From: Candidatus Omnitrophota bacterium
GTDB lineage: Bacteria > Omnitrophota > Gorgyraeia > Zapsychrales > JANLHA01
NCBI GenBank assembly: GCA_020632535.1
Contig: JACKFJ010000001.1
Span: forward strand, 90,890 to 154,889
Length of the DNA: 64,000 nucleotides
Reading direction: 5' to 3'
The notes beneath the pieces were generated by a model. The model searched no databases, was not told the origin of the DNA, and saw nothing but the letters and a program-made list of their open reading frames with translations. The position numbers and the translations under genes were made by a program. Below, piece after piece: positions 1 to 64,000 of this stretch (position 1 is its first letter; every line of letters starts with the position of its first letter).

Positions 1-1713
1 CACATTCCGCATTTGGCGATTCAATATTGTTTATCTTCGGAAAATATTGACTGGAAAGACTTGGCGTTAATCGTTGTGTCCACATGCGTCGTCGTTAATT
101 ATCAAAATTACCATATCCGTTCACTCACCAAAGAAGAGATTCTCGCGCAGTTGCCTGCGCAAATTGATTCTAGCAAAGTCCATTTGATTGATCATCATAT
201 TGGTCACGCGGCGAGTGTTTTTTATCCGTCACCATTTCAAGATGCGGTCGTACTGATTTCGGATGGGGGAGGAAGCCTTGTTTCGACAGATGATTCAACC
301 AAACGGTATGAGGAGCGAATATCGATTTATCACGGTCAGGGAAATGAACTTAAGGTGTTAAAGCAATATTTTGATGGAGTCGCTTCGCCTTTGAAATTAG
401 CAAATCCTCAGCATTGTTCTCTTGGGGATTTTTATCAAAGCGCCACACTTTTTATCGGGTTTAAAGGCGGTGATGAAGGTAAAACGATGGGTTTGGCTCC
501 TTATGGGACGGACAAATATTTTAAAATCTTTCGTGATGCCATAACCCTTGAAAATGGCAAACTCGCTATTCGGCAGGATTTTCAATTTAACAAATGGATT
601 GATGAACGGCGTTTTCCTTATGGCGGGCAATTTGGATCGCCACGAAAGGCTGGCGAACCTATGCGTCAAGTTGATAAGGACATCGCGGCCGCGGTTCAAT
701 ATGCCACTGAAGAAATTTTAATCTTGCTTGCGCGGCAAGCGTATGAATTGACTGGTTCAAAGAATTTATGTCTTTCCGGCGGAGTCGCCTTAAATAGCGT
801 TGCCAATAAGAAAATTCTTGACGCCACTCCTTTTGAAAATATTTTTGTTCAACCCGCGGCCGGTGATGATGGATGCGCTTTTGGGAACGCATTTTGGGGT
901 TGGATTCATATTTTAGGAAAGAGTCGTAATTGGGAAATGCGTAACGCGTATACCGGTCGGGAATATTCAGAGACAGAAATTAACAAAGCCGTTGAGCAAT
1001 ATAAGAATTGGGTTACGATTGTCCAGACTCCGGATGTTGTCGACGAAACCAGTCGTCTGATCGCTGAGCGCAAAATTATCGGGTGGTTTCAGGGAGGTTC
1101 TGAATTTGGACCACGGGCTTTGGGGCATCGGAGTATTTTATGTGACACTCGCTTTGGCGAAATGAAAGATATCTTAAATGCCAAGGTTAAGCATCGGGAA
1201 GGTTTTCGTCCTTTTGCTCCGAGCATTTTGGAAGAATATAATCAGGAGTATTTTGAATTAGACGGCCCTAGTCCCTATATGCTTTTAATCGCGCAAGTTA
1301 AGAAGCCTGAATCAGTTCCAGCGATACGGCATGTGGACAATAGCGCGCGAGTTCAAACCGTCAATCGGCCGGATAATGGGATTTTTTATGATCTTATTGT
1401 CGCGTATCATAAGCGTACGGGTGTTCCGGTTGTGTTAAACACGTCGTTTAATGTCGATGGAGAACCGATTGTGGAGACTCCGCAAGATGCGATTCGCTGC
1501 TTTTTAGGGACGCATATGGACTATTTGGTGCTTGGCAAAACACTTTTAAGAAAACGCCCCTTTTTATGGATGATTTTTCATGCATGGCCGAAAGATTTGA
1601 AACGATTTTTCTATCAAATTATTAAGATTTTATTTTCTTGGTTTCCAATTTTGCAACAATTGAAAAAAGTGATCAAAGGAAAAAAACAACCTAGTCTTAA
1701 AGTCCCGGGTTAA
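1..1713 (+). CDS. Carbamoyltransferase (NodU/CmcH family), 5' end cut by window edge
   Basis: The frame of track ORF 13..1713 is open from base 1 (HIPH precedes the internal TTG at 13). Family-typical stretches: FYPSPF, SDGGG, GLAPYG, LSGGVALN, GPRALGHRSIL, FRPFAPS, NTSFNVDGEPIV. Confidence 0.85.
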   Translation, partial: HIPHLAIQYCLSSENIDWKDLALIVVSTCVVVNYQNYHIRSLTKEEILAQLPAQIDSSKVHLIDHHIGHAASVFYPSPFQDAVVLISDGGGSLVSTDDSTKRYEERISIYHGQGNELKVLKQYFDGVASPLKLANPQHCSLGDFYQSATLFIGFKGGDEGKTMGLAPYGTDKYFKIFRDAITLENGKLAIRQDFQFNKWIDERRFPYGGQFGSPRKAGEPMRQVDKDIAAAVQYATEEILILLARQAYELTGSKNLCLSGGVALNSVANKKILDATPFENIFVQPAAGDDGCAFGNAFWGWIHILGKSRNWEMRNAYTGREYSETEINKAVEQYKNWVTIVQTPDVVDETSRLIAERKIIGWFQGGSEFGPRALGHRSILCDTRFGEMKDILNAKVKHREGFRPFAPSILEEYNQEYFELDGPSPYMLLIAQVKKPESVPAIRHVDNSARVQTVNRPDNGIFYDLIVAYHKRTGVPVVLNTSFNVDGEPIVETPQDAIRCFLGTHMDYLVLGKTLLRKRPFLWMIFHAWPKDLKRFFYQIIKILFSWFPILQQLKKVIKGKKQPSLKVPG

Positions 1714-1715
1714 TT

Positions 1716-2690
1716 ATGGTAACGCTTAATTTATTAAAAAATCGAATTCGTAATATTGTTGGCCATCCACAATTGTCGCGGTGGATGTTTAAGGATACAG
1801 TTAGCCTTTTTGTTTATCACGATGTATCCGATGAGACAAGCTTATTTTGTCAGGCGCATGCCTTGAATGTCACTCCTTCGCAATTTGTTGAGCAGATGAA
1901 ATTTATAAGTGATCATTTTCATATGATCGATCCGGATGTTTTGTTAAAAGGTGATTTTCCAACACCGGCGGCTTTAGTCACATTTGATGATGGGATGTCG
2001 GGATATTTTAAAAATGCCGTGCCAATTATGGAAAAAATGAAAATTCCTTCACTGCTATTTTTAAATATGGCGCCAATTGAAGGAAAACTTTTTTGGTCGG
2101 GTTTGGTGACATATTTGACGGCTCATGACCCGAATTTTGTTAAATTTGTACAGGAAAGAAAGGGTGATCAATCTCATTTGCCTGCATTTCTACTGTGTGA
2201 TCCCCAAATGGTTACGGATTATGTTTCAGCGCATGGTGCAAGCGATTTGGAGGCGAGAGTACGGGCATATTATGGAGAGTTTGGGACAATTCGTGACCTT
2301 GAACAAGCCGCCAAAAATCCCTTTGTGTTTTATGGGAATCATTTATACAATCATTACAATGCCGCTTGGTTAACGGATGATGAATTACGGGAGCAATATT
2401 ATCAAAATCAAAAATCGATTGATCAGTTTTCCTGTGGGCGCAAACTTTTTGCGTATCCTTTTGGACAGCCGGGGAGTTGTTTTACGGTAAATCAAACACA
2501 AATTCTTAAGGATTGCGGGGCAGAGGCGGTGTTTTTTTCGGGTGGGGGAACAAATAAAGTCAATAAAAAGCAAGTTGTGTTTGATCGTGTTGGGGTTGAT
2601 CCCTACGTTAAGACCATTAATGATTTGAATAGTCGTCTGCAGGCTGGGAGTTTGCGCGCGGCACTACGAACATTTAAAAAGACTATATGA
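1716..2690 (+). CDS. Polysaccharide deacetylase family protein (NodB/CE4-like)
   Basis: 324-aa ORF starting 3 nt after the upstream stop. It has a NodB-type motif LVTFDDGMSGY and the downstream stretch FYGNHLYNHYN. Confidence 0.7.
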   Translation: MVTLNLLKNRIRNIVGHPQLSRWMFKDTVSLFVYHDVSDETSLFCQAHALNVTPSQFVEQMKFISDHFHMIDPDVLLKGDFPTPAALVTFDDGMSGYFKNAVPIMEKMKIPSLLFLNMAPIEGKLFWSGLVTYLTAHDPNFVKFVQERKGDQSHLPAFLLCDPQMVTDYVSAHGASDLEARVRAYYGEFGTIRDLEQAAKNPFVFYGNHLYNHYNAAWLTDDELREQYYQNQKSIDQFSCGRKLFAYPFGQPGSCFTVNQTQILKDCGAEAVFFSGGGTNKVNKKQVVFDRVGVDPYVKTINDLNSRLQAGSLRAALRTFKKTI

Positions 2691-3733
2691 AAAAAATTCT
2701 TAAATGCGGCATTGTTGGATATGGATATATGGGCGAAATTCGCCGAGCTGTGATTGAGCGCCATCCTGAATCCATGCAGCTTGTTGGAGTTTGCGATACT
2801 AATGAAGCCATTCGTGCCAAAATTGGCGGGGTAAGGACTTTTAGCAAACTCGAAGATTTATTAGCTACGAAAATTGACATCCTTTTTGTCTGCACACCTA
2901 ATTGTTTTTCTCCGGAAATTTGCATGACCGCCATGGACTTAGGCATTCATGTTTTTTGTGAAAAGCCCCCTGGCCGTGATGTCGACGATATTAAGAATAT
3001 TATCAGCCACGAAAAAAGTGGAACGAAGTTGATGTTTGGTTTTAATCATCGTTTTCATCCGGGTATTGTCAAAGCGAAAGTCATTATTGATAGTGGGAGA
3101 TTTGGACGCATTCTTAATTTGCGCGGGCTTTATGGCAAATCCGGCGGCATGCAATTTAAAAAATCGTGGCGTAATAATCGCGAGATTTCCGGCGGTGGTA
3201 TACTTTTGGATCAGGGCATTCATATGTTGGATTTGTTTTCGCATTTTTGTGGTGATTTTGAACAAGTTAAATGTTTTACGAATGATGATTTTTGGAAGTT
3301 TGCCGTTGAGGATAATGCTTTTGTTATCCTGCAGAATAAAAAAGGTCAGAGCGCGTCATGTCATTCTTCCGCCACATTTTGGAAGCACACATTTCGTCTT
3401 GATATTACGTTAGAAGAGGGGTACATGACTGTTGAAGGACTTTTGTCAAAGTCAGGCAGTTATGGACGGGAAAAGTTGATTGTTGCCAGCCGACAATTTG
3501 AAGACGCGGCCCATGCTGTTGGGAATCCATCGGAAGAAGTTACTTATTTTGACCGCGATCTTTCGTGGGATTTGGAAGTTGAAGAATTTGTTCGCTGCGT
3601 CAGCGACGATAAGCCAGTTACTACGAGTTCTTCTCAGGATGCTTTACGTGTTATGGAAATCATACAAAGGGCTTATGATGATGCTTTAAAAGCTAAACAA
3701 TCTAGCCAAGACCTGCACAAAACGAAACACTAA
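2687..3733 (+). CDS. Gfo/Idh/MocA family NAD(P)-dependent sugar oxidoreductase
   Basis: ATGA overlap with the upstream gene. N-terminal Rossmann stretch KCGIVGYGYMG, EKPP motif (FCEKPPGR), then GFNHRFHP. Confidence 0.85.
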   Translation: MKKILKCGIVGYGYMGEIRRAVIERHPESMQLVGVCDTNEAIRAKIGGVRTFSKLEDLLATKIDILFVCTPNCFSPEICMTAMDLGIHVFCEKPPGRDVDDIKNIISHEKSGTKLMFGFNHRFHPGIVKAKVIIDSGRFGRILNLRGLYGKSGGMQFKKSWRNNREISGGGILLDQGIHMLDLFSHFCGDFEQVKCFTNDDFWKFAVEDNAFVILQNKKGQSASCHSSATFWKHTFRLDITLEEGYMTVEGLLSKSGSYGREKLIVASRQFEDAAHAVGNPSEEVTYFDRDLSWDLEVEEFVRCVSDDKPVTTSSSQDALRVMEIIQRAYDDALKAKQSSQDLHKTKH

Positions 3734-3742
3734 TTACGGCCC

Positions 3743-4756
3743 ATGAAAAATATTGTTATTTCTGATGAATATAACCAAGTTGATTTAAAGCCTTCTGAGT
3801 TGGTTAAGCGTTATATTGCTTTAACGCAGGAGGATGTGCGTTATCTTTTGGCGTCAGCGAAATTAAGTCTTTGTAATTGTCCGGCTTGCGGTGCTAAAGA
3901 GCGCAAAACGTCTTTTGTGAAATTTTCTCTGACATACCAAGAATGTGGTCAATGCCACACTTTGTACGTTTCTCCTCGCCCGGATGATAAGACATTAAAT
4001 GATTATTATCTAAAGAGTGCCGCGCGGACATTTTGGCGTGATGAACTTTCTAAGGCTACCGATCGAAAGCGTAAGGAAAAGATTATTAAGCCTCGTTTTC
4101 AATGGATTTTGGAGTCGACAGGTGAATATTTTAAGACCGCGCAAACATGGGTTGATGTTAATACCGGTCAGTATAGTTACATTGACGCGATGGCGGATGC
4201 GAATATTTTTGCGAACAAAATCATTCTTAATCCGTATTTAAAAATTCAGCAAGGTGATTATCAGCGCGTTACGATTATACAAAAACCGTGGTGGGAGTAT
4301 TCTGTTCAAAATAAGGCTGATGTGATTTCGCTTTTTGAAGTTGCTGATCATACGTCGGATGTCGGCGGGTTGATGAAATTTGCAAATCACGTGTTAACAG
4401 ATGGCGGATTATGTTTTTTGACCACAATTTTGTCGTCGGGTTTTGATTTACAGGTTCTGTGGGATCAGGCTGATAATTTGTATCCGCCGGATCGTTTGAA
4501 CTGTTTTTCGATCAAAGGATTAAAAAGTCTTTTTGAAAAGCATGGTTTTGAATGTTTGGAATTTAGCACGCCCGGTATTCTTGACGTTGAAATCGTCGCG
4601 AAAGCTATGCAAGCGAATCCGGCATTAGATGTGCCGCGTTTTGTGCGTGATCTGATTGAAAACGGCGATGAAGAAGCCAAACGCAGTTTTCAGGAATTCT
4701 TACAAAGCGCGTGCATGAGTTCATATGGCCGGATATTGTTAAGAAAAAAATTTTAA
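3743..4756 (+). CDS. Putative SAM-dependent methyltransferase with N-terminal Cys4 zinc ribbon
   Basis: CNCPACG...CGQCH zinc-ribbon pattern. The C-terminal half reads like the class I MTase post-motif-I region (ADVISLFEVADHTSDVGGLMKFANHVLTDGGLCFLT). The glycine-rich motif I is degenerate. Confidence 0.5.
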   Translation: MKNIVISDEYNQVDLKPSELVKRYIALTQEDVRYLLASAKLSLCNCPACGAKERKTSFVKFSLTYQECGQCHTLYVSPRPDDKTLNDYYLKSAARTFWRDELSKATDRKRKEKIIKPRFQWILESTGEYFKTAQTWVDVNTGQYSYIDAMADANIFANKIILNPYLKIQQGDYQRVTIIQKPWWEYSVQNKADVISLFEVADHTSDVGGLMKFANHVLTDGGLCFLTTILSSGFDLQVLWDQADNLYPPDRLNCFSIKGLKSLFEKHGFECLEFSTPGILDVEIVAKAMQANPALDVPRFVRDLIENGDEEAKRSFQEFLQSACMSSYGRILLRKKF

Positions 4757-4789
4757 TTTGTCATTTGGGATGACGTGGGAGAAAAATTC

Positions 4790-5395
4790 ATGTCGTATAT
4801 AAACGATTACTGTCGTGAAGCAGGTCAAATAATCGCATCATTAGATCAGGGTCAAATCGAGAAAATGATTGAGATTCTATTGGATGTGCGTAAAGTTGGC
4901 GGCCGGATTTTTTTCCTCGGTGTTGGGGGTAGCGCCGCGAATTGCTCACATGCGGTTAATGATTTTCGTAAAATTGGCGGTTTTGAAGCGTATACACCTG
5001 TGGATAATGTCGCGGAATTAACCGCACGAACGAATGATGAAGGTTGGAATACCGTTTTTGAAGGCTGGCTCAAAGGTTCGCGGATTAATTCGAAAGACGT
5101 GGTGTTTGTTTTTTCTGTGGGTGGTGGCAGTAAGGAAAAGAATATCAGCGCGAATTTGGTTTATGGACTTGATGTTGCAAAAAGCGTAGGTGCAAGAATT
5201 TTGGGTGTTGTCGGACGCGACGGTGGATATACCGCGCAAGTAGCTGACGCGTGCGTGGTCATCCCACCACTGAATCCAGCGACAATTACGCCGCAATCCG
5301 AAAGTTTTCAGGCGGTGGTTTGGCACATGATCGTTTCTGATCCTCGCATTATGACAATGTCAAACAAGTGGGAGTCAGTCTCGGTAATTTCGTAA
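4790..5395 (+). CDS. SIS-domain sugar-phosphate isomerase (GmhA/phosphoheptose isomerase-like, no CBS domains)
   Basis: Track ORF starts at GTG 4775. ATG 4790 is preferred because GGGAG (4777-4781) lies 8 nt upstream. SIS signature IFFLGVGGSAANCSHAVNDF and VFSVGGGS. Confidence 0.75.
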   Translation: MSYINDYCREAGQIIASLDQGQIEKMIEILLDVRKVGGRIFFLGVGGSAANCSHAVNDFRKIGGFEAYTPVDNVAELTARTNDEGWNTVFEGWLKGSRINSKDVVFVFSVGGGSKEKNISANLVYGLDVAKSVGARILGVVGRDGGYTAQVADACVVIPPLNPATITPQSESFQAVVWHMIVSDPRIMTMSNKWESVSVIS

Positions 5396-5461
5396 ATTAA
5401 AATCACGTAGTCCCGATAGTTTTACTATTGCGGGACAAGTGGGAGTCAGTCTCGGTAATTT
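5364..5461. repeat. 27-bp perfect direct repeat (5364-5390 and 5435-5461) flanking a 44-bp insert with a bulged hairpin (5410-5436)
   Basis: ACAAGTGGGAGTCAGTCTCGGTAATTT occurs twice. Copy 1 is the 3' end of the SIS gene. Both copies continue with a similar stop-codon context (tcgTAA / tagTGA). The hairpin gtcccgatagt-ttt-actatTGcgggac resembles one arm of repeat family B. Confidence 0.8.
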
Positions 5462-5509
5462 AGTGAAACAAGATCACGCAGATTATTTATCAATAACATA
5501 GGAGTTCGA

Positions 5510-6190
5510 ATGGCAATTTTTCTCGACACGAGCAATATTACTGAAATCCGAAAATATAATAAGATGGGCATTGTTTTTGGTGTGACCACGAATCCGACTA
5601 TCCTTCACAAAGAGGGCATCAAGGGTGGCATGGGTGGATTGAAAGCCGCGATTCAAGAAGTCACACAATTGCTTGCTCCACATCCTGTTTCAGTCGAGGT
5701 TACAACGAATGATCCTAAGGAAATGCTTAAACAAGCTAAGGAAATGGCTGGGTGGGGTGATAATATTGTTGTCAAGATCACTGTGCATGGGCCGAAAGGT
5801 GAGCTTGATAATATGGAGATTATTCATGAATTGGAAACAAAGCACAATATTCGTGTCAATGTCACGGCGATGATGAGCGCGCAGCAATGTTTTTTGGCCG
5901 CGTTGGCTGGTGCAAGCTATGTGTCGATTCTCTCGGGGCGTGTTAATAATATGGGGTATAACTCCATTGAAGAAATTAAAAAACTTCGTTTTCTTTTAGA
6001 TCGTTATCAATTAAAGAGCAAAATCATTGCGGCTTCCACACGGGAAATTTTAAATGTCACGGAATGGCTTTGTGCTGGCGCAGACATTGTTACGGTCGCT
6101 CCAAATTTTATTGAAGGGATGCTCGTTCATCCTTATACAAAAGAAACTGTGCAGATGTTTTTGAATGATGCGGCAAAAGCGGGACATTGA
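5510..6190 (+). CDS. Transaldolase-family class I aldolase (fructose-6-phosphate aldolase / TalC-like, short form)
   Basis: RBS AGGAG at 5500-5504. MAIFLDTSNITEI...GVTTNPTIL, NIVVKIT (Schiff-base Lys context), NVTAMMSAQQCFLAALAGASYVS. The 226-aa size matches Fsa/type-3B transaldolases. Confidence 0.85.
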   Translation: MAIFLDTSNITEIRKYNKMGIVFGVTTNPTILHKEGIKGGMGGLKAAIQEVTQLLAPHPVSVEVTTNDPKEMLKQAKEMAGWGDNIVVKITVHGPKGELDNMEIIHELETKHNIRVNVTAMMSAQQCFLAALAGASYVSILSGRVNNMGYNSIEEIKKLRFLLDRYQLKSKIIAASTREILNVTEWLCAGADIVTVAPNFIEGMLVHPYTKETVQMFLNDAAKAGH

Positions 6191-6197
6191 TATTTAC

Positions 6198-6299
6198 CAT
6201 TGCGAGGAACGAAGTGACGAAGCAATCCATAGTAGATTGCCGCGTCGTTCCTGCGGAACTCCTCGCAATGATAACAGCGCCCTTCGGGCTCGCAATGGG
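6198..6299. repeat. Palindromic repeat family A, copy 1 (composite, with two right ends)
   Basis: CATTGCGAGGA (6198-6208) is the reverse complement of TCCTCGCAATG (6260-6270). An inner stem pairs GCAATC with GATTGC. A second right end, gcgcccttcgggCTCGCAATGgg, lies at 6277-6299. It shares 28 identical bases with the copy at 61109. Confidence 0.85.
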
Positions 6300-6333
6300 A
6301 TAAAAAAGGATACGCTAAAGGGATTTTTGTTAA

Positions 6334-7116
6334 ATGAACAATTTTCTTAAAACAAGACAATTGCTAAAGAAGAAGTTGCAGAATCGGGAAAAGATTTTTG
6401 GTTCATGGACGTCGTTGGCGCATCCGTCGATTACCGAAATTTTTACTCGTTCGGGAGTTGATTTTGTCGGCATTGATCTTGAGCATAGCACGATTAGTCA
6501 GGAACAGTCTCAACGTATCATTGCCACGGCGCAAGCCGGTGGTGTCGTGTGTTTGCCGCGCATTTCATCGCACAATCCCGAAATGGTTCGTCGTCTTTTA
6601 GATTCGGGGGCTGACGGGATGATTGTGCCGATGGTGCAAAATGCTGAGGATGTTAAAAAAATGATTGCTTGGGCTAAATATCCGCCGCTTGGTCGTCGTG
6701 GTTTTGGTGTTTCGCGCGCGCAAGGGTATGGCATGGATTTTACGGAGTACACCAAGACGTGGAATGCAAGTTCGATTATGATTGCCCAGATTGAATCGAT
6801 TGGCGCCGTGGAACGTATCGAAGAAATATTAGCTTTTAAGGAGTTAGATGGCGTGATGGTTGGGCCGTATGACATTTCCGGATCACTTGGCATCCCGGGA
6901 CAGATAGAGCATAAAAGTGTATTAGAAGCAGGTAAGCGTGTCATTGCGGCGTGCAAACGATATGGAAAAGCATGCGGGACACAAATTGTTGAGCCTAATG
7001 AACAGCGAATTAAGAAAGCGTTGGCTGCTGGTTTTACCTTTGTCATTTTGTCGTCAGATGTTTTCCTTTTATGGAAATGGGCGGATCAGATGAAAAGTTT
7101 AATCGCTCATAAATAA
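6334..7116 (+). CDS. HpcH/HpaI-family class II (pyruvate-dependent) aldolase
   Basis: FGSWTSLAHPSITEIFTRSGVDFVGIDLEHS, MVPMVQNAEDV, PLGRRGFG, AQIESIGAV, VGPYDISGSLG. This pattern is typical of 2-keto-3-deoxy-acid aldolases. Confidence 0.8.
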   Translation: MNNFLKTRQLLKKKLQNREKIFGSWTSLAHPSITEIFTRSGVDFVGIDLEHSTISQEQSQRIIATAQAGGVVCLPRISSHNPEMVRRLLDSGADGMIVPMVQNAEDVKKMIAWAKYPPLGRRGFGVSRAQGYGMDFTEYTKTWNASSIMIAQIESIGAVERIEEILAFKELDGVMVGPYDISGSLGIPGQIEHKSVLEAGKRVIAACKRYGKACGTQIVEPNEQRIKKALAAGFTFVILSSDVFLLWKWADQMKSLIAHK

Positions 7117-7119
7117 GAT

Positions 7120-7773
7120 ATGGCAAAATATCAAGCTGTGATTCTTGATTTCGATGGCGTGATTGTTGAGTCTGTTGGGATAAAAGACAATGCTTTTAAG
7201 GAACTGTTTAAGGATTTTCCCCAGCAACTTGGAAGCATTATGCAGTATCATCGCGCGAACAATGCCACAATCCGGTATGAAAAATTTAGATTTATTTATG
7301 AGGAAATTCTTGGTATCCCTTATACGTCTGACATTTCAGAATATTTGAACGCGCAGTTTTCTAAGATGATATTTGAGAAAATCGTGCTATGTCCTTTTGT
7401 AAATGGCGCGCAGGAATTTCTGGAGCATTTTGGCAGTCAATCCTTGTTGTATCTGGTTTCGGTAAATCCACTTGAAGAATTAAAGTCCATCCTTCGAGAA
7501 AGAAAGCTTAGTCAATTTTTTACAGAAGTGTATGCTCATCCGTGGGGCAAGGCGGACGCGATTCGTGATATTTTGCGTCGCAATGATTTTGCGGAAAGAG
7601 AAGCTGTGTTTGTTGGTGACAGCCCCGAGGATTATGAAGCTGCAAGCATGGCAGGAATTGATTTTGTGGGAAGACAGGCGAGCCGTTTGTGGGAGGGGAA
7701 GAATTGTGTGGTTCTAAATGATATGCGTGAAGTTTTAAATTATTTAAAAATCCAAGCGCAAGCAGTTCGTTAA
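7120..7773 (+). CDS. HAD-superfamily phosphatase (subfamily IA-like)
   Basis: Motif I VILDFDGVIVES, motif III K in GKADA, motif IV FVGDSPEDYEAA. It starts 3 nt after the upstream stop. Confidence 0.75.
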   Translation: MAKYQAVILDFDGVIVESVGIKDNAFKELFKDFPQQLGSIMQYHRANNATIRYEKFRFIYEEILGIPYTSDISEYLNAQFSKMIFEKIVLCPFVNGAQEFLEHFGSQSLLYLVSVNPLEELKSILRERKLSQFFTEVYAHPWGKADAIRDILRRNDFAEREAVFVGDSPEDYEAASMAGIDFVGRQASRLWEGKNCVVLNDMREVLNYLKIQAQAVR

Positions 7774-7791
7774 AAATACAATACAAAAATT

Positions 7792-8571
7792 ATGTCCGAT
7801 TACTTACAAAAAACTTTTAACTTAACAGGCAAAACTGCTGTAGTTATTGGTGGGGCGGGTTTTCTTTGTAGTGAAATGGCAATTGGTTTAGCCAATGCGG
7901 GCGTGAATATCGCTGTTCTCGACAAGAACGAAGAAAAACTTAAACCCATTATTGAGAAAATAAAAGTCCTTGGGGTTAAAGCGTGTGGAATTTCGTTGGA
8001 TGTTACAAAAAAAGAAAATCTGTTGGCTGCGAAAGATGATGTTTTAAAAAGATTTGGTAGTGTCGATATTCTGATTAATGGCGCTGGAGTCAACGCTCCG
8101 ACGCCATTTTTTGATATTAAGGTTGAGGAATGGCAAGCTATTTTGGATTCGCATATTACCGCGACATTTTTAGCGTGTCAGGTTTTTGGTGAGGAGATGG
8201 TTAAAAGCAAAAGTGGTTCTATTATCAATATGTCATCAGCTTCTGCCGGGCCGCCTTTGTCGAAGGCATTTACCTATTCGATAGCAAAGGCTGGAATTCG
8301 CAATTTGACACAGAATTTAGGGCGTGAGTGGGCTAAGTCCAATGTGCGTGTCAATTGTCTTCGCCCGGGATTCTTTCCGACGGAGTGGAGTAAAAAACAT
8401 TTTATTGATGAAGCACGCAATGCCGCGATTTTAAATCATACGCCGATGGGGCGTTATGGCAAACCTGAGGAATTGGTTGGCGCGGTTTTATGGCTTTCGT
8501 CCGACGCGGCAACATTTGTCACCGGCGCGGAAATTACCATCGACGGCGGTTTTACATGTATGACAATTTAG
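7792..8571 (+). CDS. Short-chain dehydrogenase/reductase (SDR)
   Basis: TGKTAVVIGGAGFLC cofactor motif, NGAG, and catalytic S...YSIAK (YxxxK). Confidence 0.85.
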   Translation: MSDYLQKTFNLTGKTAVVIGGAGFLCSEMAIGLANAGVNIAVLDKNEEKLKPIIEKIKVLGVKACGISLDVTKKENLLAAKDDVLKRFGSVDILINGAGVNAPTPFFDIKVEEWQAILDSHITATFLACQVFGEEMVKSKSGSIINMSSASAGPPLSKAFTYSIAKAGIRNLTQNLGREWAKSNVRVNCLRPGFFPTEWSKKHFIDEARNAAILNHTPMGRYGKPEELVGAVLWLSSDAATFVTGAEITIDGGFTCMTI

Positions 8572-8573
8572 AC

Positions 8574-8608
8574 AGATTGCTTCGGCGCCCTGTGGGCTCC
8601 TCTCAATG
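8574..8608. repeat. Repeat family A, right-half fragment
   Basis: agattgcttcggcgccctgtgggctcctctcaatga aligns with the right arm of copy 1 (agattgccgcgtcgttcctgcggaactcctcgcaatga). Confidence 0.55.
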
Positions 8609-8618
8609 AAAGTAAAGT

Positions 8619-9377
8619 ATGAAAACAAAATTAAAAACAGTCATTATTACGGGTGGGACTAGAGGTATCGGTGCCGAAATTGCCAAAGTTTTTCACCGTG
8701 CTGGCATGTGCGTCATTATCGGTAGTCGTAATGATAGTGGTTTGGCCGATGAGCTTGATGAGCGCGTACGTTTTGTAAAAATGGATGTTCGTCGGGAAAG
8801 CGATCATAAGAAATTGATTTCCGCGGCCTTACAGTGGACTGGGCAAGTGGACGTATATATCAATTGCGCGGGGTTTTCTGCTTGGAAGCCGGTAGGTGAA
8901 GTTACGGAAAAGTTTTGGAATGATATGCTTGATACCAATTTGAAAGGTGTTTTTTGGGGTTGTAAAGCGGCCTCCGCAATTTTACCCAAGGGTGGCGTGA
9001 TAATTAATATTTCTAGTTTGGCCGGCAAACGCGGGAGCAGTAATAATTCAGTTTATTGCGCGTCTAAATTTGGTGTGACAGGTTTGACGCAAGCGCTCGC
9101 CAAGGAATTAGGAGCTCGTGGTATTCGCGTTGTGGGCGTTTGCCCTGTCTATGTAGAAACGCCCGGCGTTGTCCAAGCATTACAGGATAAGAATTCCCCG
9201 ACAAAGGGTAAGAATGTGAAAGCGTATTTACAAAAGTTTACAGCCGAACAAACGGCTTTGGGTGTTTTACCGACAGGTAAAAATATTGGTGAAACCTGTT
9301 TGTTCTTGGCATCTTCAGCTGCCGCGGCGATCACCGGCCAATCTTTGAATGTGGATTGTGGGGTTATGCCGCAATGA
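8619..9377 (+). CDS. Short-chain dehydrogenase/reductase (3-oxoacyl-ACP-reductase-like SDR)
   Basis: ITGGTRGIG, NCAG, S...YCASK (YxxxK), and C-terminal ITGQSLNVDCG. Confidence 0.85.
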   Translation: MKTKLKTVIITGGTRGIGAEIAKVFHRAGMCVIIGSRNDSGLADELDERVRFVKMDVRRESDHKKLISAALQWTGQVDVYINCAGFSAWKPVGEVTEKFWNDMLDTNLKGVFWGCKAASAILPKGGVIINISSLAGKRGSSNNSVYCASKFGVTGLTQALAKELGARGIRVVGVCPVYVETPGVVQALQDKNSPTKGKNVKAYLQKFTAEQTALGVLPTGKNIGETCLFLASSAAAAITGQSLNVDCGVMPQ

Positions 9378-10135
9378 AAGTGGTCGCTGTTATTCCTGCA
9401 CGCATGGGTTCGTCACGATTTCCAGGTAAACCATTAAAAAAAATTTTAGATCTTCCATTAGTCGAGCATGTTCGTCGTCGTGCGCTTTTGTGTAAAACGG
9501 TTAATGATGTTGTCGTCGCGACATGTGATCAGGAAATTATGGATGCTGTTGAGGATGCTGGTGGCAAAGCGGTAATGACGTCGGATAAACATGAGCGCTG
9601 TACGGATCGGGTTGAAGAAGCGGTTCGTGAAAGTGACGCGGATATTGTCATAGTTTTACAGGGTGATGAGCCTTTATTAGGTATCGATGTGATCGATAAG
9701 CTCATTGCACCGTTTGTGGAAAATAGGGATGTGTTGTGTACGAATTTGCTTTCAATTATTAATGATGAAGCAGATTTGGATGACCGCGATATTGTCAAGG
9801 CAGTTATAAATCAAAAGAATAATGTTTTATGCTTTTCTCGCGCGGGGATTCCGTACCGTCGATCCAAGATTGATTGCCCGTTGTATCGTCAAACCGGATT
9901 TTCTGCTTTTCGCAAATCATTTTTAGATCAATTTTCTCAGTTGACACCAACTCCTTTAGAAATTTCTGAATCAGTCGATTTTATGCGAATTTTGGAACAT
10001 GGCTTTCCAATTTGTGGTGTGATTTATGAGCAAACCACGATTGGTGTCGATCGCCCAGATGATGTTGGCATTGTTGAAAACATTTTGCTTAAAGATCCTC
10101 AACAGAAAAAAATTTACGAAATGATTTCTCAATGA
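9374..10135 (+). CDS. KdsB-family cytidylyltransferase (CMP-ulosonic-acid synthetase-like)
   Basis: ATG 9374 overlaps the SDR stop (ATGA). MKVVAVIPARMGSSRFPGKPL...VVVATCDQEI...GGKAVMTSDKHERCTDR...LQGDEPLL aligns by eye along the whole length of CMP-Kdo synthetase. Confidence 0.8.
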   Translation: MKVVAVIPARMGSSRFPGKPLKKILDLPLVEHVRRRALLCKTVNDVVVATCDQEIMDAVEDAGGKAVMTSDKHERCTDRVEEAVRESDADIVIVLQGDEPLLGIDVIDKLIAPFVENRDVLCTNLLSIINDEADLDDRDIVKAVINQKNNVLCFSRAGIPYRRSKIDCPLYRQTGFSAFRKSFLDQFSQLTPTPLEISESVDFMRILEHGFPICGVIYEQTTIGVDRPDDVGIVENILLKDPQQKKIYEMISQ

Positions 10136-11061
10136 GTGCTAAAATTCTTGTTGCTTTGTCCACATTTGCGCAATACGGTCAAGAGCCGCTTGACCTTTTG
10201 AAGAAAAGTGGATTGTCTTACACAATCAATCCTGTTTCTCGACGTTTATCAGCGGAAGACATTTTGAAATTTGCTCAGGATTGTTCCGGTATTGTCGCTG
10301 GTGTCGAGCCTTATACGAGCGAAGTTTTAAGTAGGTTGCCGCAATTAAAGTGCATTAGTCGTTGTGGTGTCGGTATCGATAATATTGATCAGAGTAAAGC
10401 TAAATCTTTGGGTATCAAAGTGCTTAACACTCCTGACCCGGTTATTGTGCCTGTTGCGGAATTAACGATTGGAATGATGTTGGATTTATTACGACATATC
10501 ACGTGGCACACAGTTTCTTTGCGTAAGTCGCAATGGCAGAAAAAGGGGGGGCGCAACCTTCGAGGACAAACGGTCGGGATTATCGGTTTAGGTCGTATCG
10601 GCAAAAAGGTCGCAGAATTTTTAAACCATTTTGGTGCTAATGTGATTGCCACGGATTTGAACCCAGACCAGTTGTGGGCACAGGAGAATCATGTTGCCAT
10701 CGTTTCAATCGAAGAAATATTGACGAATGCGGATATTGTGACACTTCATCTTTCAACGAATCAGAATGCTCCATTTTTTCTTGGCGAAAAAGAAATTCGT
10801 CGTATGAAGGCGGGTGCAATATTATTGAATCTTTCTCGGGGTGAGCTTATAGATGAGCAAGCTCTTTTCGACGCGCTCAAAGAGGAGCGTTTAGGCGGTG
10901 TTGGCATTGATGTTTTTCCACAAGAACCGTATTTGGGGAAATTAACTTCACTTGATAATGTTATTATGACGCCGCACGTGGCGACTTTGACGAGAGAGTC
11001 ACGATTACAAATGGAAACACAGGCTGTCCAAAATCTTTTGCAATCATTAAGTAAGGAATAA
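10132..11061 (+). CDS. D-isomer-specific 2-hydroxyacid dehydrogenase (PGDH/GyaR-like)
   Basis: ATGA overlap. GQTVGIIGLGRIGKKVA NAD motif, LSRGELID, and MTPHVA with the catalytic His. Confidence 0.85.
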   Translation: MSAKILVALSTFAQYGQEPLDLLKKSGLSYTINPVSRRLSAEDILKFAQDCSGIVAGVEPYTSEVLSRLPQLKCISRCGVGIDNIDQSKAKSLGIKVLNTPDPVIVPVAELTIGMMLDLLRHITWHTVSLRKSQWQKKGGRNLRGQTVGIIGLGRIGKKVAEFLNHFGANVIATDLNPDQLWAQENHVAIVSIEEILTNADIVTLHLSTNQNAPFFLGEKEIRRMKAGAILLNLSRGELIDEQALFDALKEERLGGVGIDVFPQEPYLGKLTSLDNVIMTPHVATLTRESRLQMETQAVQNLLQSLSKE

Positions 11062-11774
11062 TGGTATCTCAAATGGCACTTGTAGAATTAAAACAGAAGT
11101 TGCATCCATTTGAACTCATCATGGGTTTACATGGTTTGTTGCGTTGGCCGGCGATGACGCGTAAAGAAATGCGTATTCTCAAACGGGTTTTTTTGTCATT
11201 TCCCAAAAATCAAACTATCAATATTTTTGAATATGGCATGGGTTTTTCAACGCTTTATTTTGCGAAGTTTTTGCAGAACATGGGTAGGTCTTTTCATATT
11301 GATTCATTGGATAATAATCGTTTTTGGTATGAAAAAGTCACAGCCATGATTCGAAATGAAAAATTAAGTGATTCTGTTACTTTGCATTTACGTGAGTTTG
11401 CTCCTTTTTGGGAAAAGTCAGGCTGGAATTGGCAAGCACCGCAGATGCATGGCACATTTGCGCCGAGTATGCCGGAAGAAAATGAATACATTGTTTTACC
11501 TCAGACATTGCATAAACATTACAATGTCATTTTTGTCGATGCCCGTTTTCGTCGTCGCTGTTTGGAGACGGCGCTTCAAGCTGTTGATCATCGTGGTATT
11601 GTCATCTTGCATGACGCGCAAAAGAAACAATATCAATCTTCAACGGAGCTTTATCGACATTCTCGATTTATCGACAGTGGTAAGTATTTTCCATTTGCTC
11701 GCAAGCAATATCAGATCTGGTTAGGAAGCCCGACCAATACTTTGGTTGAAGAAATTGCACGGGAGTTTGCCTAA
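11061..11774 (+). CDS. Hypothetical protein, possible Rossmann-fold methyltransferase-like
   Basis: TAATG overlap with the upstream stop. IFEYGMGFSTLYFA and VIFVDARFRRRC...GIVILHD resemble class I MTase motifs I and post-III. The assignment is weak. Confidence 0.35.
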   Translation: MVSQMALVELKQKLHPFELIMGLHGLLRWPAMTRKEMRILKRVFLSFPKNQTINIFEYGMGFSTLYFAKFLQNMGRSFHIDSLDNNRFWYEKVTAMIRNEKLSDSVTLHLREFAPFWEKSGWNWQAPQMHGTFAPSMPEENEYIVLPQTLHKHYNVIFVDARFRRRCLETALQAVDHRGIVILHDAQKKQYQSSTELYRHSRFIDSGKYFPFARKQYQIWLGSPTNTLVEEIAREFA

Positions 11775-11775
11775 T

Positions 11776-12909
11776 ATGAGAACACCCACAATTACAGTGC
11801 TGATGACGGTTTATAATGGCGACAAATATCTTAAAGACGCTATTGAAAGCATATTGAAGCAAACTTATACGGATTTTGAATTCTTAATTATCAATGATTG
11901 TAGTCGTGATCATTCCGAAGAAACGATTAAATCTTTTTCGGATAAACGCATACGGTTAGTGAATAATGAAACAAATTTGGGTCAAACCCGATCATTGAAT
12001 AAGGGTTTAGGTCTCGCCCGCGGGCGTTACATTGCGCGAATTGATGCGGATGATCTTGCTTTTCCGGCGTGGTTATCTAAGAATCTTACGGCATTGCAGG
12101 CCAATTCGCAAACAGCGGTCGTTAGTTGTAAAGCCGTTGTGATTGACGCAACGAATAAAATTCAGAAGGTTCTAAATACTCCGTGTGATTATGATGATAT
12201 GGTATTGCGTTCTTTATTGGCGACACCGCTTAATCATGTTGGATCGGTTTATAAGACGGATGTGATTGCGTCTTTGGGTGGTTACGACGAGCGCTTTCGC
12301 ATTGCGGCAGATTTTGAACTGTGGTCAAAATTAATACGAAATAATATTCATTTGTCTTCAACGGATGAACCGCTCGTCGCGATTCGTGTGCATGATCATT
12401 CGATCAGTATCAGCGAGCGCGGAAGAACAGATATTGGCGAGATTTCCGAGATTATGGCCCGAAATTTTAGGAGTCTCGTCGCATTTTCAGTTACGGATGA
12501 CGACATTCACCGTTTGTGGAAACTCAACTACGCAACGGCACAATTAAGCAGTGAAGAATTTTATGGCAGTTTAAGCTTATTGCAACGGGCTTATCGGTCG
12601 TTGAACTCTAAGTATGAGATTTCATTGTCGAAAATCAATGCTTTTGCTATTCAACAGAAGCGAGTCCTTTATGCCAAACGTGCTTTTAGTGAAATTCATG
12701 AAGGTCATAGCGAGCAATTACGGGTTTTAGCGGCACAGTATCGTCAAAGTGAAGGCTGGTTGAATATGTTTTCGATATTGTGGCTGGGATCATGGCTGGG
12801 CAAACCATTTCTGAAACAATTGCCGTGGGTTTATCAACGCTGGAGTGGTTGGTCCACGCGAAAAAAACTGCAACAACAGGATTGTTCTGAATTATGTCTA
12901 AGAAAATAA
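11776..12909 (+). CDS. Glycosyltransferase family 2
   Basis: ATG 11776 lies 1 nt after the upstream stop; the track start at 11746 would overlap it. ITVLMTVYNGDKYLKDAIESILKQTYTDFEFLIINDCSRD, and ARIDADD (DxD). Confidence 0.8.
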   Translation: MRTPTITVLMTVYNGDKYLKDAIESILKQTYTDFEFLIINDCSRDHSEETIKSFSDKRIRLVNNETNLGQTRSLNKGLGLARGRYIARIDADDLAFPAWLSKNLTALQANSQTAVVSCKAVVIDATNKIQKVLNTPCDYDDMVLRSLLATPLNHVGSVYKTDVIASLGGYDERFRIAADFELWSKLIRNNIHLSSTDEPLVAIRVHDHSISISERGRTDIGEISEIMARNFRSLVAFSVTDDDIHRLWKLNYATAQLSSEEFYGSLSLLQRAYRSLNSKYEISLSKINAFAIQQKRVLYAKRAFSEIHEGHSEQLRVLAAQYRQSEGWLNMFSILWLGSWLGKPFLKQLPWVYQRWSGWSTRKKLQQQDCSELCLRK

Positions 12910-13910
12910 AATATTTAATCACCGGCGGGGCAGGATTTATCGGCAGTAATTTTGTGCATTATCTTTTTCGCAAACACAAAAATATTCATGTCTGTGTTTT
13001 AGATAAGTTGGGCTATTCGGCGAGTTTAGCGAATTTAAAGCCGTATCAAGATTGTAAAGATTTTGAATTTATTAAGGGTGACATTTGTGACGATAAAGTT
13101 GTCGCAAAGGCTATGGCGGGTAGACAAGTTGTTATCAACTTTGCGGCGGAAGTCGCGGTGGACCGATCTATTGATGATCCACAATCTTTTTTGAAGACAG
13201 ATATTTTTGGTGTTTATACATTATTGGAAGAAGCTCGTAAGCAAAAGAATTTTAAAAAGTTCATTCAGATTTCGACGGATGAAGTTTATGGTCAAATTTT
13301 AAAGGGGAGCTTTAAGGAAAATTCGGAAACGTTACCTCGTAATCCATACGCGGCTTCCAAACTTGGTGGAGAGCGGATTGCGTACAGTTTTTTTAAGACG
13401 TATAATTTACCTGTCGTCATTACGCGAGCGGCCAATAATTATGGTCCGGCAGCGTATCCGGAAAAAGTCATTCCACTTTTTATTACTAATTTAAGTGATG
13501 GTCTTGCTGTGCCTGTTTATGGGCAGGGTAAGCAGATGCGTGATTGGCTTTACGTCGAGGATCATTGCACGGCCATTGATTTGCTTATTAAAAAAGGACA
13601 AGATGGCGAAGTTTATAATGTGGGGGCTGGTGAAGAGTGCACTAATATTGAATTGACGCGCCGCATTTTGAAATTGATGGGTAAAGATCAGTCATTGATT
13701 AATTTTGTCGCGGATCGACCGGGACACGATTTTCGTTACAGCCTAGATTGTTCTAAGTTAAAGAAACTTGGTTGGAAGCAAAAATACAATTTGACCGATG
13801 GTTTGAAATTGACGGTTGATTGGTATAAAAATAATGAGGCTTGGTGGCGGCCGTTAAAGAAGAATTTGGATCAAAGGTTTGTTTCTGGATTTTGGGGAGA
13901 AAAGAAATGA
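12894..13910 (+). CDS. rfbB: dTDP-glucose 4,6-dehydratase
   Basis: ITGGAGFIGSNF, ISTDEVYG, YAASK (YxxxK), RPGHDFRYSLD. This is the classic RfbB pattern. Confidence 0.85.
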   Translation: MSKKIKYLITGGAGFIGSNFVHYLFRKHKNIHVCVLDKLGYSASLANLKPYQDCKDFEFIKGDICDDKVVAKAMAGRQVVINFAAEVAVDRSIDDPQSFLKTDIFGVYTLLEEARKQKNFKKFIQISTDEVYGQILKGSFKENSETLPRNPYAASKLGGERIAYSFFKTYNLPVVITRAANNYGPAAYPEKVIPLFITNLSDGLAVPVYGQGKQMRDWLYVEDHCTAIDLLIKKGQDGEVYNVGAGEECTNIELTRRILKLMGKDQSLINFVADRPGHDFRYSLDCSKLKKLGWKQKYNLTDGLKLTVDWYKNNEAWWRPLKKNLDQRFVSGFWGEKK

Positions 13911-14647
13911 AAGGTGTTTTGCTTGCCGGTGGAACCGCTCAGCGTTTGCGTCCTTTGACCAAGGTCACAAACAAACATCTTTTGCCGGTTTATAAAAAAC
14001 CGATGATTTATTATCCTTTGGAAACTTTGCTTAAAGCGGGTATTAAAGATATTCTGATTGTGACCGGCGGGGAACATGTCGGGGATTTTTTTCAATTGCT
14101 TGGCTCAGGAAAAGAGTGGGGCGCGCATTTTAGCTATGAAATTCAAGAGGGAAATACTGGTACGGGCGCGGCTTTGTTATTGGCGGAAGACTTTGTTCGT
14201 GATGAAGCGTTTATGGTTATTTTAGGTGATAATGTCGTTTGTGAAGATATCGGACAATTTGTTCAAAATTTTAAGGCTGAAAAAGAGAAGTTTAAAGCTA
14301 AGATTCTCGTCGCAAAAGTTAAGGATCCGGAAAAATATGGCGTCATAGAGTTTGACGGTAAGCGTATTAAAAATATTATTGAAAAGCCGCGGCATCCGAT
14401 ATCAAATTATGTGAATACTGGTTTATGGATGTTTTTGCCGGAGGTTTTTGCTTTGCTCAAAGATCTTAAAAAAAGTCCGCGCGGCGAATATGAAGTGACA
14501 GATGTCCTCGCGCATTATGCCCGCAATCATGTTTTATCGTATTCTATTCTGAAAGGCCCGTGGACCGACGCGGGTAGTTTTGAGTCACTTTACAATGCTA
14601 CGGTTTTGATCAAAAAGTTTGAAGACCGGCAGGCAAAAAAAACTTAA
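13907..14647 (+). CDS. Sugar-1-phosphate nucleotidyltransferase (short glucose-1-phosphate thymidylyltransferase-like)
   Basis: ATG 13907 overlaps the rfbB stop (ATGA); the track start at 13841 lies inside rfbB. MKGVLLAGGTAQRLRPLTKVTNKHLLPVYKKPMIYYPL. Confidence 0.75.
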   Translation: MKGVLLAGGTAQRLRPLTKVTNKHLLPVYKKPMIYYPLETLLKAGIKDILIVTGGEHVGDFFQLLGSGKEWGAHFSYEIQEGNTGTGAALLLAEDFVRDEAFMVILGDNVVCEDIGQFVQNFKAEKEKFKAKILVAKVKDPEKYGVIEFDGKRIKNIIEKPRHPISNYVNTGLWMFLPEVFALLKDLKKSPRGEYEVTDVLAHYARNHVLSYSILKGPWTDAGSFESLYNATVLIKKFEDRQAKKT

Positions 14648-14649
14648 TT

Positions 14650-15504
14650 ATGAAAACTGCTAAGATTCTTGTGACAGGTGCCAATGGGTTTGTCGGCCAA
14701 GCGCTTTACCGACGGCTTATGGCCTTGGGATATCATGTTTTTGGTCTTGATCGAATAAATTCGTCGATGAGCAAAGGTTTTGTGAAATTCTATTGTATTG
14801 ACATCACAGCGCCTTTTAAAATTGACGAAGAATTCGATTTTGTTTTTCATTTGGCGGCGCACAATGTGACACACGTCGGTAGTCAGGAAACGGATCTTTA
14901 TCATGCGGTCAATGTCAAAGGCACAGAAAATGTTTTAAACGCAGTTAAGGCCGCGCATTTTATCTTTCTCTCAACGACAAAAATTTATAAGGCCGAAGGT
15001 AAGACATTAGATGAGAGAAGTCCTCTTTTACCGGCGCAAGAATATGAGAAGAGTAAGCTTGCCGCAGAAAATTTGTGTCGTGAGATGTGTGATGCAGAAA
15101 AATTATTGATTTTGCGTTCTGTTAATATTGTTGGTAAAGGTCAGCCGGACAAAGCAATTTTGCCGGTTCTTTTTAAAAAGGCTATGGCGGGTGAAACATT
15201 AGAAATTTTTGGTCCGCGCGGGTTGGTTTTACAGCTTTTATATGTTCAAGACGTTGTGGACGCGTTTGTGAAAGTCATTGAAAAGGAAAATCTGCATGGA
15301 ATTTATAATCTCGCCTCGTTAGAGCATATTCGTTTGGATGAATTGGCCGAAAAGATCAAGAAAATGGCACAATCTACAAGTGAAATTCGTTTTTCCAATG
15401 AATCCGCGGTTATTTTTTGTGAAGTCAACGCAATCAAAGCGCAAAACGCTCTTGATTGGCAGGCAAAGACAAAAATTCAACAAATTTTGGCTGAATATTG
15501 CTGA
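14650..15504 (+). CDS. NAD-dependent epimerase/dehydratase family protein
   Basis: ILVTGANGFVGQAL, plus S...YEKSK (YxxxK). No rfbC/rfbD-like gene is present, so its substrate is unclear. Confidence 0.7.
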   Translation: MKTAKILVTGANGFVGQALYRRLMALGYHVFGLDRINSSMSKGFVKFYCIDITAPFKIDEEFDFVFHLAAHNVTHVGSQETDLYHAVNVKGTENVLNAVKAAHFIFLSTTKIYKAEGKTLDERSPLLPAQEYEKSKLAAENLCREMCDAEKLLILRSVNIVGKGQPDKAILPVLFKKAMAGETLEIFGPRGLVLQLLYVQDVVDAFVKVIEKENLHGIYNLASLEHIRLDELAEKIKKMAQSTSEIRFSNESAVIFCEVNAIKAQNALDWQAKTKIQQILAEYC

Positions 15505-15534
15505 TTTTAGAATTTTTTGGCAAATAAAGAAATA

Positions 15535-15564
15535 TTGGCCTTTTCGCCTTTAAAATTATATACT
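15535..15564 (+). promoter_or_regulatory. Candidate sigma70-type promoter upstream of the Hsp70 module
   Basis: TTGGCC-N18-TATACT. The 101-bp gap here is the first real intergenic spacer after about 15 kb of packed genes. RBS GAGGAG at 15591-15596 precedes ATG 15606. Confidence 0.3.
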
Positions 15565-15605
15565 TGAAAGGTTTAGGAAGCTTACGATAAGAGGAGAAAT
15601 GAGAA

Positions 15606-17780
15606 ATGAATTTATATCAAAATAATGCGTTTCGTGTGTTGGGACTTTTAACCAATGCGACGACTGCTGAAATTGTGGCGAGAGCCAATGAACTTAAGAT
15701 TAAAAATTCCATGGATTTTGATGGCGGGTATGAATATGATTTGCCATGGCTGGGTCCTATGGATCGCAGTGAAGAGAATATTTCCAGCGCTGTTCAGCGC
15801 CTCGAAGACCCTGTTCGGCGTATTAAGCAGGAATTGTCATGGTTTTGGGTTCAAAATGATGTTGACCGTTCTGCGATTAAAGCCCTAACCAATCGTCAGC
15901 CAAATGTTGCGGCTGATTTATGGCTCAAAGCCAGTGGCCTCAAAATGTCTGATCTTGCCGCCAAGAATATTACACCTTTGACCACGCCTGATGCTTTGAC
16001 TGCTTTGCATAATCTTTTTATTCTTTTTCAATCGACCTTATTACGAAATGAATTAATGGCCAAGGAGGATGAAGCTATCAATCTTCTCAATTCACCCACC
16101 AGCGAAGAAGATTGGGCGATTTCTCTGAAAATTTTTAATTTCCTTTACGACAATCCTAAATTTTGGGATTTGGTTAAAAAACGGATGGAGGCGATGCAGG
16201 ATCGTCGTTTGCAGACGATTTCTTTGGACGAAATCAAAGAAAGTGCTTTGAACAATGCTTTGTCCGCACATTTTTACCTCATCACACAAGCCTTGAGCAG
16301 TAAAGATTTGCCTATGCTTGATAAACATATTGAAATTCTTGAGAATGCCAACATGCCTGTTGACCTCTATAAGTCGGGTTTGAACTTGGTTCTCAATTCT
16401 CGGATCGCCAATATCAATTCATTGTGTGATGAATTTGTGAGAGAACGAAAAGTTTTGGAAACGAAAGGCGATGGCGCGCAATATAAAAGTTTATTTTATA
16501 AATATCGTGATTCTGGTAAGCAACTTATTGATGATTGCAAGCTTGTTGATCGTAAAGGTATGACGGATTTTGTGGTTACGAGAGAAAAATATGCCAAATC
16601 ATTTCATCAGCTTTCATGGAAATTAAACAAATGTGGGGACTCCTTAGGCGCTTTGGAAAGCATGAATGAAGCGTATAAGAATTTATATTCTGATGCTCTG
16701 CGTTTGGAATGTGAAAAGGACGCGGAGCGCATTTTGCAAGACGCTGTTCTGCAATATAGCAGTGAAGCGACCAAGCTCATACATCCATCTAATGGTCAGG
16801 CTCCGCTTGATAAAGTCCTCGACGTCAAAGATCAGTATTTGGAACATGTTCATTCACTTTTTACCATCGGTGAAGTGTTTATGACCGATCATTTGCAGGG
16901 ATTACTTCGCGAAGTCGTCATTAAGGAACTCAAGCTGATTGCGGTGGAAGTTCACGATAAATATCAGGCTTATGAACAGGCCAATGGTGTTATGAAAGAA
17001 GCCATTTCTTGGGCTGTGGAAGCAAAGAACGATGCATTCAAAAATGAGTTGGAGACGATCAAGCGCAGTTGGGTTGCAGAAGTTTCACCTGCGACCAAAA
17101 CCGAGATTAATCAAAGTGTCGCGATAAAATCGAAAGTCAATCCGGTTCTTGCCGCGGCCTTTGGTGTGATTATGATTATTGTCATCGCGCTGGCTTTAAA
17201 GGTTTCTACAGAAGTTGTATCCAAGACACCAGTGCCTCCAGTGAAAACTCCTACGATTGTGTCTACATCACCAGAAGAACCGTCACAGCCACCAGCAAAA
17301 GTTGCGATATCTCAGCCGGTTGTTTCGGGAAATGTAAATCCTCCGTCACAAATTCCAACAGCTTTAGCGGCTAGCGGTGTACCATTGGCCGCGATTGCAA
17401 GAGAAGTTCCTCCGAGTGTTCAAAGTATTTCCGAAAATGTGCCGGCTGTTATCGTTGATAATCAATTGCGTGCTCAAGCGAACAAAGTTAAGGCGCAAAT
17501 TGAGCGTGATAAGCAAAAGATTAAAGAAATGGAAGCAGTGCTTGATGATCGCACGCAGGAAATGGATCGTAAGCAAAAGGAATTAGATGTTTTAAATAAT
17601 AAAATGGGGACATATCCAGATAGTCCTGAATACAATTATTGGGTTAGTGAACATAATGCGCTCGTCCGCGAGAATAATGAAGCCAATGTGAAGTCCAAAG
17701 AGTTGTATCAAGAATATCAAACGCAATTTCAGCGTCATCAAGCTTTAATCGCGGAATACAATGCCAAATTTGCCCGTTAA
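15606..17780 (+). CDS. Membrane-anchored J-domain-like protein lacking the HPD motif, with coiled-coil C-terminus
   Basis: The N-terminus NAFRVLGLLTNATTAEIVARANELKIK ... ISSAVQRLEDPVRRIKQELSWF follows the J-domain helix II/III pattern, but NSMDFDGG replaces the HPD loop. There is one TM helix (VLAAAFGVIMIIVIALAL), a Pro/Ser-rich linker and a heptad-rich tail. Confidence 0.5.
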   Translation: MNLYQNNAFRVLGLLTNATTAEIVARANELKIKNSMDFDGGYEYDLPWLGPMDRSEENISSAVQRLEDPVRRIKQELSWFWVQNDVDRSAIKALTNRQPNVAADLWLKASGLKMSDLAAKNITPLTTPDALTALHNLFILFQSTLLRNELMAKEDEAINLLNSPTSEEDWAISLKIFNFLYDNPKFWDLVKKRMEAMQDRRLQTISLDEIKESALNNALSAHFYLITQALSSKDLPMLDKHIEILENANMPVDLYKSGLNLVLNSRIANINSLCDEFVRERKVLETKGDGAQYKSLFYKYRDSGKQLIDDCKLVDRKGMTDFVVTREKYAKSFHQLSWKLNKCGDSLGALESMNEAYKNLYSDALRLECEKDAERILQDAVLQYSSEATKLIHPSNGQAPLDKVLDVKDQYLEHVHSLFTIGEVFMTDHLQGLLREVVIKELKLIAVEVHDKYQAYEQANGVMKEAISWAVEAKNDAFKNELETIKRSWVAEVSPATKTEINQSVAIKSKVNPVLAAAFGVIMIIVIALALKVSTEVVSKTPVPPVKTPTIVSTSPEEPSQPPAKVAISQPVVSGNVNPPSQIPTALAASGVPLAAIAREVPPSVQSISENVPAVIVDNQLRAQANKVKAQIERDKQKIKEMEAVLDDRTQEMDRKQKELDVLNNKMGTYPDSPEYNYWVSEHNALVRENNEANVKSKELYQEYQTQFQRHQALIAEYNAKFAR

Positions 17781-17785
17781 ACCTT

Positions 17786-18202
17786 ATGAAAGACAAGAAA
17801 TCATATCCTCTTGTCCACGCTTCCAAATCCGACCATTCGGAGTCTGTGGATTTTCTTGTCGACATGGCCATTGAATTCTGGCGTTTAGAAAAACGTCTTA
17901 GTAAAATCAAATCTTCCTTAAGTAATGTTGACGCGCAGGATTTTGGTGATCAAATGCAGCGTATGACGGCGGTGTTTGAAAAACATCAAATCGAGATTCA
18001 CGACCCTAAAGGGGAAATTTATATTGATGGACGCGCGTTAAAAGCAATTTATATTGAAGAAGTTGCAAGCCTTCCTGTCGGTGAATGCCGCGTTATTGAA
18101 ACTATCAAGCCTTCCGTTTGTCGTAAAGGTGTTCAGATTTTTCAGGGTGAAGTCATTGTTGGTCAGGGTCCATCCCAAAAGTCAATAAAGGCTAAATTAT
18201 GA
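17786..18202 (+). CDS. Small GrpE-like protein (putative nucleotide-exchange factor, truncated form)
   Basis: 138 aa, and its stop overlaps the Hsp70 start (ATGA). FEKHQIEIHDPKGEIYIDGRALKAIYIEE...VIETIKPSVCRKGVQIFQGEVIV aligns by eye with the GrpE C-terminal beta domain (GVEVI..G..FDP..H.A.....V.EV.QKGY...R.A.V.V). The long N-terminal helix is missing. Confidence 0.4.
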   Translation: MKDKKSYPLVHASKSDHSESVDFLVDMAIEFWRLEKRLSKIKSSLSNVDAQDFGDQMQRMTAVFEKHQIEIHDPKGEIYIDGRALKAIYIEEVASLPVGECRVIETIKPSVCRKGVQIFQGEVIVGQGPSQKSIKAKL

Positions 18203-20703
18203 GTCGAAGAACTGTTGACTTTGGTATTGATTTGGGCACGAGCAATTCAGCGATTGCTTTGATGGATCGCGGCGAAGTCTGTGTTTTAAAGAATTTTAAG
18301 CAATCTGAAATTACGCCTTCGGTTGTTCGTATTGATGAACACGGCGGTATTATTGTCGGACAAGGCGCCTATAGTCGGCTTTTTATTGATGGCGAGAATA
18401 CTTTTTCTGCTTTCAAACTTTTGATGGGGACGCGACAAATCAAAACTTTCACGCGTTCCGGTCGTATTCTCAAACCTGAAGATTTATCCGCGGAAATTCT
18501 TAAAGATCTCAAGGCGACAGTTAAGCTTCGTATGCCGGATGAACCTGATCTTACATCAGCGGTCATCACGGTACCGTGCTATTTTGAAATGACCCAATCG
18601 CAGGCGACCACAGCGGCCGCGAAATTGGCCGGCATTGAATTTGCGCCACTTTTGCAGGAGCCGATCGCGGCGTCAATTGCGTACGGCTTTATGGAAAAAA
18701 TGCCGAAGGGATATTGGATTGTTTATGATTTGGGTGGTGGAACATTTGACGTGGCTCTGTTATCGAGTCGCGATGGGCATTTGGTTGTCATTGATCACGG
18801 CGGTGATAATTATTTGGGCGGCACCGATTTTGACTGGTGTATTGTCGAGGAAATTATTTATCCTGTTTTACGGCAGGAATATGATTTGCCGGAATTATCG
18901 CGCTTAGGTCAATATGGTTTACTCAATGCTCTTTTAAAATATGCGGCGGAAGAAGCTAAAATCAATCTTTCGCATAGTGAAAAAACAGAGATCAACATTG
19001 ATTTTATTGAAAGTGTGAAAGATAAACAGGGCAAGGTGATTAAGGTGCGCATTCCTTTTAATCGCGAACAGCTCAATTGTATCATTGAAGAACATGTGGA
19101 AAAAAGTTTTCGTATTTTTCGCAATGTCCTCGAGAATCAAAATTTATCATCGTCGGATATCGGACATCTGATTCTTGTCGGTGGCCCTACTCAAATCCCT
19201 TACATTCGTGAGCGTTTGAAGGATGAATTTAATATCCCGGTTAATTATGCTGTTGACCCGATGACGGTTGTGGCCAAAGGAGCGGCGATTTACGCGGCTT
19301 CGCAATTGTTGCCTGTTAGTAAAACGCATAAAGATAATCCGAGTGTGTCTGTTGAATTGCGATATGAACCGATGACAACCGCGTTGGAAGTCAGTCTCGG
19401 CGGAAAAATTATACCATCCGCAAGGAATGTCTTACCGTTGGGAATGAAAGCGCAGATTCGCAGCGCGGCCGGTGATTGGCAGAGCGGTATGCTGGAAACC
19501 AAGAATAATACATTTTTTGTCACTCTTTTGTTGCGTGAAAATCGTATTAATAATTTTATTGTCACACTGTTTGATGACAGCGGTAATCAGATTCCGGTTG
19601 ATGTGGATTCGTTTTCGATTCATCAAGGTATGTCTGTCGGTGCGCCGCCTTTGGCGCGGTCTATTGGTGTGGAGTTACACGATGGATCATTTGATCGTCT
19701 TTTGCTAAAAGGTGTTTCACTGCCGGTTAAGGCGTCGTATACATATCACGCTGTCAAAGATATTCATCCCGGACAAGAAGAAGAGGCGATTGAAATTCCT
19801 GTTCGTGAAGGGGAGAGTGATCGCTTTGATCAGAACAGGCATTTGGGGACTTTGGTTATCCGTGGGACGGATGTTGGACGTAAAATTCCTGTTAACGCGG
19901 ATATTGAAGTCACGATTTATGTCGACCAATCGCGAGGTGTTTCGGCGGAAGCTTTTATTCCGATTGTTGATCAAAAGTTTTCGATGAAAATTCCCAATAT
20001 GACGTCACCTTTACCGAACATTACTGATTTTGCCAGTGTTCTTGAACGTGAAGATAAACGGTGGAAGGAAATTCAACATAAGGCCGCGTCTTTAAAAGTT
20101 TCTTTGTATGATGCCATAGGGTTGGTTGATCGACTTTTTAAGGAAATCCGACGGGAAATTGAAGCGGCACATGGTGGAGACCCAATCGCGGTCGAAAAAG
20201 CGGATCGTCGGGTTAAAGATTTGAAGGAACATCTTTATGCGGCTGAAAAATTATTAAAGTGGCCGATATTGTTAAATGAGTATAAGCAGATTTTGGCTGA
20301 TGTGCAGGAAACGGTTGACAGTTGGGGGCGTGGTCAAGATTATGCCAAGCGTTTGGGATTGTTAAAGAAGGATGCTGATAAAGCTGTGACGTTGAATGAT
20401 AGTAAGAGGCTTGAAAAGGCTCTTGAGGATATGCATGATTTGAAGTGGGAAATTCTTTTTCGTCAAAAGGATTTTTGGATTGGTGCTTTTCAGGAATTGC
20501 GGCAAAAGGATGCGGCGAGTTTTGTGGATCAGAAGCGAGCGTTGGAATTGTTAGAGGAGGGTGGACGGGCGCTTTTGCGTCACGACAATGAATCGGTACA
20601 GAGTATTACAATTGAGTTGTGGAAATTGATTTCGAAAGATGATCAAAATAGTATTGAGCACGTTGTCAATAGTCGGTCAGGAATTAAGAAGAAGGGATCT
20701 TAA
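18199..20703 (+). CDS. Atypical Hsp70-family ATPase with a long helical C-terminal extension
   Basis: Actin-fold/Hsp70 NBD motifs DFGIDLGTSNS, VITVPCYF, YDLGGGTFDVALL and LVGGPTQIPYIRERL. These are followed by an SBD-like beta region and about 230 aa of extra helical sequence. At 834 aa it is larger than DnaK (~640 aa). Confidence 0.85.
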   Translation: MSRRTVDFGIDLGTSNSAIALMDRGEVCVLKNFKQSEITPSVVRIDEHGGIIVGQGAYSRLFIDGENTFSAFKLLMGTRQIKTFTRSGRILKPEDLSAEILKDLKATVKLRMPDEPDLTSAVITVPCYFEMTQSQATTAAAKLAGIEFAPLLQEPIAASIAYGFMEKMPKGYWIVYDLGGGTFDVALLSSRDGHLVVIDHGGDNYLGGTDFDWCIVEEIIYPVLRQEYDLPELSRLGQYGLLNALLKYAAEEAKINLSHSEKTEINIDFIESVKDKQGKVIKVRIPFNREQLNCIIEEHVEKSFRIFRNVLENQNLSSSDIGHLILVGGPTQIPYIRERLKDEFNIPVNYAVDPMTVVAKGAAIYAASQLLPVSKTHKDNPSVSVELRYEPMTTALEVSLGGKIIPSARNVLPLGMKAQIRSAAGDWQSGMLETKNNTFFVTLLLRENRINNFIVTLFDDSGNQIPVDVDSFSIHQGMSVGAPPLARSIGVELHDGSFDRLLLKGVSLPVKASYTYHAVKDIHPGQEEEAIEIPVREGESDRFDQNRHLGTLVIRGTDVGRKIPVNADIEVTIYVDQSRGVSAEAFIPIVDQKFSMKIPNMTSPLPNITDFASVLEREDKRWKEIQHKAASLKVSLYDAIGLVDRLFKEIRREIEAAHGGDPIAVEKADRRVKDLKEHLYAAEKLLKWPILLNEYKQILADVQETVDSWGRGQDYAKRLGLLKKDADKAVTLNDSKRLEKALEDMHDLKWEILFRQKDFWIGAFQELRQKDAASFVDQKRALELLEEGGRALLRHDNESVQSITIELWKLISKDDQNSIEHVVNSRSGIKKKGS

Positions 20704-20708
20704 TCATA

Positions 20709-20788
20709 CTGTCATTCCCGCAATCTCTTAGCGGGAATCCAAGATTTTGGAGAATGGATCCCCGATAGGAGCTTTCGGGGATGACAAT
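20709..20788. repeat. Palindromic repeat family B, copy 1
   Basis: Termini TGTCAT...ATGACA enclose two hairpins, ATTCCCGC-n9-GCGGGAAT and ATCCCCG-n13-CGGGGAT. It matches the copies at 43019-43131 (same orientation) and 43918-43986 (inverted). Confidence 0.85.
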
Positions 20789-20856
20789 AATTCGTGAAGA
20801 TAGGATCGCCAAAATCGCCCGAGACATAATATCATTCTGCCTAAGTGAAATATTTT

Positions 20857-21921
20857 ATGAAAAGAAATTTTAATTTATTGCCAAATTTTACTGTAATCCG
20901 GGACACGTATACGATCGACAGTGTCTTGGGGGAAGGCGCGTTCGGTGTTGTTTATAAGGTTCGTCACAAATTTCTTGGCATTCAAGCGCTCAAAATCCTT
21001 CATCCCGAGAAATTGCCACATAATAGCCAGACTGATTTCTTAAATGAAGCATTCATTCTCGCGAAGATCACACATCCGAATGTTGTGCGTGTTTTTGAGG
21101 CCAATCATTTTGATTTCGACGGCAAAAAGGTTTCGTATGTAGCCATGGAATATGTGTCTGGTGGCACGCTTGACGCGTATTTACGCAAACATGGGCGTCT
21201 GAATCTGAGCTTAGCGATACAAATTCAAATGATGATTTGCCGCGGTTTGGCGCAGGCACATCATCATGAACCATCGGTTATTCATCGTGATGTTAAGCCT
21301 CAGAATGTCATGGTCGATACGAGTGGTAAACATTTTGTCGTAAAAGTTTCAGATTTTGGTCAGGCCAAACATGTGGATCCTTTAACAAAACTTACCGAAT
21401 CTGCAGGCACACTCGCATTTATGGCGCCGGAGGGGTTTTGGAATTATAAATCACCAGCAAGTGATGTGTATTCGGCAGGAATTATATTTTATATGATGTT
21501 GACAGGTGGCAGTCCTTATAAAATGCCCGACACGAGCAAATATAAGGATGAAAAGCAGGTTGAAGCGATGATTCGTAAGGCGCGCAGTATCCCGCCTCGA
21601 TTACCGTCGGAGCATAGTACGGATATTGATTCGGAATTGGATCGGATTGTGTTGAAAGCTTTGGAAACAGATCCTGATAAACGTTATCAGGATGCCGAAG
21701 AGTTTTTGCAGGCTTTGGATGATTATTTATCATTGGATCACGAATTTTTTAAGAAGCGTGTGCATGCAATTTTAACATTGGGTCAGCAATATCGCGATTT
21801 GCCTGAAGCTGTGGATGCGATGGAGGCAATTGCCAATGCATTGCCTGATGAGAAGAAGAAAATTTTTATGAAGCGTTATGGGATTTTTTTGGACAGTTGG
21901 AAAAAAGGGATTATTCTGTGA
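20857..21921 (+). CDS. Hanks-type Ser/Thr protein kinase (soluble, no TM segment)
   Basis: G-loop GEGAFGVVYKV, ALKIL (catalytic Lys), HRDVKPQNVMV, DFG, APE. ATG 20857 is preferred; GTG 20845 is also possible and neither has a strong RBS. Confidence 0.85.
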   Translation: MKRNFNLLPNFTVIRDTYTIDSVLGEGAFGVVYKVRHKFLGIQALKILHPEKLPHNSQTDFLNEAFILAKITHPNVVRVFEANHFDFDGKKVSYVAMEYVSGGTLDAYLRKHGRLNLSLAIQIQMMICRGLAQAHHHEPSVIHRDVKPQNVMVDTSGKHFVVKVSDFGQAKHVDPLTKLTESAGTLAFMAPEGFWNYKSPASDVYSAGIIFYMMLTGGSPYKMPDTSKYKDEKQVEAMIRKARSIPPRLPSEHSTDIDSELDRIVLKALETDPDKRYQDAEEFLQALDDYLSLDHEFFKKRVHAILTLGQQYRDLPEAVDAMEAIANALPDEKKKIFMKRYGIFLDSWKKGIIL

Positions 21922-22262
21922 AAAAGATTATTTGTCTGATTATTAAATCTGGCCCTTTGCGTGGTCATAAGTATTTTGTAAATTCGGATTGCCCGGTTAT
22001 GATCGGCCGCGCGCAGGAGGCGAATATCCGCATTTCGGAAGACAAGTTTTGTTCGCGCAGTCACGCTGTGGTTTTTTGGGAAAAAAATGCGTGTTTTGTT
22101 AAAGACCTCGGTAGTACCAACGGGACATTTGTTAATAAAGTGAAAGTTGTCGGTAATGTCAAAGTCACCAATCAGGATATCATCAGTTTTGGCAAAACCA
22201 ATGTGATGGTATTTATTGCTGATCGCCCGCAAAATGGCAAACCGCTAATCGATAGCTGGTAA
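21918..22262 (+). CDS. Stand-alone FHA-domain protein
   Basis: GTG 21918 overlaps the kinase stop (GTGA). VMIGRAQEANIRI...CSRSHAVV...VKDLGSTNGTFVN carries the conserved FHA residues Gly-Arg, Ser-x-x-His and Asn-Gly. Confidence 0.8.
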   Translation: MKKIICLIIKSGPLRGHKYFVNSDCPVMIGRAQEANIRISEDKFCSRSHAVVFWEKNACFVKDLGSTNGTFVNKVKVVGNVKVTNQDIISFGKTNVMVFIADRPQNGKPLIDSW

Positions 22263-22296
22263 TATTCCTCGTCATATTTGTAAACTCAATAATCAG

Positions 22297-22325
22297 TAGA
22301 CAATGCATTTGAGTCGGGTTAAAAT
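22297..22325 (+). promoter_or_regulatory. Candidate sigma70-type promoter upstream of the DoxX/glycan-assembly genes
   Basis: TAGACA-N17-TAAAAT, 46 nt upstream of ATG 22372. Confidence 0.35.
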
Positions 22326-22371
22326 CACATCCGAATAAAATGTAAATGAAAGCCTTACAGAAAGGAACATC

Positions 22372-22806
22372 ATGTTTACGCGTCCCTTGCAACCTGCGGC
22401 ACACTCGTTTTTACCTTCTTTAGCTTTGCTGGTATTGCGTCTTATTGTCGGTGTCGCGTTTTTTCAACATGGATTAGGCAAAATTCAGGACCCGATGGGG
22501 TGGATGGGACCGACTTCATCAGTACCGCCGTTGTTTCAATGTTTGGCCGCAATTTCTGAATTTGGTGGAGGAATTGCTTTGGTTCTTGGATTATTGACGC
22601 CACTATTTTCATTAGGGATTGCTTGTACTATGGCTGTCGCGGTTCATTTGCACGCAATCGTTATGAAAAATCCGTTTGTTGATCTAGGTGGCGGAACCGC
22701 GTATGAGCTTCCTTTAGTATTCTTTGGTGTTGCGCTCGTTTTTTTAACGCTTGGCCCGGGTCGATTTTCTCTTGATGCCCTAATCTTTCGTAGTGGTAAG
22801 AAATAA
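22372..22806 (+). CDS. DoxX-family membrane protein
   Basis: 144 aa with four hydrophobic segments. LRLIVGVAFFQHGLGKI is typical of DoxX. Confidence 0.7.
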   Translation: MFTRPLQPAAHSFLPSLALLVLRLIVGVAFFQHGLGKIQDPMGWMGPTSSVPPLFQCLAAISEFGGGIALVLGLLTPLFSLGIACTMAVAVHLHAIVMKNPFVDLGGGTAYELPLVFFGVALVFLTLGPGRFSLDALIFRSGKK

Positions 22807-22824
22807 TCTGGCTGTTAAAGCATC

Positions 22825-23934
22825 ATGTTGAAAACTAAAATCTTAATTTGCGGGATTTTGCCTCCGCCGAATTTTGGCCACAGTATGCTCTATAAAGCGC
22901 TTATGGAGTCGCGCTTTGTTCGTGAGTTTGACGTTGTGTTTTTTAATATGAAGTTCTGGTCATATGAAAAACATAAGAAAGTCACCGTCGCCAAACTTTT
23001 CAAATTTATCCAATACTATTTCCAATTCATCGGTTTGATCATAACCTGCCGCCCCCAATACATCTTATATGCCATCAGTTTTGACAAAATGCCATTTCTT
23101 AAAGATTTTGTTTTTTGTATGACGGCTAGATTTTTTGGCCGCAAAGTTATTGTGCATGATATGGGTCAATATGTGCGCGAACTGTATGATTCTTCAACGA
23201 GTTTTCATCAGAAACTTATCCGCTGGATGCTCAAAGAAATGACAGCGAGTATTGTTTTGGGAGAAGCCACGAGAAAAGTTTATAATGATCTTATGGACAT
23301 AAACCGCGTGTTTGCCGTGCCTGGCGCGGTGGCGGATTCGGCAGGATTAATCCCGCAAATAAAACACGAAATTGTTGGTGAAAGGGTTAATGTTTTGTTT
23401 TTTTCTTTTTTGCAAAAGTCCAAAGGCATTTGGACGGCATTAAATGCTATGCCAATGGTAGTCGCGCAAAATCCCAATGTGCATTTTACTTTTGCCGGAC
23501 CAGCAGAGTCAGAACAGTTTGTTCTCGAGATGAAAGATTTTATAAAAATAAATAATTTGGAAGCACATTTTGAATATGTCGGTTACGTCGGCGACGAAGA
23601 AAAAAGAACAGAGTATTATCGTAAAAGTGACATGTATATTTTCCCGACGCTGCGTGATGTGTTTGGTTTGGTCCTTTTGCACGCGATGGCCGAAAGCCGG
23701 CCGGTTATTGCTTCAATTGAAGGGTGTATTCCAGAAATTGTTGATGATGGACAGACCGGTTATCTTTTTCCAAAAGGGGATGCCAAGGCTTTGGCGGCAA
23801 AGATTTTGTTATTGGCAAAGGATTCGCAGTCGCGGGCGATCATAGGCGAAAAGGGTCGTGAAAAATATGAGCGGGTTTACACGCTAGACGCGTATGCGGG
23901 ACGGATGATTGATGTTTTTAATACAATATTGTGA
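22825..23934 (+). CDS. Glycosyltransferase family 4 (GT-B, retaining type)
   Basis: C-terminal E-x7-E region: FGLVLLHAMAESRPVIASIEGCIPEIVDDGQTGYLF. Confidence 0.8.
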   Translation: MLKTKILICGILPPPNFGHSMLYKALMESRFVREFDVVFFNMKFWSYEKHKKVTVAKLFKFIQYYFQFIGLIITCRPQYILYAISFDKMPFLKDFVFCMTARFFGRKVIVHDMGQYVRELYDSSTSFHQKLIRWMLKEMTASIVLGEATRKVYNDLMDINRVFAVPGAVADSAGLIPQIKHEIVGERVNVLFFSFLQKSKGIWTALNAMPMVVAQNPNVHFTFAGPAESEQFVLEMKDFIKINNLEAHFEYVGYVGDEEKRTEYYRKSDMYIFPTLRDVFGLVLLHAMAESRPVIASIEGCIPEIVDDGQTGYLFPKGDAKALAAKILLLAKDSQSRAIIGEKGREKYERVYTLDAYAGRMIDVFNTIL

Positions 23935-23980
23935 TATTTTATTTGTCAGATCAGTGTATTTCATGTAACTTTAATATCTT

Positions 23981-24586
23981 ATGAAGCACGAAAATTTCAC
24001 CCGTGGTGAAGGGTTATTAGAGAATTTTTTGGCCTACCGGCGTTTTTGTGTCGCTGATCAGCTGATTGATCCAAAGCACCGACAAGGTCGGATTTTAGAC
24101 ATTGGTTGCGGCGCGCTTCCGTATTTTTTGCTACATACCACATTCCAAGAAAAACATGGATTGGATCCCAATGTTAGGGTTTCAGACACGAAAAAGTTTG
24201 ATGAGAAGATTACGTTTCATAAGATCATGATCGAAAAAGGGACTCGTTTGCCTTTTGCAGATCAATATTTCACGACAATTACAATGCTTGGTGTTGTTGA
24301 ACATTTTCGTGTCGAGCAATATGTTGATTTACTAAAAGAAGTTCACAGAATTCTGAAACCCCAAGGACACTTTATTTTAACTACTCCCAGTCCTTGGACG
24401 AGACCTTTACTAAAAATTATGGCTCAATGTCGTTTGATCAGTGTCCAAGAAATCGAGGGTCTTATGGCAAATTATCCCAGAGAAACACTGCGGCAATGTT
24501 TTAATAAATCCGGATTTGATGACCAAACAATGCGGTTCGGTTATTTTCAAATGTTTCTTAACAGTTGGGCTATCATTAAGAAATGA
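23981..24586 (+). CDS. Class I SAM-dependent methyltransferase
   Basis: Motif I ILDIGCGALPY, then LGVVEHF and LKPQGHFILTTP. Confidence 0.75.
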   Translation: MKHENFTRGEGLLENFLAYRRFCVADQLIDPKHRQGRILDIGCGALPYFLLHTTFQEKHGLDPNVRVSDTKKFDEKITFHKIMIEKGTRLPFADQYFTTITMLGVVEHFRVEQYVDLLKEVHRILKPQGHFILTTPSPWTRPLLKIMAQCRLISVQEIEGLMANYPRETLRQCFNKSGFDDQTMRFGYFQMFLNSWAIIKK

Positions 24587-25983
24587 AAACTCCAGTTTTA
24601 AGTATCGTTACCGATCTTTCCGATACCAGATGGTTGGAATATATTCTTGTCGAATTCAAAAGGATCAACCTTTGTCAGGCGGATATTAAAATTGTCTCCT
24701 TAGCTGACGAGCAAGCGATTGGTCATTCAAACAAAATATTTTACAGCCAACGATTTTGTTCAGGATTTTGTGTACCGCAAAGGCAGATTTTGCCGAATGG
24801 TAAAGTTCATTATATTAAGGGTGATCTCTATGTTCTCGATCAAACGATAGAAGACGATGAGCGTTTTACCTGTTCTTATGATATTTTTTGGAATGCTTTT
24901 GCGTTTCTTTCCCGCTTGGAAGAATATCAACTTGCTCAAAATCATCGTAGTTCAATGAGCCATCGCATTTTGCATCCGCGGCAGGATAGACATTCACTCA
25001 CGATTCCCATCGTTAACTTGCTTTTTAATCGATTGGAAGATTTGGTTACGAGAAATTTCCCCGAGATCACGTTTGGTGTCAGTGCTAAACCGCGGGTTGA
25101 GTTTTCGCACGATATTGATTATCTTTCTAAATCCATCCAATTTATGGCTAAGCAAAGTATTTTGAATGCGTATGATTTTTTTCGTTTTTTCCCTCGCTTC
25201 GGCGATATGGGAAAAAGCTTTTTGAAGTCAGTCTCATTTCTTTTTTCCCGACCTTCTTATTGGACCTTTGAATATTGGGAAGAAATCGAAAAACGCTACA
25301 ATACTCGTTCAATTTTTTATATTCACGCCAAAGCGATCAAAAAGAATTTTTTAACTTGGATTATCGACCCTAATTATGACCTTTTAAATCATCCGCGTCT
25401 GCAAAAGAAGCTTAAGGATTTACTTCGGGATGGTTTTGAGATTGGTTTGCATGGGAGTTATTATAGTGCCGTCGATGGCGAGATCATGGCGAAAGAAAAA
25501 GCGATTTTAGAAAAGGTCATTGAAAGACCCGTCACAAAGATTCGTCAGCACTGGCTTCGCTATAATGAGCTCGTAACGCCGTATATTCACAATAAACTTT
25601 TTGAGTATGATTCAACGCTGGGTTGGAATGACCGCATTGGTTTTAGAAGCGGATGTGCCAGCCAATATCATCCGTATGATCATAAAAATAAAAAAGGTTT
25701 TGAAATTATCGAGACTCCGCAGATCATTATGGATTTTAATATTTATCAATCTCTTGTTTTAGAGAATAAATATTTTATGGGGATAGCGCTGGATATTATT
25801 AGCAAACTTGATGAATGTAAATCCGCGTGTGTGGCGGTTTCGTGGCATGAGCGCGCCTGCACCAGTGACTATGAGTGGCACGCCACGTATGAAATGATTC
25901 TTGAGCGCGTTTCGCAATTGTGGGGGACACCACACGAAGAAAGCCATGATCATTTAAGGGTGAAAAATGAAAACTTGGTTTAA
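24583..25983 (+). CDS. Hypothetical protein, possibly a polysaccharide-deacetylase-like fold
   Basis: ATGA overlap and 466 aa. EFSHDIDYL and FEIGLHGSYYS loosely resemble CE4 metal-binding motifs. I recognise no confident family. Confidence 0.35.
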   Translation: MKTPVLSIVTDLSDTRWLEYILVEFKRINLCQADIKIVSLADEQAIGHSNKIFYSQRFCSGFCVPQRQILPNGKVHYIKGDLYVLDQTIEDDERFTCSYDIFWNAFAFLSRLEEYQLAQNHRSSMSHRILHPRQDRHSLTIPIVNLLFNRLEDLVTRNFPEITFGVSAKPRVEFSHDIDYLSKSIQFMAKQSILNAYDFFRFFPRFGDMGKSFLKSVSFLFSRPSYWTFEYWEEIEKRYNTRSIFYIHAKAIKKNFLTWIIDPNYDLLNHPRLQKKLKDLLRDGFEIGLHGSYYSAVDGEIMAKEKAILEKVIERPVTKIRQHWLRYNELVTPYIHNKLFEYDSTLGWNDRIGFRSGCASQYHPYDHKNKKGFEIIETPQIIMDFNIYQSLVLENKYFMGIALDIISKLDECKSACVAVSWHERACTSDYEWHATYEMILERVSQLWGTPHEESHDHLRVKNENLV

Positions 25984-26004
25984 GAATAACGGAATAACGT
26001 TTTA

Positions 26005-27669
26005 TTGGATCTTTATCACAATTGCGTATGTGATCTGGAGGGTGGACATATTTTTAGAGAAATAAAAGGTGGTTTAGCACATTTTCCGACGTGGCTTTTG
26101 ATCATCGGGTATGGTGTGTTTTGGCTTGAATTATATGTTGTTAAAAAAGGTCATGGCCTGACATCTCCCTTGGCGCCGGCAGTTGCGTTGATTATTTTGG
26201 GAATCCTTTTGCCGCGAAGTTTTGGATCGATAAAAGGGTGCTGGAAATTTCTTTGTGATAATTTTAATGAACAAAGTCGGTTTAATAAATATGTAATCGT
26301 CGTAGGGTCTTTGCTTAGTTTAATTATCCTTGGCTGTGGGTTTTATGCGTCCTTGTTCCCGCCGCATTTGCTGCAGGAACACGATCTGATGCATTATCGC
26401 CTAGCGGTGCCACGGCAGCATTTGATTATGGGGAGTTTTGCGCATATTCCATGGTCAGCGGCAGATTTTTTTTATATGCCACTGGATTTTGCGCTGACGC
26501 CATTCTGGCTGGCAACGTCTTTGCCCAACAAATTCCCTCAGTTTTTATTTATTTTGGGGTTGCTGGCCATTGCCGTAAAATTAGTGAAGCATTTTACCGG
26601 TAATCATTTTATGGCGCAGGTGATGGTGGTGTTCTGTATTCTTGGTTCTCATAATGTCGGTATACAGATGGGAACAGGGATGTTGGACTTGGCGGGATGT
26701 TATTTGCTGTTAGCAGCTTTGCATAGTTTTTTGGAGAAGAACATATTTTTATGTGCTGCTGAATTTACTTTTTATTTTTGGTCAAAATCATTTATTCCGC
26801 CCATGATGATTTTGATTATGATCGGCGTTGTTCTTATTTTTGTTCTTTTGAAAAGTCGGGGTTCTCTGAAAACAGATTGGGTTTACGCCGGCGCATTTGG
26901 ACTTTTGTGGAAAAACAATTGGCCGATTCTAAAAAAGTTGACCGGGATTTTTCTAGTTTTGAGTCTGTTGATTGGTGGGCCATTTGTGATCAAGAACCTT
27001 TATTATACCGGAACGCCGACTTATCCTTTTGTGGTAGGGCTCGTGCCGGGACTCGCGAATCTTCAAAAGGATGCCGATGTTTGGCAGATTATAGAGTCGA
27101 ACGCTTATAATAATACTCAAACCAAGGATGCTTACGGGCATGGCCGTTCATGGGGGGCTTTTTTAAGTCATTTATGGTTGATCTCTGTTCCGGAGCAGGG
27201 TGTTAATAACAGCTATGATTATCCTGTGGGGTTGATTTATTTGTTGTGTTTGGGTCCGTTCTTATTGGTATTATTTCGTGCGTTAAGGCATAAGGAATTT
27301 CTGTTGGTTCCTGTTTTTGTCGTCGTGTTTTGGATGGTATGGTGGTTTACATCGCAGCAGTCAAGATTTTTGTATATTCCAATTGTTCTGATGATTATTG
27401 TTGTTGTTTCTGATAAAAGATTTTTAACTCCTGTGTTTTATGTGTGTGTATTTGTAGCGTTAACTTCAACATGCTTATCAATTGTTCGGGCGCATAAAGC
27501 TGACTGGGGAAAATCCGCTTATGAAGTTCTCAGGCCTCGAGATAAGATATTGCTTACGATGTCAAAGAATTTTGATGGTTTGCATCCATTGATGGTTGAC
27601 CATGCGGATGTGGCTTTTGCGGATTTTCCGGTTATTATAAAAAATAAAGGAATTCTAGTCTTGAAATGA
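26005..27669 (+). CDS. Polytopic membrane protein (GT-C-like or polymerase-like); 5' end uncertain, possibly frameshifted
   Basis: At least 10 hydrophobic segments. The track start is a TTG with no RBS. A 32-codon ORF from ATG 25967 in another frame encodes a TM-like N-terminus and meets this frame at a T5 run (26051-26055). Confidence 0.5.
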   Translation: MDLYHNCVCDLEGGHIFREIKGGLAHFPTWLLIIGYGVFWLELYVVKKGHGLTSPLAPAVALIILGILLPRSFGSIKGCWKFLCDNFNEQSRFNKYVIVVGSLLSLIILGCGFYASLFPPHLLQEHDLMHYRLAVPRQHLIMGSFAHIPWSAADFFYMPLDFALTPFWLATSLPNKFPQFLFILGLLAIAVKLVKHFTGNHFMAQVMVVFCILGSHNVGIQMGTGMLDLAGCYLLLAALHSFLEKNIFLCAAEFTFYFWSKSFIPPMMILIMIGVVLIFVLLKSRGSLKTDWVYAGAFGLLWKNNWPILKKLTGIFLVLSLLIGGPFVIKNLYYTGTPTYPFVVGLVPGLANLQKDADVWQIIESNAYNNTQTKDAYGHGRSWGAFLSHLWLISVPEQGVNNSYDYPVGLIYLLCLGPFLLVLFRALRHKEFLLVPVFVVVFWMVWWFTSQQSRFLYIPIVLMIIVVVSDKRFLTPVFYVCVFVALTSTCLSIVRAHKADWGKSAYEVLRPRDKILLTMSKNFDGLHPLMVDHADVAFADFPVIIKNKGILVLK

Positions 27670-28652
27670 AAAGAAGAAATATTTTAATAATTTTAATTAT
27701 TGGTGCGTTGGGACTTTTTTGGGATGATATTGCCACACGTGTGTCTCGTCTAGAAAATTATGTGCGTGGTTATGCCTTTTTTGGTCAACGTATCACAAAT
27801 CTCGAGGAAGAAATTAATCGCACGACTGTTTTAGAAAAGCAGATGTTGGAAGTCGAAAATGAACTTAAGCGGATAAGTCCTTTGTCAGCCAAGCTTAATC
27901 TGACGACAAATCGACTTAATATTATAGAGGACTTTATGATGAAAACCGCGCTTGAGGGTAAGGTCGGCAGGGTTTTTCGGACCACGCAGGTTTCGGATCA
28001 AATCAGTGATTCATCAATTGGCAGTAATCCGTCCCATCGTAATGGCAATTGGGGCGGCCATACCTTTGTGTGGGTTGGAGGGGCTGACGCGGATTATACG
28101 GCACGAATATTAATCAAATTTGAGGAACTTACTCCCATGCTTATGAAGGGTAAGAAAATTGAGGCGGCAGTGATTTATCTTAAGCAAACTCAACCTGACG
28201 ATTTGGTGGAAGATGATCAAGCATTAAATGAGACGATCAATGTTTTTCGTGTGCGTAAAAAATGGAATCAGGGGACGCATATTCGTGGTCAAGCAGATCA
28301 AGGAGAGGTGACGTGGGTTTCGGCGCGTACGGGTCAGGAGCAATGGGCTGTTCCGGGCGCGAGTGATGAAAAAGAAGATTTTGATCCTCTTATTCTTGCT
28401 ACGAGTGGGCCGGTATTAACAGGCAATGCTCAGGAATGGGTGCCATTGACATTTACTTCTGCGGGTTTGATTCAATTGCAGGATATGTTAAGTCATGGCA
28501 GTGTAAAAAACCAAGGATTTATTTTACGAAACCCAGATGAAAATCAACCGAATGCCTTTTTATTTTTCCATTCTTCGGAAAGTAGTCCTCAAAACCGTCC
28601 CTATATAGAAATTTATTATACGGAAGAGCCAACGGATCAATTAAAAAAATAA
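27666..28652 (+). CDS. N-terminally anchored coiled-coil protein with a DNRLRE-like carbohydrate-associated domain
   Basis: ATGA overlap. A TM/signal anchor ILIILIIGALGLFW and a coiled-coil segment are followed by NGNWGGHTFVWVGG...ARILIKFEEL...KIEAAVIYLKQ and VFRVRKKWNQG...VTW, which follow the DNRLRE-domain pattern as I remember it. Confidence 0.4.
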   Translation: MKRRNILIILIIGALGLFWDDIATRVSRLENYVRGYAFFGQRITNLEEEINRTTVLEKQMLEVENELKRISPLSAKLNLTTNRLNIIEDFMMKTALEGKVGRVFRTTQVSDQISDSSIGSNPSHRNGNWGGHTFVWVGGADADYTARILIKFEELTPMLMKGKKIEAAVIYLKQTQPDDLVEDDQALNETINVFRVRKKWNQGTHIRGQADQGEVTWVSARTGQEQWAVPGASDEKEDFDPLILATSGPVLTGNAQEWVPLTFTSAGLIQLQDMLSHGSVKNQGFILRNPDENQPNAFLFFHSSESSPQNRPYIEIYYTEEPTDQLKK

Positions 28653-28661
28653 GGGTGTCTT

Positions 28662-29384
28662 ATGCGTTTGAGTATATTAATTCCTGTTTATAATGAAAGT
28701 CGCTATTTGGAGGCTTTGATTGAGAAAGTTGTGCGTCAAAGCATTTTGGGCATTGCCGCAAAGGAAATCGTGATTGTTGATGATGGTTCGACCGACGGCA
28801 GTGTGGCAATTATTGAGAATTTGGTAAAAAAGTATGAGGGACAAATCGTAGCGGTATTTCACGCGCAAAATGCCGGCAAGGGAGCCGCGATTCGTAGTGC
28901 CGTTGAAAAAATGACAGGAGATCTCTGTATTATTCAGGACGCGGATTGGGAATATGATCCACAGGATTATTCTCTTGTTTTGGAACCGATGATCACCGGA
29001 CGTGCGGACTGTGTTTATGGTTCACGCTTTATTGGCACGCAGTCGAAGCGCGTTTTGTATTTTTGGCATTATGTCGGTAATAAAGTTTTGACATTGTTAA
29101 GCAATATGTGTTCGAATTTAAATCTCACGGACATGGAAACAGGGTATAAAGCTTTTCGTTCGGACATTTTGAAAACAATTCCGATTCGTTCTCGAGATTT
29201 TGGTTTTGAACCTGAAATTACCGCGAAGATTGCTCGTCGCAAATGCCGTGTTTATGAGGTTGGTATCAGTTATAATGGTCGCACATATGAAGAAGGCAAG
29301 AAAATAATTTGGATTGATGGGTTAAAAGCAGTTTTTGTTATTCTTAAATTTTGGTTGGTTAATGATAGTAAAAAACATCAATAA
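28662..29384 (+). CDS. Glycosyltransferase family 2 (polyprenol-phosphate glycosyltransferase-like)
   Basis: LSILIPVYNESRYL, VIVDDGSTDGS, IIQDADWEYDP. Confidence 0.85.
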   Translation: MRLSILIPVYNESRYLEALIEKVVRQSILGIAAKEIVIVDDGSTDGSVAIIENLVKKYEGQIVAVFHAQNAGKGAAIRSAVEKMTGDLCIIQDADWEYDPQDYSLVLEPMITGRADCVYGSRFIGTQSKRVLYFWHYVGNKVLTLLSNMCSNLNLTDMETGYKAFRSDILKTIPIRSRDFGFEPEITAKIARRKCRVYEVGISYNGRTYEEGKKIIWIDGLKAVFVILKFWLVNDSKKHQ

Positions 29385-30158
29385 ATGATGAAAGAGAATT
29401 TTCAAGTTCTTGGTGTGCGGATTAGTGCGGTTAATCTTAAGATTGCCGCGCGGCAGATTGAGGAGTGGATTGAAAATCGTACGAAAACATATGTTTGTGT
29501 CGCGCCGGTTTCAACGGTTATGGATTGTCAGGATGATGCGCGGTACCGGACGATTGTAAACGCTGCTGGGATGGTCACGCCTGATGGAATGCCGATTGTA
29601 TGGATAGGTCGACGGAAAGCTGGGAAAATTGTTGAACGAACATATGGTCCGGACTTGATGAATATGTTTTGTGCTTTAAGTGAAGACAAAGGGTATAAGC
29701 ATTATTTTTATGGTGGCTCATCTGCGACCAATCGCCTTTTGGTGGAAGCTCTCAAAAGACGTTTTCCTAAACTTGCAGTTGTTGGTCAATACGCGCCGGC
29801 TTTTTTGGCCATACAACAGAAAGAGCAAGAGAGTGTTCTTAAGCAAATTAATAATTCCGGAGCCGATGTGTTGTGGGTGGGTTTAGGTTCTCCAAAGCAG
29901 GACTATTGGATGGCTTTGCACCGAGAAGAAATCAATGTCCCTGTCATGATTGGTGCGGGTGCGGCTTTTGATTTCTTGGCTGGAACGAAAGCGCAGGCGC
30001 CACTTTGGATGCAGCGCTCAGGATTGGAGTGGGTATTTCGACTTTGTTGTGAACCGCGCCGTTTGTGGCGACGTTACCTTGTTGGGAATATGCGTTTTAT
30101 ATTTCTCATTATTAAAAATGAAATTTTTAAAAAATCATCTTCGGTCATGTGTTTATGA
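29385..30158 (+). CDS. WecB/TagA/CpsF-family glycosyltransferase (GT26)
   Basis: VTPDGMPIVWIGR, LWVGLGSPKQDYWM, IGAGAAFDFLAG. Confidence 0.85.
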   Translation: MMKENFQVLGVRISAVNLKIAARQIEEWIENRTKTYVCVAPVSTVMDCQDDARYRTIVNAAGMVTPDGMPIVWIGRRKAGKIVERTYGPDLMNMFCALSEDKGYKHYFYGGSSATNRLLVEALKRRFPKLAVVGQYAPAFLAIQQKEQESVLKQINNSGADVLWVGLGSPKQDYWMALHREEINVPVMIGAGAAFDFLAGTKAQAPLWMQRSGLEWVFRLCCEPRRLWRRYLVGNMRFIFLIIKNEIFKKSSSVMCL

Positions 30159-31576
30159 AAATTATTAGTCGTGCTGTTTTGATTAAGTGTGTATATATTT
30201 GCATTGACATTGTCTTTGTCACTTTGGCTGTTTATCTCGCGTGCTGGCTGAGAAAAGAAACATTACCGTTTCCCGTCAATGTTATTGATTTTTTTAATCC
30301 CAAAAGTCAAATCCATTTTGTTTTTATTTTCTGGCTTTTAGCGATTATTCTCATTAATAATATCAACGGTCTTTATCAAACCCGTCGTGAGCTCGTCGAG
30401 AGTATTGAGATTTGGAAAGTCATTCGCTCGATTATGGATTCGGTTGTTCTGACGGTTGTGGCGATTTATTTCTTTAAAATTCAAGCTTTCCCGCGCACAG
30501 TTTTACTTTTGTCGGGGTTGTTCATTATTATTTTTCTTTCGGTTTGGCGTATTCTTAAGCGTATGTTTGTGCTTTTTCTCGTTAGTAAAGGATACAATAA
30601 TTTCAACGTTCTTATTATTGGCGCCGGTAAAGTAGGTAGCGCATTGGCGCAGGAAATTGATAAGCGCAAAGCTTTGGGTCTTAAAATTCTGGGATTTCTT
30701 GATGATCATGTGCCGACGGGAGAAAGTTGTCACGGGTATAAAGTTCTTGGAAAAATCGCTGATTTTCCGATAATTGCCCAGCAAAATTTTGTTAACACTC
30801 TTTTTATTACGATTCATCATGATAGTCAGGTCTTTTTGCAGACGTTAGAGCAGGCGCGTGAAATGCGCCTTGCTGTGCGAGTTGTTCCAGAAGGATTTGA
30901 ACTGACAACAGGGGAGTTTGGAAAATATAATATTGGTTTTATTCCGGTGCTCGAGTATTTTAATGAGGGCATCGCGTTACGTCATCCCGGGAAAAGAATA
31001 TTTGATGTTTTTGTAGGTTTACTGCTTTTAATTCTTTTATTGCCCTTGTTTTTGGTTTTGGCCATCATTATTAAACGTGACAGCAAAGGGCCGGTTTTTT
31101 ATTTGTCCCGTCGTTACGGTCGTCGGGGTGAAGAGTTCTTTATGTATAAATTCCGAAGCATGGTCAGTAATGCGGATGATTTGCAAGATGCATTGAAGGA
31201 CAAGAATGAAGTTGATGGCCCGATTTTTAAAATCCGTAGCGATCCGCGTGTTACTGAGTTTGGTAAATTCTTGCGTAAGTTTAGCATTGATGAATTACCC
31301 CAATTGATCAATGTCCTCAAAGGAGAAATGAGTTTGGTTGGTCCGCGTCCTTTTCCGATTGAACAAATTGAGAAGGAAGATTTGCGCCAGTTAAAGCGTC
31401 TGGAAGTTAAGCCCGGGATTACTGGTCTTTGGCAAATACGCGGCCGCAGCGATATTTCCTTTAGCCGGTTAGTCAAATGGGACATTTGGTACATTAACAA
31501 TTGGTCATTTTGGTTGGACATTAATATTCTTGTGCAAACCATTCCTGTTGTTGTCAAAGGCAAAGGTGCTTATTAA
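30155..31576 (+). CDS. Polyprenyl-phosphate sugar phosphotransferase (WbaP/EpsB-type priming enzyme)
   Basis: ATG 30155 overlaps the upstream stop (ATGA); the track start is GTG 30149. It has N-terminal TM segments, IIGAGKVG and a C-terminal catalytic domain: KFRSM...DELPQLINVLKGEMSLVGPRP...PGITGLWQ. Confidence 0.85.
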   Translation: MKIISRAVLIKCVYICIDIVFVTLAVYLACWLRKETLPFPVNVIDFFNPKSQIHFVFIFWLLAIILINNINGLYQTRRELVESIEIWKVIRSIMDSVVLTVVAIYFFKIQAFPRTVLLLSGLFIIIFLSVWRILKRMFVLFLVSKGYNNFNVLIIGAGKVGSALAQEIDKRKALGLKILGFLDDHVPTGESCHGYKVLGKIADFPIIAQQNFVNTLFITIHHDSQVFLQTLEQAREMRLAVRVVPEGFELTTGEFGKYNIGFIPVLEYFNEGIALRHPGKRIFDVFVGLLLLILLLPLFLVLAIIIKRDSKGPVFYLSRRYGRRGEEFFMYKFRSMVSNADDLQDALKDKNEVDGPIFKIRSDPRVTEFGKFLRKFSIDELPQLINVLKGEMSLVGPRPFPIEQIEKEDLRQLKRLEVKPGITGLWQIRGRSDISFSRLVKWDIWYINNWSFWLDINILVQTIPVVVKGKGAY

Positions 31577-31585
31577 GTCTGTCGC

Positions 31586-32908
31586 ATGAATACCTCGACT
31601 ATAAATTCAAAAATCGATACAATTATTCGCAGTCTTTTTTATGCGTTGATTTTATTCTTGCCCTACAGCAAAGCTGTCATTGAAACGGCTGTCGTCACGT
31701 CTTCGGTCTTATGGATTATCAAACATACACTGATGCTTTGGGAATTACGTGTTTTGAAAAAGAGTCAGAATGCTTTTATCGCTGACCTCTGGCAATCGTT
31801 TCGACCAGCAAGCAGTCCACTTAATTATGGCATCGCGTTTTTTCTTCTAGCCTGCATATTTTCGCTTGTGGGTAGTGTGATTCCAGGTCAGTCATTACGC
31901 GGGTTTTTGACTAAGACAATTGAATGGTTCGCTGTTTATTTGATCGTTGTTGAAGTTTTTATTTCACAGCGTCAGGTTTATAAGGCATTGTGTATTTTTG
32001 TTATTACTTCTTTTATTGTTGGATTAGATAGTGTTGCTCAACTGCATTGGCTTCATCGCGATATTTTCTTTGATCGAGCGTTGATCGAAGGGTATCGCGT
32101 GACGGCAGCGTTTGATCATTCTAATGTTCTCGGTGGATTTTTAGTTGTCGCGATCCTTGTTTTGATTGGACTCTTTTTTGCTGGTCGAGATAAGGTGGTC
32201 AGGAAAATATTTATTGCTGCGGTTTTTGCTTTGTTGATATGGACTTTATTTCATACGTTTTCGCGTGGCGCATGGATGGGAGCTACCATCGCGATGCTTT
32301 TCTTTGTGGTTATTGTTGTTGGAGCAAAAGTTCGACCAGTCTTACGAAACATTTTAATCATTCTTGCTATTGTGATCGCGTCTTTGTCAGCGGGACAGTC
32401 ATTTGAGCTAAAGAAACAGCGCAACTTAGTTAGCAATGATATCGAAACCGCGCAATGGCGTCTGGCTCTTTGGCGCGAAAGTCTTTTTTTGATCAAAGAG
32501 CGGCCATTTTTTGGTCATGGATTAAATACATTCATGTCGGTTATGGAAAAATCATTGATCACGACAAAAAATCCTTTAGCAAACGGGTTTAGCGCAAGTT
32601 ACGCGCATAATTGCTTTTTACAAATCGCGGTTGAGGTGGGGATTTTTGGTCTTAGCGCGTTTCTTGGTATTATGTTTTTACTTTTTCGACAGATTCTATT
32701 TTTACCGCATTGGAATAGCCCGCAAGGGCAATCTCAACGTATGCTTATTGTTGGAATTTTAGCAGGGCTTTTGGGATTTCTTGCGCATTCCGCGGTCGAC
32801 ACGAACTTTTATTCCTTACAATTACCGGTTCTGTTTTGGTATATGACAGGACTTTTGATTTCCCTCGATAAGCAGTTGAGGAATCAGTTAACCTGTGTTA
32901 TAAAATGA
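31586..32908 (+). CDS. O-antigen ligase / Wzy-type polymerase family membrane protein
   Basis: Polytopic. [13 protein letters not shown] and FFGHGLNTF are typical of the Wzy_C domain. Confidence 0.7.
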
Positions 32909-32930
32909 CATTAACCAAAGGACAAAATCT

Positions 32931-36362
<3,432 letters not shown>

Positions 36363-36494
36363 AGGATTTTTTGCCTTTTCCCCACCGATATGGTACATTT
36401 TTATTGTGTATTTCTTCTCTTAATATAGTACGCTCTTACCTAATTTCCAAAATCAGATTTATTACATTTTTTATCAAGGCCAAGGAGAAGTCTT

Positions 36495-39400
36495 GTGCTA
36501 AAGCCGTTTTATCGTAAAAGCGCTTATATTTTTCGGAAAATTGTCAGTATTTTGCTTTTGCTGACTTTTGGCCTGTCTATGGGCATTGCGCCCGCGGGGG
36601 CACAAATTTTGCCAAATTTGCCGACACCCGGGCAAATGCTTTGGCTGTCTCCCGTTTATGAACCGCCCGTGTTACGCGGCATGACTGTTCACCCCGAAAA
36701 TCCGCTTTTATTGGACTTTATCGTTGATCGCGGTCAGGACAAAATCAACAATGACCTTCTCAGAGACGAAAGCACCAAACTTATCAAATATTTTCTTACG
36801 TCGATGACTATTCCCGATAAGGACGCGTGGGTTAATCTTTCTCCTTATGAAAAAGACCGTATTATTCCTGATGCTCTCGGGCAAACCGAAATGGGTCGGC
36901 AAATGCTTGAGCAGGATTATATTCTCAAGCAGCTTTCGGCATCACTTACCAATCCCGACAAAGAACTTGGACAGAAATTTTGGAAAGAAGTCCGTGCCCG
37001 CGCGCAAAAGCATTTTGGCACTACCGAAATTCCGTTAAATACGTTTAGTAAAGTATGGATAGTTCCCGATGGCGCTACAGTTGTTGAAAAAGACGGCTTT
37101 GCATACATTACCGAAAGCAAGCTCAAAGTCATGCTTGATCAAGATTACGTTGCACAGAATATTAATCCCATTGCGAGCACCGAAGGTGCGCGGCAATCTC
37201 CGTCTATCGAGATTGCTTCGTCGTCTGTGACTCCTCGCAATGGTATAGAGAACGTTTCCACCGCCGTCTTCCGCGAAATGATCTTACCGCAATTAAACAA
37301 AGAAATTAACACCGGAAAGAATTTCAGCGCTACACGCCAAGTGTATCAATCGGTCATCCTTGCCGCGTGGTACAAAAAGGCATTAAAAGATTCTCTTTTG
37401 GGCCGCATCTATGCCGATAAATCAAAAGTTGAAGGCGTCGAGAGCGATGTTCAAGATATTAAACAAAAAGTTTATGATCAGTATTTAGAAGCGTTTAAAA
37501 AAGGTGTTTATAACGTTATTAAAGAAGAGGATGGTTTTGATGGCGATTTGATTCCGCGCAAATATTTTTCTGGTGGTATGGAATTAGGAATGAACCTAAA
37601 TTCCGATCAACTAAGAATTACACGTGGTTCTTCGGCCGTTTATCAGGTTGCAACTGAAATGAATACCGCGGGTGATGGTATCGTGGTTGTTAATGCTAAT
37701 TTGGCTGAAACAGAACGGGAAGCGGTGGAGATCAATGATAAGGCCGCGTCACGATGGGCGGCTAAAGAGATTCCGGTAGAATTCCGATTGTCTTTTAAAG
37801 ATGCCGTACGAAAGGTGAGTGGGCTTACTTTTATTTATCCGGAAGATTATAGGAGCTCCTATATTTTTTCAGTTGGAGAGAGTTTAGTCGACCAACAGAA
37901 ATTCACAAAAATCGCTGATCTTTTGGGGCAGGATAATCGCGGTCAGGTTATTGAAGAAACATATAAAGCGTTTGAGAGGCAGACACTTTCTGTTATTAAT
38001 GAAGTTGATCAACGTGACATTAAATCCGCCATCGGTTATTTTGTCGATGCAATCAAAGAATACAATACACCACAAGTTATTGAATCAGAGAGTGGATTGG
38101 TTTTTCAATTCCATCGGATTTCCGAATTATTTGAAAGTGACCGTGCTTATTTAATCCCGATTGTAGAGAAATTTGTTGCTCAGGAAGTTGCAAATCGTCC
38201 CGAACTTCAAAATAACCGCATTGTTGATGTCGAAAAAATGAAACCGGGAAGTCCCGGCACAAGTATTTATTTGATCAATTGGGGTGGACAAAAATATATT
38301 ATCAAGTCTCGTCCGATTAAGACTTTAGTAAAGTTCGGCGAATTTACAGAAAATAAATATTTAACGAATCAAGTAGAAATCTTAACGAAACTCAATGCGA
38401 ATGGTGGGAATGAACATATTGCAAAACTCGTGAGTTTTGGAACAGTAGCAGGCCAAGAATATCTTGTTACCAATTATTTACCGGGACAAAGTTTATTATC
38501 AAAAGTAAGAAGCGAAGGGCCACAATCCGTACAGAATACGGTCAAGATTGCCGTTGAGCTTGCTAAGGCGCTCGAATTTGTTCATGCGAAAGGAATTGTT
38601 TATCGTGATTTAGCTGCGAGAAATATTCAAGTTGGTCCGGACAATTTTGTTTATTTGTATGATTTTGATGTGTCGAGTGATGTTGATTACGACTGGACGA
38701 TCGACGCGTACAAGTTGCGCGATGTCACGAGTTTAACAGATTTTTCGGAAGAGGGTTTTGAGATTACTGCTCAGAGTTTTGATGTTCAACAGGATATTGC
38801 GAATATTGGCGCGGTATTATTTCGAACTGCCTCGGGAAAGTTGCTGATTAATATTTCTGATATCAGTGAGAGCACGATAGAAAATGCTGCTCTGCGTAAA
38901 ATTATTTTACGTTCTGTTGCTCCGCGCGCAAACCGTTATAAAAACGTTTCTGATATGTTAGCTGATTTAGAAACGTTACAAAAGTCTTTACCCGTCACGC
39001 AAGGTATCGAAGAGACAGCGCTTGGTGTGTCAAGCTCGACATTAAGTGACGAAACAATTGCGGCAACACATTCACGTATCGCCTCGAGTGGCGTTGGAAA
39101 GTCAGCGTCTGATCCTGCGAATTCAATCGTGTCAAAAATTGAAGAATTAGGCATTCGGCAAGAAATCCTGACTTTTATTCATAAACATCTTAGTTCCCTT
39201 GGTGAAATGAATAAAGATCAGATTCTTGCGATTTTAGCTGAAGCTCCATATGTTGGCAGGGATTGGCAGGCGATCTATCAAAATTCTCTGCGGGTGAATT
39301 CCGAGACAGCAAATCTTGATCTTGTTACATTATTGACCAAAGTTTATAAATTGCTAATTCTTAATGTTCTTGATAATTTTGGATCGATTGCGGCGCAGTT

Positions 39401-41744
39401 AGCGACCACGATTCAAAGTCCACAAGAACGCGAGGCTTTTTATGAATTTATTATTAAATTTGGTCGGGATATGGATGGTTTTCCTAATGAGCAGGTGTAC
39501 AACGTGATTAGGAAGCAGCCACTAATTGGCAGAGCTTTAGGAGAAAGTTTTGCGGGAGTTTCGGCTTTAGTTCCGTCAAATACAGTTGCCCAGTATTTCA
39601 AAATGACATTAAATACTGCCGCATTTCAGGTTGATCGGCAAGATTTCAAGAAAGATGGTCGAACAGGTTTTGTTGGTTTAACACCCAAGATTGAATATAC
39701 CGGTGAAGGATTGCGAAAATGGTTTAAACCCAATTCGACGGCATTGCCAAATAATATTGGTGATAATTTTAGGAGTGGAGTTGCTATTGAACCAAGTAAA
39801 ATTGTGTCAAATCGGGAAGTCGCATATTATCTTTGGCGGTATGCGCAATCTGTTCATGGCTTTAAACAGGTGCTTAAAGATTTTTTGGGCAATGATGTTC
39901 AAGATACTTATTTTTTGATTGATTTGCGCGGTGGACATTCTTTGGCTACGGCAGCCTATTTAAAAACATTGGGTGTTGATGTCGCTTATCAGCTGCCCAA
40001 GACAACCGCAAATCCTAAAAGTTTGGCAGTGTTGGCAGGGTTATTGCGTGTGCCATTTTCACAAGCAATCGATGCAAGGAAGAACAGTATTGCGACTGTT
40101 TTTGATAGTATGCGAACCGTGGAGTTGGGAGGATATGCTGTTGATTCGTCTATGGTACCAACAGCAGGATATTTACAGCGGCGGGGTATTAAACGGATTG
40201 TGCATATTAGTCAAAATGCAACCGGGGAGTATTTGAATCAAGGTTCAGGCTATGCTGATTTACGCGCGGTTAAAGAACAATATGAAAGGGCGGGAATAGA
40301 AAATCGATTTTTTGGTGTGGATGATGTCGCATTATATTCCAAGAGCAGTGAGGATCTTTTTGCTGACGATATTCATGTTTTTATTCATTCGATTTATGGT
40401 TATTTAGAAGCGGGCGCGTTTTTGGGTAAAAATTTCTTTGATTTGTCGTCCATAATGATTAACAATCGTCCGCCAACTCGTACTCAATGGGTTGACTTAT
40501 CTCAAAATCTTCCTAAGGATGTCGACCCCAAAAAATCAGCCTCAAGCAGTGTGATCGGTACAGGTCAAGAGGGTGATGACTTTGACCTTAGCGCGGCGGA
40601 TTCTTTAGCTAAATTAGTCAATGGTGAAATGACTGCAATGCAAAACGAGGCATATGAGATGGCCTTATTAGATTTTGTAAAACTCATGAAGGTTCAATTT
40701 ATTGATCGAAAGATTGATCAAATTGCGACTCCGGACGAAATCGCTGGTGTTTTTAAAGATGTTAGACGTTTTATAAGTTTATCAAAGGAAAGGTCACAGT
40801 CTTCACAATTACAATCGACTACTTTTGAGGAGCGTATCGATTCTTTTTTTACAGCATTGCAGTTAAGTCAACTTTCTTCGAATACAAATGCGCGAGGGAT
40901 CAAATTAGGAGAGTATGTGTGGGCGTCTCTTCGTACGGTCGCTGAACAATTAAATCCAACGTCTAAGAATTCGCGAGACGTTGAGAGTATTGCGTTACTT
41001 CCAGATGCGATTTACCGGGAATTTACAGGGAGATCTAAAAGCGATTTGTTAGATTCATTAATTGAATTTTACATTGCGCTATCTGACCCTTTATTGGTTG
41101 CTTCGAGTACGATAGCAGTTCAATACAATCGCAAAGCGGATCAAGTAAATCCCAGCTATGAAAGAAGTGCAAGCACTGCGGGGGAATTGGTTGAACGGAT
41201 TGAAGATATTCTTTCAACGACACGAAAAACAGCCGCTGATCTTAATCGTGCGTATACAGAACGAGATGCGTATGTTTTGCAGCAAGTTGCTGGATTAAGT
41301 GCGGGTAAGTTAGATGATGTGGTGAAACTGGCGCGTTTTAGGGACGCTCTTGATCGATATTTGATTGAGAGTAATGAGGATCATTTAAACGCATTAACAG
41401 GCGAAGGACTTTTGCGTTGGCTCAAAGCAAACGGCATTATCGATGGTCGTATTCGCAGAGATTTGGATACGCCGCCGGATTTAGAAGACACTATAGCGTC
41501 GAGTGCGACAAAGAGTTCGGACGCAACAAAGGGTGGTATCGACTTTGACCCCACACTTTTGAATTTGCAGATCAAGCGTGATGGTCGGGGTGTCGCATTG
41601 CCTTTGCCTCAGCAAGATCTCGAGCATATCAATATCAAAGGTTTTTATCCTGTTATCATCAATATTCAACCTTTGAATATTCAAACATTACCTATTCTTG
41701 GTTTTTTGAATAATCCTCCAGAAGTCGCCCTTTCCAAAGGGTAA
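36495..41744 (+). CDS. Giant (1749 aa) secreted or anchored multidomain protein with an embedded protein-kinase-like domain
   Basis: RBS AAGGAG (36482-36487) precedes GTG 36495. The N-terminal signal/anchor is IVSILLLLTFGLSMGIAPAGA|Q. The frame is uninterrupted for 5.25 kb and the kinase motifs are listed in the next feature. Most of the protein matches nothing I recognise. Confidence 0.6.
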   Translation: MLKPFYRKSAYIFRKIVSILLLLTFGLSMGIAPAGAQILPNLPTPGQMLWLSPVYEPPVLRGMTVHPENPLLLDFIVDRGQDKINNDLLRDESTKLIKYFLTSMTIPDKDAWVNLSPYEKDRIIPDALGQTEMGRQMLEQDYILKQLSASLTNPDKELGQKFWKEVRARAQKHFGTTEIPLNTFSKVWIVPDGATVVEKDGFAYITESKLKVMLDQDYVAQNINPIASTEGARQSPSIEIASSSVTPRNGIENVSTAVFREMILPQLNKEINTGKNFSATRQVYQSVILAAWYKKALKDSLLGRIYADKSKVEGVESDVQDIKQKVYDQYLEAFKKGVYNVIKEEDGFDGDLIPRKYFSGGMELGMNLNSDQLRITRGSSAVYQVATEMNTAGDGIVVVNANLAETEREAVEINDKAASRWAAKEIPVEFRLSFKDAVRKVSGLTFIYPEDYRSSYIFSVGESLVDQQKFTKIADLLGQDNRGQVIEETYKAFERQTLSVINEVDQRDIKSAIGYFVDAIKEYNTPQVIESESGLVFQFHRISELFESDRAYLIPIVEKFVAQEVANRPELQNNRIVDVEKMKPGSPGTSIYLINWGGQKYIIKSRPIKTLVKFGEFTENKYLTNQVEILTKLNANGGNEHIAKLVSFGTVAGQEYLVTNYLPGQSLLSKVRSEGPQSVQNTVKIAVELAKALEFVHAKGIVYRDLAARNIQVGPDNFVYLYDFDVSSDVDYDWTIDAYKLRDVTSLTDFSEEGFEITAQSFDVQQDIANIGAVLFRTASGKLLINISDISESTIENAALRKIILRSVAPRANRYKNVSDMLADLETLQKSLPVTQGIEETALGVSSSTLSDETIAATHSRIASSGVGKSASDPANSIVSKIEELGIRQEILTFIHKHLSSLGEMNKDQILAILAEAPYVGRDWQAIYQNSLRVNSETANLDLVTLLTKVYKLLILNVLDNFGSIAAQLATTIQSPQEREAFYEFIIKFGRDMDGFPNEQVYNVIRKQPLIGRALGESFAGVSALVPSNTVAQYFKMTLNTAAFQVDRQDFKKDGRTGFVGLTPKIEYTGEGLRKWFKPNSTALPNNIGDNFRSGVAIEPSKIVSNREVAYYLWRYAQSVHGFKQVLKDFLGNDVQDTYFLIDLRGGHSLATAAYLKTLGVDVAYQLPKTTANPKSLAVLAGLLRVPFSQAIDARKNSIATVFDSMRTVELGGYAVDSSMVPTAGYLQRRGIKRIVHISQNATGEYLNQGSGYADLRAVKEQYERAGIENRFFGVDDVALYSKSSEDLFADDIHVFIHSIYGYLEAGAFLGKNFFDLSSIMINNRPPTRTQWVDLSQNLPKDVDPKKSASSSVIGTGQEGDDFDLSAADSLAKLVNGEMTAMQNEAYEMALLDFVKLMKVQFIDRKIDQIATPDEIAGVFKDVRRFISLSKERSQSSQLQSTTFEERIDSFFTALQLSQLSSNTNARGIKLGEYVWASLRTVAEQLNPTSKNSRDVESIALLPDAIYREFTGRSKSDLLDSLIEFYIALSDPLLVASSTIAVQYNRKADQVNPSYERSASTAGELVERIEDILSTTRKTAADLNRAYTERDAYVLQQVAGLSAGKLDDVVKLARFRDALDRYLIESNEDHLNALTGEGLLRWLKANGIIDGRIRRDLDTPPDLEDTIASSATKSSDATKGGIDFDPTLLNLQIKRDGRGVALPLPQQDLEHINIKGFYPVIINIQPLNIQTLPILGFLNNPPEVALSKG
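37169..37243. repeat. Repeat family A copy embedded in-frame in the giant gene
   Basis: cattgcgagcaccgaaggtgcgcggcaatc...gagattgcttcgtcgtctgtgactcctcgcaatgg aligns end to end with copy 1 (6198-6270), with the same CATTGCGAG/CTCGCAATG termini and GCAATC/GATTGC inner stem. It is 75 bp (25 codons) and is translated as IASTEGARQSPSIEIASSSVTPRNG. Confidence 0.65.
38220..38900 (+). other. Protein-kinase-like domain inside the giant protein (approximate bounds)
   Basis: KYIIK (Lys604, 38304-38306), an alphaC-like NQVEILTKL, the catalytic loop YRDLAARN (38601-38624) and DFD in place of DFG (38661-38669). Confidence 0.6.
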
Positions 41745-41765
41745 TATAACCCCACTGATCCAAGA

Positions 41766-41793
41766 TTGACAAAACCATCTTCTTACGTATAAT
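41766..41793 (+). promoter_or_regulatory. Consensus sigma70-type promoter for pgk-tpiA-secG
   Basis: Perfect TTGACA (41766-41771), a 16-nt spacer and a perfect TATAAT (41788-41793), about 40 nt upstream of ATG 41834. AAAGGA RBS. Confidence 0.6.
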
Positions 41794-41833
41794 ATTGGAA
41801 TTCTTTGAGCCGTAAACTGTAAAGGACGCTGCT

Positions 41834-43018
41834 ATGAATAAACTCACTGTTAAAGATTTAGATCTTAAGGGTAAAAAGGTTCTTATCCGCGTGGACTTCA
41901 ATGTCCCGCTTGATGATAAGTTAAATATTACTGATGATCGCCGGATTACGGAAGCTGTCGCGACCATAGACTATGTTTTAAAACAAGGCGCGGCAAAAGT
42001 TATTTTGATGAGCCATTTAGGTCGTCCCGAAGGCCAAGTTGTTGAAAATCAGAGACTTGCGCCGGTAGGGAAACGTCTTGAAAAGTTGTTGAGTCAAAAA
42101 GTCCTCTGCACTAAAGATTGTGTTGGACCGGAAGTCAAAAAAGCGATTGAATTAAGCCAAGAAAAAGTTATTCTCCTCGAAAACTTACGTTTCCATAAAG
42201 CTGAAACCAAAAATGATCCCGAATTTGCCAAACAGCTCGCGTCGCTCGCTGATGTTTTTGTCAATGACGCGTTTGGCACGTCACATCGCGCGCATGCTTC
42301 CACGCACGGAGTAACACAGTATTTAAAATCCGCGGCGGGTTTTCTCCTCGAGAAAGAAATCAATTATTTAGGCAAAGCCATCGATAATCCAGCTCGTCCA
42401 TTTGTTATTATTTTAGGTGGTGCCAAGGTTTCGGATAAAATCGCTCTTATTGAAAACATGTTGCCTAAGGTCAATGCCATTATCATTGGCGGCGGAATGG
42501 CGTACACATTTTTAAAATCGCAGGGGAAAGAAATAGGAACTTCACTTCTTGAAGCAGACAAAGTTAGTGTTGCTAAAGATCTTTTGGAAAAAGCTCAGAA
42601 AGCCAATGTTAAGATTGAGTTGTCACGGGATTTTGTGGTTGTCAAAGATTTTAAAAATCCTGCAGAACTTAAGATTGTCAAAGACATTGAGCCCGGTTGG
42701 TCAGGTGTTGATATTGGACCAGAAACACGAAAAGCGTTCAAAGCGGTTTTATCAACAGCTAAGACCATTGTTTGGAACGGGCCGGTTGGGGTTTTTGAAG
42801 TTAAGGAATATTCTGATGGAACCCGCGAACTTGCGGAGTATGTTTCTAGCCTCAAAGGCGTGACGAGCATCGTCGGTGGCGGAGATACTGCCGCGGCTGT
42901 CGCGAAATTTAACTGCGAAGCCGGTATGACACATATTTCAACGGGTGGTGGTGCTTCGCTTGAACTATTAGAGGGGAAAGTTCTTCCGGGCATTGCCGCA
43001 TTAACTGACAAAAAATAG
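41834..43018 (+). CDS. pgk: Phosphoglycerate kinase
   Basis: KVLIRVDFNVP, MSHLGRP, LENLRFH, FGTSHRAH, GGGDT, STGGGASLE. Confidence 0.95.
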   Translation: MNKLTVKDLDLKGKKVLIRVDFNVPLDDKLNITDDRRITEAVATIDYVLKQGAAKVILMSHLGRPEGQVVENQRLAPVGKRLEKLLSQKVLCTKDCVGPEVKKAIELSQEKVILLENLRFHKAETKNDPEFAKQLASLADVFVNDAFGTSHRAHASTHGVTQYLKSAAGFLLEKEINYLGKAIDNPARPFVIILGGAKVSDKIALIENMLPKVNAIIIGGGMAYTFLKSQGKEIGTSLLEADKVSVAKDLLEKAQKANVKIELSRDFVVVKDFKNPAELKIVKDIEPGWSGVDIGPETRKAFKAVLSTAKTIVWNGPVGVFEVKEYSDGTRELAEYVSSLKGVTSIVGGGDTAAAVAKFNCEAGMTHISTGGGASLELLEGKVLPGIAALTDKK

Positions 43019-43131
43019 CTGTCATTCATATGTTTTTATTTTATGTCATTCTCGTAATCTTTTAGCGGGAATCTAATAATGGATCCCCGATAAAAGATTA
43101 CGGGTATGACAATAGCGTTGGGGATGACAAT
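43019..43131. repeat. Repeat family B, copy 2 (composite, with extra terminal fragments)
   Basis: The core at 43043-43113, tgtcattctcgtaatcttttagcgggaatctaataatggatccccgataaaagattacgggtatgacaat, matches copy 1. An extra left-end-like fragment (ctgtcattcatatgtttttat) lies at 43019 and a duplicated right end (agcgttggggatgacaat) at 43114-43131. Confidence 0.8.
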
Positions 43132-43149
43132 AACATAAGGAAATAATTT

Positions 43150-43914
43150 ATGCGAAAAATCATTATTGCTGGTAATTGGAAAATGTATAAGACCTCATTT
43201 GAGGCTGTTGAGCTTGTCAATGAACTCAAAAGAACATTAGGTGATATGAGCGAAGTGGATGTTGTGGTGTGTCCACCGTTTACCGCGCTCGTGGAAGTCA
43301 AAGACGTCATTAGTGAAAGCAATATTGGTTTGGGAGCACAAAATATATATTGGGAAGAATTCGGCGCATTTACCGGTGAGGTGTCCGCCCCAATGCTGAC
43401 AGCGATTGGTGTGCAATATGTTATTATTGGCCATTCCGAGCGCCGCCAATTTTTTGGTGAAACCGATGCTACTGTAAATAAAAAGATCAAAGCCGCGTTA
43501 AAGCATGCTCTTATTCCTATTGTTTGTGTTGGTGAAGTGCTAGCGGAAAGAGAAGCAGGCAAAACTTTTGCGGTGATTGAGAAACAATTAGAAGGTTCTC
43601 TTGCGGGATTTACTGCCGAAGAAATTGAAAACGTGGTTTTGGCTTATGAACCAGTCTGGGCAATCGGCACGGGTAAAACCGCGACTCCAGTTCAGGCGCA
43701 GGAAGTGCATAAATTTATCCGTGATTGGTTGACCAAGAAATTTGATGCCGCTATCGCCAACAAAGTTCGCATTCAATACGGCGGCAGTGTCAAGCCGGAG
43801 AATACCGCGGAGTTGATTGGACAGCCTGATATTGATGGCGCATTAGTCGGCGGTGCAAGTTTAAAGAGCGAGACATTTAGTCAGATTGTAAAAAACTGTT
43901 TGGCTTTAAAATAA
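43150..43914 (+). CDS. tpiA: Triosephosphate isomerase
   Basis: IIAGNWKM, IIGHSERR, YEPVWAIGTG, YGGSV. Confidence 0.95.
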   Translation: MRKIIIAGNWKMYKTSFEAVELVNELKRTLGDMSEVDVVVCPPFTALVEVKDVISESNIGLGAQNIYWEEFGAFTGEVSAPMLTAIGVQYVIIGHSERRQFFGETDATVNKKIKAALKHALIPIVCVGEVLAEREAGKTFAVIEKQLEGSLAGFTAEEIENVVLAYEPVWAIGTGKTATPVQAQEVHKFIRDWLTKKFDAAIANKVRIQYGGSVKPENTAELIGQPDIDGALVGGASLKSETFSQIVKNCLALK

Positions 43915-43917
43915 TTT

Positions 43918-43986
43918 TGTCATCCCCGAATGTTTTTATCGGGGAATCACTAATAGATTCCCGCTAAAAGATTGCGGGAATGACAC
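43918..43986. repeat. Repeat family B, copy 3 (inverted orientation)
   Basis: ttgtcatccccgaatgtttttatcggggaatcactaatagattcccgctaaaagattgcgggaatgacac. Its reverse complement aligns with copies 1 and 2. Confidence 0.85.
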
Positions 43987-44001
43987 TTGGAAAGGGAAAT
44001 T

Positions 44002-44424
44002 ATGACTTTTATTTTGATCATACATTCGTTGGTGTGTGTATTGTTGGTTGTTGTGATTTTAATGCAAGCAGGACGCGGGGGAGGATTGACAGAAAGTTTT
44101 GCTGCTGCTGAAAGCGTGTTCGGTGCTCGGACGAATGAATTTATGGTACGCGCCACCGCGGTGCTTGCGGTTGTTTTTTTAGTGACGAGTTTAGGTTTAG
44201 CCCACATGTCTGCCCGTCGGGATCAGTCGCTTATGGATCGTTTGATGGACAAAAGCAAAAATCCTGATATTAAAATCAATATTCCTATGGATGATACCAA
44301 AGCCGGTGATGAGACATCTGCTCCAGCGCTGAAAGATGAAAAAGCTGCGGCCGCATCTTCAGTCACATTAGACGCTTCTGCTCCGGTTGCGACATCATCA
44401 ACGCCGTCTGACGAAAAGAAGTAG
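44002..44424 (+). CDS. secG: Preprotein translocase subunit SecG (with an extended acidic/Ala-rich tail)
   Basis: ATG 44002 follows an AAGGGA RBS. MTFILIIHSLVCVLLVVVILMQAGRGGGL plus a second TM segment is the SecG pattern, and the pgk-tpiA-secG order is common in bacteria. Confidence 0.8.
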   Translation: MTFILIIHSLVCVLLVVVILMQAGRGGGLTESFAAAESVFGARTNEFMVRATAVLAVVFLVTSLGLAHMSARRDQSLMDRLMDKSKNPDIKINIPMDDTKAGDETSAPALKDEKAAAASSVTLDASAPVATSSTPSDEKK

Positions 44425-44469
44425 ATTCTGTGGACATGCGTTCACAGGACAAATCGGTTTGATTTGCCC

Positions 44470-46200
44470 ATGCCTTATTGCGCTCAGAATATTAAAACTT
44501 CCTTTTTTACCATTTTGTTTGTTTTTTTGTTTACTGTTTGTCTGCCGGTTTCGGCACACTGCGCCGAATTATCCCGTTATGGTGGGACATTAATTCTTTC
44601 CTCGACTTCAGATCCCAAATCGTTTAACGATATTACCGCAAAAGAATCTTCCACCCGTTCTGTGACAGGTTATATTTTTGAAGGTTTAACGACTATGAAT
44701 GCCGTGACCACACAAATTGAACCAGCCTTGGCAGAGCGGTGGGATGTTAGTCCCGATGGGCACATATGGACTTTTTATTTGCGTCCCGGTGTGAAATGGA
44801 ATGATGGGCAACCCTTTACGGCGGATGATGTGGTTTTTACCTTCAATGATTTGATTTACAATGATGAGATCGCGAGTTCCGCGCGTGACATTTTTACGAT
44901 TGAAAAGCAAATTTTTAAAGTTGAGAAAATTAATGATTTGACGGTCAAGTTTACTCTGCCTGTTAAGTTCGCGCCTTTTTTAAACGCTTTAGGGCAATCG
45001 ATTTTGCCAAAGCATAAGCTTGCGCAATCAGTTAAGGAGAAGAAATTCAATTTTACTTGGGGTATTGATACCGCCCCAACAGAAATCGTTGGGACGGGAC
45101 CTTTTAAGTTGGCGTCGTATCGTCCCGGGGAACGTTTTGTATTAACGCGCAATCCATTGTATTGGAAAAAAGCCCTTAATGGCGAGTCTTTACCCTACCT
45201 AGACCGCATTATTTATATCATCACACAAAATCAAGATACCGCTATGCTCAAGTTTATTGATGGAGAAGTAGATTATATTTCTCTACGCGGTTCTGAGTAC
45301 CCGCTTATTAAGCCTTTGGAGAAAAAGGGAAACTTTACCGTTTTTGATTCTGGGCCTGATTTTGGCAGTAGTTTTATTGTTTTTAATCAAAATACCAGCT
45401 TGAATTCTAAAACACAAAAACCCTTTGTTGATCCGATCAAATCCAAATGGTTTTTAGATATTAATTTTCGACGGGCTGTGGCACACGCGATTGATAAGGC
45501 GAAAATGATCGAAATTCTTATGAACGGTCTTGGTTATCCTCAGGATTCGGACATGAATAAGAGTGCTGGTTTTTTTTATAATCCTCATGTGAATGTTTAT
45601 GATTATGATTTGGTTAAGGCAAAAAAAATTCTTGCGGATTCGGGTTATGTTGATCGCAATGGCGACGGATGGATTGAAGATCAAGATGGCCACACGGTGG
45701 AATTTAATTTGGCGACGAATTCAGGAAATAATGAGCGCGTGCAGATTGCGAGCATTATTCGTCGTGATTTGCAGTCCATTGGGATGAAAGTTAATTTTAC
45801 CGCTTTAGAATTTAACACACTGGTCACAAAACTCAACGCTACGTTTGATTGGGACGCGATTGTCTTAGGATTGACTGGCGGCATTGAACCACATTTTGGT
45901 AAGAATGTTTGGCATTCGACGGGAGGTTTACACCTATGGTTTCCATCGCAAAAAATGCCTGCGACGGCGTGGGAAAAAAGGGTGGACGAAATCTTTGATC
46001 AAGGCGTGCAGGAATTAGATCCCAATAAGCGTAAAGTTCTTTATGATGAATTTCAGGTGATCATTTCCAGAGAATTGCCGCTTGTGTATACGGTACTCAA
46101 CAGCAATTTGTACGCGATTCGCAATAAATTCGGGAATTTGAAACCGACCAGTTTTGGCGGCGCATTTCATAACGTGGAAGAAATTTATATTAACCAATAA
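44470..46200 (+). CDS. ABC transporter substrate-binding protein, family 5 (peptide/nickel, OppA/DppA-like)
   Basis: Signal peptide FFTILFVFLFTVCLPVSAHCA. ATG 44470 is preferred over TTG 44464. Family 5 features: ERWDVSPDG..WTF.LRPGVKWNDG.PFTADDV. Confidence 0.85.
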   Translation: MPYCAQNIKTSFFTILFVFLFTVCLPVSAHCAELSRYGGTLILSSTSDPKSFNDITAKESSTRSVTGYIFEGLTTMNAVTTQIEPALAERWDVSPDGHIWTFYLRPGVKWNDGQPFTADDVVFTFNDLIYNDEIASSARDIFTIEKQIFKVEKINDLTVKFTLPVKFAPFLNALGQSILPKHKLAQSVKEKKFNFTWGIDTAPTEIVGTGPFKLASYRPGERFVLTRNPLYWKKALNGESLPYLDRIIYIITQNQDTAMLKFIDGEVDYISLRGSEYPLIKPLEKKGNFTVFDSGPDFGSSFIVFNQNTSLNSKTQKPFVDPIKSKWFLDINFRRAVAHAIDKAKMIEILMNGLGYPQDSDMNKSAGFFYNPHVNVYDYDLVKAKKILADSGYVDRNGDGWIEDQDGHTVEFNLATNSGNNERVQIASIIRRDLQSIGMKVNFTALEFNTLVTKLNATFDWDAIVLGLTGGIEPHFGKNVWHSTGGLHLWFPSQKMPATAWEKRVDEIFDQGVQELDPNKRKVLYDEFQVIISRELPLVYTVLNSNLYAIRNKFGNLKPTSFGGAFHNVEEIYINQ

Positions 46201-46208
46201 TGGTTTGT

Positions 46209-46292
46209 CAGCGGGTCCTGTCGCTTCGGGACTCTACTCGTCCTCGCTAACGCTGCGGGCGAGTAAAGAACTCCCCTTCGCGCCACCCGCTG
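46209..46292. repeat. Structured palindromic element in the oppA-oppB spacer
   Basis: An outer perfect 8-bp stem pairs CAGCGGGT (46209-46216) with ACCCGCTG (46285-46292). A central hairpin pairs TACTCGTCC (46235-46243) with GGGCGAGTA (46257-46265), with one G-U pair. Confidence 0.6.
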
Positions 46293-46303
46293 TAAGGTGA
46301 AAT

Positions 46304-47269
46304 ATGTTTCGATATATTGTAAAACGTCTTATCATCACTTTACCACTTCTGCTCGTCATGTCCTTGCTGACATTTATTCTTATGCAAAAGACATCCGGCA
46401 GTTTTTACGACACCCTTAAGCTCAACCCGCAAATCTCACCGGAAACAATTGAACGTTATATCAAACTCTATCAACTTGATAAGCCGCTGTTCGTGCAATA
46501 TTTCTCGTGGCTCAAGAATCTTTTTCATTTTGAATTTGGATATTCCTTTTTTTATAACATCCCCGTCGTGAATGTCATTGGCGGCAGATTATGGAATACT
46601 TTTATTCTTTCGTTTGCAAGTTTGCTTCTGACTTGGGCGGTCGCGATTCCGCTGGGTATTTACGCGGCCTTGCATCGCAATAAAATCGCGGATCGCGTCA
46701 TTCAGTTTACGTCTTATATCGCGCTTTCCAGCCCCAGTTTCTTTGTAGCCATGCTTTTATTATTCTTTGCCAGTCAAAGCGGAATTCTTCCTCTTGGTGG
46801 AATGCGCAGCGCCAATTACGACGATTTAAATGTCATTCAAAAGTTTTTTGATGTTCTGAGTCATGTTCTTATTCCCGCTCTTGCTTTGTCGATTGCGTCC
46901 ATTGGAGCATTGCAGCGTATTATGCGCGGGAATATGCTTGAAGTTTTAGGTCAGCAATATATTCTCACGGCCCGCGCTAAAGGTTTGCCGGAGAATCGCG
47001 TCATTTATTCGCATGCGTTACGAAATGCTATTAATCCGCTGATTACCATATTTGGCTATGAACTGTCGGGGCTTTTAAGTGGCGCTGCCTTATTGGAAAT
47101 TATTTGCAGCTGGCCGGGTTTAGGCGCGTTAATGCTCACCGCTGTGCGTTCAAAGGATATTTATCTTGTTATGGCAAGTTTTCTCATGAGTGGTTTGCTT
47201 TTGATTATTGGTAATTTGTTGGCTGATATTTTGTTGTCGCGGCTTGATCCGAGGATAAGACATGAATAA
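46304..47269 (+). CDS. ABC transporter permease (OppB/DppB-like)
   Basis: MFRYIVKRLIITLPLLL N-terminus and the EAA-loop region YILTARAKGLPENRVIYSHALRNA. Confidence 0.9.
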   Translation: MFRYIVKRLIITLPLLLVMSLLTFILMQKTSGSFYDTLKLNPQISPETIERYIKLYQLDKPLFVQYFSWLKNLFHFEFGYSFFYNIPVVNVIGGRLWNTFILSFASLLLTWAVAIPLGIYAALHRNKIADRVIQFTSYIALSSPSFFVAMLLLFFASQSGILPLGGMRSANYDDLNVIQKFFDVLSHVLIPALALSIASIGALQRIMRGNMLEVLGQQYILTARAKGLPENRVIYSHALRNAINPLITIFGYELSGLLSGAALLEIICSWPGLGALMLTAVRSKDIYLVMASFLMSGLLLIIGNLLADILLSRLDPRIRHE

Positions 47270-48392
47270 AGTTGTTTTACAAAATAATTCTTCAAAATTG
47301 CTGCAATCTTCTGAGAAAGTTTCACAAACTCCATTTCAGCGAGCCATGGCACTATTTAGAGCCAATCGGTTAGCAGTTTTTTCTTTAATGGTTCTTGGTA
47401 TTATTCATGTCGCGGCTGTATTCGCGGATTTTCTCGCGCCATATTCATATAACAATGAAGAGCGGACGTTTTCATTTGCTCCGCCGAGCAAAATTCATTT
47501 TATGGATGAAAACGGCAAATTGCGCAGACCTTTTATTTATGGACGGACGATTACGTTTAATGAATTTCACAAACGCCTTTATAAAGATGAAATACATCAG
47601 AAGTATCCTTTGGAATTTTTTGTGCAAGGTGATTCGTATAAAATTTTGTGGCTTGTTCCGTGCTCTTTGCATTTATTTGGTGTCAAAGATGGCGGACGGA
47701 TTTATCTTTGGGGCGCGGACTCTCGGGGGAGAGATTTATTTTCGCGTCTTTTGCATGGCGCGAGGATCTCATTATCCATCGGTCTTGTCGGTGTTTTTAT
47801 TTCGTTCTCGATTGGACTTTTAGTCGGTGGAATGGCGGGCTATTACGGCGGGAAAGTGGATGATGTTCTTATGCGAGTATGTGAAATGTTTATGCTTTTC
47901 CCCGGATTTTATTTATTGCTTGCTTTGCGGGCGGTAGTGCCATCGAATTTTAATTCTGTCCAAGTGTATGTCGCGATCATTGTGATTTTATCCTTTATTG
48001 GATGGGCGAGTCTGGCGCGCGTTATTCGCGGCATGTGTTTGTCCTTAAGAGAAAGAGAATTTGTCCTCGCGGCTAAAACAATGGGTTTGTCTGATTTATC
48101 TATTATTATTCGTCATATTTTGCCGCATACGTTATCGTATTCGCTGATTGCGATTATGTTGTCCATTCCCGGATATATTCTTGCCGAGTCCGCATTGAGT
48201 CTAATTGGATTAGGGATTCAAGATCCTTATGCAAGTTGGGGAAATCTTTTGGCTGAAGCAATGAGTATTGTGCAAATCAAATTTGCGCCGTGGATTTTGC
48301 TGCCTGGTTTTCTTATTTTTATAACGGTCATGTGCTTTAACGTCGTCGGAGATGCTTTGCGTGACGCTTTAGACCCGAAGAGTAGCAGTTGA
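47262..48392 (+). CDS. ABC transporter permease (OppC/DppC-like)
   Basis: 8-nt overlap with the upstream gene. GADSRGRDLFSRLLHGARISL and EFVLAAKTMGLSDLSIIIRHILPH. Confidence 0.9.
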   Translation: MNKVVLQNNSSKLLQSSEKVSQTPFQRAMALFRANRLAVFSLMVLGIIHVAAVFADFLAPYSYNNEERTFSFAPPSKIHFMDENGKLRRPFIYGRTITFNEFHKRLYKDEIHQKYPLEFFVQGDSYKILWLVPCSLHLFGVKDGGRIYLWGADSRGRDLFSRLLHGARISLSIGLVGVFISFSIGLLVGGMAGYYGGKVDDVLMRVCEMFMLFPGFYLLLALRAVVPSNFNSVQVYVAIIVILSFIGWASLARVIRGMCLSLREREFVLAAKTMGLSDLSIIIRHILPHTLSYSLIAIMLSIPGYILAESALSLIGLGIQDPYASWGNLLAEAMSIVQIKFAPWILLPGFLIFITVMCFNVVGDALRDALDPKSSS

Positions 48393-48393
48393 T

Positions 48394-48624
48394 ATGATAG
48401 AACGTGATTTAGGGCCACAGCCATTAATTGAAGTGATGACGCGTTTAGAAATTACTAGCGAAGCACTTGTTAAATCTTCCACCGCGCAGTTAAGTTTTAA
48501 AATGGTTAGCAAAGGATGCAAAGGCCGCAGGTTGACCCTAAACGGACAGTATAAAATTCTTGCGGCTTTGCACGCATTGCGTCCTAATGAGAAATTAACA
48601 CTGAAGGATTTATTTAATTATTAA
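48394..48624 (+). CDS. Small hypothetical protein (76 aa) nested in the ABC operon
   Basis: ATG lies 1 nt after the permease stop and the ORF ends 27 nt before the ATPase gene. I recognise no family. A possible HTH-like stretch is LVKSSTAQLSFKMVSKG..GRRLTLNGQYKILAAL. Confidence 0.4.
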   Translation: MIERDLGPQPLIEVMTRLEITSEALVKSSTAQLSFKMVSKGCKGRRLTLNGQYKILAALHALRPNEKLTLKDLFNY

Positions 48625-48651
48625 TAAGACGCTGGGGTAATAAAAATACGT

Positions 48652-49419
48652 ATGGTATTGCAAATTAAAAAATTGTCCGTGAGTGTGGCCGTTTCCGACA
48701 AAAAAATTGTTGATGATCTTTCTTTGCAAATTCCCGATCGTTCGGTTTTTGCTTTAGTTGGTGGATCTGGGAGTGGAAAAAGTACGACGGGACTTTCGAT
48801 TTTGCGGTTATTAGCGCCGGGTTTGGAAATTTCCGGCGGTGAAATTGTGTTTGCTGGACGTGACCTTTTAAAGGTTCATACTGACGAATTGCGAAATATT
48901 CGCGGAAAAGAGATCGCCATGGTCTTTCAGGAGCCTTTATATGCCTTTAATCCCGTTCTTACAATTGGTGATCAAATTGAAGAAGTTTTTAGCAGTCATA
49001 CGGATTTTCCAAAGGATAAGCGCCGGTCGCAATCGTTGGAGCTTTTGCGCGTCGTCGGTATCAAGGAACCTCAGCGTGTTTATCATAATTATCCACATCA
49101 GCTCAGTGGAGGTATGCGTCAACGTGCTATGATCGCTCAAGCAGTCGCTTTAAAGCCGAAACTGATTATTGCTGATGAACCGACAAGTAGTTTAGACGTG
49201 ACTTTGCAGGCACGGATTCTTGAGCTTTTTGCAAAGTTGCGACAGGAGTTTGATTTGTCGGTGCTTTTGATCACCCATGATTTGGGAGTTGTTAAACATA
49301 TGGCAGACAGTGTGGCGGTAATGAAGGCCGGTAAAATTGTTGAAAGCGGCATGGCGGCGACTGTTTTAAAAAATCCACAGCATCAATATACTCGTGAGTT
49401 ATTAGCTTATGCTAGTTGA
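48652..49419 (+). CDS. ABC transporter ATP-binding protein (OppD/DppD-like)
   Basis: Walker A GGSGSGKST, signature LSGGMRQR, Walker B LIIADEPTSSLD. Confidence 0.9.
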   Translation: MVLQIKKLSVSVAVSDKKIVDDLSLQIPDRSVFALVGGSGSGKSTTGLSILRLLAPGLEISGGEIVFAGRDLLKVHTDELRNIRGKEIAMVFQEPLYAFNPVLTIGDQIEEVFSSHTDFPKDKRRSQSLELLRVVGIKEPQRVYHNYPHQLSGGMRQRAMIAQAVALKPKLIIADEPTSSLDVTLQARILELFAKLRQEFDLSVLLITHDLGVVKHMADSVAVMKAGKIVESGMAATVLKNPQHQYTRELLAYAS

Positions 49420-50251
49420 ACTTAAAAATATTCGAAAATATTTTGGGAAAGTCAAAGCGGTCGATGGCGTTGATCTTGTGATTAATGAAGGTGAGAATAT
49501 TGGTCTTGTCGGTGAATCCGGATCAGGTAAAACAACATTGGGGCGTATCATTTTAAAATTATACAACCCTGATGCTGGTTCGATCATGTTTGATGGTCAA
49601 GACTGGACGCATCTTTCTTCATCAAAGCTAAGACGTTTGCGTAAAAATGTCCAAGTGGTTTTTCAGGATCCGTATAATAGCCTTGATCCAAGGTTCGGTG
49701 TTCGTGGCATTTTGTGCGAAGCACTCAACGCGCAATTTTTGAATGGAAAATTAACAAAGCCGCAAGAGGAAGAGCGGATGATCGATATTTTAAAAGCGGT
49801 TGGACTTGATGGGAGCGCTTTAAACCGATTCCCCCATGAATTTAGCGGGGGAGAGCGGCAGCGTATTGCCATTGCCCGCAGTTTGCTCATGAATCCCAAA
49901 CTTTTGATTCTTGACGAGGCGGTCTCATCTCTGGATGTGTTGATCGCGCATCAAGTCATCGAACTCCTCAAAAACTTACAAAAGAAGTACAATGTCACGT
50001 ATTTGTTTATTACTCATAATTTGCGGGTCGTGCGTAAACTTTGTAAAAAAATTGCCGTCATGCACAGTGGACGTATTGTTGAATATGGAAATACGGACGA
50101 TATTTTTAATCAACCTTTGCATCCATACACGCGGGAACTTTTGGCGGCAGCTTTGTCGTATCAGTCGCCTCAGAATGAAACCGTTTACCAATTTGCGGAA
50201 AATTCTCGTTTAATTGATAAAGGAAATGGGCATTTTGTGGTAAATTATTAA
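49409..50251 (+). CDS. ABC transporter ATP-binding protein (OppF/DppF-like)
   Basis: Walker A GESGSGKTT, signature FSGGERQR, Walker B LLILDEAVSSLD. Confidence 0.9.
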   Translation: MLVELKNIRKYFGKVKAVDGVDLVINEGENIGLVGESGSGKTTLGRIILKLYNPDAGSIMFDGQDWTHLSSSKLRRLRKNVQVVFQDPYNSLDPRFGVRGILCEALNAQFLNGKLTKPQEEERMIDILKAVGLDGSALNRFPHEFSGGERQRIAIARSLLMNPKLLILDEAVSSLDVLIAHQVIELLKNLQKKYNVTYLFITHNLRVVRKLCKKIAVMHSGRIVEYGNTDDIFNQPLHPYTRELLAAALSYQSPQNETVYQFAENSRLIDKGNGHFVVNY

Positions 50252-50254
50252 GCT

Positions 50255-52600
50255 ATGATTACATTAAGTGACAATTTTTGGAAACGATTGAGCATGATCA
50301 GCGCGCTGTTTATGCTTTTGTGCACATTTGGTCTTTTGGTTTTCACGAGTAATCTTGAGATCAAGGATTTGGACCTTTGGCTGCATATTGGCATGGGACG
50401 ATATATTGTTGAACATAATTTTCATGTTCCGGCTGTGGATATTTTATCCTTTACCGTCACTGGGACTCCGTGGGTTAATCATGAATGGTTGTTTCAGGTC
50501 ATTGTTTATTTTATTCATAGTCACTGGGGTTTTGAAGGCCTAATCGATATGCAGATTTGGCTTGTTGCCTTGACAATGCTGATGCTTGTCTTTTTGGGGT
50601 ATTCACGTAAAAATCAATTTTTGACTTTACTCGCTTTATTTTTGGTGTCATTGGTTTATCAAAGTCGGTTTACGATTCGTCCGGATCTTTTTAGTCTTTC
50701 CTTTTTTACAATTTATATTGTTATCCTCGCGTTTTTTATTCACCGCAAATGGTCAATATGGGCGCTTTTTTTCGTTCAGATTTTATGGACTAATATGCAT
50801 GGCTTTTTCTTTTTGGGGCCGTTAATGGTTGGGTTAAGTCTTTTCGGTGAGTGGATCAAGCGTATTGCGCCATTGCCGTGGGATTGGAATAAAGTCGGCC
50901 GCTTGACAGATAAAGAGTATTACCAAATGAAATTGCTTTTGGGGGTAGTCATTTTAGCCTGTTTTTTTAATCCAATGGGCGTACATGGCGTCATTTATCC
51001 TTTGAAAGTGTTCACTCAGATTTCTGGTGAATCGAAAGTTTTCTTTACAAAAATTGTCGAATTACAAAAACCCATCACGAAGGACACCATCTTTTCCATA
51101 ACAACGTGGCCTTACTATAAGCTCCTTATTATTATTTCATTTCTCAGTTTTGTTTTTAATCGTCGTAAAATTGATATTGGGATACTCATATTTTGGTTGT
51201 TTTTCTTGTTTTTCTCGCTGATTGCGATTCGTAATTTGGTTTTCTTTGCTTTTGCCGCTTACTTGGCGATTGTGGCCAATCTTATTACAATCAGGTTTAA
51301 GGATTTTGTTCCAATACGGTTTACGAGTAAGAAATTTCTCTATATTACGGCGGTGTTTGCCAATATTCTTCTGATTTGCTGGGCCATGAGATATTACGTT
51401 GGTATTTCTAATAATGGATATTTTGATTTTGATAAATATGAACGCAAAAGTGAATTTGGGGGGATATCGCAACGGCAGTTTCCGAACAAGGCCGTTGATT
51501 TCTTGGTTAAAAATAAAGTGCGGGGTAATTTCTTCAATGATTTTAACTCCGGAGCATATCTGATCGGTCGTACTTATCCAGCAATCAAGGTTTTTATCGA
51601 CGGACGAACTGAAGTATATGGGCCGGCATTTTTTCAATATTATCGCGATATCCTAGAATTTGATAATGTTGAAAAACTGAAAGCCGCGCTTACACGTTTT
51701 CAAATTACGGGTGTTCTTTTAAACTCAGTGCAAAATCCTCTTCCGGATAATTTATTAAATTACCTATATAAAAGTAAAGAGTGGGTTGTGGTTTATTTTG
51801 ATTATGACGGCATGATTTTTTTGAAAGAAACTCCGATCAATCGCGAAATCATTAGCCGCAATCGAATTGATTTGGAGAATTGGAAAGCGAAAGAGCTGGA
51901 TCTTTATCGTCTTGGGGCGAGAGAAATTTCTCCTTATCAAAATCTTAATCGTTCTTTTACTCTTGCAAGTTTAGGGCTTGATGATGCCGCAAAAGCGGAA
52001 TCTCTGGCCGCGTTGAAAGTTAATCCCAGTTTTAGTGGCCCGTATAAAATTCTGGGTAAAATCGCGGCAAAGAAAAAAGATTTTCAAGGCGCGTACGAGG
52101 CCTTTCGCATCGCGACGACTTTGTCTTTTTACGATCAAGTTGCGCGTATGAATATGTCACTCGCGCTTGCGGATATGGGGCGATTTGATGACGCGGCAAT
52201 ACAGTATCAGAAAGTTATTGATCTTTGGCCGACATATTCAAAAGGCTATTTGCGTCTTGCCAAAACTCATATCGCGCGTAAAAAATATGCTTTAGTTTTT
52301 GAAAATTTAAAGAAGGGGTATGATTTGGATTTTAAGGCAAGTGAGGATGTTTTATTGATGGGTGACATGCTTGTCGATGGTAAAGTGTACGATTTGGCTG
52401 AAAAAGTGTTTGATTTAGTCATTGCGAAGGAGCCGACACTGGTTAAAGCGTATTTGAAAATCAGTTCGGTCTATGAGCGTACCGCAAGACGTGATAAAGC
52501 AATCACATTGCTAAAGCATGGTTTGCAAAAAAATCCAGAGAGCAAAGAACTTAAAGAAAAGTTGCGTTCTTTGGGTGCGAGACCTGAGGCAAAGAAGTAG
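50255..52600 (+). CDS. Polytopic membrane protein with a C-terminal TPR array (possible GT-C-type glycosyltransferase)
   Basis: About 12 hydrophobic segments fill the first ~400 aa. The C-terminal ~220 aa has repeated 34-residue A/Y/L patterns (..AKAESLAALKVNPSF.GPY..LGKIAAKKKDF.GA.EAF..A). Confidence 0.55.
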   Translation: MITLSDNFWKRLSMISALFMLLCTFGLLVFTSNLEIKDLDLWLHIGMGRYIVEHNFHVPAVDILSFTVTGTPWVNHEWLFQVIVYFIHSHWGFEGLIDMQIWLVALTMLMLVFLGYSRKNQFLTLLALFLVSLVYQSRFTIRPDLFSLSFFTIYIVILAFFIHRKWSIWALFFVQILWTNMHGFFFLGPLMVGLSLFGEWIKRIAPLPWDWNKVGRLTDKEYYQMKLLLGVVILACFFNPMGVHGVIYPLKVFTQISGESKVFFTKIVELQKPITKDTIFSITTWPYYKLLIIISFLSFVFNRRKIDIGILIFWLFFLFFSLIAIRNLVFFAFAAYLAIVANLITIRFKDFVPIRFTSKKFLYITAVFANILLICWAMRYYVGISNNGYFDFDKYERKSEFGGISQRQFPNKAVDFLVKNKVRGNFFNDFNSGAYLIGRTYPAIKVFIDGRTEVYGPAFFQYYRDILEFDNVEKLKAALTRFQITGVLLNSVQNPLPDNLLNYLYKSKEWVVVYFDYDGMIFLKETPINREIISRNRIDLENWKAKELDLYRLGAREISPYQNLNRSFTLASLGLDDAAKAESLAALKVNPSFSGPYKILGKIAAKKKDFQGAYEAFRIATTLSFYDQVARMNMSLALADMGRFDDAAIQYQKVIDLWPTYSKGYLRLAKTHIARKKYALVFENLKKGYDLDFKASEDVLLMGDMLVDGKVYDLAEKVFDLVIAKEPTLVKAYLKISSVYERTARRDKAITLLKHGLQKNPESKELKEKLRSLGARPEAKK

Positions 52601-52623
52601 AGGGTGGGTCGATAAAAATATTA

Positions 52624-52650
52624 TTGATATGTCCTAAAACGCGGTATACT
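52624..52650 (+). promoter_or_regulatory. Candidate promoter upstream of glgC
   Basis: TTGATA-N15-TATACT; the spacer is short. GGAG RBS at 52668-52671. Confidence 0.3.
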
Positions 52651-52681
52651 TTATAGAGTTTTAATTTGGAGATTATAAAAG

Positions 52682-53911
52682 ATGGATTCACGTGGTGTTT
52701 TAACATTTATTTTAGCCGGTGGGAAAGGGGAGCGTTTAAATCCTTTGACTCGTGACCGTGCCAAACCCGCAGTGCCTTTCGGTGGGATTTACCGGATTGT
52801 GGATTTTACACTAAGCAATTGTGTCAACTCTGGTCTGCGTCGCATTTACATTTTGATCCAGTACAAATCGTTTTCTTTGCAAAAGCATCTTTTGGCGGGC
52901 TGGGATGTTGTTTCGAGTCAGTTGGGTGAATTTATTGATGTGATTCCGCCGCAGCAACGTATTAGCGCTGATTGGTACCGCGGAACCGCGGATGCGATTT
53001 ATCAGAATTTTTATGCGATCCGTGACATTAATCCGCAGATGGTCATGATTCTCGCCGGTGATCATGTTTATAAAATGAATTATCAGAAGATGATTGAATA
53101 TCATCGTGAGCGCGGCGCGGATATGACTGTTGCTTGCATTCCGATGCCAGCTGAAACTTCGACGAGCTTTGGTGTCATTGAAATTGACAAGGATAATCGG
53201 ATTCACGGCTTTCAGGAAAAACCGCAAAATCCTAAAACGATTCCGGGTGATCCTTCTCGTATTTCCGCATCAATGGGGATATATCTTTTTAACACACAAA
53301 CGCTTTGGGACGAATTAGAAATTGATACTAAGAACATGCTTTCCGAGCATGATTTCGGCAAAAATGTTATTCCGCAAATGCTTAAAAGCAAGCGTAAGGT
53401 TTTTGTTTATCATTTTGTTGATGAAAATAATCAGCCGCGTTACTGGAGAGATATTGGGACGCGCGATGCGTATTATCAGGCGAATATGGATCTGGTAAAA
53501 GCGAAACCAGAATTTGACTTATTTGACAAGCAATGGCCAGTGCGTACATATCATTCGCAGTATCCGCCGATTAAAGTACAGCATGCCGAAGGCAGTAATG
53601 GTTCATCGGTGCCGGGGGTTGTCTTTGATTCCTTAATTGCGGGTGGCTGTTTTATTAATGGCGCGGAAGTTCGCAGTTCTGTTTTGTCGCCGAATGTCCG
53701 TATTGAAAAGCACGCGACAATTGTCAATTCGGTTGTTCTTGGTGATGTCATTATTGGTGAACATGCCAAGATTCAGAATGCGATTATTGATAAAGAGGTT
53801 ATTATTCCGCCGCATGCGTCGATTGGATATGACTTGGAACTGGATCGTAAGCGTTTTGATGTAACGAAATCCGGTATTGTTATCGTCGCTAAAAAGTCAG
53901 AAGTCGTGTAA
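52682..53911 (+). CDS. glgC: Glucose-1-phosphate adenylyltransferase
   Basis: ILAGGKGERLNPLTRDRAKPAVPFGGIYRIVDFTLSNC, WYRGTADA, ILAGDHVYKMNY. Confidence 0.92.
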   Translation: MDSRGVLTFILAGGKGERLNPLTRDRAKPAVPFGGIYRIVDFTLSNCVNSGLRRIYILIQYKSFSLQKHLLAGWDVVSSQLGEFIDVIPPQQRISADWYRGTADAIYQNFYAIRDINPQMVMILAGDHVYKMNYQKMIEYHRERGADMTVACIPMPAETSTSFGVIEIDKDNRIHGFQEKPQNPKTIPGDPSRISASMGIYLFNTQTLWDELEIDTKNMLSEHDFGKNVIPQMLKSKRKVFVYHFVDENNQPRYWRDIGTRDAYYQANMDLVKAKPEFDLFDKQWPVRTYHSQYPPIKVQHAEGSNGSSVPGVVFDSLIAGGCFINGAEVRSSVLSPNVRIEKHATIVNSVVLGDVIIGEHAKIQNAIIDKEVIIPPHASIGYDLELDRKRFDVTKSGIVIVAKKSEVV

Positions 53912-53936
53912 GAGCAGTAGAAAGGATTTAAAGTAT

Positions 53937-55109
53937 ATGATCGTCCAGCCTAAAATTCGTGGTTTTATTTGTACAACGGCTCATCCGCTTGGATGCGCGG
54001 CCAATGTGCGTGAGCAAATTGAATATATTCAAAGTCAGCCCAAGATTCTTAATGGCCCCAAGAATGTCCTCGTTGTTGGTGCGTCTAATGGATATGGTTT
54101 GGCTTCGCGCATTGTCGCGGCTTTTGGGTGTGGCGCAAAAACTGTAGGTGTGTCATTTGAAAAAGAAAGTGAAAATTATAAGCGAACCGCGACGGCGGGT
54201 TGGTACAATTCACTTGCTTTTGATCGCGAGTCTAAAGAAGCGGGATTGTTTTCTAAAAGTATTAATGGGGACGCTTTTTCAAATGAAATAAAGGCGCAAA
54301 CTATTGCGGTGATTAAGGAAAACTTAGGGCCTATCGATCTTTTGGTTTATAGTTTGGCTTCGCCACGTCGGGTAGATCCCAAGACAAACATTTTATATAA
54401 ATCGACTTTAAAGCCCATTGGCGCGCCATATACGAATAAGTCTATTGATTTTGAAACGGATAAAATCATTTCTGTGACTTTGCCGCCGGCATCTGTGGAA
54501 GAAGTCAGTCATACCGTTGCTGTCATGGGTGGGGAAGATTGGGAACTTTGGATTGACGCTTTAGAAAAGGAAGGTCTTTTGGCGCCGAATGTTACGACTG
54601 TCGCGTATTCTTATGTCGGCCCCGCAGTGACGCAGGCAGTTTATCGTAGCGGAACCATTGGTGCCGCGAAAGATCATCTTGAGGCGACAGCAAAAAAATT
54701 AGATGCCCGCTTGAAGGCCAAGGGAGGGCGCGCTTTTATTTCTGTCAACAAAGCACTCGTCACACAATCAAGTTCCGCGATTCCGTTTATTCCTTTGTAC
54801 TTTACAATTCTCATGAAAGTTTTGATACAAAAAGGTTTGCATGAAGAATGTATTCACCAGATGACACGTCTTTTTGGGCAAAGATTATATACGGGGAAAC
54901 CTGTTGCCGTTGACAGTGATGGCCGCATTCGTGTGGATGACTGGGAAATGCGCGATGATGTGCAAAAGGAAGTTTCCGCGATATGGGAAAAGGTTACCAA
55001 TGAAAATGTGAAAGAGCTCGCCGATGTTTCGGGATATCATCGTGATTTCTTAAAGTTGTTTGGGTTTGGCTTAAAGAATGTGGATTATAGCGCGGATGTA
55101 AAAATATAG
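53937..55109 (+). CDS. fabV: Enoyl-[acyl-carrier-protein] reductase FabV (trans-2-enoyl-CoA reductase family)
   Basis: ATG 53937 is preferred; the track start 53877 lies inside glgC. MIVQPKIRGFICTTAHPLGC, VVGASNGYGLASRI, YSLASP. Confidence 0.9.
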   Translation: MIVQPKIRGFICTTAHPLGCAANVREQIEYIQSQPKILNGPKNVLVVGASNGYGLASRIVAAFGCGAKTVGVSFEKESENYKRTATAGWYNSLAFDRESKEAGLFSKSINGDAFSNEIKAQTIAVIKENLGPIDLLVYSLASPRRVDPKTNILYKSTLKPIGAPYTNKSIDFETDKIISVTLPPASVEEVSHTVAVMGGEDWELWIDALEKEGLLAPNVTTVAYSYVGPAVTQAVYRSGTIGAAKDHLEATAKKLDARLKAKGGRAFISVNKALVTQSSSAIPFIPLYFTILMKVLIQKGLHEECIHQMTRLFGQRLYTGKPVAVDSDGRIRVDDWEMRDDVQKEVSAIWEKVTNENVKELADVSGYHRDFLKLFGFGLKNVDYSADVKI

Positions 55110-57047
55110 TTAGCGGTGTTGTAATTCTGCTTTTAAATTCTGCAATTCGGTTTCCATTTGATTGAGATTTTCACCTTGGTGTGCGATATCTTTTTTCTGC
55201 TGTTTTAAGACGGCTGTCAAAACCGCGGTCACATTCATAGGATCAATGCTTTTACGTCCTTGTGCGGCAACAAGATCAGGAACATCCTCAGCGATAAATC
55301 CTACATGGCGTTCATTTTTGTCAGCTTTATAATTATAGGTTACAGGTCGTAATTTGAGAGTTGTATCAATAGCGTCTTGTGTATCGAGCGTCTTGATATT
55401 ATCTTTATATGCTCGGCTGGAAGGGGTTGTAAAAATACCACCGGTCGTTAAGTACGCGTTGTTCGCTTGAGCGCCGAAATGTAGAGGATGAGTCGGCGTT
55501 GGTTGTCCAATACCGACGTAACCATTGTTCTTGACGAAGAAAATATCTCCTGCGGCGGCCGCGCTGGTTGATGTCACGGCAAGATAGTCATCCGCCCCAT
55601 TACTCGTGATACTTAAAGATGCAGTTGGACTTACTTCTCGAATACTGAGTTTAGCTCTTGCAAGTATAAAACTATCGGCTGACGAAACCGTGAGGTAAGA
55701 GTCGAAGTAGTTAAAAACAAATGTGCGATGGGAGGAGTTATCTAAAACCAGATCATCCCCACCTAAGACGGTGCTATAATTTCCATTATTTATGTTTCCC
55801 ACACTGCTAGCGATTACGGAGTAATTTCCACTTATATTATTACTTGCTTGACCTCCGATGACTGACGACATCCCTGTGACTATGTTATTGCTTCCACCTG
55901 ATACAGTCGCATAATTACCGCTGGTAGTGTTACGGCCACCGCCGGTTATAGCTGACCAATCTCCGCTAGCATTATGGTACATACCGCTAACAGTGGAATA
56001 GGCGCCACTTGCACTTCCAGTATTGCCTCTATAAGAATACCCAGTATACGTGGAGTGTGATCCACTTGCTGTCATTAGTGTTGCGCCAGTAATAGTGGCA
56101 AAATTTCCACTTGCAATATTCGAACCTAGACCCGATATGACTGTATAATTACCGGAGCTGAGATTATTTGATCCTCCGGTAATGGTTGCATAATTCCCCG
56201 ATCCTTGAATGATATTACTTGTTCCACTGAGTGCTTGGCCAACTCCATCGGCGGTGTTTGACGAGCCGGCAAAAATTGTATTATAAGTTCCGGAGGCGGT
56301 GTTATTACTAAAGCCAGAAATGACCGAATACTGTCCAGAAGCCGCATTATTTTGACCACCGGTAATCGTGACATAAGAATTGGTGGCGCTATTGGTATTG
56401 CCGCCCGCGATAGTTGCGTAATTGCCTGTTAAGACATTGCTTTGTCCCGAGACCGTGGTTCCGGTATTTTGCGCGGTATTATTTTTACCAAAGGCGACCG
56501 AATAATCTCCTGTTGTGGCATCATTTGTTATTCCCGTACTATCGACAATCGCGCGAAAAGAACCCTTGCGAGGATACCAAATCAGACGGGAATTATCTTG
56601 TCCGATACGGCTACCAGTTAGCGATGTGAGAGTAGCTCCTGCCGCAAATGTTCCTGTGGCTAAAATGCCACCATCATTTTCTAGCGTTAATTTAAAAGAT
56701 GGAGTCGATGTCCCAATACCTAAATAAATGAGGGGATTCGTCGTCGTTGTAGTTGGGTATACATAATTACCAGTTTGTGTCCATGTATTATTCATTGAAC
56801 CCCAAGTCCCGATACCACCTATGTTGTGGCAATAAAATAGTTTACCTGTAGACTCTTCGACGACGAGAGTCCCAATAGTACAAGGTGTCGGTAAAGAAGA
56901 TTGCGGGATTAAAGTCATGCGATCATAGGCGCCTTGTGGAGCGGCGTAATAGGTTTTTAAAATGAGATTGCCACCCCAGCTTATGGACGTAAAAGTCAAT
57001 GGCAGAAGAAGGGTGATAAATATAATTTTAAAATTTCGCTTTAGCAT
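55110..57047 (-). CDS. Fibre-like secreted protein, paralogue 3 (Gly/Asn/Ser 15-residue repeats plus a C-terminal Peptidase-S74-like intramolecular chaperone module)
   Basis: ATG 57047 has AGGTG 6 nt upstream and sits 1 nt after the paralogue-2 stop; the track start is GTG 57056. Signal peptide, two conserved Cys, YLGIGTSTPSFKLTLENDGG, RLIWYPRKGSFRA and repeats such as ASGQYSVISGFSNNT. The C-terminal module SSRAYKDNI...RPVTYNYK...GFIAEDVP is at 55113-55421. Confidence 0.7.
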   Translation of the reverse strand: MLKRNFKIIFITLLLPLTFTSISWGGNLILKTYYAAPQGAYDRMTLIPQSSLPTPCTIGTLVVEESTGKLFYCHNIGGIGTWGSMNNTWTQTGNYVYPTTTTTNPLIYLGIGTSTPSFKLTLENDGGILATGTFAAGATLTSLTGSRIGQDNSRLIWYPRKGSFRAIVDSTGITNDATTGDYSVAFGKNNTAQNTGTTVSGQSNVLTGNYATIAGGNTNSATNSYVTITGGQNNAASGQYSVISGFSNNTASGTYNTIFAGSSNTADGVGQALSGTSNIIQGSGNYATITGGSNNLSSGNYTVISGLGSNIASGNFATITGATLMTASGSHSTYTGYSYRGNTGSASGAYSTVSGMYHNASGDWSAITGGGRNTTSGNYATVSGGSNNIVTGMSSVIGGQASNNISGNYSVIASSVGNINNGNYSTVLGGDDLVLDNSSHRTFVFNYFDSYLTVSSADSFILARAKLSIREVSPTASLSITSNGADDYLAVTSTSAAAAGDIFFVKNNGYVGIGQPTPTHPLHFGAQANNAYLTTGGIFTTPSSRAYKDNIKTLDTQDAIDTTLKLRPVTYNYKADKNERHVGFIAEDVPDLVAAQGRKSIDPMNVTAVLTAVLKQQKKDIAHQGENLNQMETELQNLKAELQHR

Positions 57048-57048
57048 A

Positions 57049-59034
57049 TTATTCACCTAACATTCTTTTAAGCTCACGGACATTATTACGAATTTTCTCA
57101 ATTTGCCGACTTTGCTTTTTGATTTCTTGCTCTTGGTCTTGGGCAACTTTGGTTAAGACGGCAATAAAATCCAAAGTATTTAAAGAGGCGCGATCATTCA
57201 TTGCGACAATTTGTGGGACATCTTCGGCAATAAACCCGATATTCTTTTGTTTTGGAGTCAATTTATAATTAAATGTGACAGGATTCAGTTGATCTAAGGC
57301 CGCTTGTGAATCTGAAGAGGAGAGAAGTTGAATGTTTTCTTTGTATTTTTTACTTGATGTACTCGTCCAGACTCCACCGCCTGTTAAGTAGGCATTGTTG
57401 GCATTCCCGAATTGCATGGCATATGTAGACACGGTTGGGGTGGGTTTATTGACACCGATATAGCCATTATTTTTTATAAGGAAAACGTCACCTGAAGCCG
57501 TACGCTTGATATTTATATAATCATCAGTTGTTCCGATGGCATTGATTTCTAACACTCCTGCTGGAGTTAAATCACGAACACCAACTTTGGGATTCCATGG
57601 GTTGCTGGAAATTGTTCCGGAGGCAATAATGAAGGCATTGGGAGTTGAAATGGATACAGGTGTATCAGAATACCCCCAAACAAAAGTATTATCAGCCGCT
57701 GAAGTCAATTGCATATTTTTCCCTCCCGCCCATGAATATTCACCCGCTGCGATATTGTCAGTTCCTCCCAAGATCATTGAATAATCACCGCTGGCGGTAT
57801 TTCTTTCCCCTCCGCCAACGACAGAATAATTGCCACTGGCGGTATTTGCCCAACCGCCGCCGATTGTGCTGGCAGTTCCTGATGCAATATTATCACGCCC
57901 GCCGGTGATTACGCTGTAGTCGCCTGTAGCTAAATTGTTTTCGCCGCCAGAAACACGTGAATAGGCGCCAGTAATAACTCCCAAGGTGTCAAGGCCCGCC
58001 GTATTATTTTTGCCGCCGCCGATACTGGCAAAGGGAGCGAGAGCAGTATTGTTTTCACCTCCGGAAATGACAATATAATCGTTGCGAGCTTTATTATTTA
58101 AACCACCGCCAATAACGGCATATCCTGTCGCGGCACCAGCACCGATATAATCGATGAGATTATCCTTGCCACCATTAATGTTGGAGTAAGGTGTGGAAAC
58201 GATATTGTTTTCACCGCCACTGATTGTGGAATATATCGCTGTCGCCTGATTATTGTGGCCTCCTAATACTGTCGCGAAATCTGCTGAGGCAATGTTTAAA
58301 TGTCCTCCGGGTATTGTTGCATGGTGACCGCTGGCGGTATTGCTTAATCCGCCGGTTACAGCAGAATAATTGCCACTGGCGGTATTGCTTTGACCGCCGA
58401 TAACATTAGCATATTGTCCACTGGCAATATTGCTATCTCCACCAGCAACGTTGGAATAAGAGCCGCTTGCGGTTGAGTTTTTTCCCATGGCTGTGGAATA
58501 ATCTCCGATATTAGCATTGTTCCATTGGATACCATCAACATGCCCTGCGCGAAAAGCAGATTTTCGTGGATACCAGATCAACCGGCTTTGTGGTGCGCTT
58601 AGAGTATCCTGTAAAATTAGGCCACTGCCGAAAGTTCCTTGTGCGATCATTCCTGCGTCATTAATGAGGCTTAATTTAAACTCTGGAGTGATTGTCCCAA
58701 TCCCAACGTTGAGGTTGGTGTTGGTAGGTGTGTCGGTTAAATAAATATTATCTCCGATTTGTGTCCAAATATCCGTCACAGGACCCCACGTTCCAGCGCC
58801 TGTTACGCTGCGGCAATATTGGAAGTTTCCAGCATTATTGGCATATATGCTCCCGATAACGCAAGGATTTGTAAGGTCAGCACTCCTTGGGAGTAAGCGT
58901 ATCAAATCATACTCACCTGAGCGCACAGGATAATATGTTTGTATCGATACCCCCGGGACTGCTTCCGCATGGTTTGAATAAACCATGAGCAAAGATAAGG
59001 ATAAAATGACAATATGTTTATAAAAAGATCTCAA
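57049..59034 (-). CDS. Fibre-like secreted protein, paralogue 2
   Basis: TTG start at 59034 with GGAG 7 nt upstream. Signal peptide ...SNHAEA|VPG, NVGIGTITPEFKLSLINDAG, RLIWYPRKSAFRAG and very regular 15-mers (SGQYANVIGGQSNTA, SGNYSAVTGGLSNTA). The C-terminal module SSKKYKENI...NPVTFNYK...GFIAEDVP is at 57052-57357. Confidence 0.7.
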   Translation of the reverse strand: MRSFYKHIVILSLSLLMVYSNHAEAVPGVSIQTYYPVRSGEYDLIRLLPRSADLTNPCVIGSIYANNAGNFQYCRSVTGAGTWGPVTDIWTQIGDNIYLTDTPTNTNLNVGIGTITPEFKLSLINDAGMIAQGTFGSGLILQDTLSAPQSRLIWYPRKSAFRAGHVDGIQWNNANIGDYSTAMGKNSTASGSYSNVAGGDSNIASGQYANVIGGQSNTASGNYSAVTGGLSNTASGHHATIPGGHLNIASADFATVLGGHNNQATAIYSTISGGENNIVSTPYSNINGGKDNLIDYIGAGAATGYAVIGGGLNNKARNDYIVISGGENNTALAPFASIGGGKNNTAGLDTLGVITGAYSRVSGGENNLATGDYSVITGGRDNIASGTASTIGGGWANTASGNYSVVGGGERNTASGDYSMILGGTDNIAAGEYSWAGGKNMQLTSAADNTFVWGYSDTPVSISTPNAFIIASGTISSNPWNPKVGVRDLTPAGVLEINAIGTTDDYINIKRTASGDVFLIKNNGYIGVNKPTPTVSTYAMQFGNANNAYLTGGGVWTSTSSKKYKENIQLLSSSDSQAALDQLNPVTFNYKLTPKQKNIGFIAEDVPQIVAMNDRASLNTLDFIAVLTKVAQDQEQEIKKQSRQIEKIRNNVRELKRMLGE

Positions 59035-59038
59035 GATA

Positions 59039-60967
59039 TTACTCCATGTGTTTTAAATTTTTGACTCTGCTTTTTAATTCATTAACTTCAGATAGTAAGG
59101 CGTCGCTTTCTTCTTTTTGTTTTTTGAGAGTGTCTTGCTGATGCGCAATGACCTTAGTCAGAACCGCGGCAATATCCATTGGGGCAAGGCCTTTTCGGTC
59201 TTGACTTGCAATCAAATCAGGGGCATCTTCGGAAATAAATCCTAAATACTCTTGATCTTTCTCGTTGATATAGTTATAGCGAATAGGAACTAGTTTTGAA
59301 AACGCATCCATAGCTTTCTTTAATTGGAGGTCAGCAATGTTTTCTTTGTAAATGCGACTGGATGCCGGCATAAAATTGCCGCTGGCATCTACATAGGCGC
59401 CGCTACTAAAATGCATGGGGTAGGAGGGATTTGTTTGTCCTACGCCAATACGACCGTTATTTTTAATTGTCAAAACATTGCCAGCGGCAGCTACGGTTGT
59501 GCTAGTTAAATTCAGATAATCATCGGTTGACGCATTTCCATTGATTTCCAGTAGGGCTGCAGGTGTTGTATCGCGTATTCCCATTCGGCCTGAGTAAATG
59601 TTAAATGTATCAGCCGTTGTAATGGGTGCAATAGGTGTTGCGGAGTGACCCCAAACAAATGTATTCCCGGCACCAAACCCCACAGACATGTTTTGTCCAG
59701 CTACCGTGCATGTACTTGCATTAATTGCATTGAAGGCCCCTCCGATAATACTAGAAAAAGGGTTGCTCAAAGTGTTTGTAAAACCTCCCGTAATCGTTGA
59801 GGAGAAGCTGGTCATCGTGTTATTGCTTCCTCCTTGGATCGTGGAATGCGAACCAAATCCGTCGATAGTATTATTAAGTCCGCCATTTATAACAGAATTA
59901 TAGCCGCTTGCTTGATTAGTACTTCCGCCTGATACTTGGGCGTAGAAATAATAGCCAAGGTTATTTGAATATCCCCCTGCAATTGTTCCTACGGGTACAG
60001 AAGAAACAATAGAATTGAGGTATCCACCAGAAATCGTAGTTTCTAAAGATCCTGTACTGTTTTGCCGTCCACCAAAAATTGCAGTGGAGTGAGTCGCCGA
60101 TGCTGTATTGTCGCGTCCTCCAGAAATGATGCCTATTGATCCAGCATTACTATACCCACCTGACACTATTCCATTGGTAGATGTTGTGTTATTTTCACCG
60201 CCGCCAATTGTTGAGCCAGGGCCGGCGCTATTACTTTTCCCAGCCACGGTACTATTGATGCCCGTTGTACTGTTGGATTCTCCACCAAGGATTTGACAGT
60301 ATGAAAAAGTACAGCTATTGTTTAATCCACCGGCAATCATGTTATATCCAATGCCTCCAACGGCGGTTGTGTTGCCGTAACCTCCCCAGACGGCATCAGC
60401 GATGCTTCCAGATCTGCTGCCGTATCCCATCGCCATTGAATATGTTCCGATATTGGTATCATCCCATTCCGCGGCAGGGACATATCCCGCACGAAAAGCG
60501 CCTTTGGCAGGATACCAAATCAATCTTGTTCCTGCGCCCGAAATTGGTAGGCTCGCGGAAGAACCGCTGACATTATCAGCAAGAATGCCGCCGTCGTTTG
60601 CCAGTGTCAATTTAAACATTGGTGTGGATGTACCGATACCGACAAGTTTGTTTTCGGGAGTCGAAGTGTCAGTCAGATAAAGGTCATTGGCGTTGAGTGT
60701 CCAAACGCCGGGAAATGGTACAAAAGTTGACAATGGATTGACTCCCGGAGGGATGCAGTAATAAGGAATACTGTTGTCACTAGAGTTAGCGTAGAGTGTT
60801 CCGACAGTGCAGTTGCTGGCCGTCAAGGCCGTTTGAGGTGTTAATTTGATACTATTATAGTTTCCTGAGGGAGCAGGGTAGTAGGAAGTTAAATTAAACT
60901 GCTCAGCGTATGCGGGAGAGCAAAGAATGATAATTCCAATGAATGTGAGTAAGAGCTTTTTTTGCAT
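59039..60967 (-). CDS. Fibre-like secreted protein, paralogue 1
   Basis: ATG at 60967. Signal peptide ...CSPAYA|EQ, LVGIGTSTPMFKLTLANDGG, RLIWYPAKGAFRAG and GG..N repeats. The C-terminal module SSRIYKENI...VPIRYNYI...GFISEDAP is at 59042-59362, followed by a heptad tail. Confidence 0.7.
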   Translation of the reverse strand: MQKKLLLTFIGIIILCSPAYAEQFNLTSYYPAPSGNYNSIKLTPQTALTASNCTVGTLYANSSDNSIPYYCIPPGVNPLSTFVPFPGVWTLNANDLYLTDTSTPENKLVGIGTSTPMFKLTLANDGGILADNVSGSSASLPISGAGTRLIWYPAKGAFRAGYVPAAEWDDTNIGTYSMAMGYGSRSGSIADAVWGGYGNTTAVGGIGYNMIAGGLNNSCTFSYCQILGGESNSTTGINSTVAGKSNSAGPGSTIGGGENNTTSTNGIVSGGYSNAGSIGIISGGRDNTASATHSTAIFGGRQNSTGSLETTISGGYLNSIVSSVPVGTIAGGYSNNLGYYFYAQVSGGSTNQASGYNSVINGGLNNTIDGFGSHSTIQGGSNNTMTSFSSTITGGFTNTLSNPFSSIIGGAFNAINASTCTVAGQNMSVGFGAGNTFVWGHSATPIAPITTADTFNIYSGRMGIRDTTPAALLEINGNASTDDYLNLTSTTVAAAGNVLTIKNNGRIGVGQTNPSYPMHFSSGAYVDASGNFMPASSRIYKENIADLQLKKAMDAFSKLVPIRYNYINEKDQEYLGFISEDAPDLIASQDRKGLAPMDIAAVLTKVIAHQQDTLKKQKEESDALLSEVNELKSRVKNLKHME

Positions 60968-61108
60968 AAAATCAACCTTTAAGAGATAAAGAAAATCTCA
61001 AGGTTACAGAACAGCAACGAGATTAATACATCAAATATACGTTGTAATCTGTGTTTAAGCAATGGTAGAAGTGTATTTATTGTGAAAGCGGTTTCTTTGC
61101 AAAAGACT

Positions 61109-61175
61109 CATTGCGAGGAACGAAGTGACGAAGCAAACGAGAATAGATTGTCGCGCCCTTCGGGTTCGCAATGGG
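61109..61175. repeat. Palindromic repeat family A, copy 2 (short form)
   Basis: cattgcgaggaacgaagtgacgaagcaa is identical to 6198-6225. The right end, cgcgcccttcgggttcgcaatggg, matches the second right end of copy 1 (6277-6299). Confidence 0.85.
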
Positions 61176-61241
61176 TTTCTACTTAGATCTGTTCTTCCCG
61201 TTTAAATAATTGCTTCAAGCAGATAAAATTCTAAAATCATA

Positions 61242-61270
61242 TTGACAAAGTCATGCTCGTTATCTAAAGT
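61242..61270 (+). promoter_or_regulatory. Candidate sigma70-type promoter for the ACP-smc genes
   Basis: Perfect TTGACA, a 17-nt spacer and TAAAGT. GAGG RBS lies 7 nt before ATG 61316. Confidence 0.4.
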
Positions 61271-61315
61271 GAGCTTGTTAATTCCCAAGTAGGCATTTAG
61301 CTGCGAGGTCATGAA

Positions 61316-61585
61316 ATGGCGGAATCAGGTAAAAGTATTAATGTTGAAAAGGATATGCGCGCGCTCGTCGCTGAAATTCTCGAGACCGAGCCGGATCAAT
61401 TAGATCTTTCCGCGAAATTTGTTAAAGATTTGGGTATGGATTCAATGATGGCTTTGGAAATTTTGGCTGGCATTGAGAAAAAGTATCGTATCGTAATTCC
61501 GGAAGACATGCTTTCAAAGTTTACTGATCTTGAAGCAACCGTAAAGCTTGTTACTGAAATTCTTGTTAAGAATAAAAAAATCTAA
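61316..61585 (+). CDS. Acyl carrier protein (phosphopantetheine-binding)
   Basis: 89 aa, with DLGMDSMMALEI containing the Asp-Ser attachment motif in the expected helix II context. Confidence 0.75.
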   Translation: MAESGKSINVEKDMRALVAEILETEPDQLDLSAKFVKDLGMDSMMALEILAGIEKKYRIVIPEDMLSKFTDLEATVKLVTEILVKNKKI

Positions 61586-61619
61586 TTTTTAGAATTTTAT
61601 CCCACCACCAGAGGTCCTA

Positions 61620-64000
61620 GTGTATTTTAAACGATTAGAAATCTTCGGTTTTAAGTCTTTCGCTGACAAAACAACATTGAATTTTGAACCGGGCATCACC
61701 GCTGTCGTCGGACCAAATGGTTGCGGCAAGAGCAATGTCTTTGACGCTATTCGCTGGGTTTTGGGTGAGCAAAGCGTTAAAGAACTGCGCGGCTCAGCGA
61801 TGGAAGATGTTATTTTTAGTGGAACTGATAAAAAGCATGGACTCGGTTTTGCGGAAGTCAGTGTCACATTTTCTAATGAGACGCGTGTTCTTCCGATTGA
61901 ATACAATGAAGTCACTGTTACTCGCCGTCTTTTTCGTTCTGGTGAAAGCGAATATTTGATGAATCGTACACCGGTTCGGCTCAAGGATATCAATGAGCTT
62001 TTTATGGGCACGGGAATTGGTGCCGAGGCCTATTCGCTTGTTCAACAGGGGAAGGTTGATTTAGTCGTCAGTGCTCGACCAGAAGAACGACGCATGATTC
62101 TCGACGAGGCGTCTGGGATTACCAAGTACAAGGCTAAACGCAAAGAAGCTTTAAGCAAATTGGCCGATACGGATCAAAATCTTTTGCGTATCAATGATAT
62201 CGTTGTTGAAGTCAAACGGCAGATTTCTTCTCTCGAAAGACAGGCTAGCAAGGCACGTAAATATAAAGATGAGTATGTTCGTCTTAAAAATTTAGAAGTT
62301 CAAATGGCGCGCATTCAACTTGGTATGGCTTTTGAGCAGCGTCAACAAATCCTTGCGCGATTGGAAGAATTTAAAAGTAAAGAAAACTCATTGATGCAAG
62401 AGATTACACAGTTTAATGATTTGCTCGAGCATCAAGGCAGTTTGTTAGAAGAATTAGAAGATAGCATCAATCGAGTCACGGCGGATGAAATTAAGCTCGA
62501 CGGGCAAATCGATATCAGTAATCGTCAAATTGGTTTTAATGAAGAACGCCTTACCAATATTGAGCAAACTGTTAAGCGTCTGGAAGAAAACAAAGTCGCT
62601 TTGGAGGAACGGGCTCGCTTGCAAGAAGAAAAAATTGCTGAAGCCGCGCAAATCTTGGCTTCTCTGGATGAAGTTGTTGAGAAAAATCGCCAGATTTGTG
62701 AATCTCGTCGGACAGACCTTGCGACTATTGCGCAGGTCGTTAACGCGTCCAACGACATAGTGAAGTTTGAAGAGGAGAAAATCCTTGGGATAACATCCAG
62801 TCAAGTGCATATTAAAAATCGGCTGACGGATGTCATGAAGGAAGTGCAAGGTTGTTTGGCCCGTAAACGTCGTCTTGAATTTGAGAACACTAAGGTTTTT
62901 GGCGAAAAGCAAGAGATTGATCTTAAACTGCAATCGATTTCACAGCAAATCGTTTTTTCGTCGCAGCATCTAGAAGAGCTCAATGCTCGTTTGAAAGATA
63001 ATCTTGATGTTTTAACGCAGATTCAGGGACAGCTTGATGAGTTGAGTCAGCAAATCGACGATCTCGAGAAGAAAAGACTTTTTTTAAAATCGCAAAAAGA
63101 ATTTATCGAAAAACTTTCTGTTCAATATCTAGGGATTCCTGACCCGATTATCGAAGGTCGTATTATTACAACAAGTAAGCCGATGGAGCATCATAGTGGT
63201 CTAATTGGCAAGGTCAAGGAAGTGTTAGAAATGGATCCGAACCGCGCGCAGATTCTTGGCGGTAGTTTGGCTTCGGACGGGCGGCCTCTTTATGAAGTTA
63301 TTTGTGAAGCCAAATTTATTGAATTAGATCCGCAGCAGATTTCCGCGCATATTGACGAACTTGGTCTTGAGATCGACGCTAAGCTTCAGCAAAAAGCACA
63401 AGTGATGACGCAATTGGCGGAACAGGAACTGATTGTAAAGCGAACCAATTTTGAGATTCAGGAACAGGAAAAAAGCTTTTCTGTTTTTCAATCACAAAAA
63501 AATGATGTCAGCGGAGAAGCCAATAAGCTCAATCAAGAATTAGCGATCGTGCAATCTGAATTTGAAGAGGTTACGGGGAGTTTGACTAATCTTAAGATGA
63601 CGGAAGATGATTTGATTCGTCAGCTTGATGCTCTCAATCAGGATTTGGCTTTTAGTCAGATTAAAATTCGTGAAAATCATGACATCATTTCCGGTAAGGC
63701 GCAGGAGCGGGAACAGGTCAGTATTTTGATCAGTCAGGCTGAAACCGAAATTGCTTCTTTAGAGGCGACCAAAAATGGTCATGCGGAAAAAGTCGCGATG
63801 TTGCAAGAAACTTTAGACAGCGCGCGGGGAGAATTGTCGCGTTCTGTTTCTGAAATGCAAGAGATCGATGGTAAAAAGGACCAATACATTCGTGAGATTG
63901 AAGCTTTGCAGGAAAAGATTGAACTGCTTAAGAAGGAAAAGGAATCTTTGACGGGTGTTTTGTCCGGATATGTGCGGCAAAAGGAGGAAGTTTCCAGCCG
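61620..64000 (+). CDS. smc: Chromosome segregation protein SMC, 3' end beyond the window
   Basis: This gene is absent from the ORF track because no stop falls within the window. GTG 61620 follows AGAGG. VYFKRLEIFGFKSFADKTTLNFEPGITAVVGPNGCGKSNVFDAIRWVLGEQS, then an uninterrupted coiled-coil-type sequence (Glu/Lys/Leu/Gln-rich) to base 64000. Confidence 0.9.
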   Translation, partial: MYFKRLEIFGFKSFADKTTLNFEPGITAVVGPNGCGKSNVFDAIRWVLGEQSVKELRGSAMEDVIFSGTDKKHGLGFAEVSVTFSNETRVLPIEYNEVTVTRRLFRSGESEYLMNRTPVRLKDINELFMGTGIGAEAYSLVQQGKVDLVVSARPEERRMILDEASGITKYKAKRKEALSKLADTDQNLLRINDIVVEVKRQISSLERQASKARKYKDEYVRLKNLEVQMARIQLGMAFEQRQQILARLEEFKSKENSLMQEITQFNDLLEHQGSLLEELEDSINRVTADEIKLDGQIDISNRQIGFNEERLTNIEQTVKRLEENKVALEERARLQEEKIAEAAQILASLDEVVEKNRQICESRRTDLATIAQVVNASNDIVKFEEEKILGITSSQVHIKNRLTDVMKEVQGCLARKRRLEFENTKVFGEKQEIDLKLQSISQQIVFSSQHLEELNARLKDNLDVLTQIQGQLDELSQQIDDLEKKRLFLKSQKEFIEKLSVQYLGIPDPIIEGRIITTSKPMEHHSGLIGKVKEVLEMDPNRAQILGGSLASDGRPLYEVICEAKFIELDPQQISAHIDELGLEIDAKLQQKAQVMTQLAEQELIVKRTNFEIQEQEKSFSVFQSQKNDVSGEANKLNQELAIVQSEFEEVTGSLTNLKMTEDDLIRQLDALNQDLAFSQIKIRENHDIISGKAQEREQVSILISQAETEIASLEATKNGHAEKVAMLQETLDSARGELSRSVSEMQEIDGKKDQYIREIEALQEKIELLKKEKESLTGVLSGYVRQKEEVSS

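Follow-up and report, generated by a model that had tools for sequence, protein, structure and literature searches.

Aldolase–cytidylyltransferase cassette recurring in polysaccharide loci and its proposed role in building a CMP-activated 2-ulosonic acid sugar

Introduction

The 64,000-nucleotide stretch of Candidatus Omnitrophota DNA analysed here (the window) surrounds a gene cassette with a Wzy-type polysaccharide locus, and the cassette encodes a KdsB-family cytidylyltransferase with no PEP-dependent synthase of the KdsA or NeuB type beside it. The question is therefore how the sugar acid to be activated would be assembled. A preliminary description proposed condensation of pyruvate by an HpcH/HpaI-type aldolase. 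From the sequence comparisons below, we consider it fairly probable that the cassette is a self-contained unit for biosynthesis of a CMP-activated 2-ulosonic (keto-acid) sugar of a surface polysaccharide, the skeleton of which would be built by the aldolase.

Organization of the locus

The eight plus-strand genes at 4790–11061, originally listed as one unit, are all present as open reading frames with the domains ascribed to them (Table 1). Their order also stands, whereas their description as mostly overlapping does not; only the SDR2/cytidylyltransferase and cytidylyltransferase/dehydrogenase junctions are overlaps (4 nt each), and the other five are gaps of 3, 18, 47, 114, and 143 nt. The dehydrogenase gene further overlaps the following methyltransferase gene by 1 nt. 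The reading frame of the SIS isomerase opens at GTG 4775, with ATG 4790 being the likely start, and that of the cytidylyltransferase runs from 9356, with its ATG at 9374 overlapping the stop codon of SDR2. The unit proved larger than eight genes, comprising at least ten, as the GFO/IDH/MocA oxidoreductase and methyltransferase genes at 2687–4756 belong to the core; the former had been omitted from the earlier list of upstream genes, in which the deacetylase and methyltransferases were correctly noted.

Table 1. Genes of the cassette and its flanks, with positions in the window
Predicted product	Position	Strand	Domains and remarks
O-carbamoyltransferase (NodU/CmcH type), accessory tailoring	13..1713	+	Pfam Carbam_trans_N and Carbam_trans_C; 5' end cut by window edge
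Polysaccharide deacetylase-like, accessory, lineage-specific	1716..2690	+	Pfam Polysacc_deac_1, 44 bits
GFO/IDH/MocA sugar oxidoreductase (GFO), conserved core	2687..3733	+	Pfam GFO_IDH_MocA and its C-terminal domains
SAM methyltransferase (MT), conserved core	3743..4756	+	Pfam Methyltransf_23; N-terminal extension of ~180 aa
GmhA-like single-domain SIS sugar-phosphate isomerase (SIS)	4790..5395	+	Pfam SIS_2 only, without CBS domain
TalC-type transaldolase (TAL)	5510..6190	+	Pfam TAL_FSA; not fructose-6-phosphate aldolase
HpcH/HpaI class II (metal-dependent) 2-oxoacid aldolase (HpcH)	6334..7116	+	Pfam HpcH_HpaI
HAD-IA phosphatase (capped, phosphoglycolate-phosphatase-like; HAD)	7120..7773	+	Pfam HAD_2 and Hydrolase
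Classical SDR 1, closest to sugar-acid dehydrogenases	7792..8571	+	Pfam adh_short
Classical SDR 2	8619..9377	+	Pfam adh_short
KdsB-family CTP:ulosonate cytidylyltransferase (CTP)	9374..10135	+	Pfam CTP_transf_3
Short D-2-hydroxyacid dehydrogenase (2HADH), phosphoglycerate-dehydrogenase (PGDH)-like	10132..11061	+	Pfam 2-Hacid_dh and 2-Hacid_dh_C
Methyltransferase, accessory	11061..11774	+	Pfam Methyltransf_24; conserved in Omnitrophota-type cassettes
GT2 glycosyltransferase	11746..12909	+	Pfam Glycos_transf_2

The reported absence of a KdsA- or NeuB-type synthase from the window was upheld. Neither DAHP_synth_1 nor NeuB (Pfam) matched any of the scanned ORFs (every listed one of at least 150 aa, minus two opposite-strand ORFs inside annotated genes), and a bona fide KdsA used as BLAST query found no match in the window.

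Recurrence of the cassette

When the eight-gene block was sought in other genomes, the order GFO–MT–SIS–TAL–HpcH–HAD–SDR–SDR–CTP–2HADH was found to be kept in about 80 species genomes of many phyla, including Omnitrophota (the source of the window), Chloroflexi, Deltaproteobacteria, Kiloniella (the isolate Kiloniella laminariae), Halopseudomonas (a MAG assigned to Halopseudomonas aestusnigri), and one archaeal contig. Because the identical order recurs across dozens of unrelated genomes, the arrangement is far beyond chance. No published description of the cassette was found; it is conserved, widely spread, and undescribed.

Among 52 well-flanked loci anchored on the HpcH aldolase, the GFO gene occurs in 47, each time directly upstream of the methyltransferase gene. 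The genes for the cytidylyltransferase (43), HAD phosphatase (42), 2HADH (41), and the core methyltransferase and SDR1 (40 each) come next in frequency. The core methyltransferase stays paired with GFO even in rearranged cassettes (L102, L103, and L105), and SDR2 adjoins SDR1 in every case, both being missing together from some cassettes. In metagenomes, a reverse search from the cytidylyltransferase yielded 15 well-flanked loci, 12 of them with an adjoining HpcH aldolase (23 of 28 when shorter flanks were allowed) and 13 with an adjoining 2HADH, the most frequent neighbour. Because this reverse search also leads to the aldolase and the dehydrogenase, the aldolase and cytidylyltransferase constitute the true core, their tight linkage being seen in both of two independent scans of the collections. 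HpcH was undetected in three of the 15 cytidylyltransferase-anchored loci; three clusters in which HpcH was not detected were examined (L118, L144, and L136, the latter two among the 15), and a PF04199 'cyclase' is present in L118 and L144. A minimal version on a plasmid of a cultured Acuticoccus sp. consists of five genes (aldolase, cytidylyltransferase, PGDH-like dehydrogenase, HAD phosphatase, and an oxidoreductase), without SIS and TAL.

Sugar-acid degradation typically involves HpcH aldolases, KduD-like SDRs, GFO oxidoreductases, and 2-hydroxyacid dehydrogenases, and a catabolic operon lying beside polysaccharide genes by coincidence was considered. However, the linkage with the cytidylyltransferase, methyltransferases, and a GT-B transferase (see below) is obligate, the cassette is embedded in glycan loci in every case, and no catabolic-type transporter, kinase, or regulator accompanies it, making a catabolic function highly improbable.

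Aldolase and cytidylyltransferase

Alignment of the HpcH/HpaI protein with YfaU and HpaI places E50/H51, R76, E154, and D180 at the positions of their catalytic His and Arg and metal-binding Glu and Asp, and 125 cassette aldolases show 100% conservation of this set; positions 216–217 are occupied by family-specific polar residues. The score falls well short of the NCBIfam equivalog cut-offs for HpaI, GarL, and RhmA, and, as judged from these cut-offs and residues, no characterised clade contains the enzyme, which has more than 2,400 homologues, many 60–70% identical across phyla. HpcH-family enzymes are known to use pyruvate or hydroxypyruvate as donors in condensations with polyhydroxy aldehydes (PMC7610986), and we propose the aldolase as the C–C bond-forming enzyme of the pathway.

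The cytidylyltransferase falls within the NCBIfam KdsB subfamily PRK13368 (270.5 bits; cut-off, 255) and narrowly misses the kdsB equivalog (154.1 versus a cut-off of 155.2, about 1 bit), a near-miss that leaves Kdo as a possible substrate. Among solved structures, that of E. coli KpsU (1GQ9) is the best match. The cassette enzymes retain the KdsB residues for CTP and Mg, but KdsB-invariant residues are replaced in all of them, including H to Q, Y to S, and E–Q to D–F in the C-terminal part. The C-terminal domain of KdsB is the Kdo-binding domain (PMC3149649), and these replacements indicate a sugar-binding domain systematically altered in comparison with KdsB. In a neighbour-joining tree without support values, containing only five reference KdsB sequences, the cassette enzymes form a clade apart from these five solved KdsB/CMP-Kdo synthetases. 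With the cytidylyltransferases lying outside the solved KdsB enzymes and the aldolase outside characterised clades, neither of the two outcomes named in the preliminary description as contrary to it, i.e., an aldolase clade of established, unrelated function or a grouping with bona fide CMP-Kdo synthetases alongside a canonical kdsA elsewhere, was therefore found.

A genuine KdsA (329 bits; cut-off, 242) is nevertheless encoded in one operon with HpcH–SDR–SDR–CTP in four flavobacterial variants (L048, L057, L059, and L070), which are without SIS, TAL, HAD, and 2HADH. There, condensation may not fall to the aldolase, or not to it alone. These variants favour an alternative in which ordinary Kdo (or Kdo 8-phosphate) is supplied by a canonical KdsA encoded elsewhere, leaving to the cassette only its modification and CMP activation; the HpcH aldolase would then, for example, epimerise C4 by reversible retro-aldol/aldol reactions or make a side-chain building block. 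The KdsB-family score of the cytidylyltransferase, so close to the equivalog cut-off, would agree with such a supply; Omnitrophota, presumably diderm, might also have a kdsA of their own. On the other side, KdsA is limited to those four related loci of about 160, and the transaldolase, isomerase, and phosphatase would be left without a role. The replacement of residues invariant in KdsB, in several cases within the Kdo-binding part, and the separate clade also speak against it. Moreover, the full cassette occurs on a contig also encoding topoisomerase VI A, an archaeal marker, and in MAGs with monoderm or CPR labels (Chloroflexi, Uhrbacteria, and Gram-positive), hosts where kdsA or the Kdo pathway is not expected, although taxonomic labels of MAGs can be wrong. 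Altogether, we regard a KdsA-supplied substrate as unlikely.

Enzymes acting before and beside the condensation

The PDB matches of the SIS protein were all phosphoheptose isomerases, with low scores. At four GmhA positions (H, E, Q, H), which we take to be metal or catalytic ligands, it carries H, D, E, H, a set without variation among 66 family members, and in place of the GmhA loop STSxxS, presumably phosphate-binding, it has SVG..S together with an insertion. The neighbouring protein had been called an Fsa/transaldolase-type class I aldolase; the TAL_FSA domain is there, but the Fsa part was rejected, since its catalytic residues are those of a true transaldolase and position 132 is Phe (46 members) or Leu (16, including that of the window) and never the Tyr of FSA. 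Its closest structure is Thermoplasma acidophilum transaldolase (3S0C), and the conservation of D6, N28, E60, K86, T110, R135, S167, and R169 across 62 members points to intact catalytic and phosphate-binding residues.

The HAD phosphatase gave weak NCBIfam matches to YjjG and phosphoglycolate phosphatase and no PDB sequence match below 1e-5; a KdsC-type enzyme was rejected, the Pfam domains being HAD_2/Hydrolase versus Hydrolase_3 of the KdsC type. SDR1 best matches D-mannonate oxidoreductase (261 bits), gluconate 5-dehydrogenase, and KduD in NCBIfam, and 2HADH best matches Pyrococcus horikoshii PGDH (1WWK; 182 bits), then human PHGDH, in the PDB. The domains of the redox enzymes and phosphatase, formerly assigned to tailoring and dephosphorylation of the product, are real, but no tailoring task is apparent for 2HADH on a sugar required to keep its 2-keto group, and together with the small-substrate-type HAD it could instead supply hydroxypyruvate.

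Taken most literally, the preliminary description implies a KdsA-independent route to genuine CMP-Kdo, in which the SIS protein is an arabinose-5-phosphate isomerase, the aldolase joins arabinose 5-phosphate and pyruvate, and the HAD phosphatase replaces KdsC. SIS, aldolase, HAD, and cytidylyltransferase indeed parallel KdsD, KdsA, KdsC, and KdsB one-to-one. Against this, the SIS protein matches phosphoheptose isomerases only, not KdsD/KpsF, and is without CBS domains, the HAD is not of KdsC type, the cytidylyltransferase departs from KdsB at several invariant positions of its presumed sugar pocket, and the conserved transaldolase, GFO, two SDRs, PGDH-like enzyme, and methyltransferases are unaccounted for. 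We judge genuine CMP-Kdo a very improbable product.

The product might also be a short (C5 to C7) keto acid or ulosaric acid instead of a long-chain sugar, e.g., a 3-deoxy-heptulosaric (Dha-like) or 2-keto-hexonic acid made from hydroxypyruvate or pyruvate and a C2–C4 aldehyde, for instance one derived from erythrose 4-phosphate, which the transaldolase would supply. Characterised HpcH-family enzymes use C2–C4 aldehydes, the minimal five-gene module dispenses with SIS and TAL, SDR1 resembles KduD and mannonate dehydrogenases acting on C6 acids, and, besides the possible formation of hydroxypyruvate by the PGDH-like enzyme and HAD, PdxB-type chemistry on 4-phosphoerythronate is also within the family of the dehydrogenase. 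To our knowledge, however, KdsB-family enzymes act only on C8–C9 pyranosidic ulosonic acids; several methyltransferase genes and the carbamoyltransferase suggest many free hydroxyls, and the conserved pairing of a GmhA-like isomerase with a transaldolase speaks for a ketose phosphate with seven or more carbons. A short acid is accordingly an unlikely product.

Tailoring genes and candidate transferase

The O-carbamoyltransferase is 92% identical to a gene product (622 aa) on another Omnitrophota contig (L001) and otherwise occurs in few cassettes (L017, L058, L063, L073, and L087), as does the deacetylase-like gene (L001, L021, L045, and L049). The Methyltransf_24 gene follows 2HADH in L001, L006–L011, L019, L023, L024, and others. 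Transfer of the sugar had been assigned to the downstream GT2, a possible candidate whose co-occurrence is limited to Omnitrophota-type cassettes. A Pfam-less protein of 500–640 aa, the gene of which lies immediately before the upstream edge of the window, accompanies the cassette over a wider range, in about 50 loci. High-confidence modelling (pLDDT, 91.6) gave it the structure of a GT-B glycosyltransferase, and it has weak sequence links to families of the nonulosonic-acid-transferase type; this predicted enzyme is the likelier transferase.

Proposed pathway and comparison with known systems

The pyruvate-aldolase route to a CMP-ulosonic acid is thus supported in outline by the linked pair, the intact aldolase, the separate cytidylyltransferase clade, and the occurrence in hosts not expected to have kdsA, with the flavobacterial KdsA as a caveat. 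In the aldolase-built pathway that we favour, the transaldolase and GmhA-like isomerase would turn sugar phosphates of central metabolism into a higher aldose phosphate, and the aldolase, standing in for PEP-dependent KdsA or NeuB synthases, would join a three-carbon 2-oxoacid to the aldehyde, giving a 2-keto-acid sugar skeleton. The donor would be pyruvate, or hydroxypyruvate derived from 3-phosphoglycerate by the PGDH-like dehydrogenase and HAD phosphatase, the latter dephosphorylating either the condensation product or phosphohydroxypyruvate. The two SDRs and GFO may then adjust stereochemistry or oxidation state before the KdsB-like enzyme makes the CMP-sugar. Aldol condensation of pyruvate is thermodynamically weaker than PEP-driven synthesis; the use of CTP would pull the reversible aldol step forward. 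The product may be anything from C8 to C11, with C3 either deoxy or hydroxylated, and would be decorated by the methyltransferases and carbamoyltransferase and transferred by the dedicated GT-B glycosyltransferase.

For the first steps there is a precedent in lincomycin biosynthesis, where the transaldolase LmbR and the isomerase LmbN lead to octose 8-phosphate (PMC5854111). The transaldolase and GmhA-like isomerase of the cassette resemble this octose-phosphate-building pair and may build the higher sugar phosphate in the same manner.

Gene content of the glycan locus

The window reads as a single long glycan locus on the plus strand, with the closest match to the Omnitrophota metagenome contig L001, in which the proteins of this block are 79-98% identical and encoded in the same order. 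The eight genes that the preliminary description had placed at 4790-11061 are all present with the domains it had named, whereas its statement that they are mostly overlapping was too strong, because overlaps occur at two of the seven internal junctions, whereas 3 to 143 nt separate the genes at the remaining ones. The reported absence of a KdsA- or NeuB-type synthase from the window was confirmed in two ways: neither a DAHP_synth_1 (KdsA) nor a NeuB domain was found in the scanned window ORFs, and a BLAST search with a genuine KdsA as the query gave no match within the window. No Rfam family matched the window, and terminator-like sites in the block did not exceed the shuffled expectation.

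Features of the window locus and of related loci, with the number of well-flanked loci carrying each cassette gene
Feature	Contig or locus	Position	Strand	Assignment	Loci with gene
Carbamoyltransferase (truncated by window edge)	window, 5' of block
Deacetylase-like protein	window, 5' of block
GFO/IDH/MocA oxidoreductase (GFO)	window, 5' of block				47/52
Methyltransferase	window, 5' of block				40/52
SIS_2 isomerase (SIS)	window	4790-5395	+	Pfam	43/52
TAL_FSA protein (transaldolase)	window	5510-6190	+	Pfam	37/52
HpcH/HpaI aldolase	window	6334-7116	+	Pfam
HAD_2 phosphatase (HAD)	window	7120-7773	+	Pfam	42/52
Classical SDR 1	window	7792-8571	+		40/52
Classical SDR 2	window	8619-9377	+		38/52
CTP_transf_3 cytidylyltransferase	window	9374-10135	+		43/52
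D-2-hydroxyacid dehydrogenase	window	10132-11061	+		41/52
Second methyltransferase, GT2, RmlB/RmlA/RmlD-like genes	window, 3' of block
GT4, WecG/TagA-type transferase, phosphoglycosyl transferase, two Wzy_C proteins, GDP-mannose dehydratase	window, elsewhere in locus
GT-B candidate	L001	1639-3483
GT-B candidate	L052	3321-5138
GT-B candidate	L057	13105-14598
Flavobacterial KdsA	L057	6405-7298
Flavobacterial KdsA	L048	8685-9578
Flavobacterial KdsA	L059	1458-2351
Flavobacterial KdsA	L070	8604-9497

Several other features of the window were recorded. The gene 3' of the RmlD-like gene differs from that of the otherwise syntenic L001, where a NUDIX-containing protein of 2,093 aa is encoded at this place. 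At 31586-36362, two Wzy_C (O-antigen polymerase/ligase-like) membrane proteins are arranged around a GDP-mannose 4,6-dehydratase and an epimerase/reductase, suggesting two polymers, or a polymerase and a ligase, in one locus. At 18199-21921, the gene for a Ser/Thr protein kinase comes after that of a protein of 834 aa that begins with a Hsp70/actin-like ATPase domain; a kinase-domain protein of 1,749 aa is encoded further along, and the genes at 18199-21921 and 36495-41744 lie on the same strand within the polysaccharide locus. Three ORFs of 724, 554, and 328 aa (15606-17780 and 26005-28652) have no Pfam match. On the minus strand, three tandem paralogues of 648, 661, and 642 aa (55110-60967) all have a C-terminal Peptidase_S74 domain ('chaperone of endosialidase'), to which two of them add ice-binding-like β-roll repeats; such an arrangement is typical of the tail fibres or spikes of phages or of self-cleaving surface fibres and is found here within an Omnitrophota chromosome segment.

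Distribution and conservation of the cassette

The search for the block in other genomes, proposed in the preliminary description, was carried out as an aldolase-alignment scan with one genome per species, which yielded 80 loci. Most of these keep the order of GFO, methyltransferase, SIS, transaldolase, HpcH, HAD, (inserts), SDR, SDR, cytidylyltransferase, and 2-hydroxyacid dehydrogenase, and the gene counts in the table were taken from the 52 loci that are flanked by 6 kb or more on both sides. The hosts are labelled as Omnitrophota, Chloroflexi, Thermodesulfobacteriota and other Deltaproteobacteria, Elusimicrobia, Aminicenantes, SAR324, Uhrbacteria, several Gram-positive groups, Magnetovibrio, and a Methanomicrobiaceae MAG, whose cassette contig also encodes the archaeal marker topoisomerase VI subunit A. 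A compact version is present in the cultured isolate Kiloniella laminariae and likewise in a MAG classified as Halopseudomonas aestusnigri, which is a cultured species.

Most of the genes inserted between HAD and the SDRs encode additional methyltransferases (FkbM and other types). In the same slot of one lineage (L004, 11436-16827; also in L005), we found a hexapeptide acyltransferase, a MaoC-dehydratase/SDR fusion, a radical SAM enzyme, an 81-aa ACP-sized protein, and an FkbH-like protein, suggesting that the sugar is acylated there with a glycerate-derived unit. L004 also carries a second HpcH-epimerase-cyclase-HAD module, with its cyclase at 2314-2982, alongside the full cassette.

A reverse scan of metagenome contigs starting from the cytidylyltransferase gave at least 600 matching stretches. 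Among the matches listed, relatives with 42-64% identity adjoin an HpcH-family aldolase in 12 of the 15 well-flanked loci (23/28 with shorter flanks) and a 2-hydroxyacid dehydrogenase in 13 of the 15. The more distant versions are reduced to an aldolase, a cytidylyltransferase, a dehydrogenase resembling 3-phosphoglycerate dehydrogenase (PGDH), a HAD, and an NAD-dependent epimerase/oxidoreductase, and a plasmid of Acuticoccus sp., a cultured alphaproteobacterium, is annotated with exactly these five genes. Mobility of the plasmid or phage kind was considered and set aside, since plasmid searches gave nothing above 40% identity, with the Acuticoccus module among those matches. Because the linkage in the reverse scan and the reduced five-gene versions retain them, the aldolase, cytidylyltransferase, and dehydrogenase are the evolutionary core, and the transaldolase, isomerase, GFO, and methyltransferase are an add-on sub-block recruited more than once. 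In two loci (L102 and L103), the transaldolase is only ~30% identical and yet is paired once more with SIS.

Some clusters with a cytidylyltransferase and a 2-hydroxyacid dehydrogenase contain no detectable HpcH; these have a PF04199 'putative cyclase' (metal hydrolase) gene (L118, 9350-9985; L144, 11786-12463) and also B12-radical SAM enzymes.

Cytidylyltransferase

The cytidylyltransferase of the window fell below the equivalog cut-offs for kdsB (TIGR00466, 154.1 vs 155.2 bits; PRK05450.1-1, 169.5 vs 281), passed those of the broader subfamily models (PRK13368, 270.5 vs 255; PRK05450.1-5, 247.7 vs 193), and scored 34 bits with the PseF model. From these profiles it is assigned to the KdsB family. 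Arg10, Lys19, the QGDEP motif, and Asp225 (KpsU numbering as counted here) are retained in the window enzyme and in all 44 close cassette enzymes, with Asp225 replaced by Asn in 18 more distant ones; an Arg and a Lys of KdsB bind CTP, two aspartates bind Mg, and the C-terminal domain binds Kdo (PMC3149649). Several conserved residues of this Kdo-binding domain are not retained in the cassette enzymes. Ten positions invariant in five solved KdsB enzymes, several of them C-terminal, are replaced in every close cassette enzyme. Changes found throughout the cassette family are His to Gln in HxGIYAYR, Tyr to Ser, and Glu-Gln to Asp-Phe in LEQLR; outside the C-terminal domain, Ser-Gly is changed to Arg-Cys and Asp51 to Cys. 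A grouping with bona fide KdsB, which the preliminary description had named, in combination with a canonical kdsA elsewhere, as evidence against its proposal, was not seen: in a neighbour-joining tree built without support values, ~140 cassette enzymes group apart from the five solved KdsB and KpsU sequences used as references. It is considered highly unlikely that the cassette is an alternative route to true CMP-Kdo.

HpcH-type aldolase

The aldolase proposed to take the place of KdsA or NeuB belongs to the class II aldolase family PF03328 by both its score (114.7 bits; gathering score, 25) and its catalytic and metal-binding residues. Glu50/His51, Arg76, Glu154, and Asp180 have aligned counterparts in YfaU and HpaI, and all of these residues, among them the catalytic His51 and Arg76 and the metal-binding Glu154 and Asp180, are invariant among 125 cassette-linked aldolases. 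The fold and these residues are common to the catabolic HpaI, GarL, and RhmA/YfaU enzymes, but the cassette aldolase scores far below the equivalog cut-offs of the characterised clades (HpaI, 146 vs 369 bits; GarL, 137-139 vs 393-407; RhmA, 123 vs 441), so that membership of a clade with an established function, the other outcome held to count against the proposal, was not found for these three. Its nearest structure is an uncharacterised Desulfitobacterium protein (3QZ6). The gene context is biosynthetic, in contrast to that of the catabolic enzymes, and the view that these genes form a catabolic operon deserves almost no credence.

A further difference from the catabolic enzymes is found at residues 216-217 (window 6979-6984), in the strand following Gly215. 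Characterised enzymes have a hydrophobic pair here, Phe/Ile and then Leu/Phe, whereas the second residue is Gln or His in all 125 cytidylyltransferase-linked aldolases (Thr-Gln/His or x-His) and the first is Thr in the close ones. The polar pair may represent a signature of donor or acceptor specificity. According to a review, HpcH-family enzymes use hydroxypyruvate as well as pyruvate as donors and take polyhydroxy aldehydes as large as ribose, and also ketoses, as acceptors; the condensation of pyruvate or hydroxypyruvate with polyhydroxy aldehydes is documented for the catabolic and the promiscuous hydroxy-keto-acid aldolases, and a Phe touching C3 of the donor is important for the turnover of hydroxypyruvate (PMC7610986). 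Residues 216-217 may correspond to the site of this donor-contacting Phe in the Sphingomonas enzyme.

Other enzymes of the cassette

The TAL_FSA protein, previously described as an Fsa/transaldolase-type aldolase, has Lys86 and Glu60 conserved in 62/62 members, and position 132 is occupied by Phe (46/62) or Leu (16/62, including the window) and never by Tyr, the residue that defines fructose-6-phosphate aldolases. Having the Schiff-base Lys, Glu rather than Gln at position 60, and no Tyr at 132 (TacTal numbering), it agrees with TalC-type transaldolases, and the reading as an Fsa-type aldolase acting on free dihydroxyacetone was dropped. Arg135, Ser167, and Arg169, which we take to be phosphate-binding, are all conserved. 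Because it scores below both equivalog cut-offs (transaldolase and fructose-6-phosphate aldolase), the protein is called transaldolase-like by its predicted mechanism rather than by specificity.

The SIS protein (201-206 aa) was correctly described as GmhA-like without CBS domains: it has SIS_2 only, lacking the SIS PF01380 plus two CBS domains of KdsD/KpsF, and matches phosphoheptose isomerases only, and weakly (44 bits against the GmhA cut-off of 209), with no KdsD or KpsF match in NCBIfam or PDB. In 66 members, it has invariantly His/Asp/Glu/His where GmhA has His/Glu/Gln/His, presumably metal or catalytic ligands, and SVG..S with an insertion in place of the STSxxS loop, presumably phosphate-binding. 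These features mark it as a relative of GmhA that probably acts in a similar way without being its orthologue. The phosphatase is a capped HAD-IA enzyme with a HAD_2 match and weak matches to phosphoglycolate phosphatase and YjjG, not the C0-type HAD (Hydrolase_3) of KdsC and Kdn-9-P phosphatase, and no close characterised relative was found. An attempt to identify the acceptor through the isomerase or the HAD was abandoned for these reasons.

The dehydrogenase bears the greatest similarity to phosphoglycerate dehydrogenases of the short type: the top NCBIfam match is PGDH (223.5 bits vs the cut-off of 454), and the top PDB match is the 307-aa PGDH of P. horikoshii (182 bits), followed by glyoxylate reductases (148 bits); the Acuticoccus homologue is recorded as phosphoglycerate dehydrogenase. 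SDR1 resembles mannonate, gluconate-5, and KduD dehydrogenases, which are sugar-acid enzymes.

Proposed pathway and product

In the proposed pathway, the transaldolase and isomerase would convert central sugar phosphates to a higher aldose phosphate, as LmbR and LmbN produce octose 8-phosphate from ribose 5-phosphate in lincomycin biosynthesis (PMC5854111). The aldolase would then join a three-carbon 2-oxoacid to the aldehyde to give a 2-keto-acid sugar, the HAD would remove a phosphate, and the SDRs and GFO would set the configuration. Finally, the KdsB-like enzyme would form the CMP-sugar, and the decorating enzymes and a GT-B protein (see the following section) would complete the product.

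Two versions of this scheme differ in the roles of the HAD and the dehydrogenase. In the first, the HAD would be an analogue of KdsC and the dehydrogenase would tailor the product; in the second, the PGDH-like enzyme and the HAD would turn 3-phosphoglycerate into hydroxypyruvate as the aldol donor, so that the acid would be 3-hydroxylated (Ko-like) and no longer the 3-deoxy sugar initially expected. Several features speak for the hydroxypyruvate version: the dehydrogenase resembles PGDH, no other gene is linked so tightly to the cytidylyltransferase, the HAD is of the kind acting on small substrates, and a 2-hydroxyacid dehydrogenase would have no evident task on a sugar whose 2-keto group has to be preserved. 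Its drawback is that the phosphate of the acceptor is unaccounted for.

Several cassettes (L035, L040, L041, and others) keep the isomerase and lack the transaldolase, a hint that central metabolism can provide the ketose phosphate. Sedoheptulose 7-phosphate, leading to a C10 acid, may fit somewhat better than octulose 8-phosphate. As an alternative, a short-chain or ulosaric acid as the product is considered unlikely. It is possible, though less likely than not, that the products are acidic sugars undescribed in any organism, namely C10/C11 and/or 3-hydroxylated 2-ulosonic acids, variably O-methylated and carbamoylated, for which a class II aldolase acting anabolically would extend a transaldolase-made heptose or octose phosphate, and which numerous uncultivated bacterial phyla, together with some archaea, would expose on their surfaces. 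Such sugars would bring a third, PEP-independent enzymatic way of making compounds like sialic acid and Kdo. That they form a new class of sugar is likewise possible, short of probable.

Candidate glycosyltransferase and flavobacterial variants

A protein of 500-640 aa without a Pfam match and annotated as 'hypothetical' accompanies the cassette in ~50 loci, including its minimal flavobacterial form. In the near-identical L001, its gene lies directly upstream of that for the carbamoyltransferase, and by this synteny it falls just 5' of position 1 of the window. The protein has weak but significant matches to TIGR04326, TIGR04396, and the BFO_1060 glycosyltransferase family, of which the last is tied to nonulosonic acid transfer in Tannerella, and its AlphaFold model (pLDDT, 91.6) matches GT-B glycosyltransferases and has an extra N-terminal domain. 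For transfer of the CMP-sugar, this predicted GT-B protein appears to be a better candidate than the downstream GT2 proposed earlier, because its family tracks the cassette across phyla, whereas GT2 accompanies only Omnitrophota-type cassettes; GT2 is retained as the less likely of the two.

The main caveat comes from four flavobacterial variants (L048, L057, L059, and L070), which have a genuine KdsA (329 bits vs the cut-off of 242) in an HpcH-SDR-SDR-cytidylyltransferase operon. They lack the SIS, transaldolase, HAD, and dehydrogenase and have the GT-B protein. Either their KdsA serves another residue or lipopolysaccharide, or the role of the aldolase differs there. That the cassette tailors Kdo made by the host would agree with such operons, but KdsA is missing from the window and from ~156 of 160 related loci, and we regard this explanation as improbable. 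In these marine flavobacterial versions, the KdsA (Kdo-8-phosphate synthase) gene also adjoins those of an MBOAT acyltransferase and several unannotated proteins.

Implications

Kdo and sialic-acid-like sugars have a central place in bacterial envelopes, in immune recognition, and in interactions between phages and hosts, and to our knowledge all established routes to them rely on a PEP-dependent synthase of the KdsA or NeuB type. If the proposed pathway is correct, it would represent a new route, probably to a new sugar class, in a conserved and horizontally spread cassette. It would also account for the surface chemistry of little-known phyla, among them Omnitrophota, Aminicenantes, Elusimicrobia, and Chloroflexi, and the field of biocatalysis would gain directly from aldolases adapted in nature to making long-chain keto-acid sugars. 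The cultured carriers (Kiloniella laminariae and the plasmid module of Acuticoccus sp.) put the hypothesis within reach of culture work.

Comparison with known systems

A description of the cassette was not found in open-access papers and bioRxiv, a result that does not prove its absence because only these sources were covered. A paper on the E. coli K15 capsule was set aside, as serA there is just a map marker.

The cassette shares with the CMP-Kdo pathway (KdsD, KdsA, KdsC, and KdsB) an isomerase, the condensation of a C3 unit with a Cn unit to a 2-keto acid sugar, a phosphatase, and a KdsB-family cytidylyltransferase with conserved CTP- and Mg-binding residues. It differs in its proposed condensing enzyme, a class II HpcH aldolase, in a GmhA-like isomerase that has no CBS domains, in a phosphatase of the HAD-IA and not the KdsC type, and in a cytidylyltransferase that has an altered C-terminal domain and clusters outside the solved KdsB enzymes; six more conserved cassette enzymes have no counterpart. 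With the nonulosonic acid pathways (NeuB/PseI/LegI plus NeuA/PseF/LegF; Kdn-9-P synthase, phosphatase, and CMP-Kdn synthetase), it has in common the organization as a cassette for a CMP-activated acidic sugar in surface-glycan loci, and the GT-B candidate is weakly linked to families found with their transferases (TIGR04326, BFO_1060, and TIGR04396). In contrast to these pathways, the core of the cassette has no NeuB-type synthase, aminotransferase, N-acetyltransferase, or NDP-sugar hydrolase, and its cytidylyltransferase is KdsB-like and not NeuA-like.

Transaldolase and GmhA-like isomerase families also stand side by side in lincomycin biosynthesis, where LmbN is GmhA-like; the likeness is at the level of families, and LmbR/LmbN is the sole precedent known to us for such assembly of a higher aldose phosphate. 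The lincomycin octose is made into a GDP-sugar after kinase and phosphatase steps, whereas the cassette sugar would be extended by an aldolase and activated with CMP. Altogether, the cassette resembles the CMP-Kdo and nonulosonic acid pathways in its predicted mode of action but lies outside the KdsB orthologues and the GmhA, KdsD, KdsC, and characterised HpcH groups, and it would represent a CMP-ulosonic acid cassette with a different condensing enzyme and a different precursor supply.

Follow-up and report, generated by a model that had tools for sequence, protein, structure and literature searches.

Palindromic repeats inserted in-frame in genes are known chiefly from Rickettsia, with reports from only a few other bacterial species. 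The locus described here raises the question of what kind of repeat lies within a large protein-coding gene of an Omnitrophota bacterium, how it came to be there and whether it is tolerated or used. We analyzed a stretch of 64,000 nucleotides (the window) together with loci from related genomes. The initial annotation had proposed that the segment at 37169-37243 is an in-frame copy of an intergenic repeat, here called family A, comparable to the Rickettsia palindromic elements, and had called the host gene giant. The latter description is too strong, since the 1749-residue protein is large but not giant.

A Palindromic Repeat Within the Coding Sequence

The host gene and the parts of the element embedded in it are the following:

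36495..41744, plus strand: host gene, 1749 aa, comprising an N-terminal module (about residues 1-365) conserved in Omnitrophota, a Ser/Thr kinase domain at 608-825 and a motif conserved at the C terminus
37169..37243, no strand assigned: in-frame family A palindromic doublet in the coding sequence (alignment, fold, GC)
37165..37200, plus strand: left REP-like unit, consisting of CCATTGCGAG, a CACC-GAA-GGTG mini-hairpin and then GCGCGGCAATC (covariance model R1, 37.5 bits, E 4e-6)
37209..37246, minus strand: right REP-like unit, inverted (covariance model R1, 38.6 bits, E 2e-6)

The 75 nt at 37169-37243 read CATTGCGAGCACCGAAGGTGCGCGGCAATCTCCGTCTATCGAGATTGCTTCGTCGTCTGTGACTCCTCGCAATGG. They are bounded by the termini CATTGCGAG and CTCGCAATG and contain the inner sequences GCAATC and GATTGC; all four motifs recur in the intergenic copy at 6198-6270, as had been claimed. 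The identity of these two copies, previously put at about 70%, amounts to 59 of 81 columns (73%) in a global alignment, with the same count in either orientation because the element is palindromic. A second intergenic copy, 61109-61173, aligned globally in reverse orientation, agrees at 56 of 75 positions (75%). The best alignment score of 29 compares with a mean of -3.6 (sd 4.0) and a maximum of 15 over 1000 dinucleotide shuffles (z ~8), and the other 75-mers of the window (n = 1710) reach a top score of 9. The similarity thus exceeds chance, and a chance match to the intergenic repeats is ruled out by both controls. In addition, CATTGCGAG occurs six times in the window versus 0.66 expected.

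The coding copy folds as well as the intergenic copies, with an RNA fold of -35.4 kcal/mol (z -4.96) next to -35.1 for the intergenic copy. Its GC content is 57% versus 41% for the host gene, and four of its six reading frames are open. In the host frame it is translated as IASTEGARQSPSIEIASSSVTPRNG (residues 226-250; codon register at nucleotides 37170-37244), in line with the earlier statement that its length is a multiple of three and leaves the open reading frame undisturbed. The repeat itself was correctly recognized at 37169-37243, but its extent has to be corrected, as the inverted repeat reaches from 37165 to 37246.

Architecture and Window Copies of Family A

The family A element is an inverted doublet of two REP-like units of 30-38 nt each. 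In each unit, the ends YCATTGCGAG and CGAAGCAATC flank a variable hairpin, which gives the layout (T)GTCATTGCGAG, variable hairpin, CGAAGCAATC(T). An alignment of 20 units from the window and related genomes was used to build covariance model R1. The outer pair ATTGC/GCAAT is invariant in all units. The centers differ in sequence among copies and keep their self-complementarity: stems of at least 6 bp are present in 26% of 80 distinct centers versus 4% after shuffling. Units are 24-45 nt long; the outer stem of 5 bp is followed by an internal loop and then by an inner hairpin of 3-8 bp that varies among copies, and the commonest short form among the matches listed is CATTGCGAGCGAAGCGAAGCAATC. 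Model R1 finds four family A loci in the window, namely the coding copy and the following intergenic ones, the first accompanied by a partial extra end:

6194..6274, no strand assigned: intergenic doublet between ORFs 5510-6190 and 6334-7116 (R1, 43.0 and 36.6 bits)
6277-6297: partial extra right end after the 6194-6274 doublet (R1)
8573..8612, minus strand: intergenic singlet between ORFs 7792-8571 and 8619-9377 (R1, 25.7 bits, E 0.005)
61105..61173, no strand assigned: intergenic doublet downstream of the minus-strand ORF 59039-60967 (R1, 38.9 bits)

The intergenic copies measure 73, 65 and 40 nt and the coding copy 75 nt. The terminal repeats are 10-13 nt long, and the copy at 6198 has a 3' tail ending GCAATCCA. 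None of the four window copies is flanked by a direct target-site duplication. The triplets ACC, CCC, ACT, TAT or TTT stand before CATTGCGAG in the window, where a TGTC tag is degenerate; copies elsewhere in Omnitrophota begin with GTC, mostly TGTC, with a TGTC-AT head. A T precedes GTC in 54% of the IMG/VR units listed, GTC itself being fixed in the scan pattern. An Rfam scan of the whole window returned no family at threshold, a literature text search with family A sequence strings gave primers only and nothing relevant, and a literature search on palindromic repeats in Omnitrophica likewise found nothing relevant. We could not find a name for this repeat family in Rfam or in the searchable literature.

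The window also holds doublets of a second repeat family:

20710..20789, no strand assigned: second-family doublet TGTCATTCCCGC..GCGGGAATCCA, with a layout as in CGTC-1 / RPE-6 / dRS3
43044-43114 and 43917-43988: further second-family doublets

The latter two lie in inverted orientation with arms of 69 nt that are 84% complementary, and bracket exactly one gene (43150-43914) with a triosephosphate isomerase Pfam domain. Other repeats of the window comprise a 47-nt direct repeat (5364-5410 and 5435-5481; 87% identical, 71-nt spacing), whose first copy shares bases with the 3' end of ORF 4775-5395 and whose second copy falls in the spacer ahead of ORF 5510-6190. On the minus strand, 55110-60967 contains three adjacent paralogous ORFs of ~640-660 aa with internal repeats in common; the repeat families D1 and D2 lie at 56551, 58547 and 60489, and at 57763 to 58444.

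The Host Protein and Its Loop

The kinase domain is the sole match of the host protein in NCBIfam and Pfam. Exact matches to this protein or to the upstream gene were not on record among public assemblies. More than 1300 homologues were found for its N-terminal 500 residues, and those with a named source are nearly all labeled Candidatus Omnitrophota or Omnitrophica; the host is judged to be Omnitrophota from these homologues. They share the N-terminal module of ~365 residues (N-module), fused to varied C-terminal domains, and genomes hold several N-module paralogues. The middle domains of the family vary (kinase, HD, methyltransferase, GGDEF, ankyrin), and many members have a C-terminal motif in common (GGIDFDP..LNLQIKRDG.GV.LP...D......I.G..PVI..I.P); homologues of this architecture include P0002, P0004, P0007, P0014, P0018, P0024, P0030, P0104 and P0118. 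The N-module has no Pfam, NCBIfam or PDB match, and Foldseek of its model against the PDB gave no match at E <= 0.001. Together, the N-module and the C-terminal motif look like an uncharacterized targeting or anchoring architecture of Omnitrophota.

An AlphaFold2 model of residues 1-500, based on a 32-sequence alignment, has a mean pLDDT of 63. In this model residues 226-245 have a pLDDT below 50 and lie between helices 215-223 and 247-273, while 10-residue blocks from residue 251 onward average 82-93. The insert falls on the sole low-confidence stretch between two confident helices of the N-module. The predicted structure thus agrees with the initial proposal that the 25 residues form a loop in the N-terminal module, and is consistent with a loop that is exposed and disordered.

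The Segment Is an Indel

For comparison, 80 loci were fetched from reference genomes. The three closest orthologues (L004, L005 and L006) show 75-79% identity across the module. In each of them the flanks KVMLD.DY and S..VFRE.ILP are retained and the 25 residues are missing; the loops range in length from 20 to 55 residues and have unrelated sequences. Because the segment is absent from the three closest orthologues and its flanks are conserved, it is an indel, as had been anticipated. In L004 and L006, the same loop contains remnants of other palindromes.

An exact empty-site allele was not found, the nearest insert-free relatives being only 75-79% identical, and the insertion boundaries are therefore not fixed. 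Metagenomes were scanned for orthologues closer than these and for an empty site; the best identity was 67%, and one fragment with 87% stops ahead of the loop. A public short-read contig of the same organism from Logan (SRR12358676; locus L003) spans window positions 37173-43981 and matches at both ends. Its start is four bases into the family A element and its far end falls within a second-family copy, which fits both repeats being repeated, or polymorphic for presence and absence, in the sample.

One may ask whether the 25 residues are ancestral coding sequence that resembles the repeat by chance or through gene fragments. An intact reading frame is all that speaks for this explanation. The orthologue comparison did not turn up the same residues in any of the three closest relatives, the alignment score lies ~8 standard deviations above the shuffles with no other 75-mer of the window close, and the intergenic copies are complete palindromic units present in many genomes and viral contigs. 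We regard an ancestral origin as barely credible.

Spread of Family A Across Genomes

The R1 scan covered 1.22 Mb, comprising the window and 82 Omnitrophota loci, and found 36 units:

N-module genes: 20 units
intergenic: about 13 units
other coding sequence: about 3 units, including in-frame singlets in PriA and LeuRS

This corresponds to ~23 coding and ~13 intergenic units in the window and the 82 loci, the kind of count that had been suggested at the outset for the full genome. The PriA and LeuRS singlets are at 9251-9280 of L019 and 3656-3688 of L054 (leucyl-tRNA synthetase), respectively; earlier reports likewise place intragenic REPs in genes for replication, repair and tRNA synthetases. 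Of the N-module units, 11 of 20 occupy the loop of the insert, across seven genes, and the remaining ones are near residues 81, 305-321 and 345. Further doublets are found in L002, L038 and L046. The N-module gene of L076 carries three singlets (2764-2793, 3208-3237 and 3484-3513) in different loops, near residues 81, 229 and 321. Two of the singlets are identical and the third deviates at one base, and the one in the middle loop is directly adjoined by a VIPAKAGI-type unit. A pattern scan of IMG/VR yielded at least 120 contigs with a family A unit, and family A is therefore widespread in environmental DNA.

The initial proposal that family A is, or was, mobile and can colonize coding sequence is supported, as both types of site are occupied in many genomes. 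Transposition is the presumed mechanism. No transposase lies beside the intergenic copies, whose neighbors are HSP20, MotA/ExbB, Cpn10, ComEC and Wzy, and a regular-expression screen of 2.3 Mb for HUH/Y1 motifs, a weak test, gave 0 candidates.

The carriers are scattered in a neighbor-joining ordering of the module, and homologues read the repeat in at least two frames (VIAS.EAKQS and SLRG..EAIS), which argues for several independent acquisitions. Some copies were inherited by descent, since the flanks of the site-II singlets are identical between L002 and L054. Such descent is one argument for an alternative route, in which a paralogue or orthologue already carrying the element passed on the loop through recombination or gene conversion, without transposition into this gene. 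The several N-module paralogues per genome would supply donors, and a same-clade locus, L001, carries a family A doublet at the corresponding position, read in the same frame. Yet the window copy does not match L001 and L002 in its central hairpins and spacer, and its head CCATTGCGAG matches the degenerate heads of the intergenic copies in the window, not the TGTC of other genomes. This likeness speaks for a source close at hand, among the intergenic copies of the window, and a converted loop appears very unlikely to us.

Several Palindromic Repeat Families in the Same Loop

Family A is not the only repeat in this loop. Among 114 protein homologues, 30 have loop peptides typical of palindromic repeats, and at least four repeat families occur in the same loop of the N-module family: family A, a VIPAKAGI-encoding family, a VILSEAKDL..PQND-encoding family and GTAG-like families encoding VGAGLKPAPT-type peptides. 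VIPAKAGI is encoded in the N-module loop of several homologues, and the matching repeat of the window is TGTCATTCCCGC..GCGGGAATCCA. In L007 and P0001, the peptide pair GRSTLEK..VQPPTSNV is found in two loops (before residue 180 and in the main loop), which suggests yet another palindromic family.

Hairpins are dense at the nucleotide level. The fold z is below -2 in 35 of 74 loops and below -3 in 23 of 74 (31%). The latter threshold is passed by 14% of intergenic windows (Fisher p = 0.001 for the loop versus intergenic DNA), by 17 of 873 flanking 100-nt windows of the module (2%), by 2% in the C-terminal parts of the same genes and by 1.3% of other coding windows. About half of the homologues, including a whole subfamily with a conserved 33-residue loop, have no hairpin in the loop (z near 0 or positive), and the hairpin is therefore not required.

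Selection for the hairpin itself has to be weighed against this background. The loop might hold a functional palindrome, acting as a translational pause once the first folded subdomain is made, in mRNA processing or stability, or as a recombination site, for which any repeat family could be recruited. The excess of strong folds over intergenic, coding and flanking DNA, the convergence of at least four unrelated families on one loop and the -35 kcal/mol hairpin retained by the window copy would all be explained in this way. It is at odds with the hairpin-free half of the homologues and the 33-residue-loop subfamily, with the decay of the copy in L001 (right arm down to 21 bits), and with the family A units in ordinary intergenic DNA, PriA and LeuRS; moreover, a promoter and terminator scan around the coding element gave no signal at the element. 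Hairpin selection is thus improbable in our judgment.

We read the hairpin excess as the result of tolerance, slower loss in a coding context and possibly an attraction of new repeats to existing ones. A hairpin density above that of intergenic DNA is not obviously predicted by pure neutral tolerance. A somewhat bolder reading, which we put forward as speculative and on balance unlikely, is that the KVMLEEDY-REIILPEIEKEVN loop may be a landing pad or retention site that preferentially captures or keeps several palindrome families above the intergenic density, and thereby diversifies the length and sequence of an exposed loop across a large family of paralogues.

Relation to Known Palindromic Elements

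The closest relatives of family A are sought among the CGTC-tagged REPs. Their terminal tag is CGTC, frequently altered to TGTC or CCTC; the stem opens with A-T pairs, and the tail is short and in most cases reads CCA (Di Nocera et al., 2013; PMC3733652). They are mostly intergenic, but singles and dimers are also found in-frame within genes; dimers are frequent, intragenic dimers encode 20-30 residues, and no dedicated transposase is known (PMC3733652). CGTC-1 corresponds to RPE-6 of R. conorii and dRS3 of Neisseria, and CGTC-4 to RPE-4; VIPAKAGI and SFPRKRES are intragenic CGTC-1 peptides of R. conorii (PMC3733652 and its supplement). In related genomes, family A copies have a TGTC-AT head that resembles this tag; in the window the head is degenerate. 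Family A shares with the group a stem that starts with A-T after the tag (ATTGC pairs with GCAAT in all units), the short tail, the inverted dimers and the occurrence of both intergenic and intragenic units. On the other hand, the CGTC/TGTC REPs have an 8-9 bp stem and a 4-5 nt loop, in place of which family A combines an outer stem of 5 bp with an inner hairpin that varies. Furthermore, the peptides VIAS.EAKQS and EIASS..PRND are absent from the intragenic list of PMC3733652, and the host phylum Omnitrophota is outside the survey of that study. The second family of the window resembles CGTC-1 in the layout TGTCATTCCCGC..GCGGGAATCCA and in the homologue peptide VIPAKAGI.

Long RPEs such as RPE-1, as summarized in PMC10969869 and PMC3733652 from Ogata et al. 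(2000, 2002), are ~100-150 bp long, encode a conserved peptide and are described from Rickettsia only. The principle is the same, as these palindromes lie in-frame in functional genes and add peptides where the fold permits, but family A measures 75 bp and consists of two short units, which sets it apart from RPE-1 as described there. REPINs have a GTAG head and RAYT transposases and are almost exclusively extragenic (Bertels and Rainey, 2011; PMC3116915). They likewise join two inverted REP units and a short spacer into one long hairpin, with singlets as remnants; family A lacks the GTAG head, and screening 2.3 Mb of sampled DNA turned up no RAYT. Bacterial MITEs are small, non-autonomous and bounded by terminal inverted repeats, and sometimes produce in-frame fusions (PMC10969869). 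Family A has the same small size, non-autonomous character and terminal inverted repeats, but is palindromic throughout with no unique core, shows no visible target-site duplication at the four window copies and has no identified parent insertion sequence. An assignment to REPIN/RAYT was rejected on the head and on the lack of a RAYT in the 2.3 Mb sampled, and one to MITEs on the lack of a target-site duplication at the window copies; membership in the long RPEs appears improbable given the length and the two-unit build.

The comparison with Rickettsia palindromic elements made in the initial annotation has become closer still through the TGTC-AT head and the VIPAKAGI peptide of the second family. 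Family A resembles the CGTC/TGTC-tagged REP superfamily, which includes RPE-4 and RPE-6, and probably belongs to it or is closely allied. We file it as a new family-level member that works like the RPE and intragenic REP insertions.

Origin of the Coding Copy

Given the established identity of the repeat, its status as an indel, its location in a loop and its spread over intergenic and coding sites, we propose that the segment is very probably a non-autonomous, REP-like selfish element that inserted into a permissive loop, most likely with neutral or nearly neutral effect. Such elements would multiply within genomes and mostly settle in intergenic spacers, presumably mobilized in trans by a hairpin-recognizing transposase. 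The coding copy would have landed in, or recombined into, the permissive hypervariable loop of the N-module of what may be a large secreted or membrane-anchored kinase-containing protein. It survived, as we see it, because its length of 75 nt is a multiple of three, it has no stop in the host frame and its peptide is hydrophilic; the predicted residues are rich in Ser, Ala, Thr, Glu, Arg, Pro and Gly. On this view the element would be selfish DNA, neutral or nearly so, and would make a disordered loop longer.

This case extends in-frame palindromic repeats to the uncultivated phylum Omnitrophota. Such repeats create apparent novelty in protein loops and seed spurious ORFs, and they break short-read assemblies, as seems to be the case for the Logan contig that ends at window position 37173, four bases into the element. 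If the loop hotspot is real, the N-module family would offer a natural system to ask whether palindromes are simply tolerated or are used for protein diversification.
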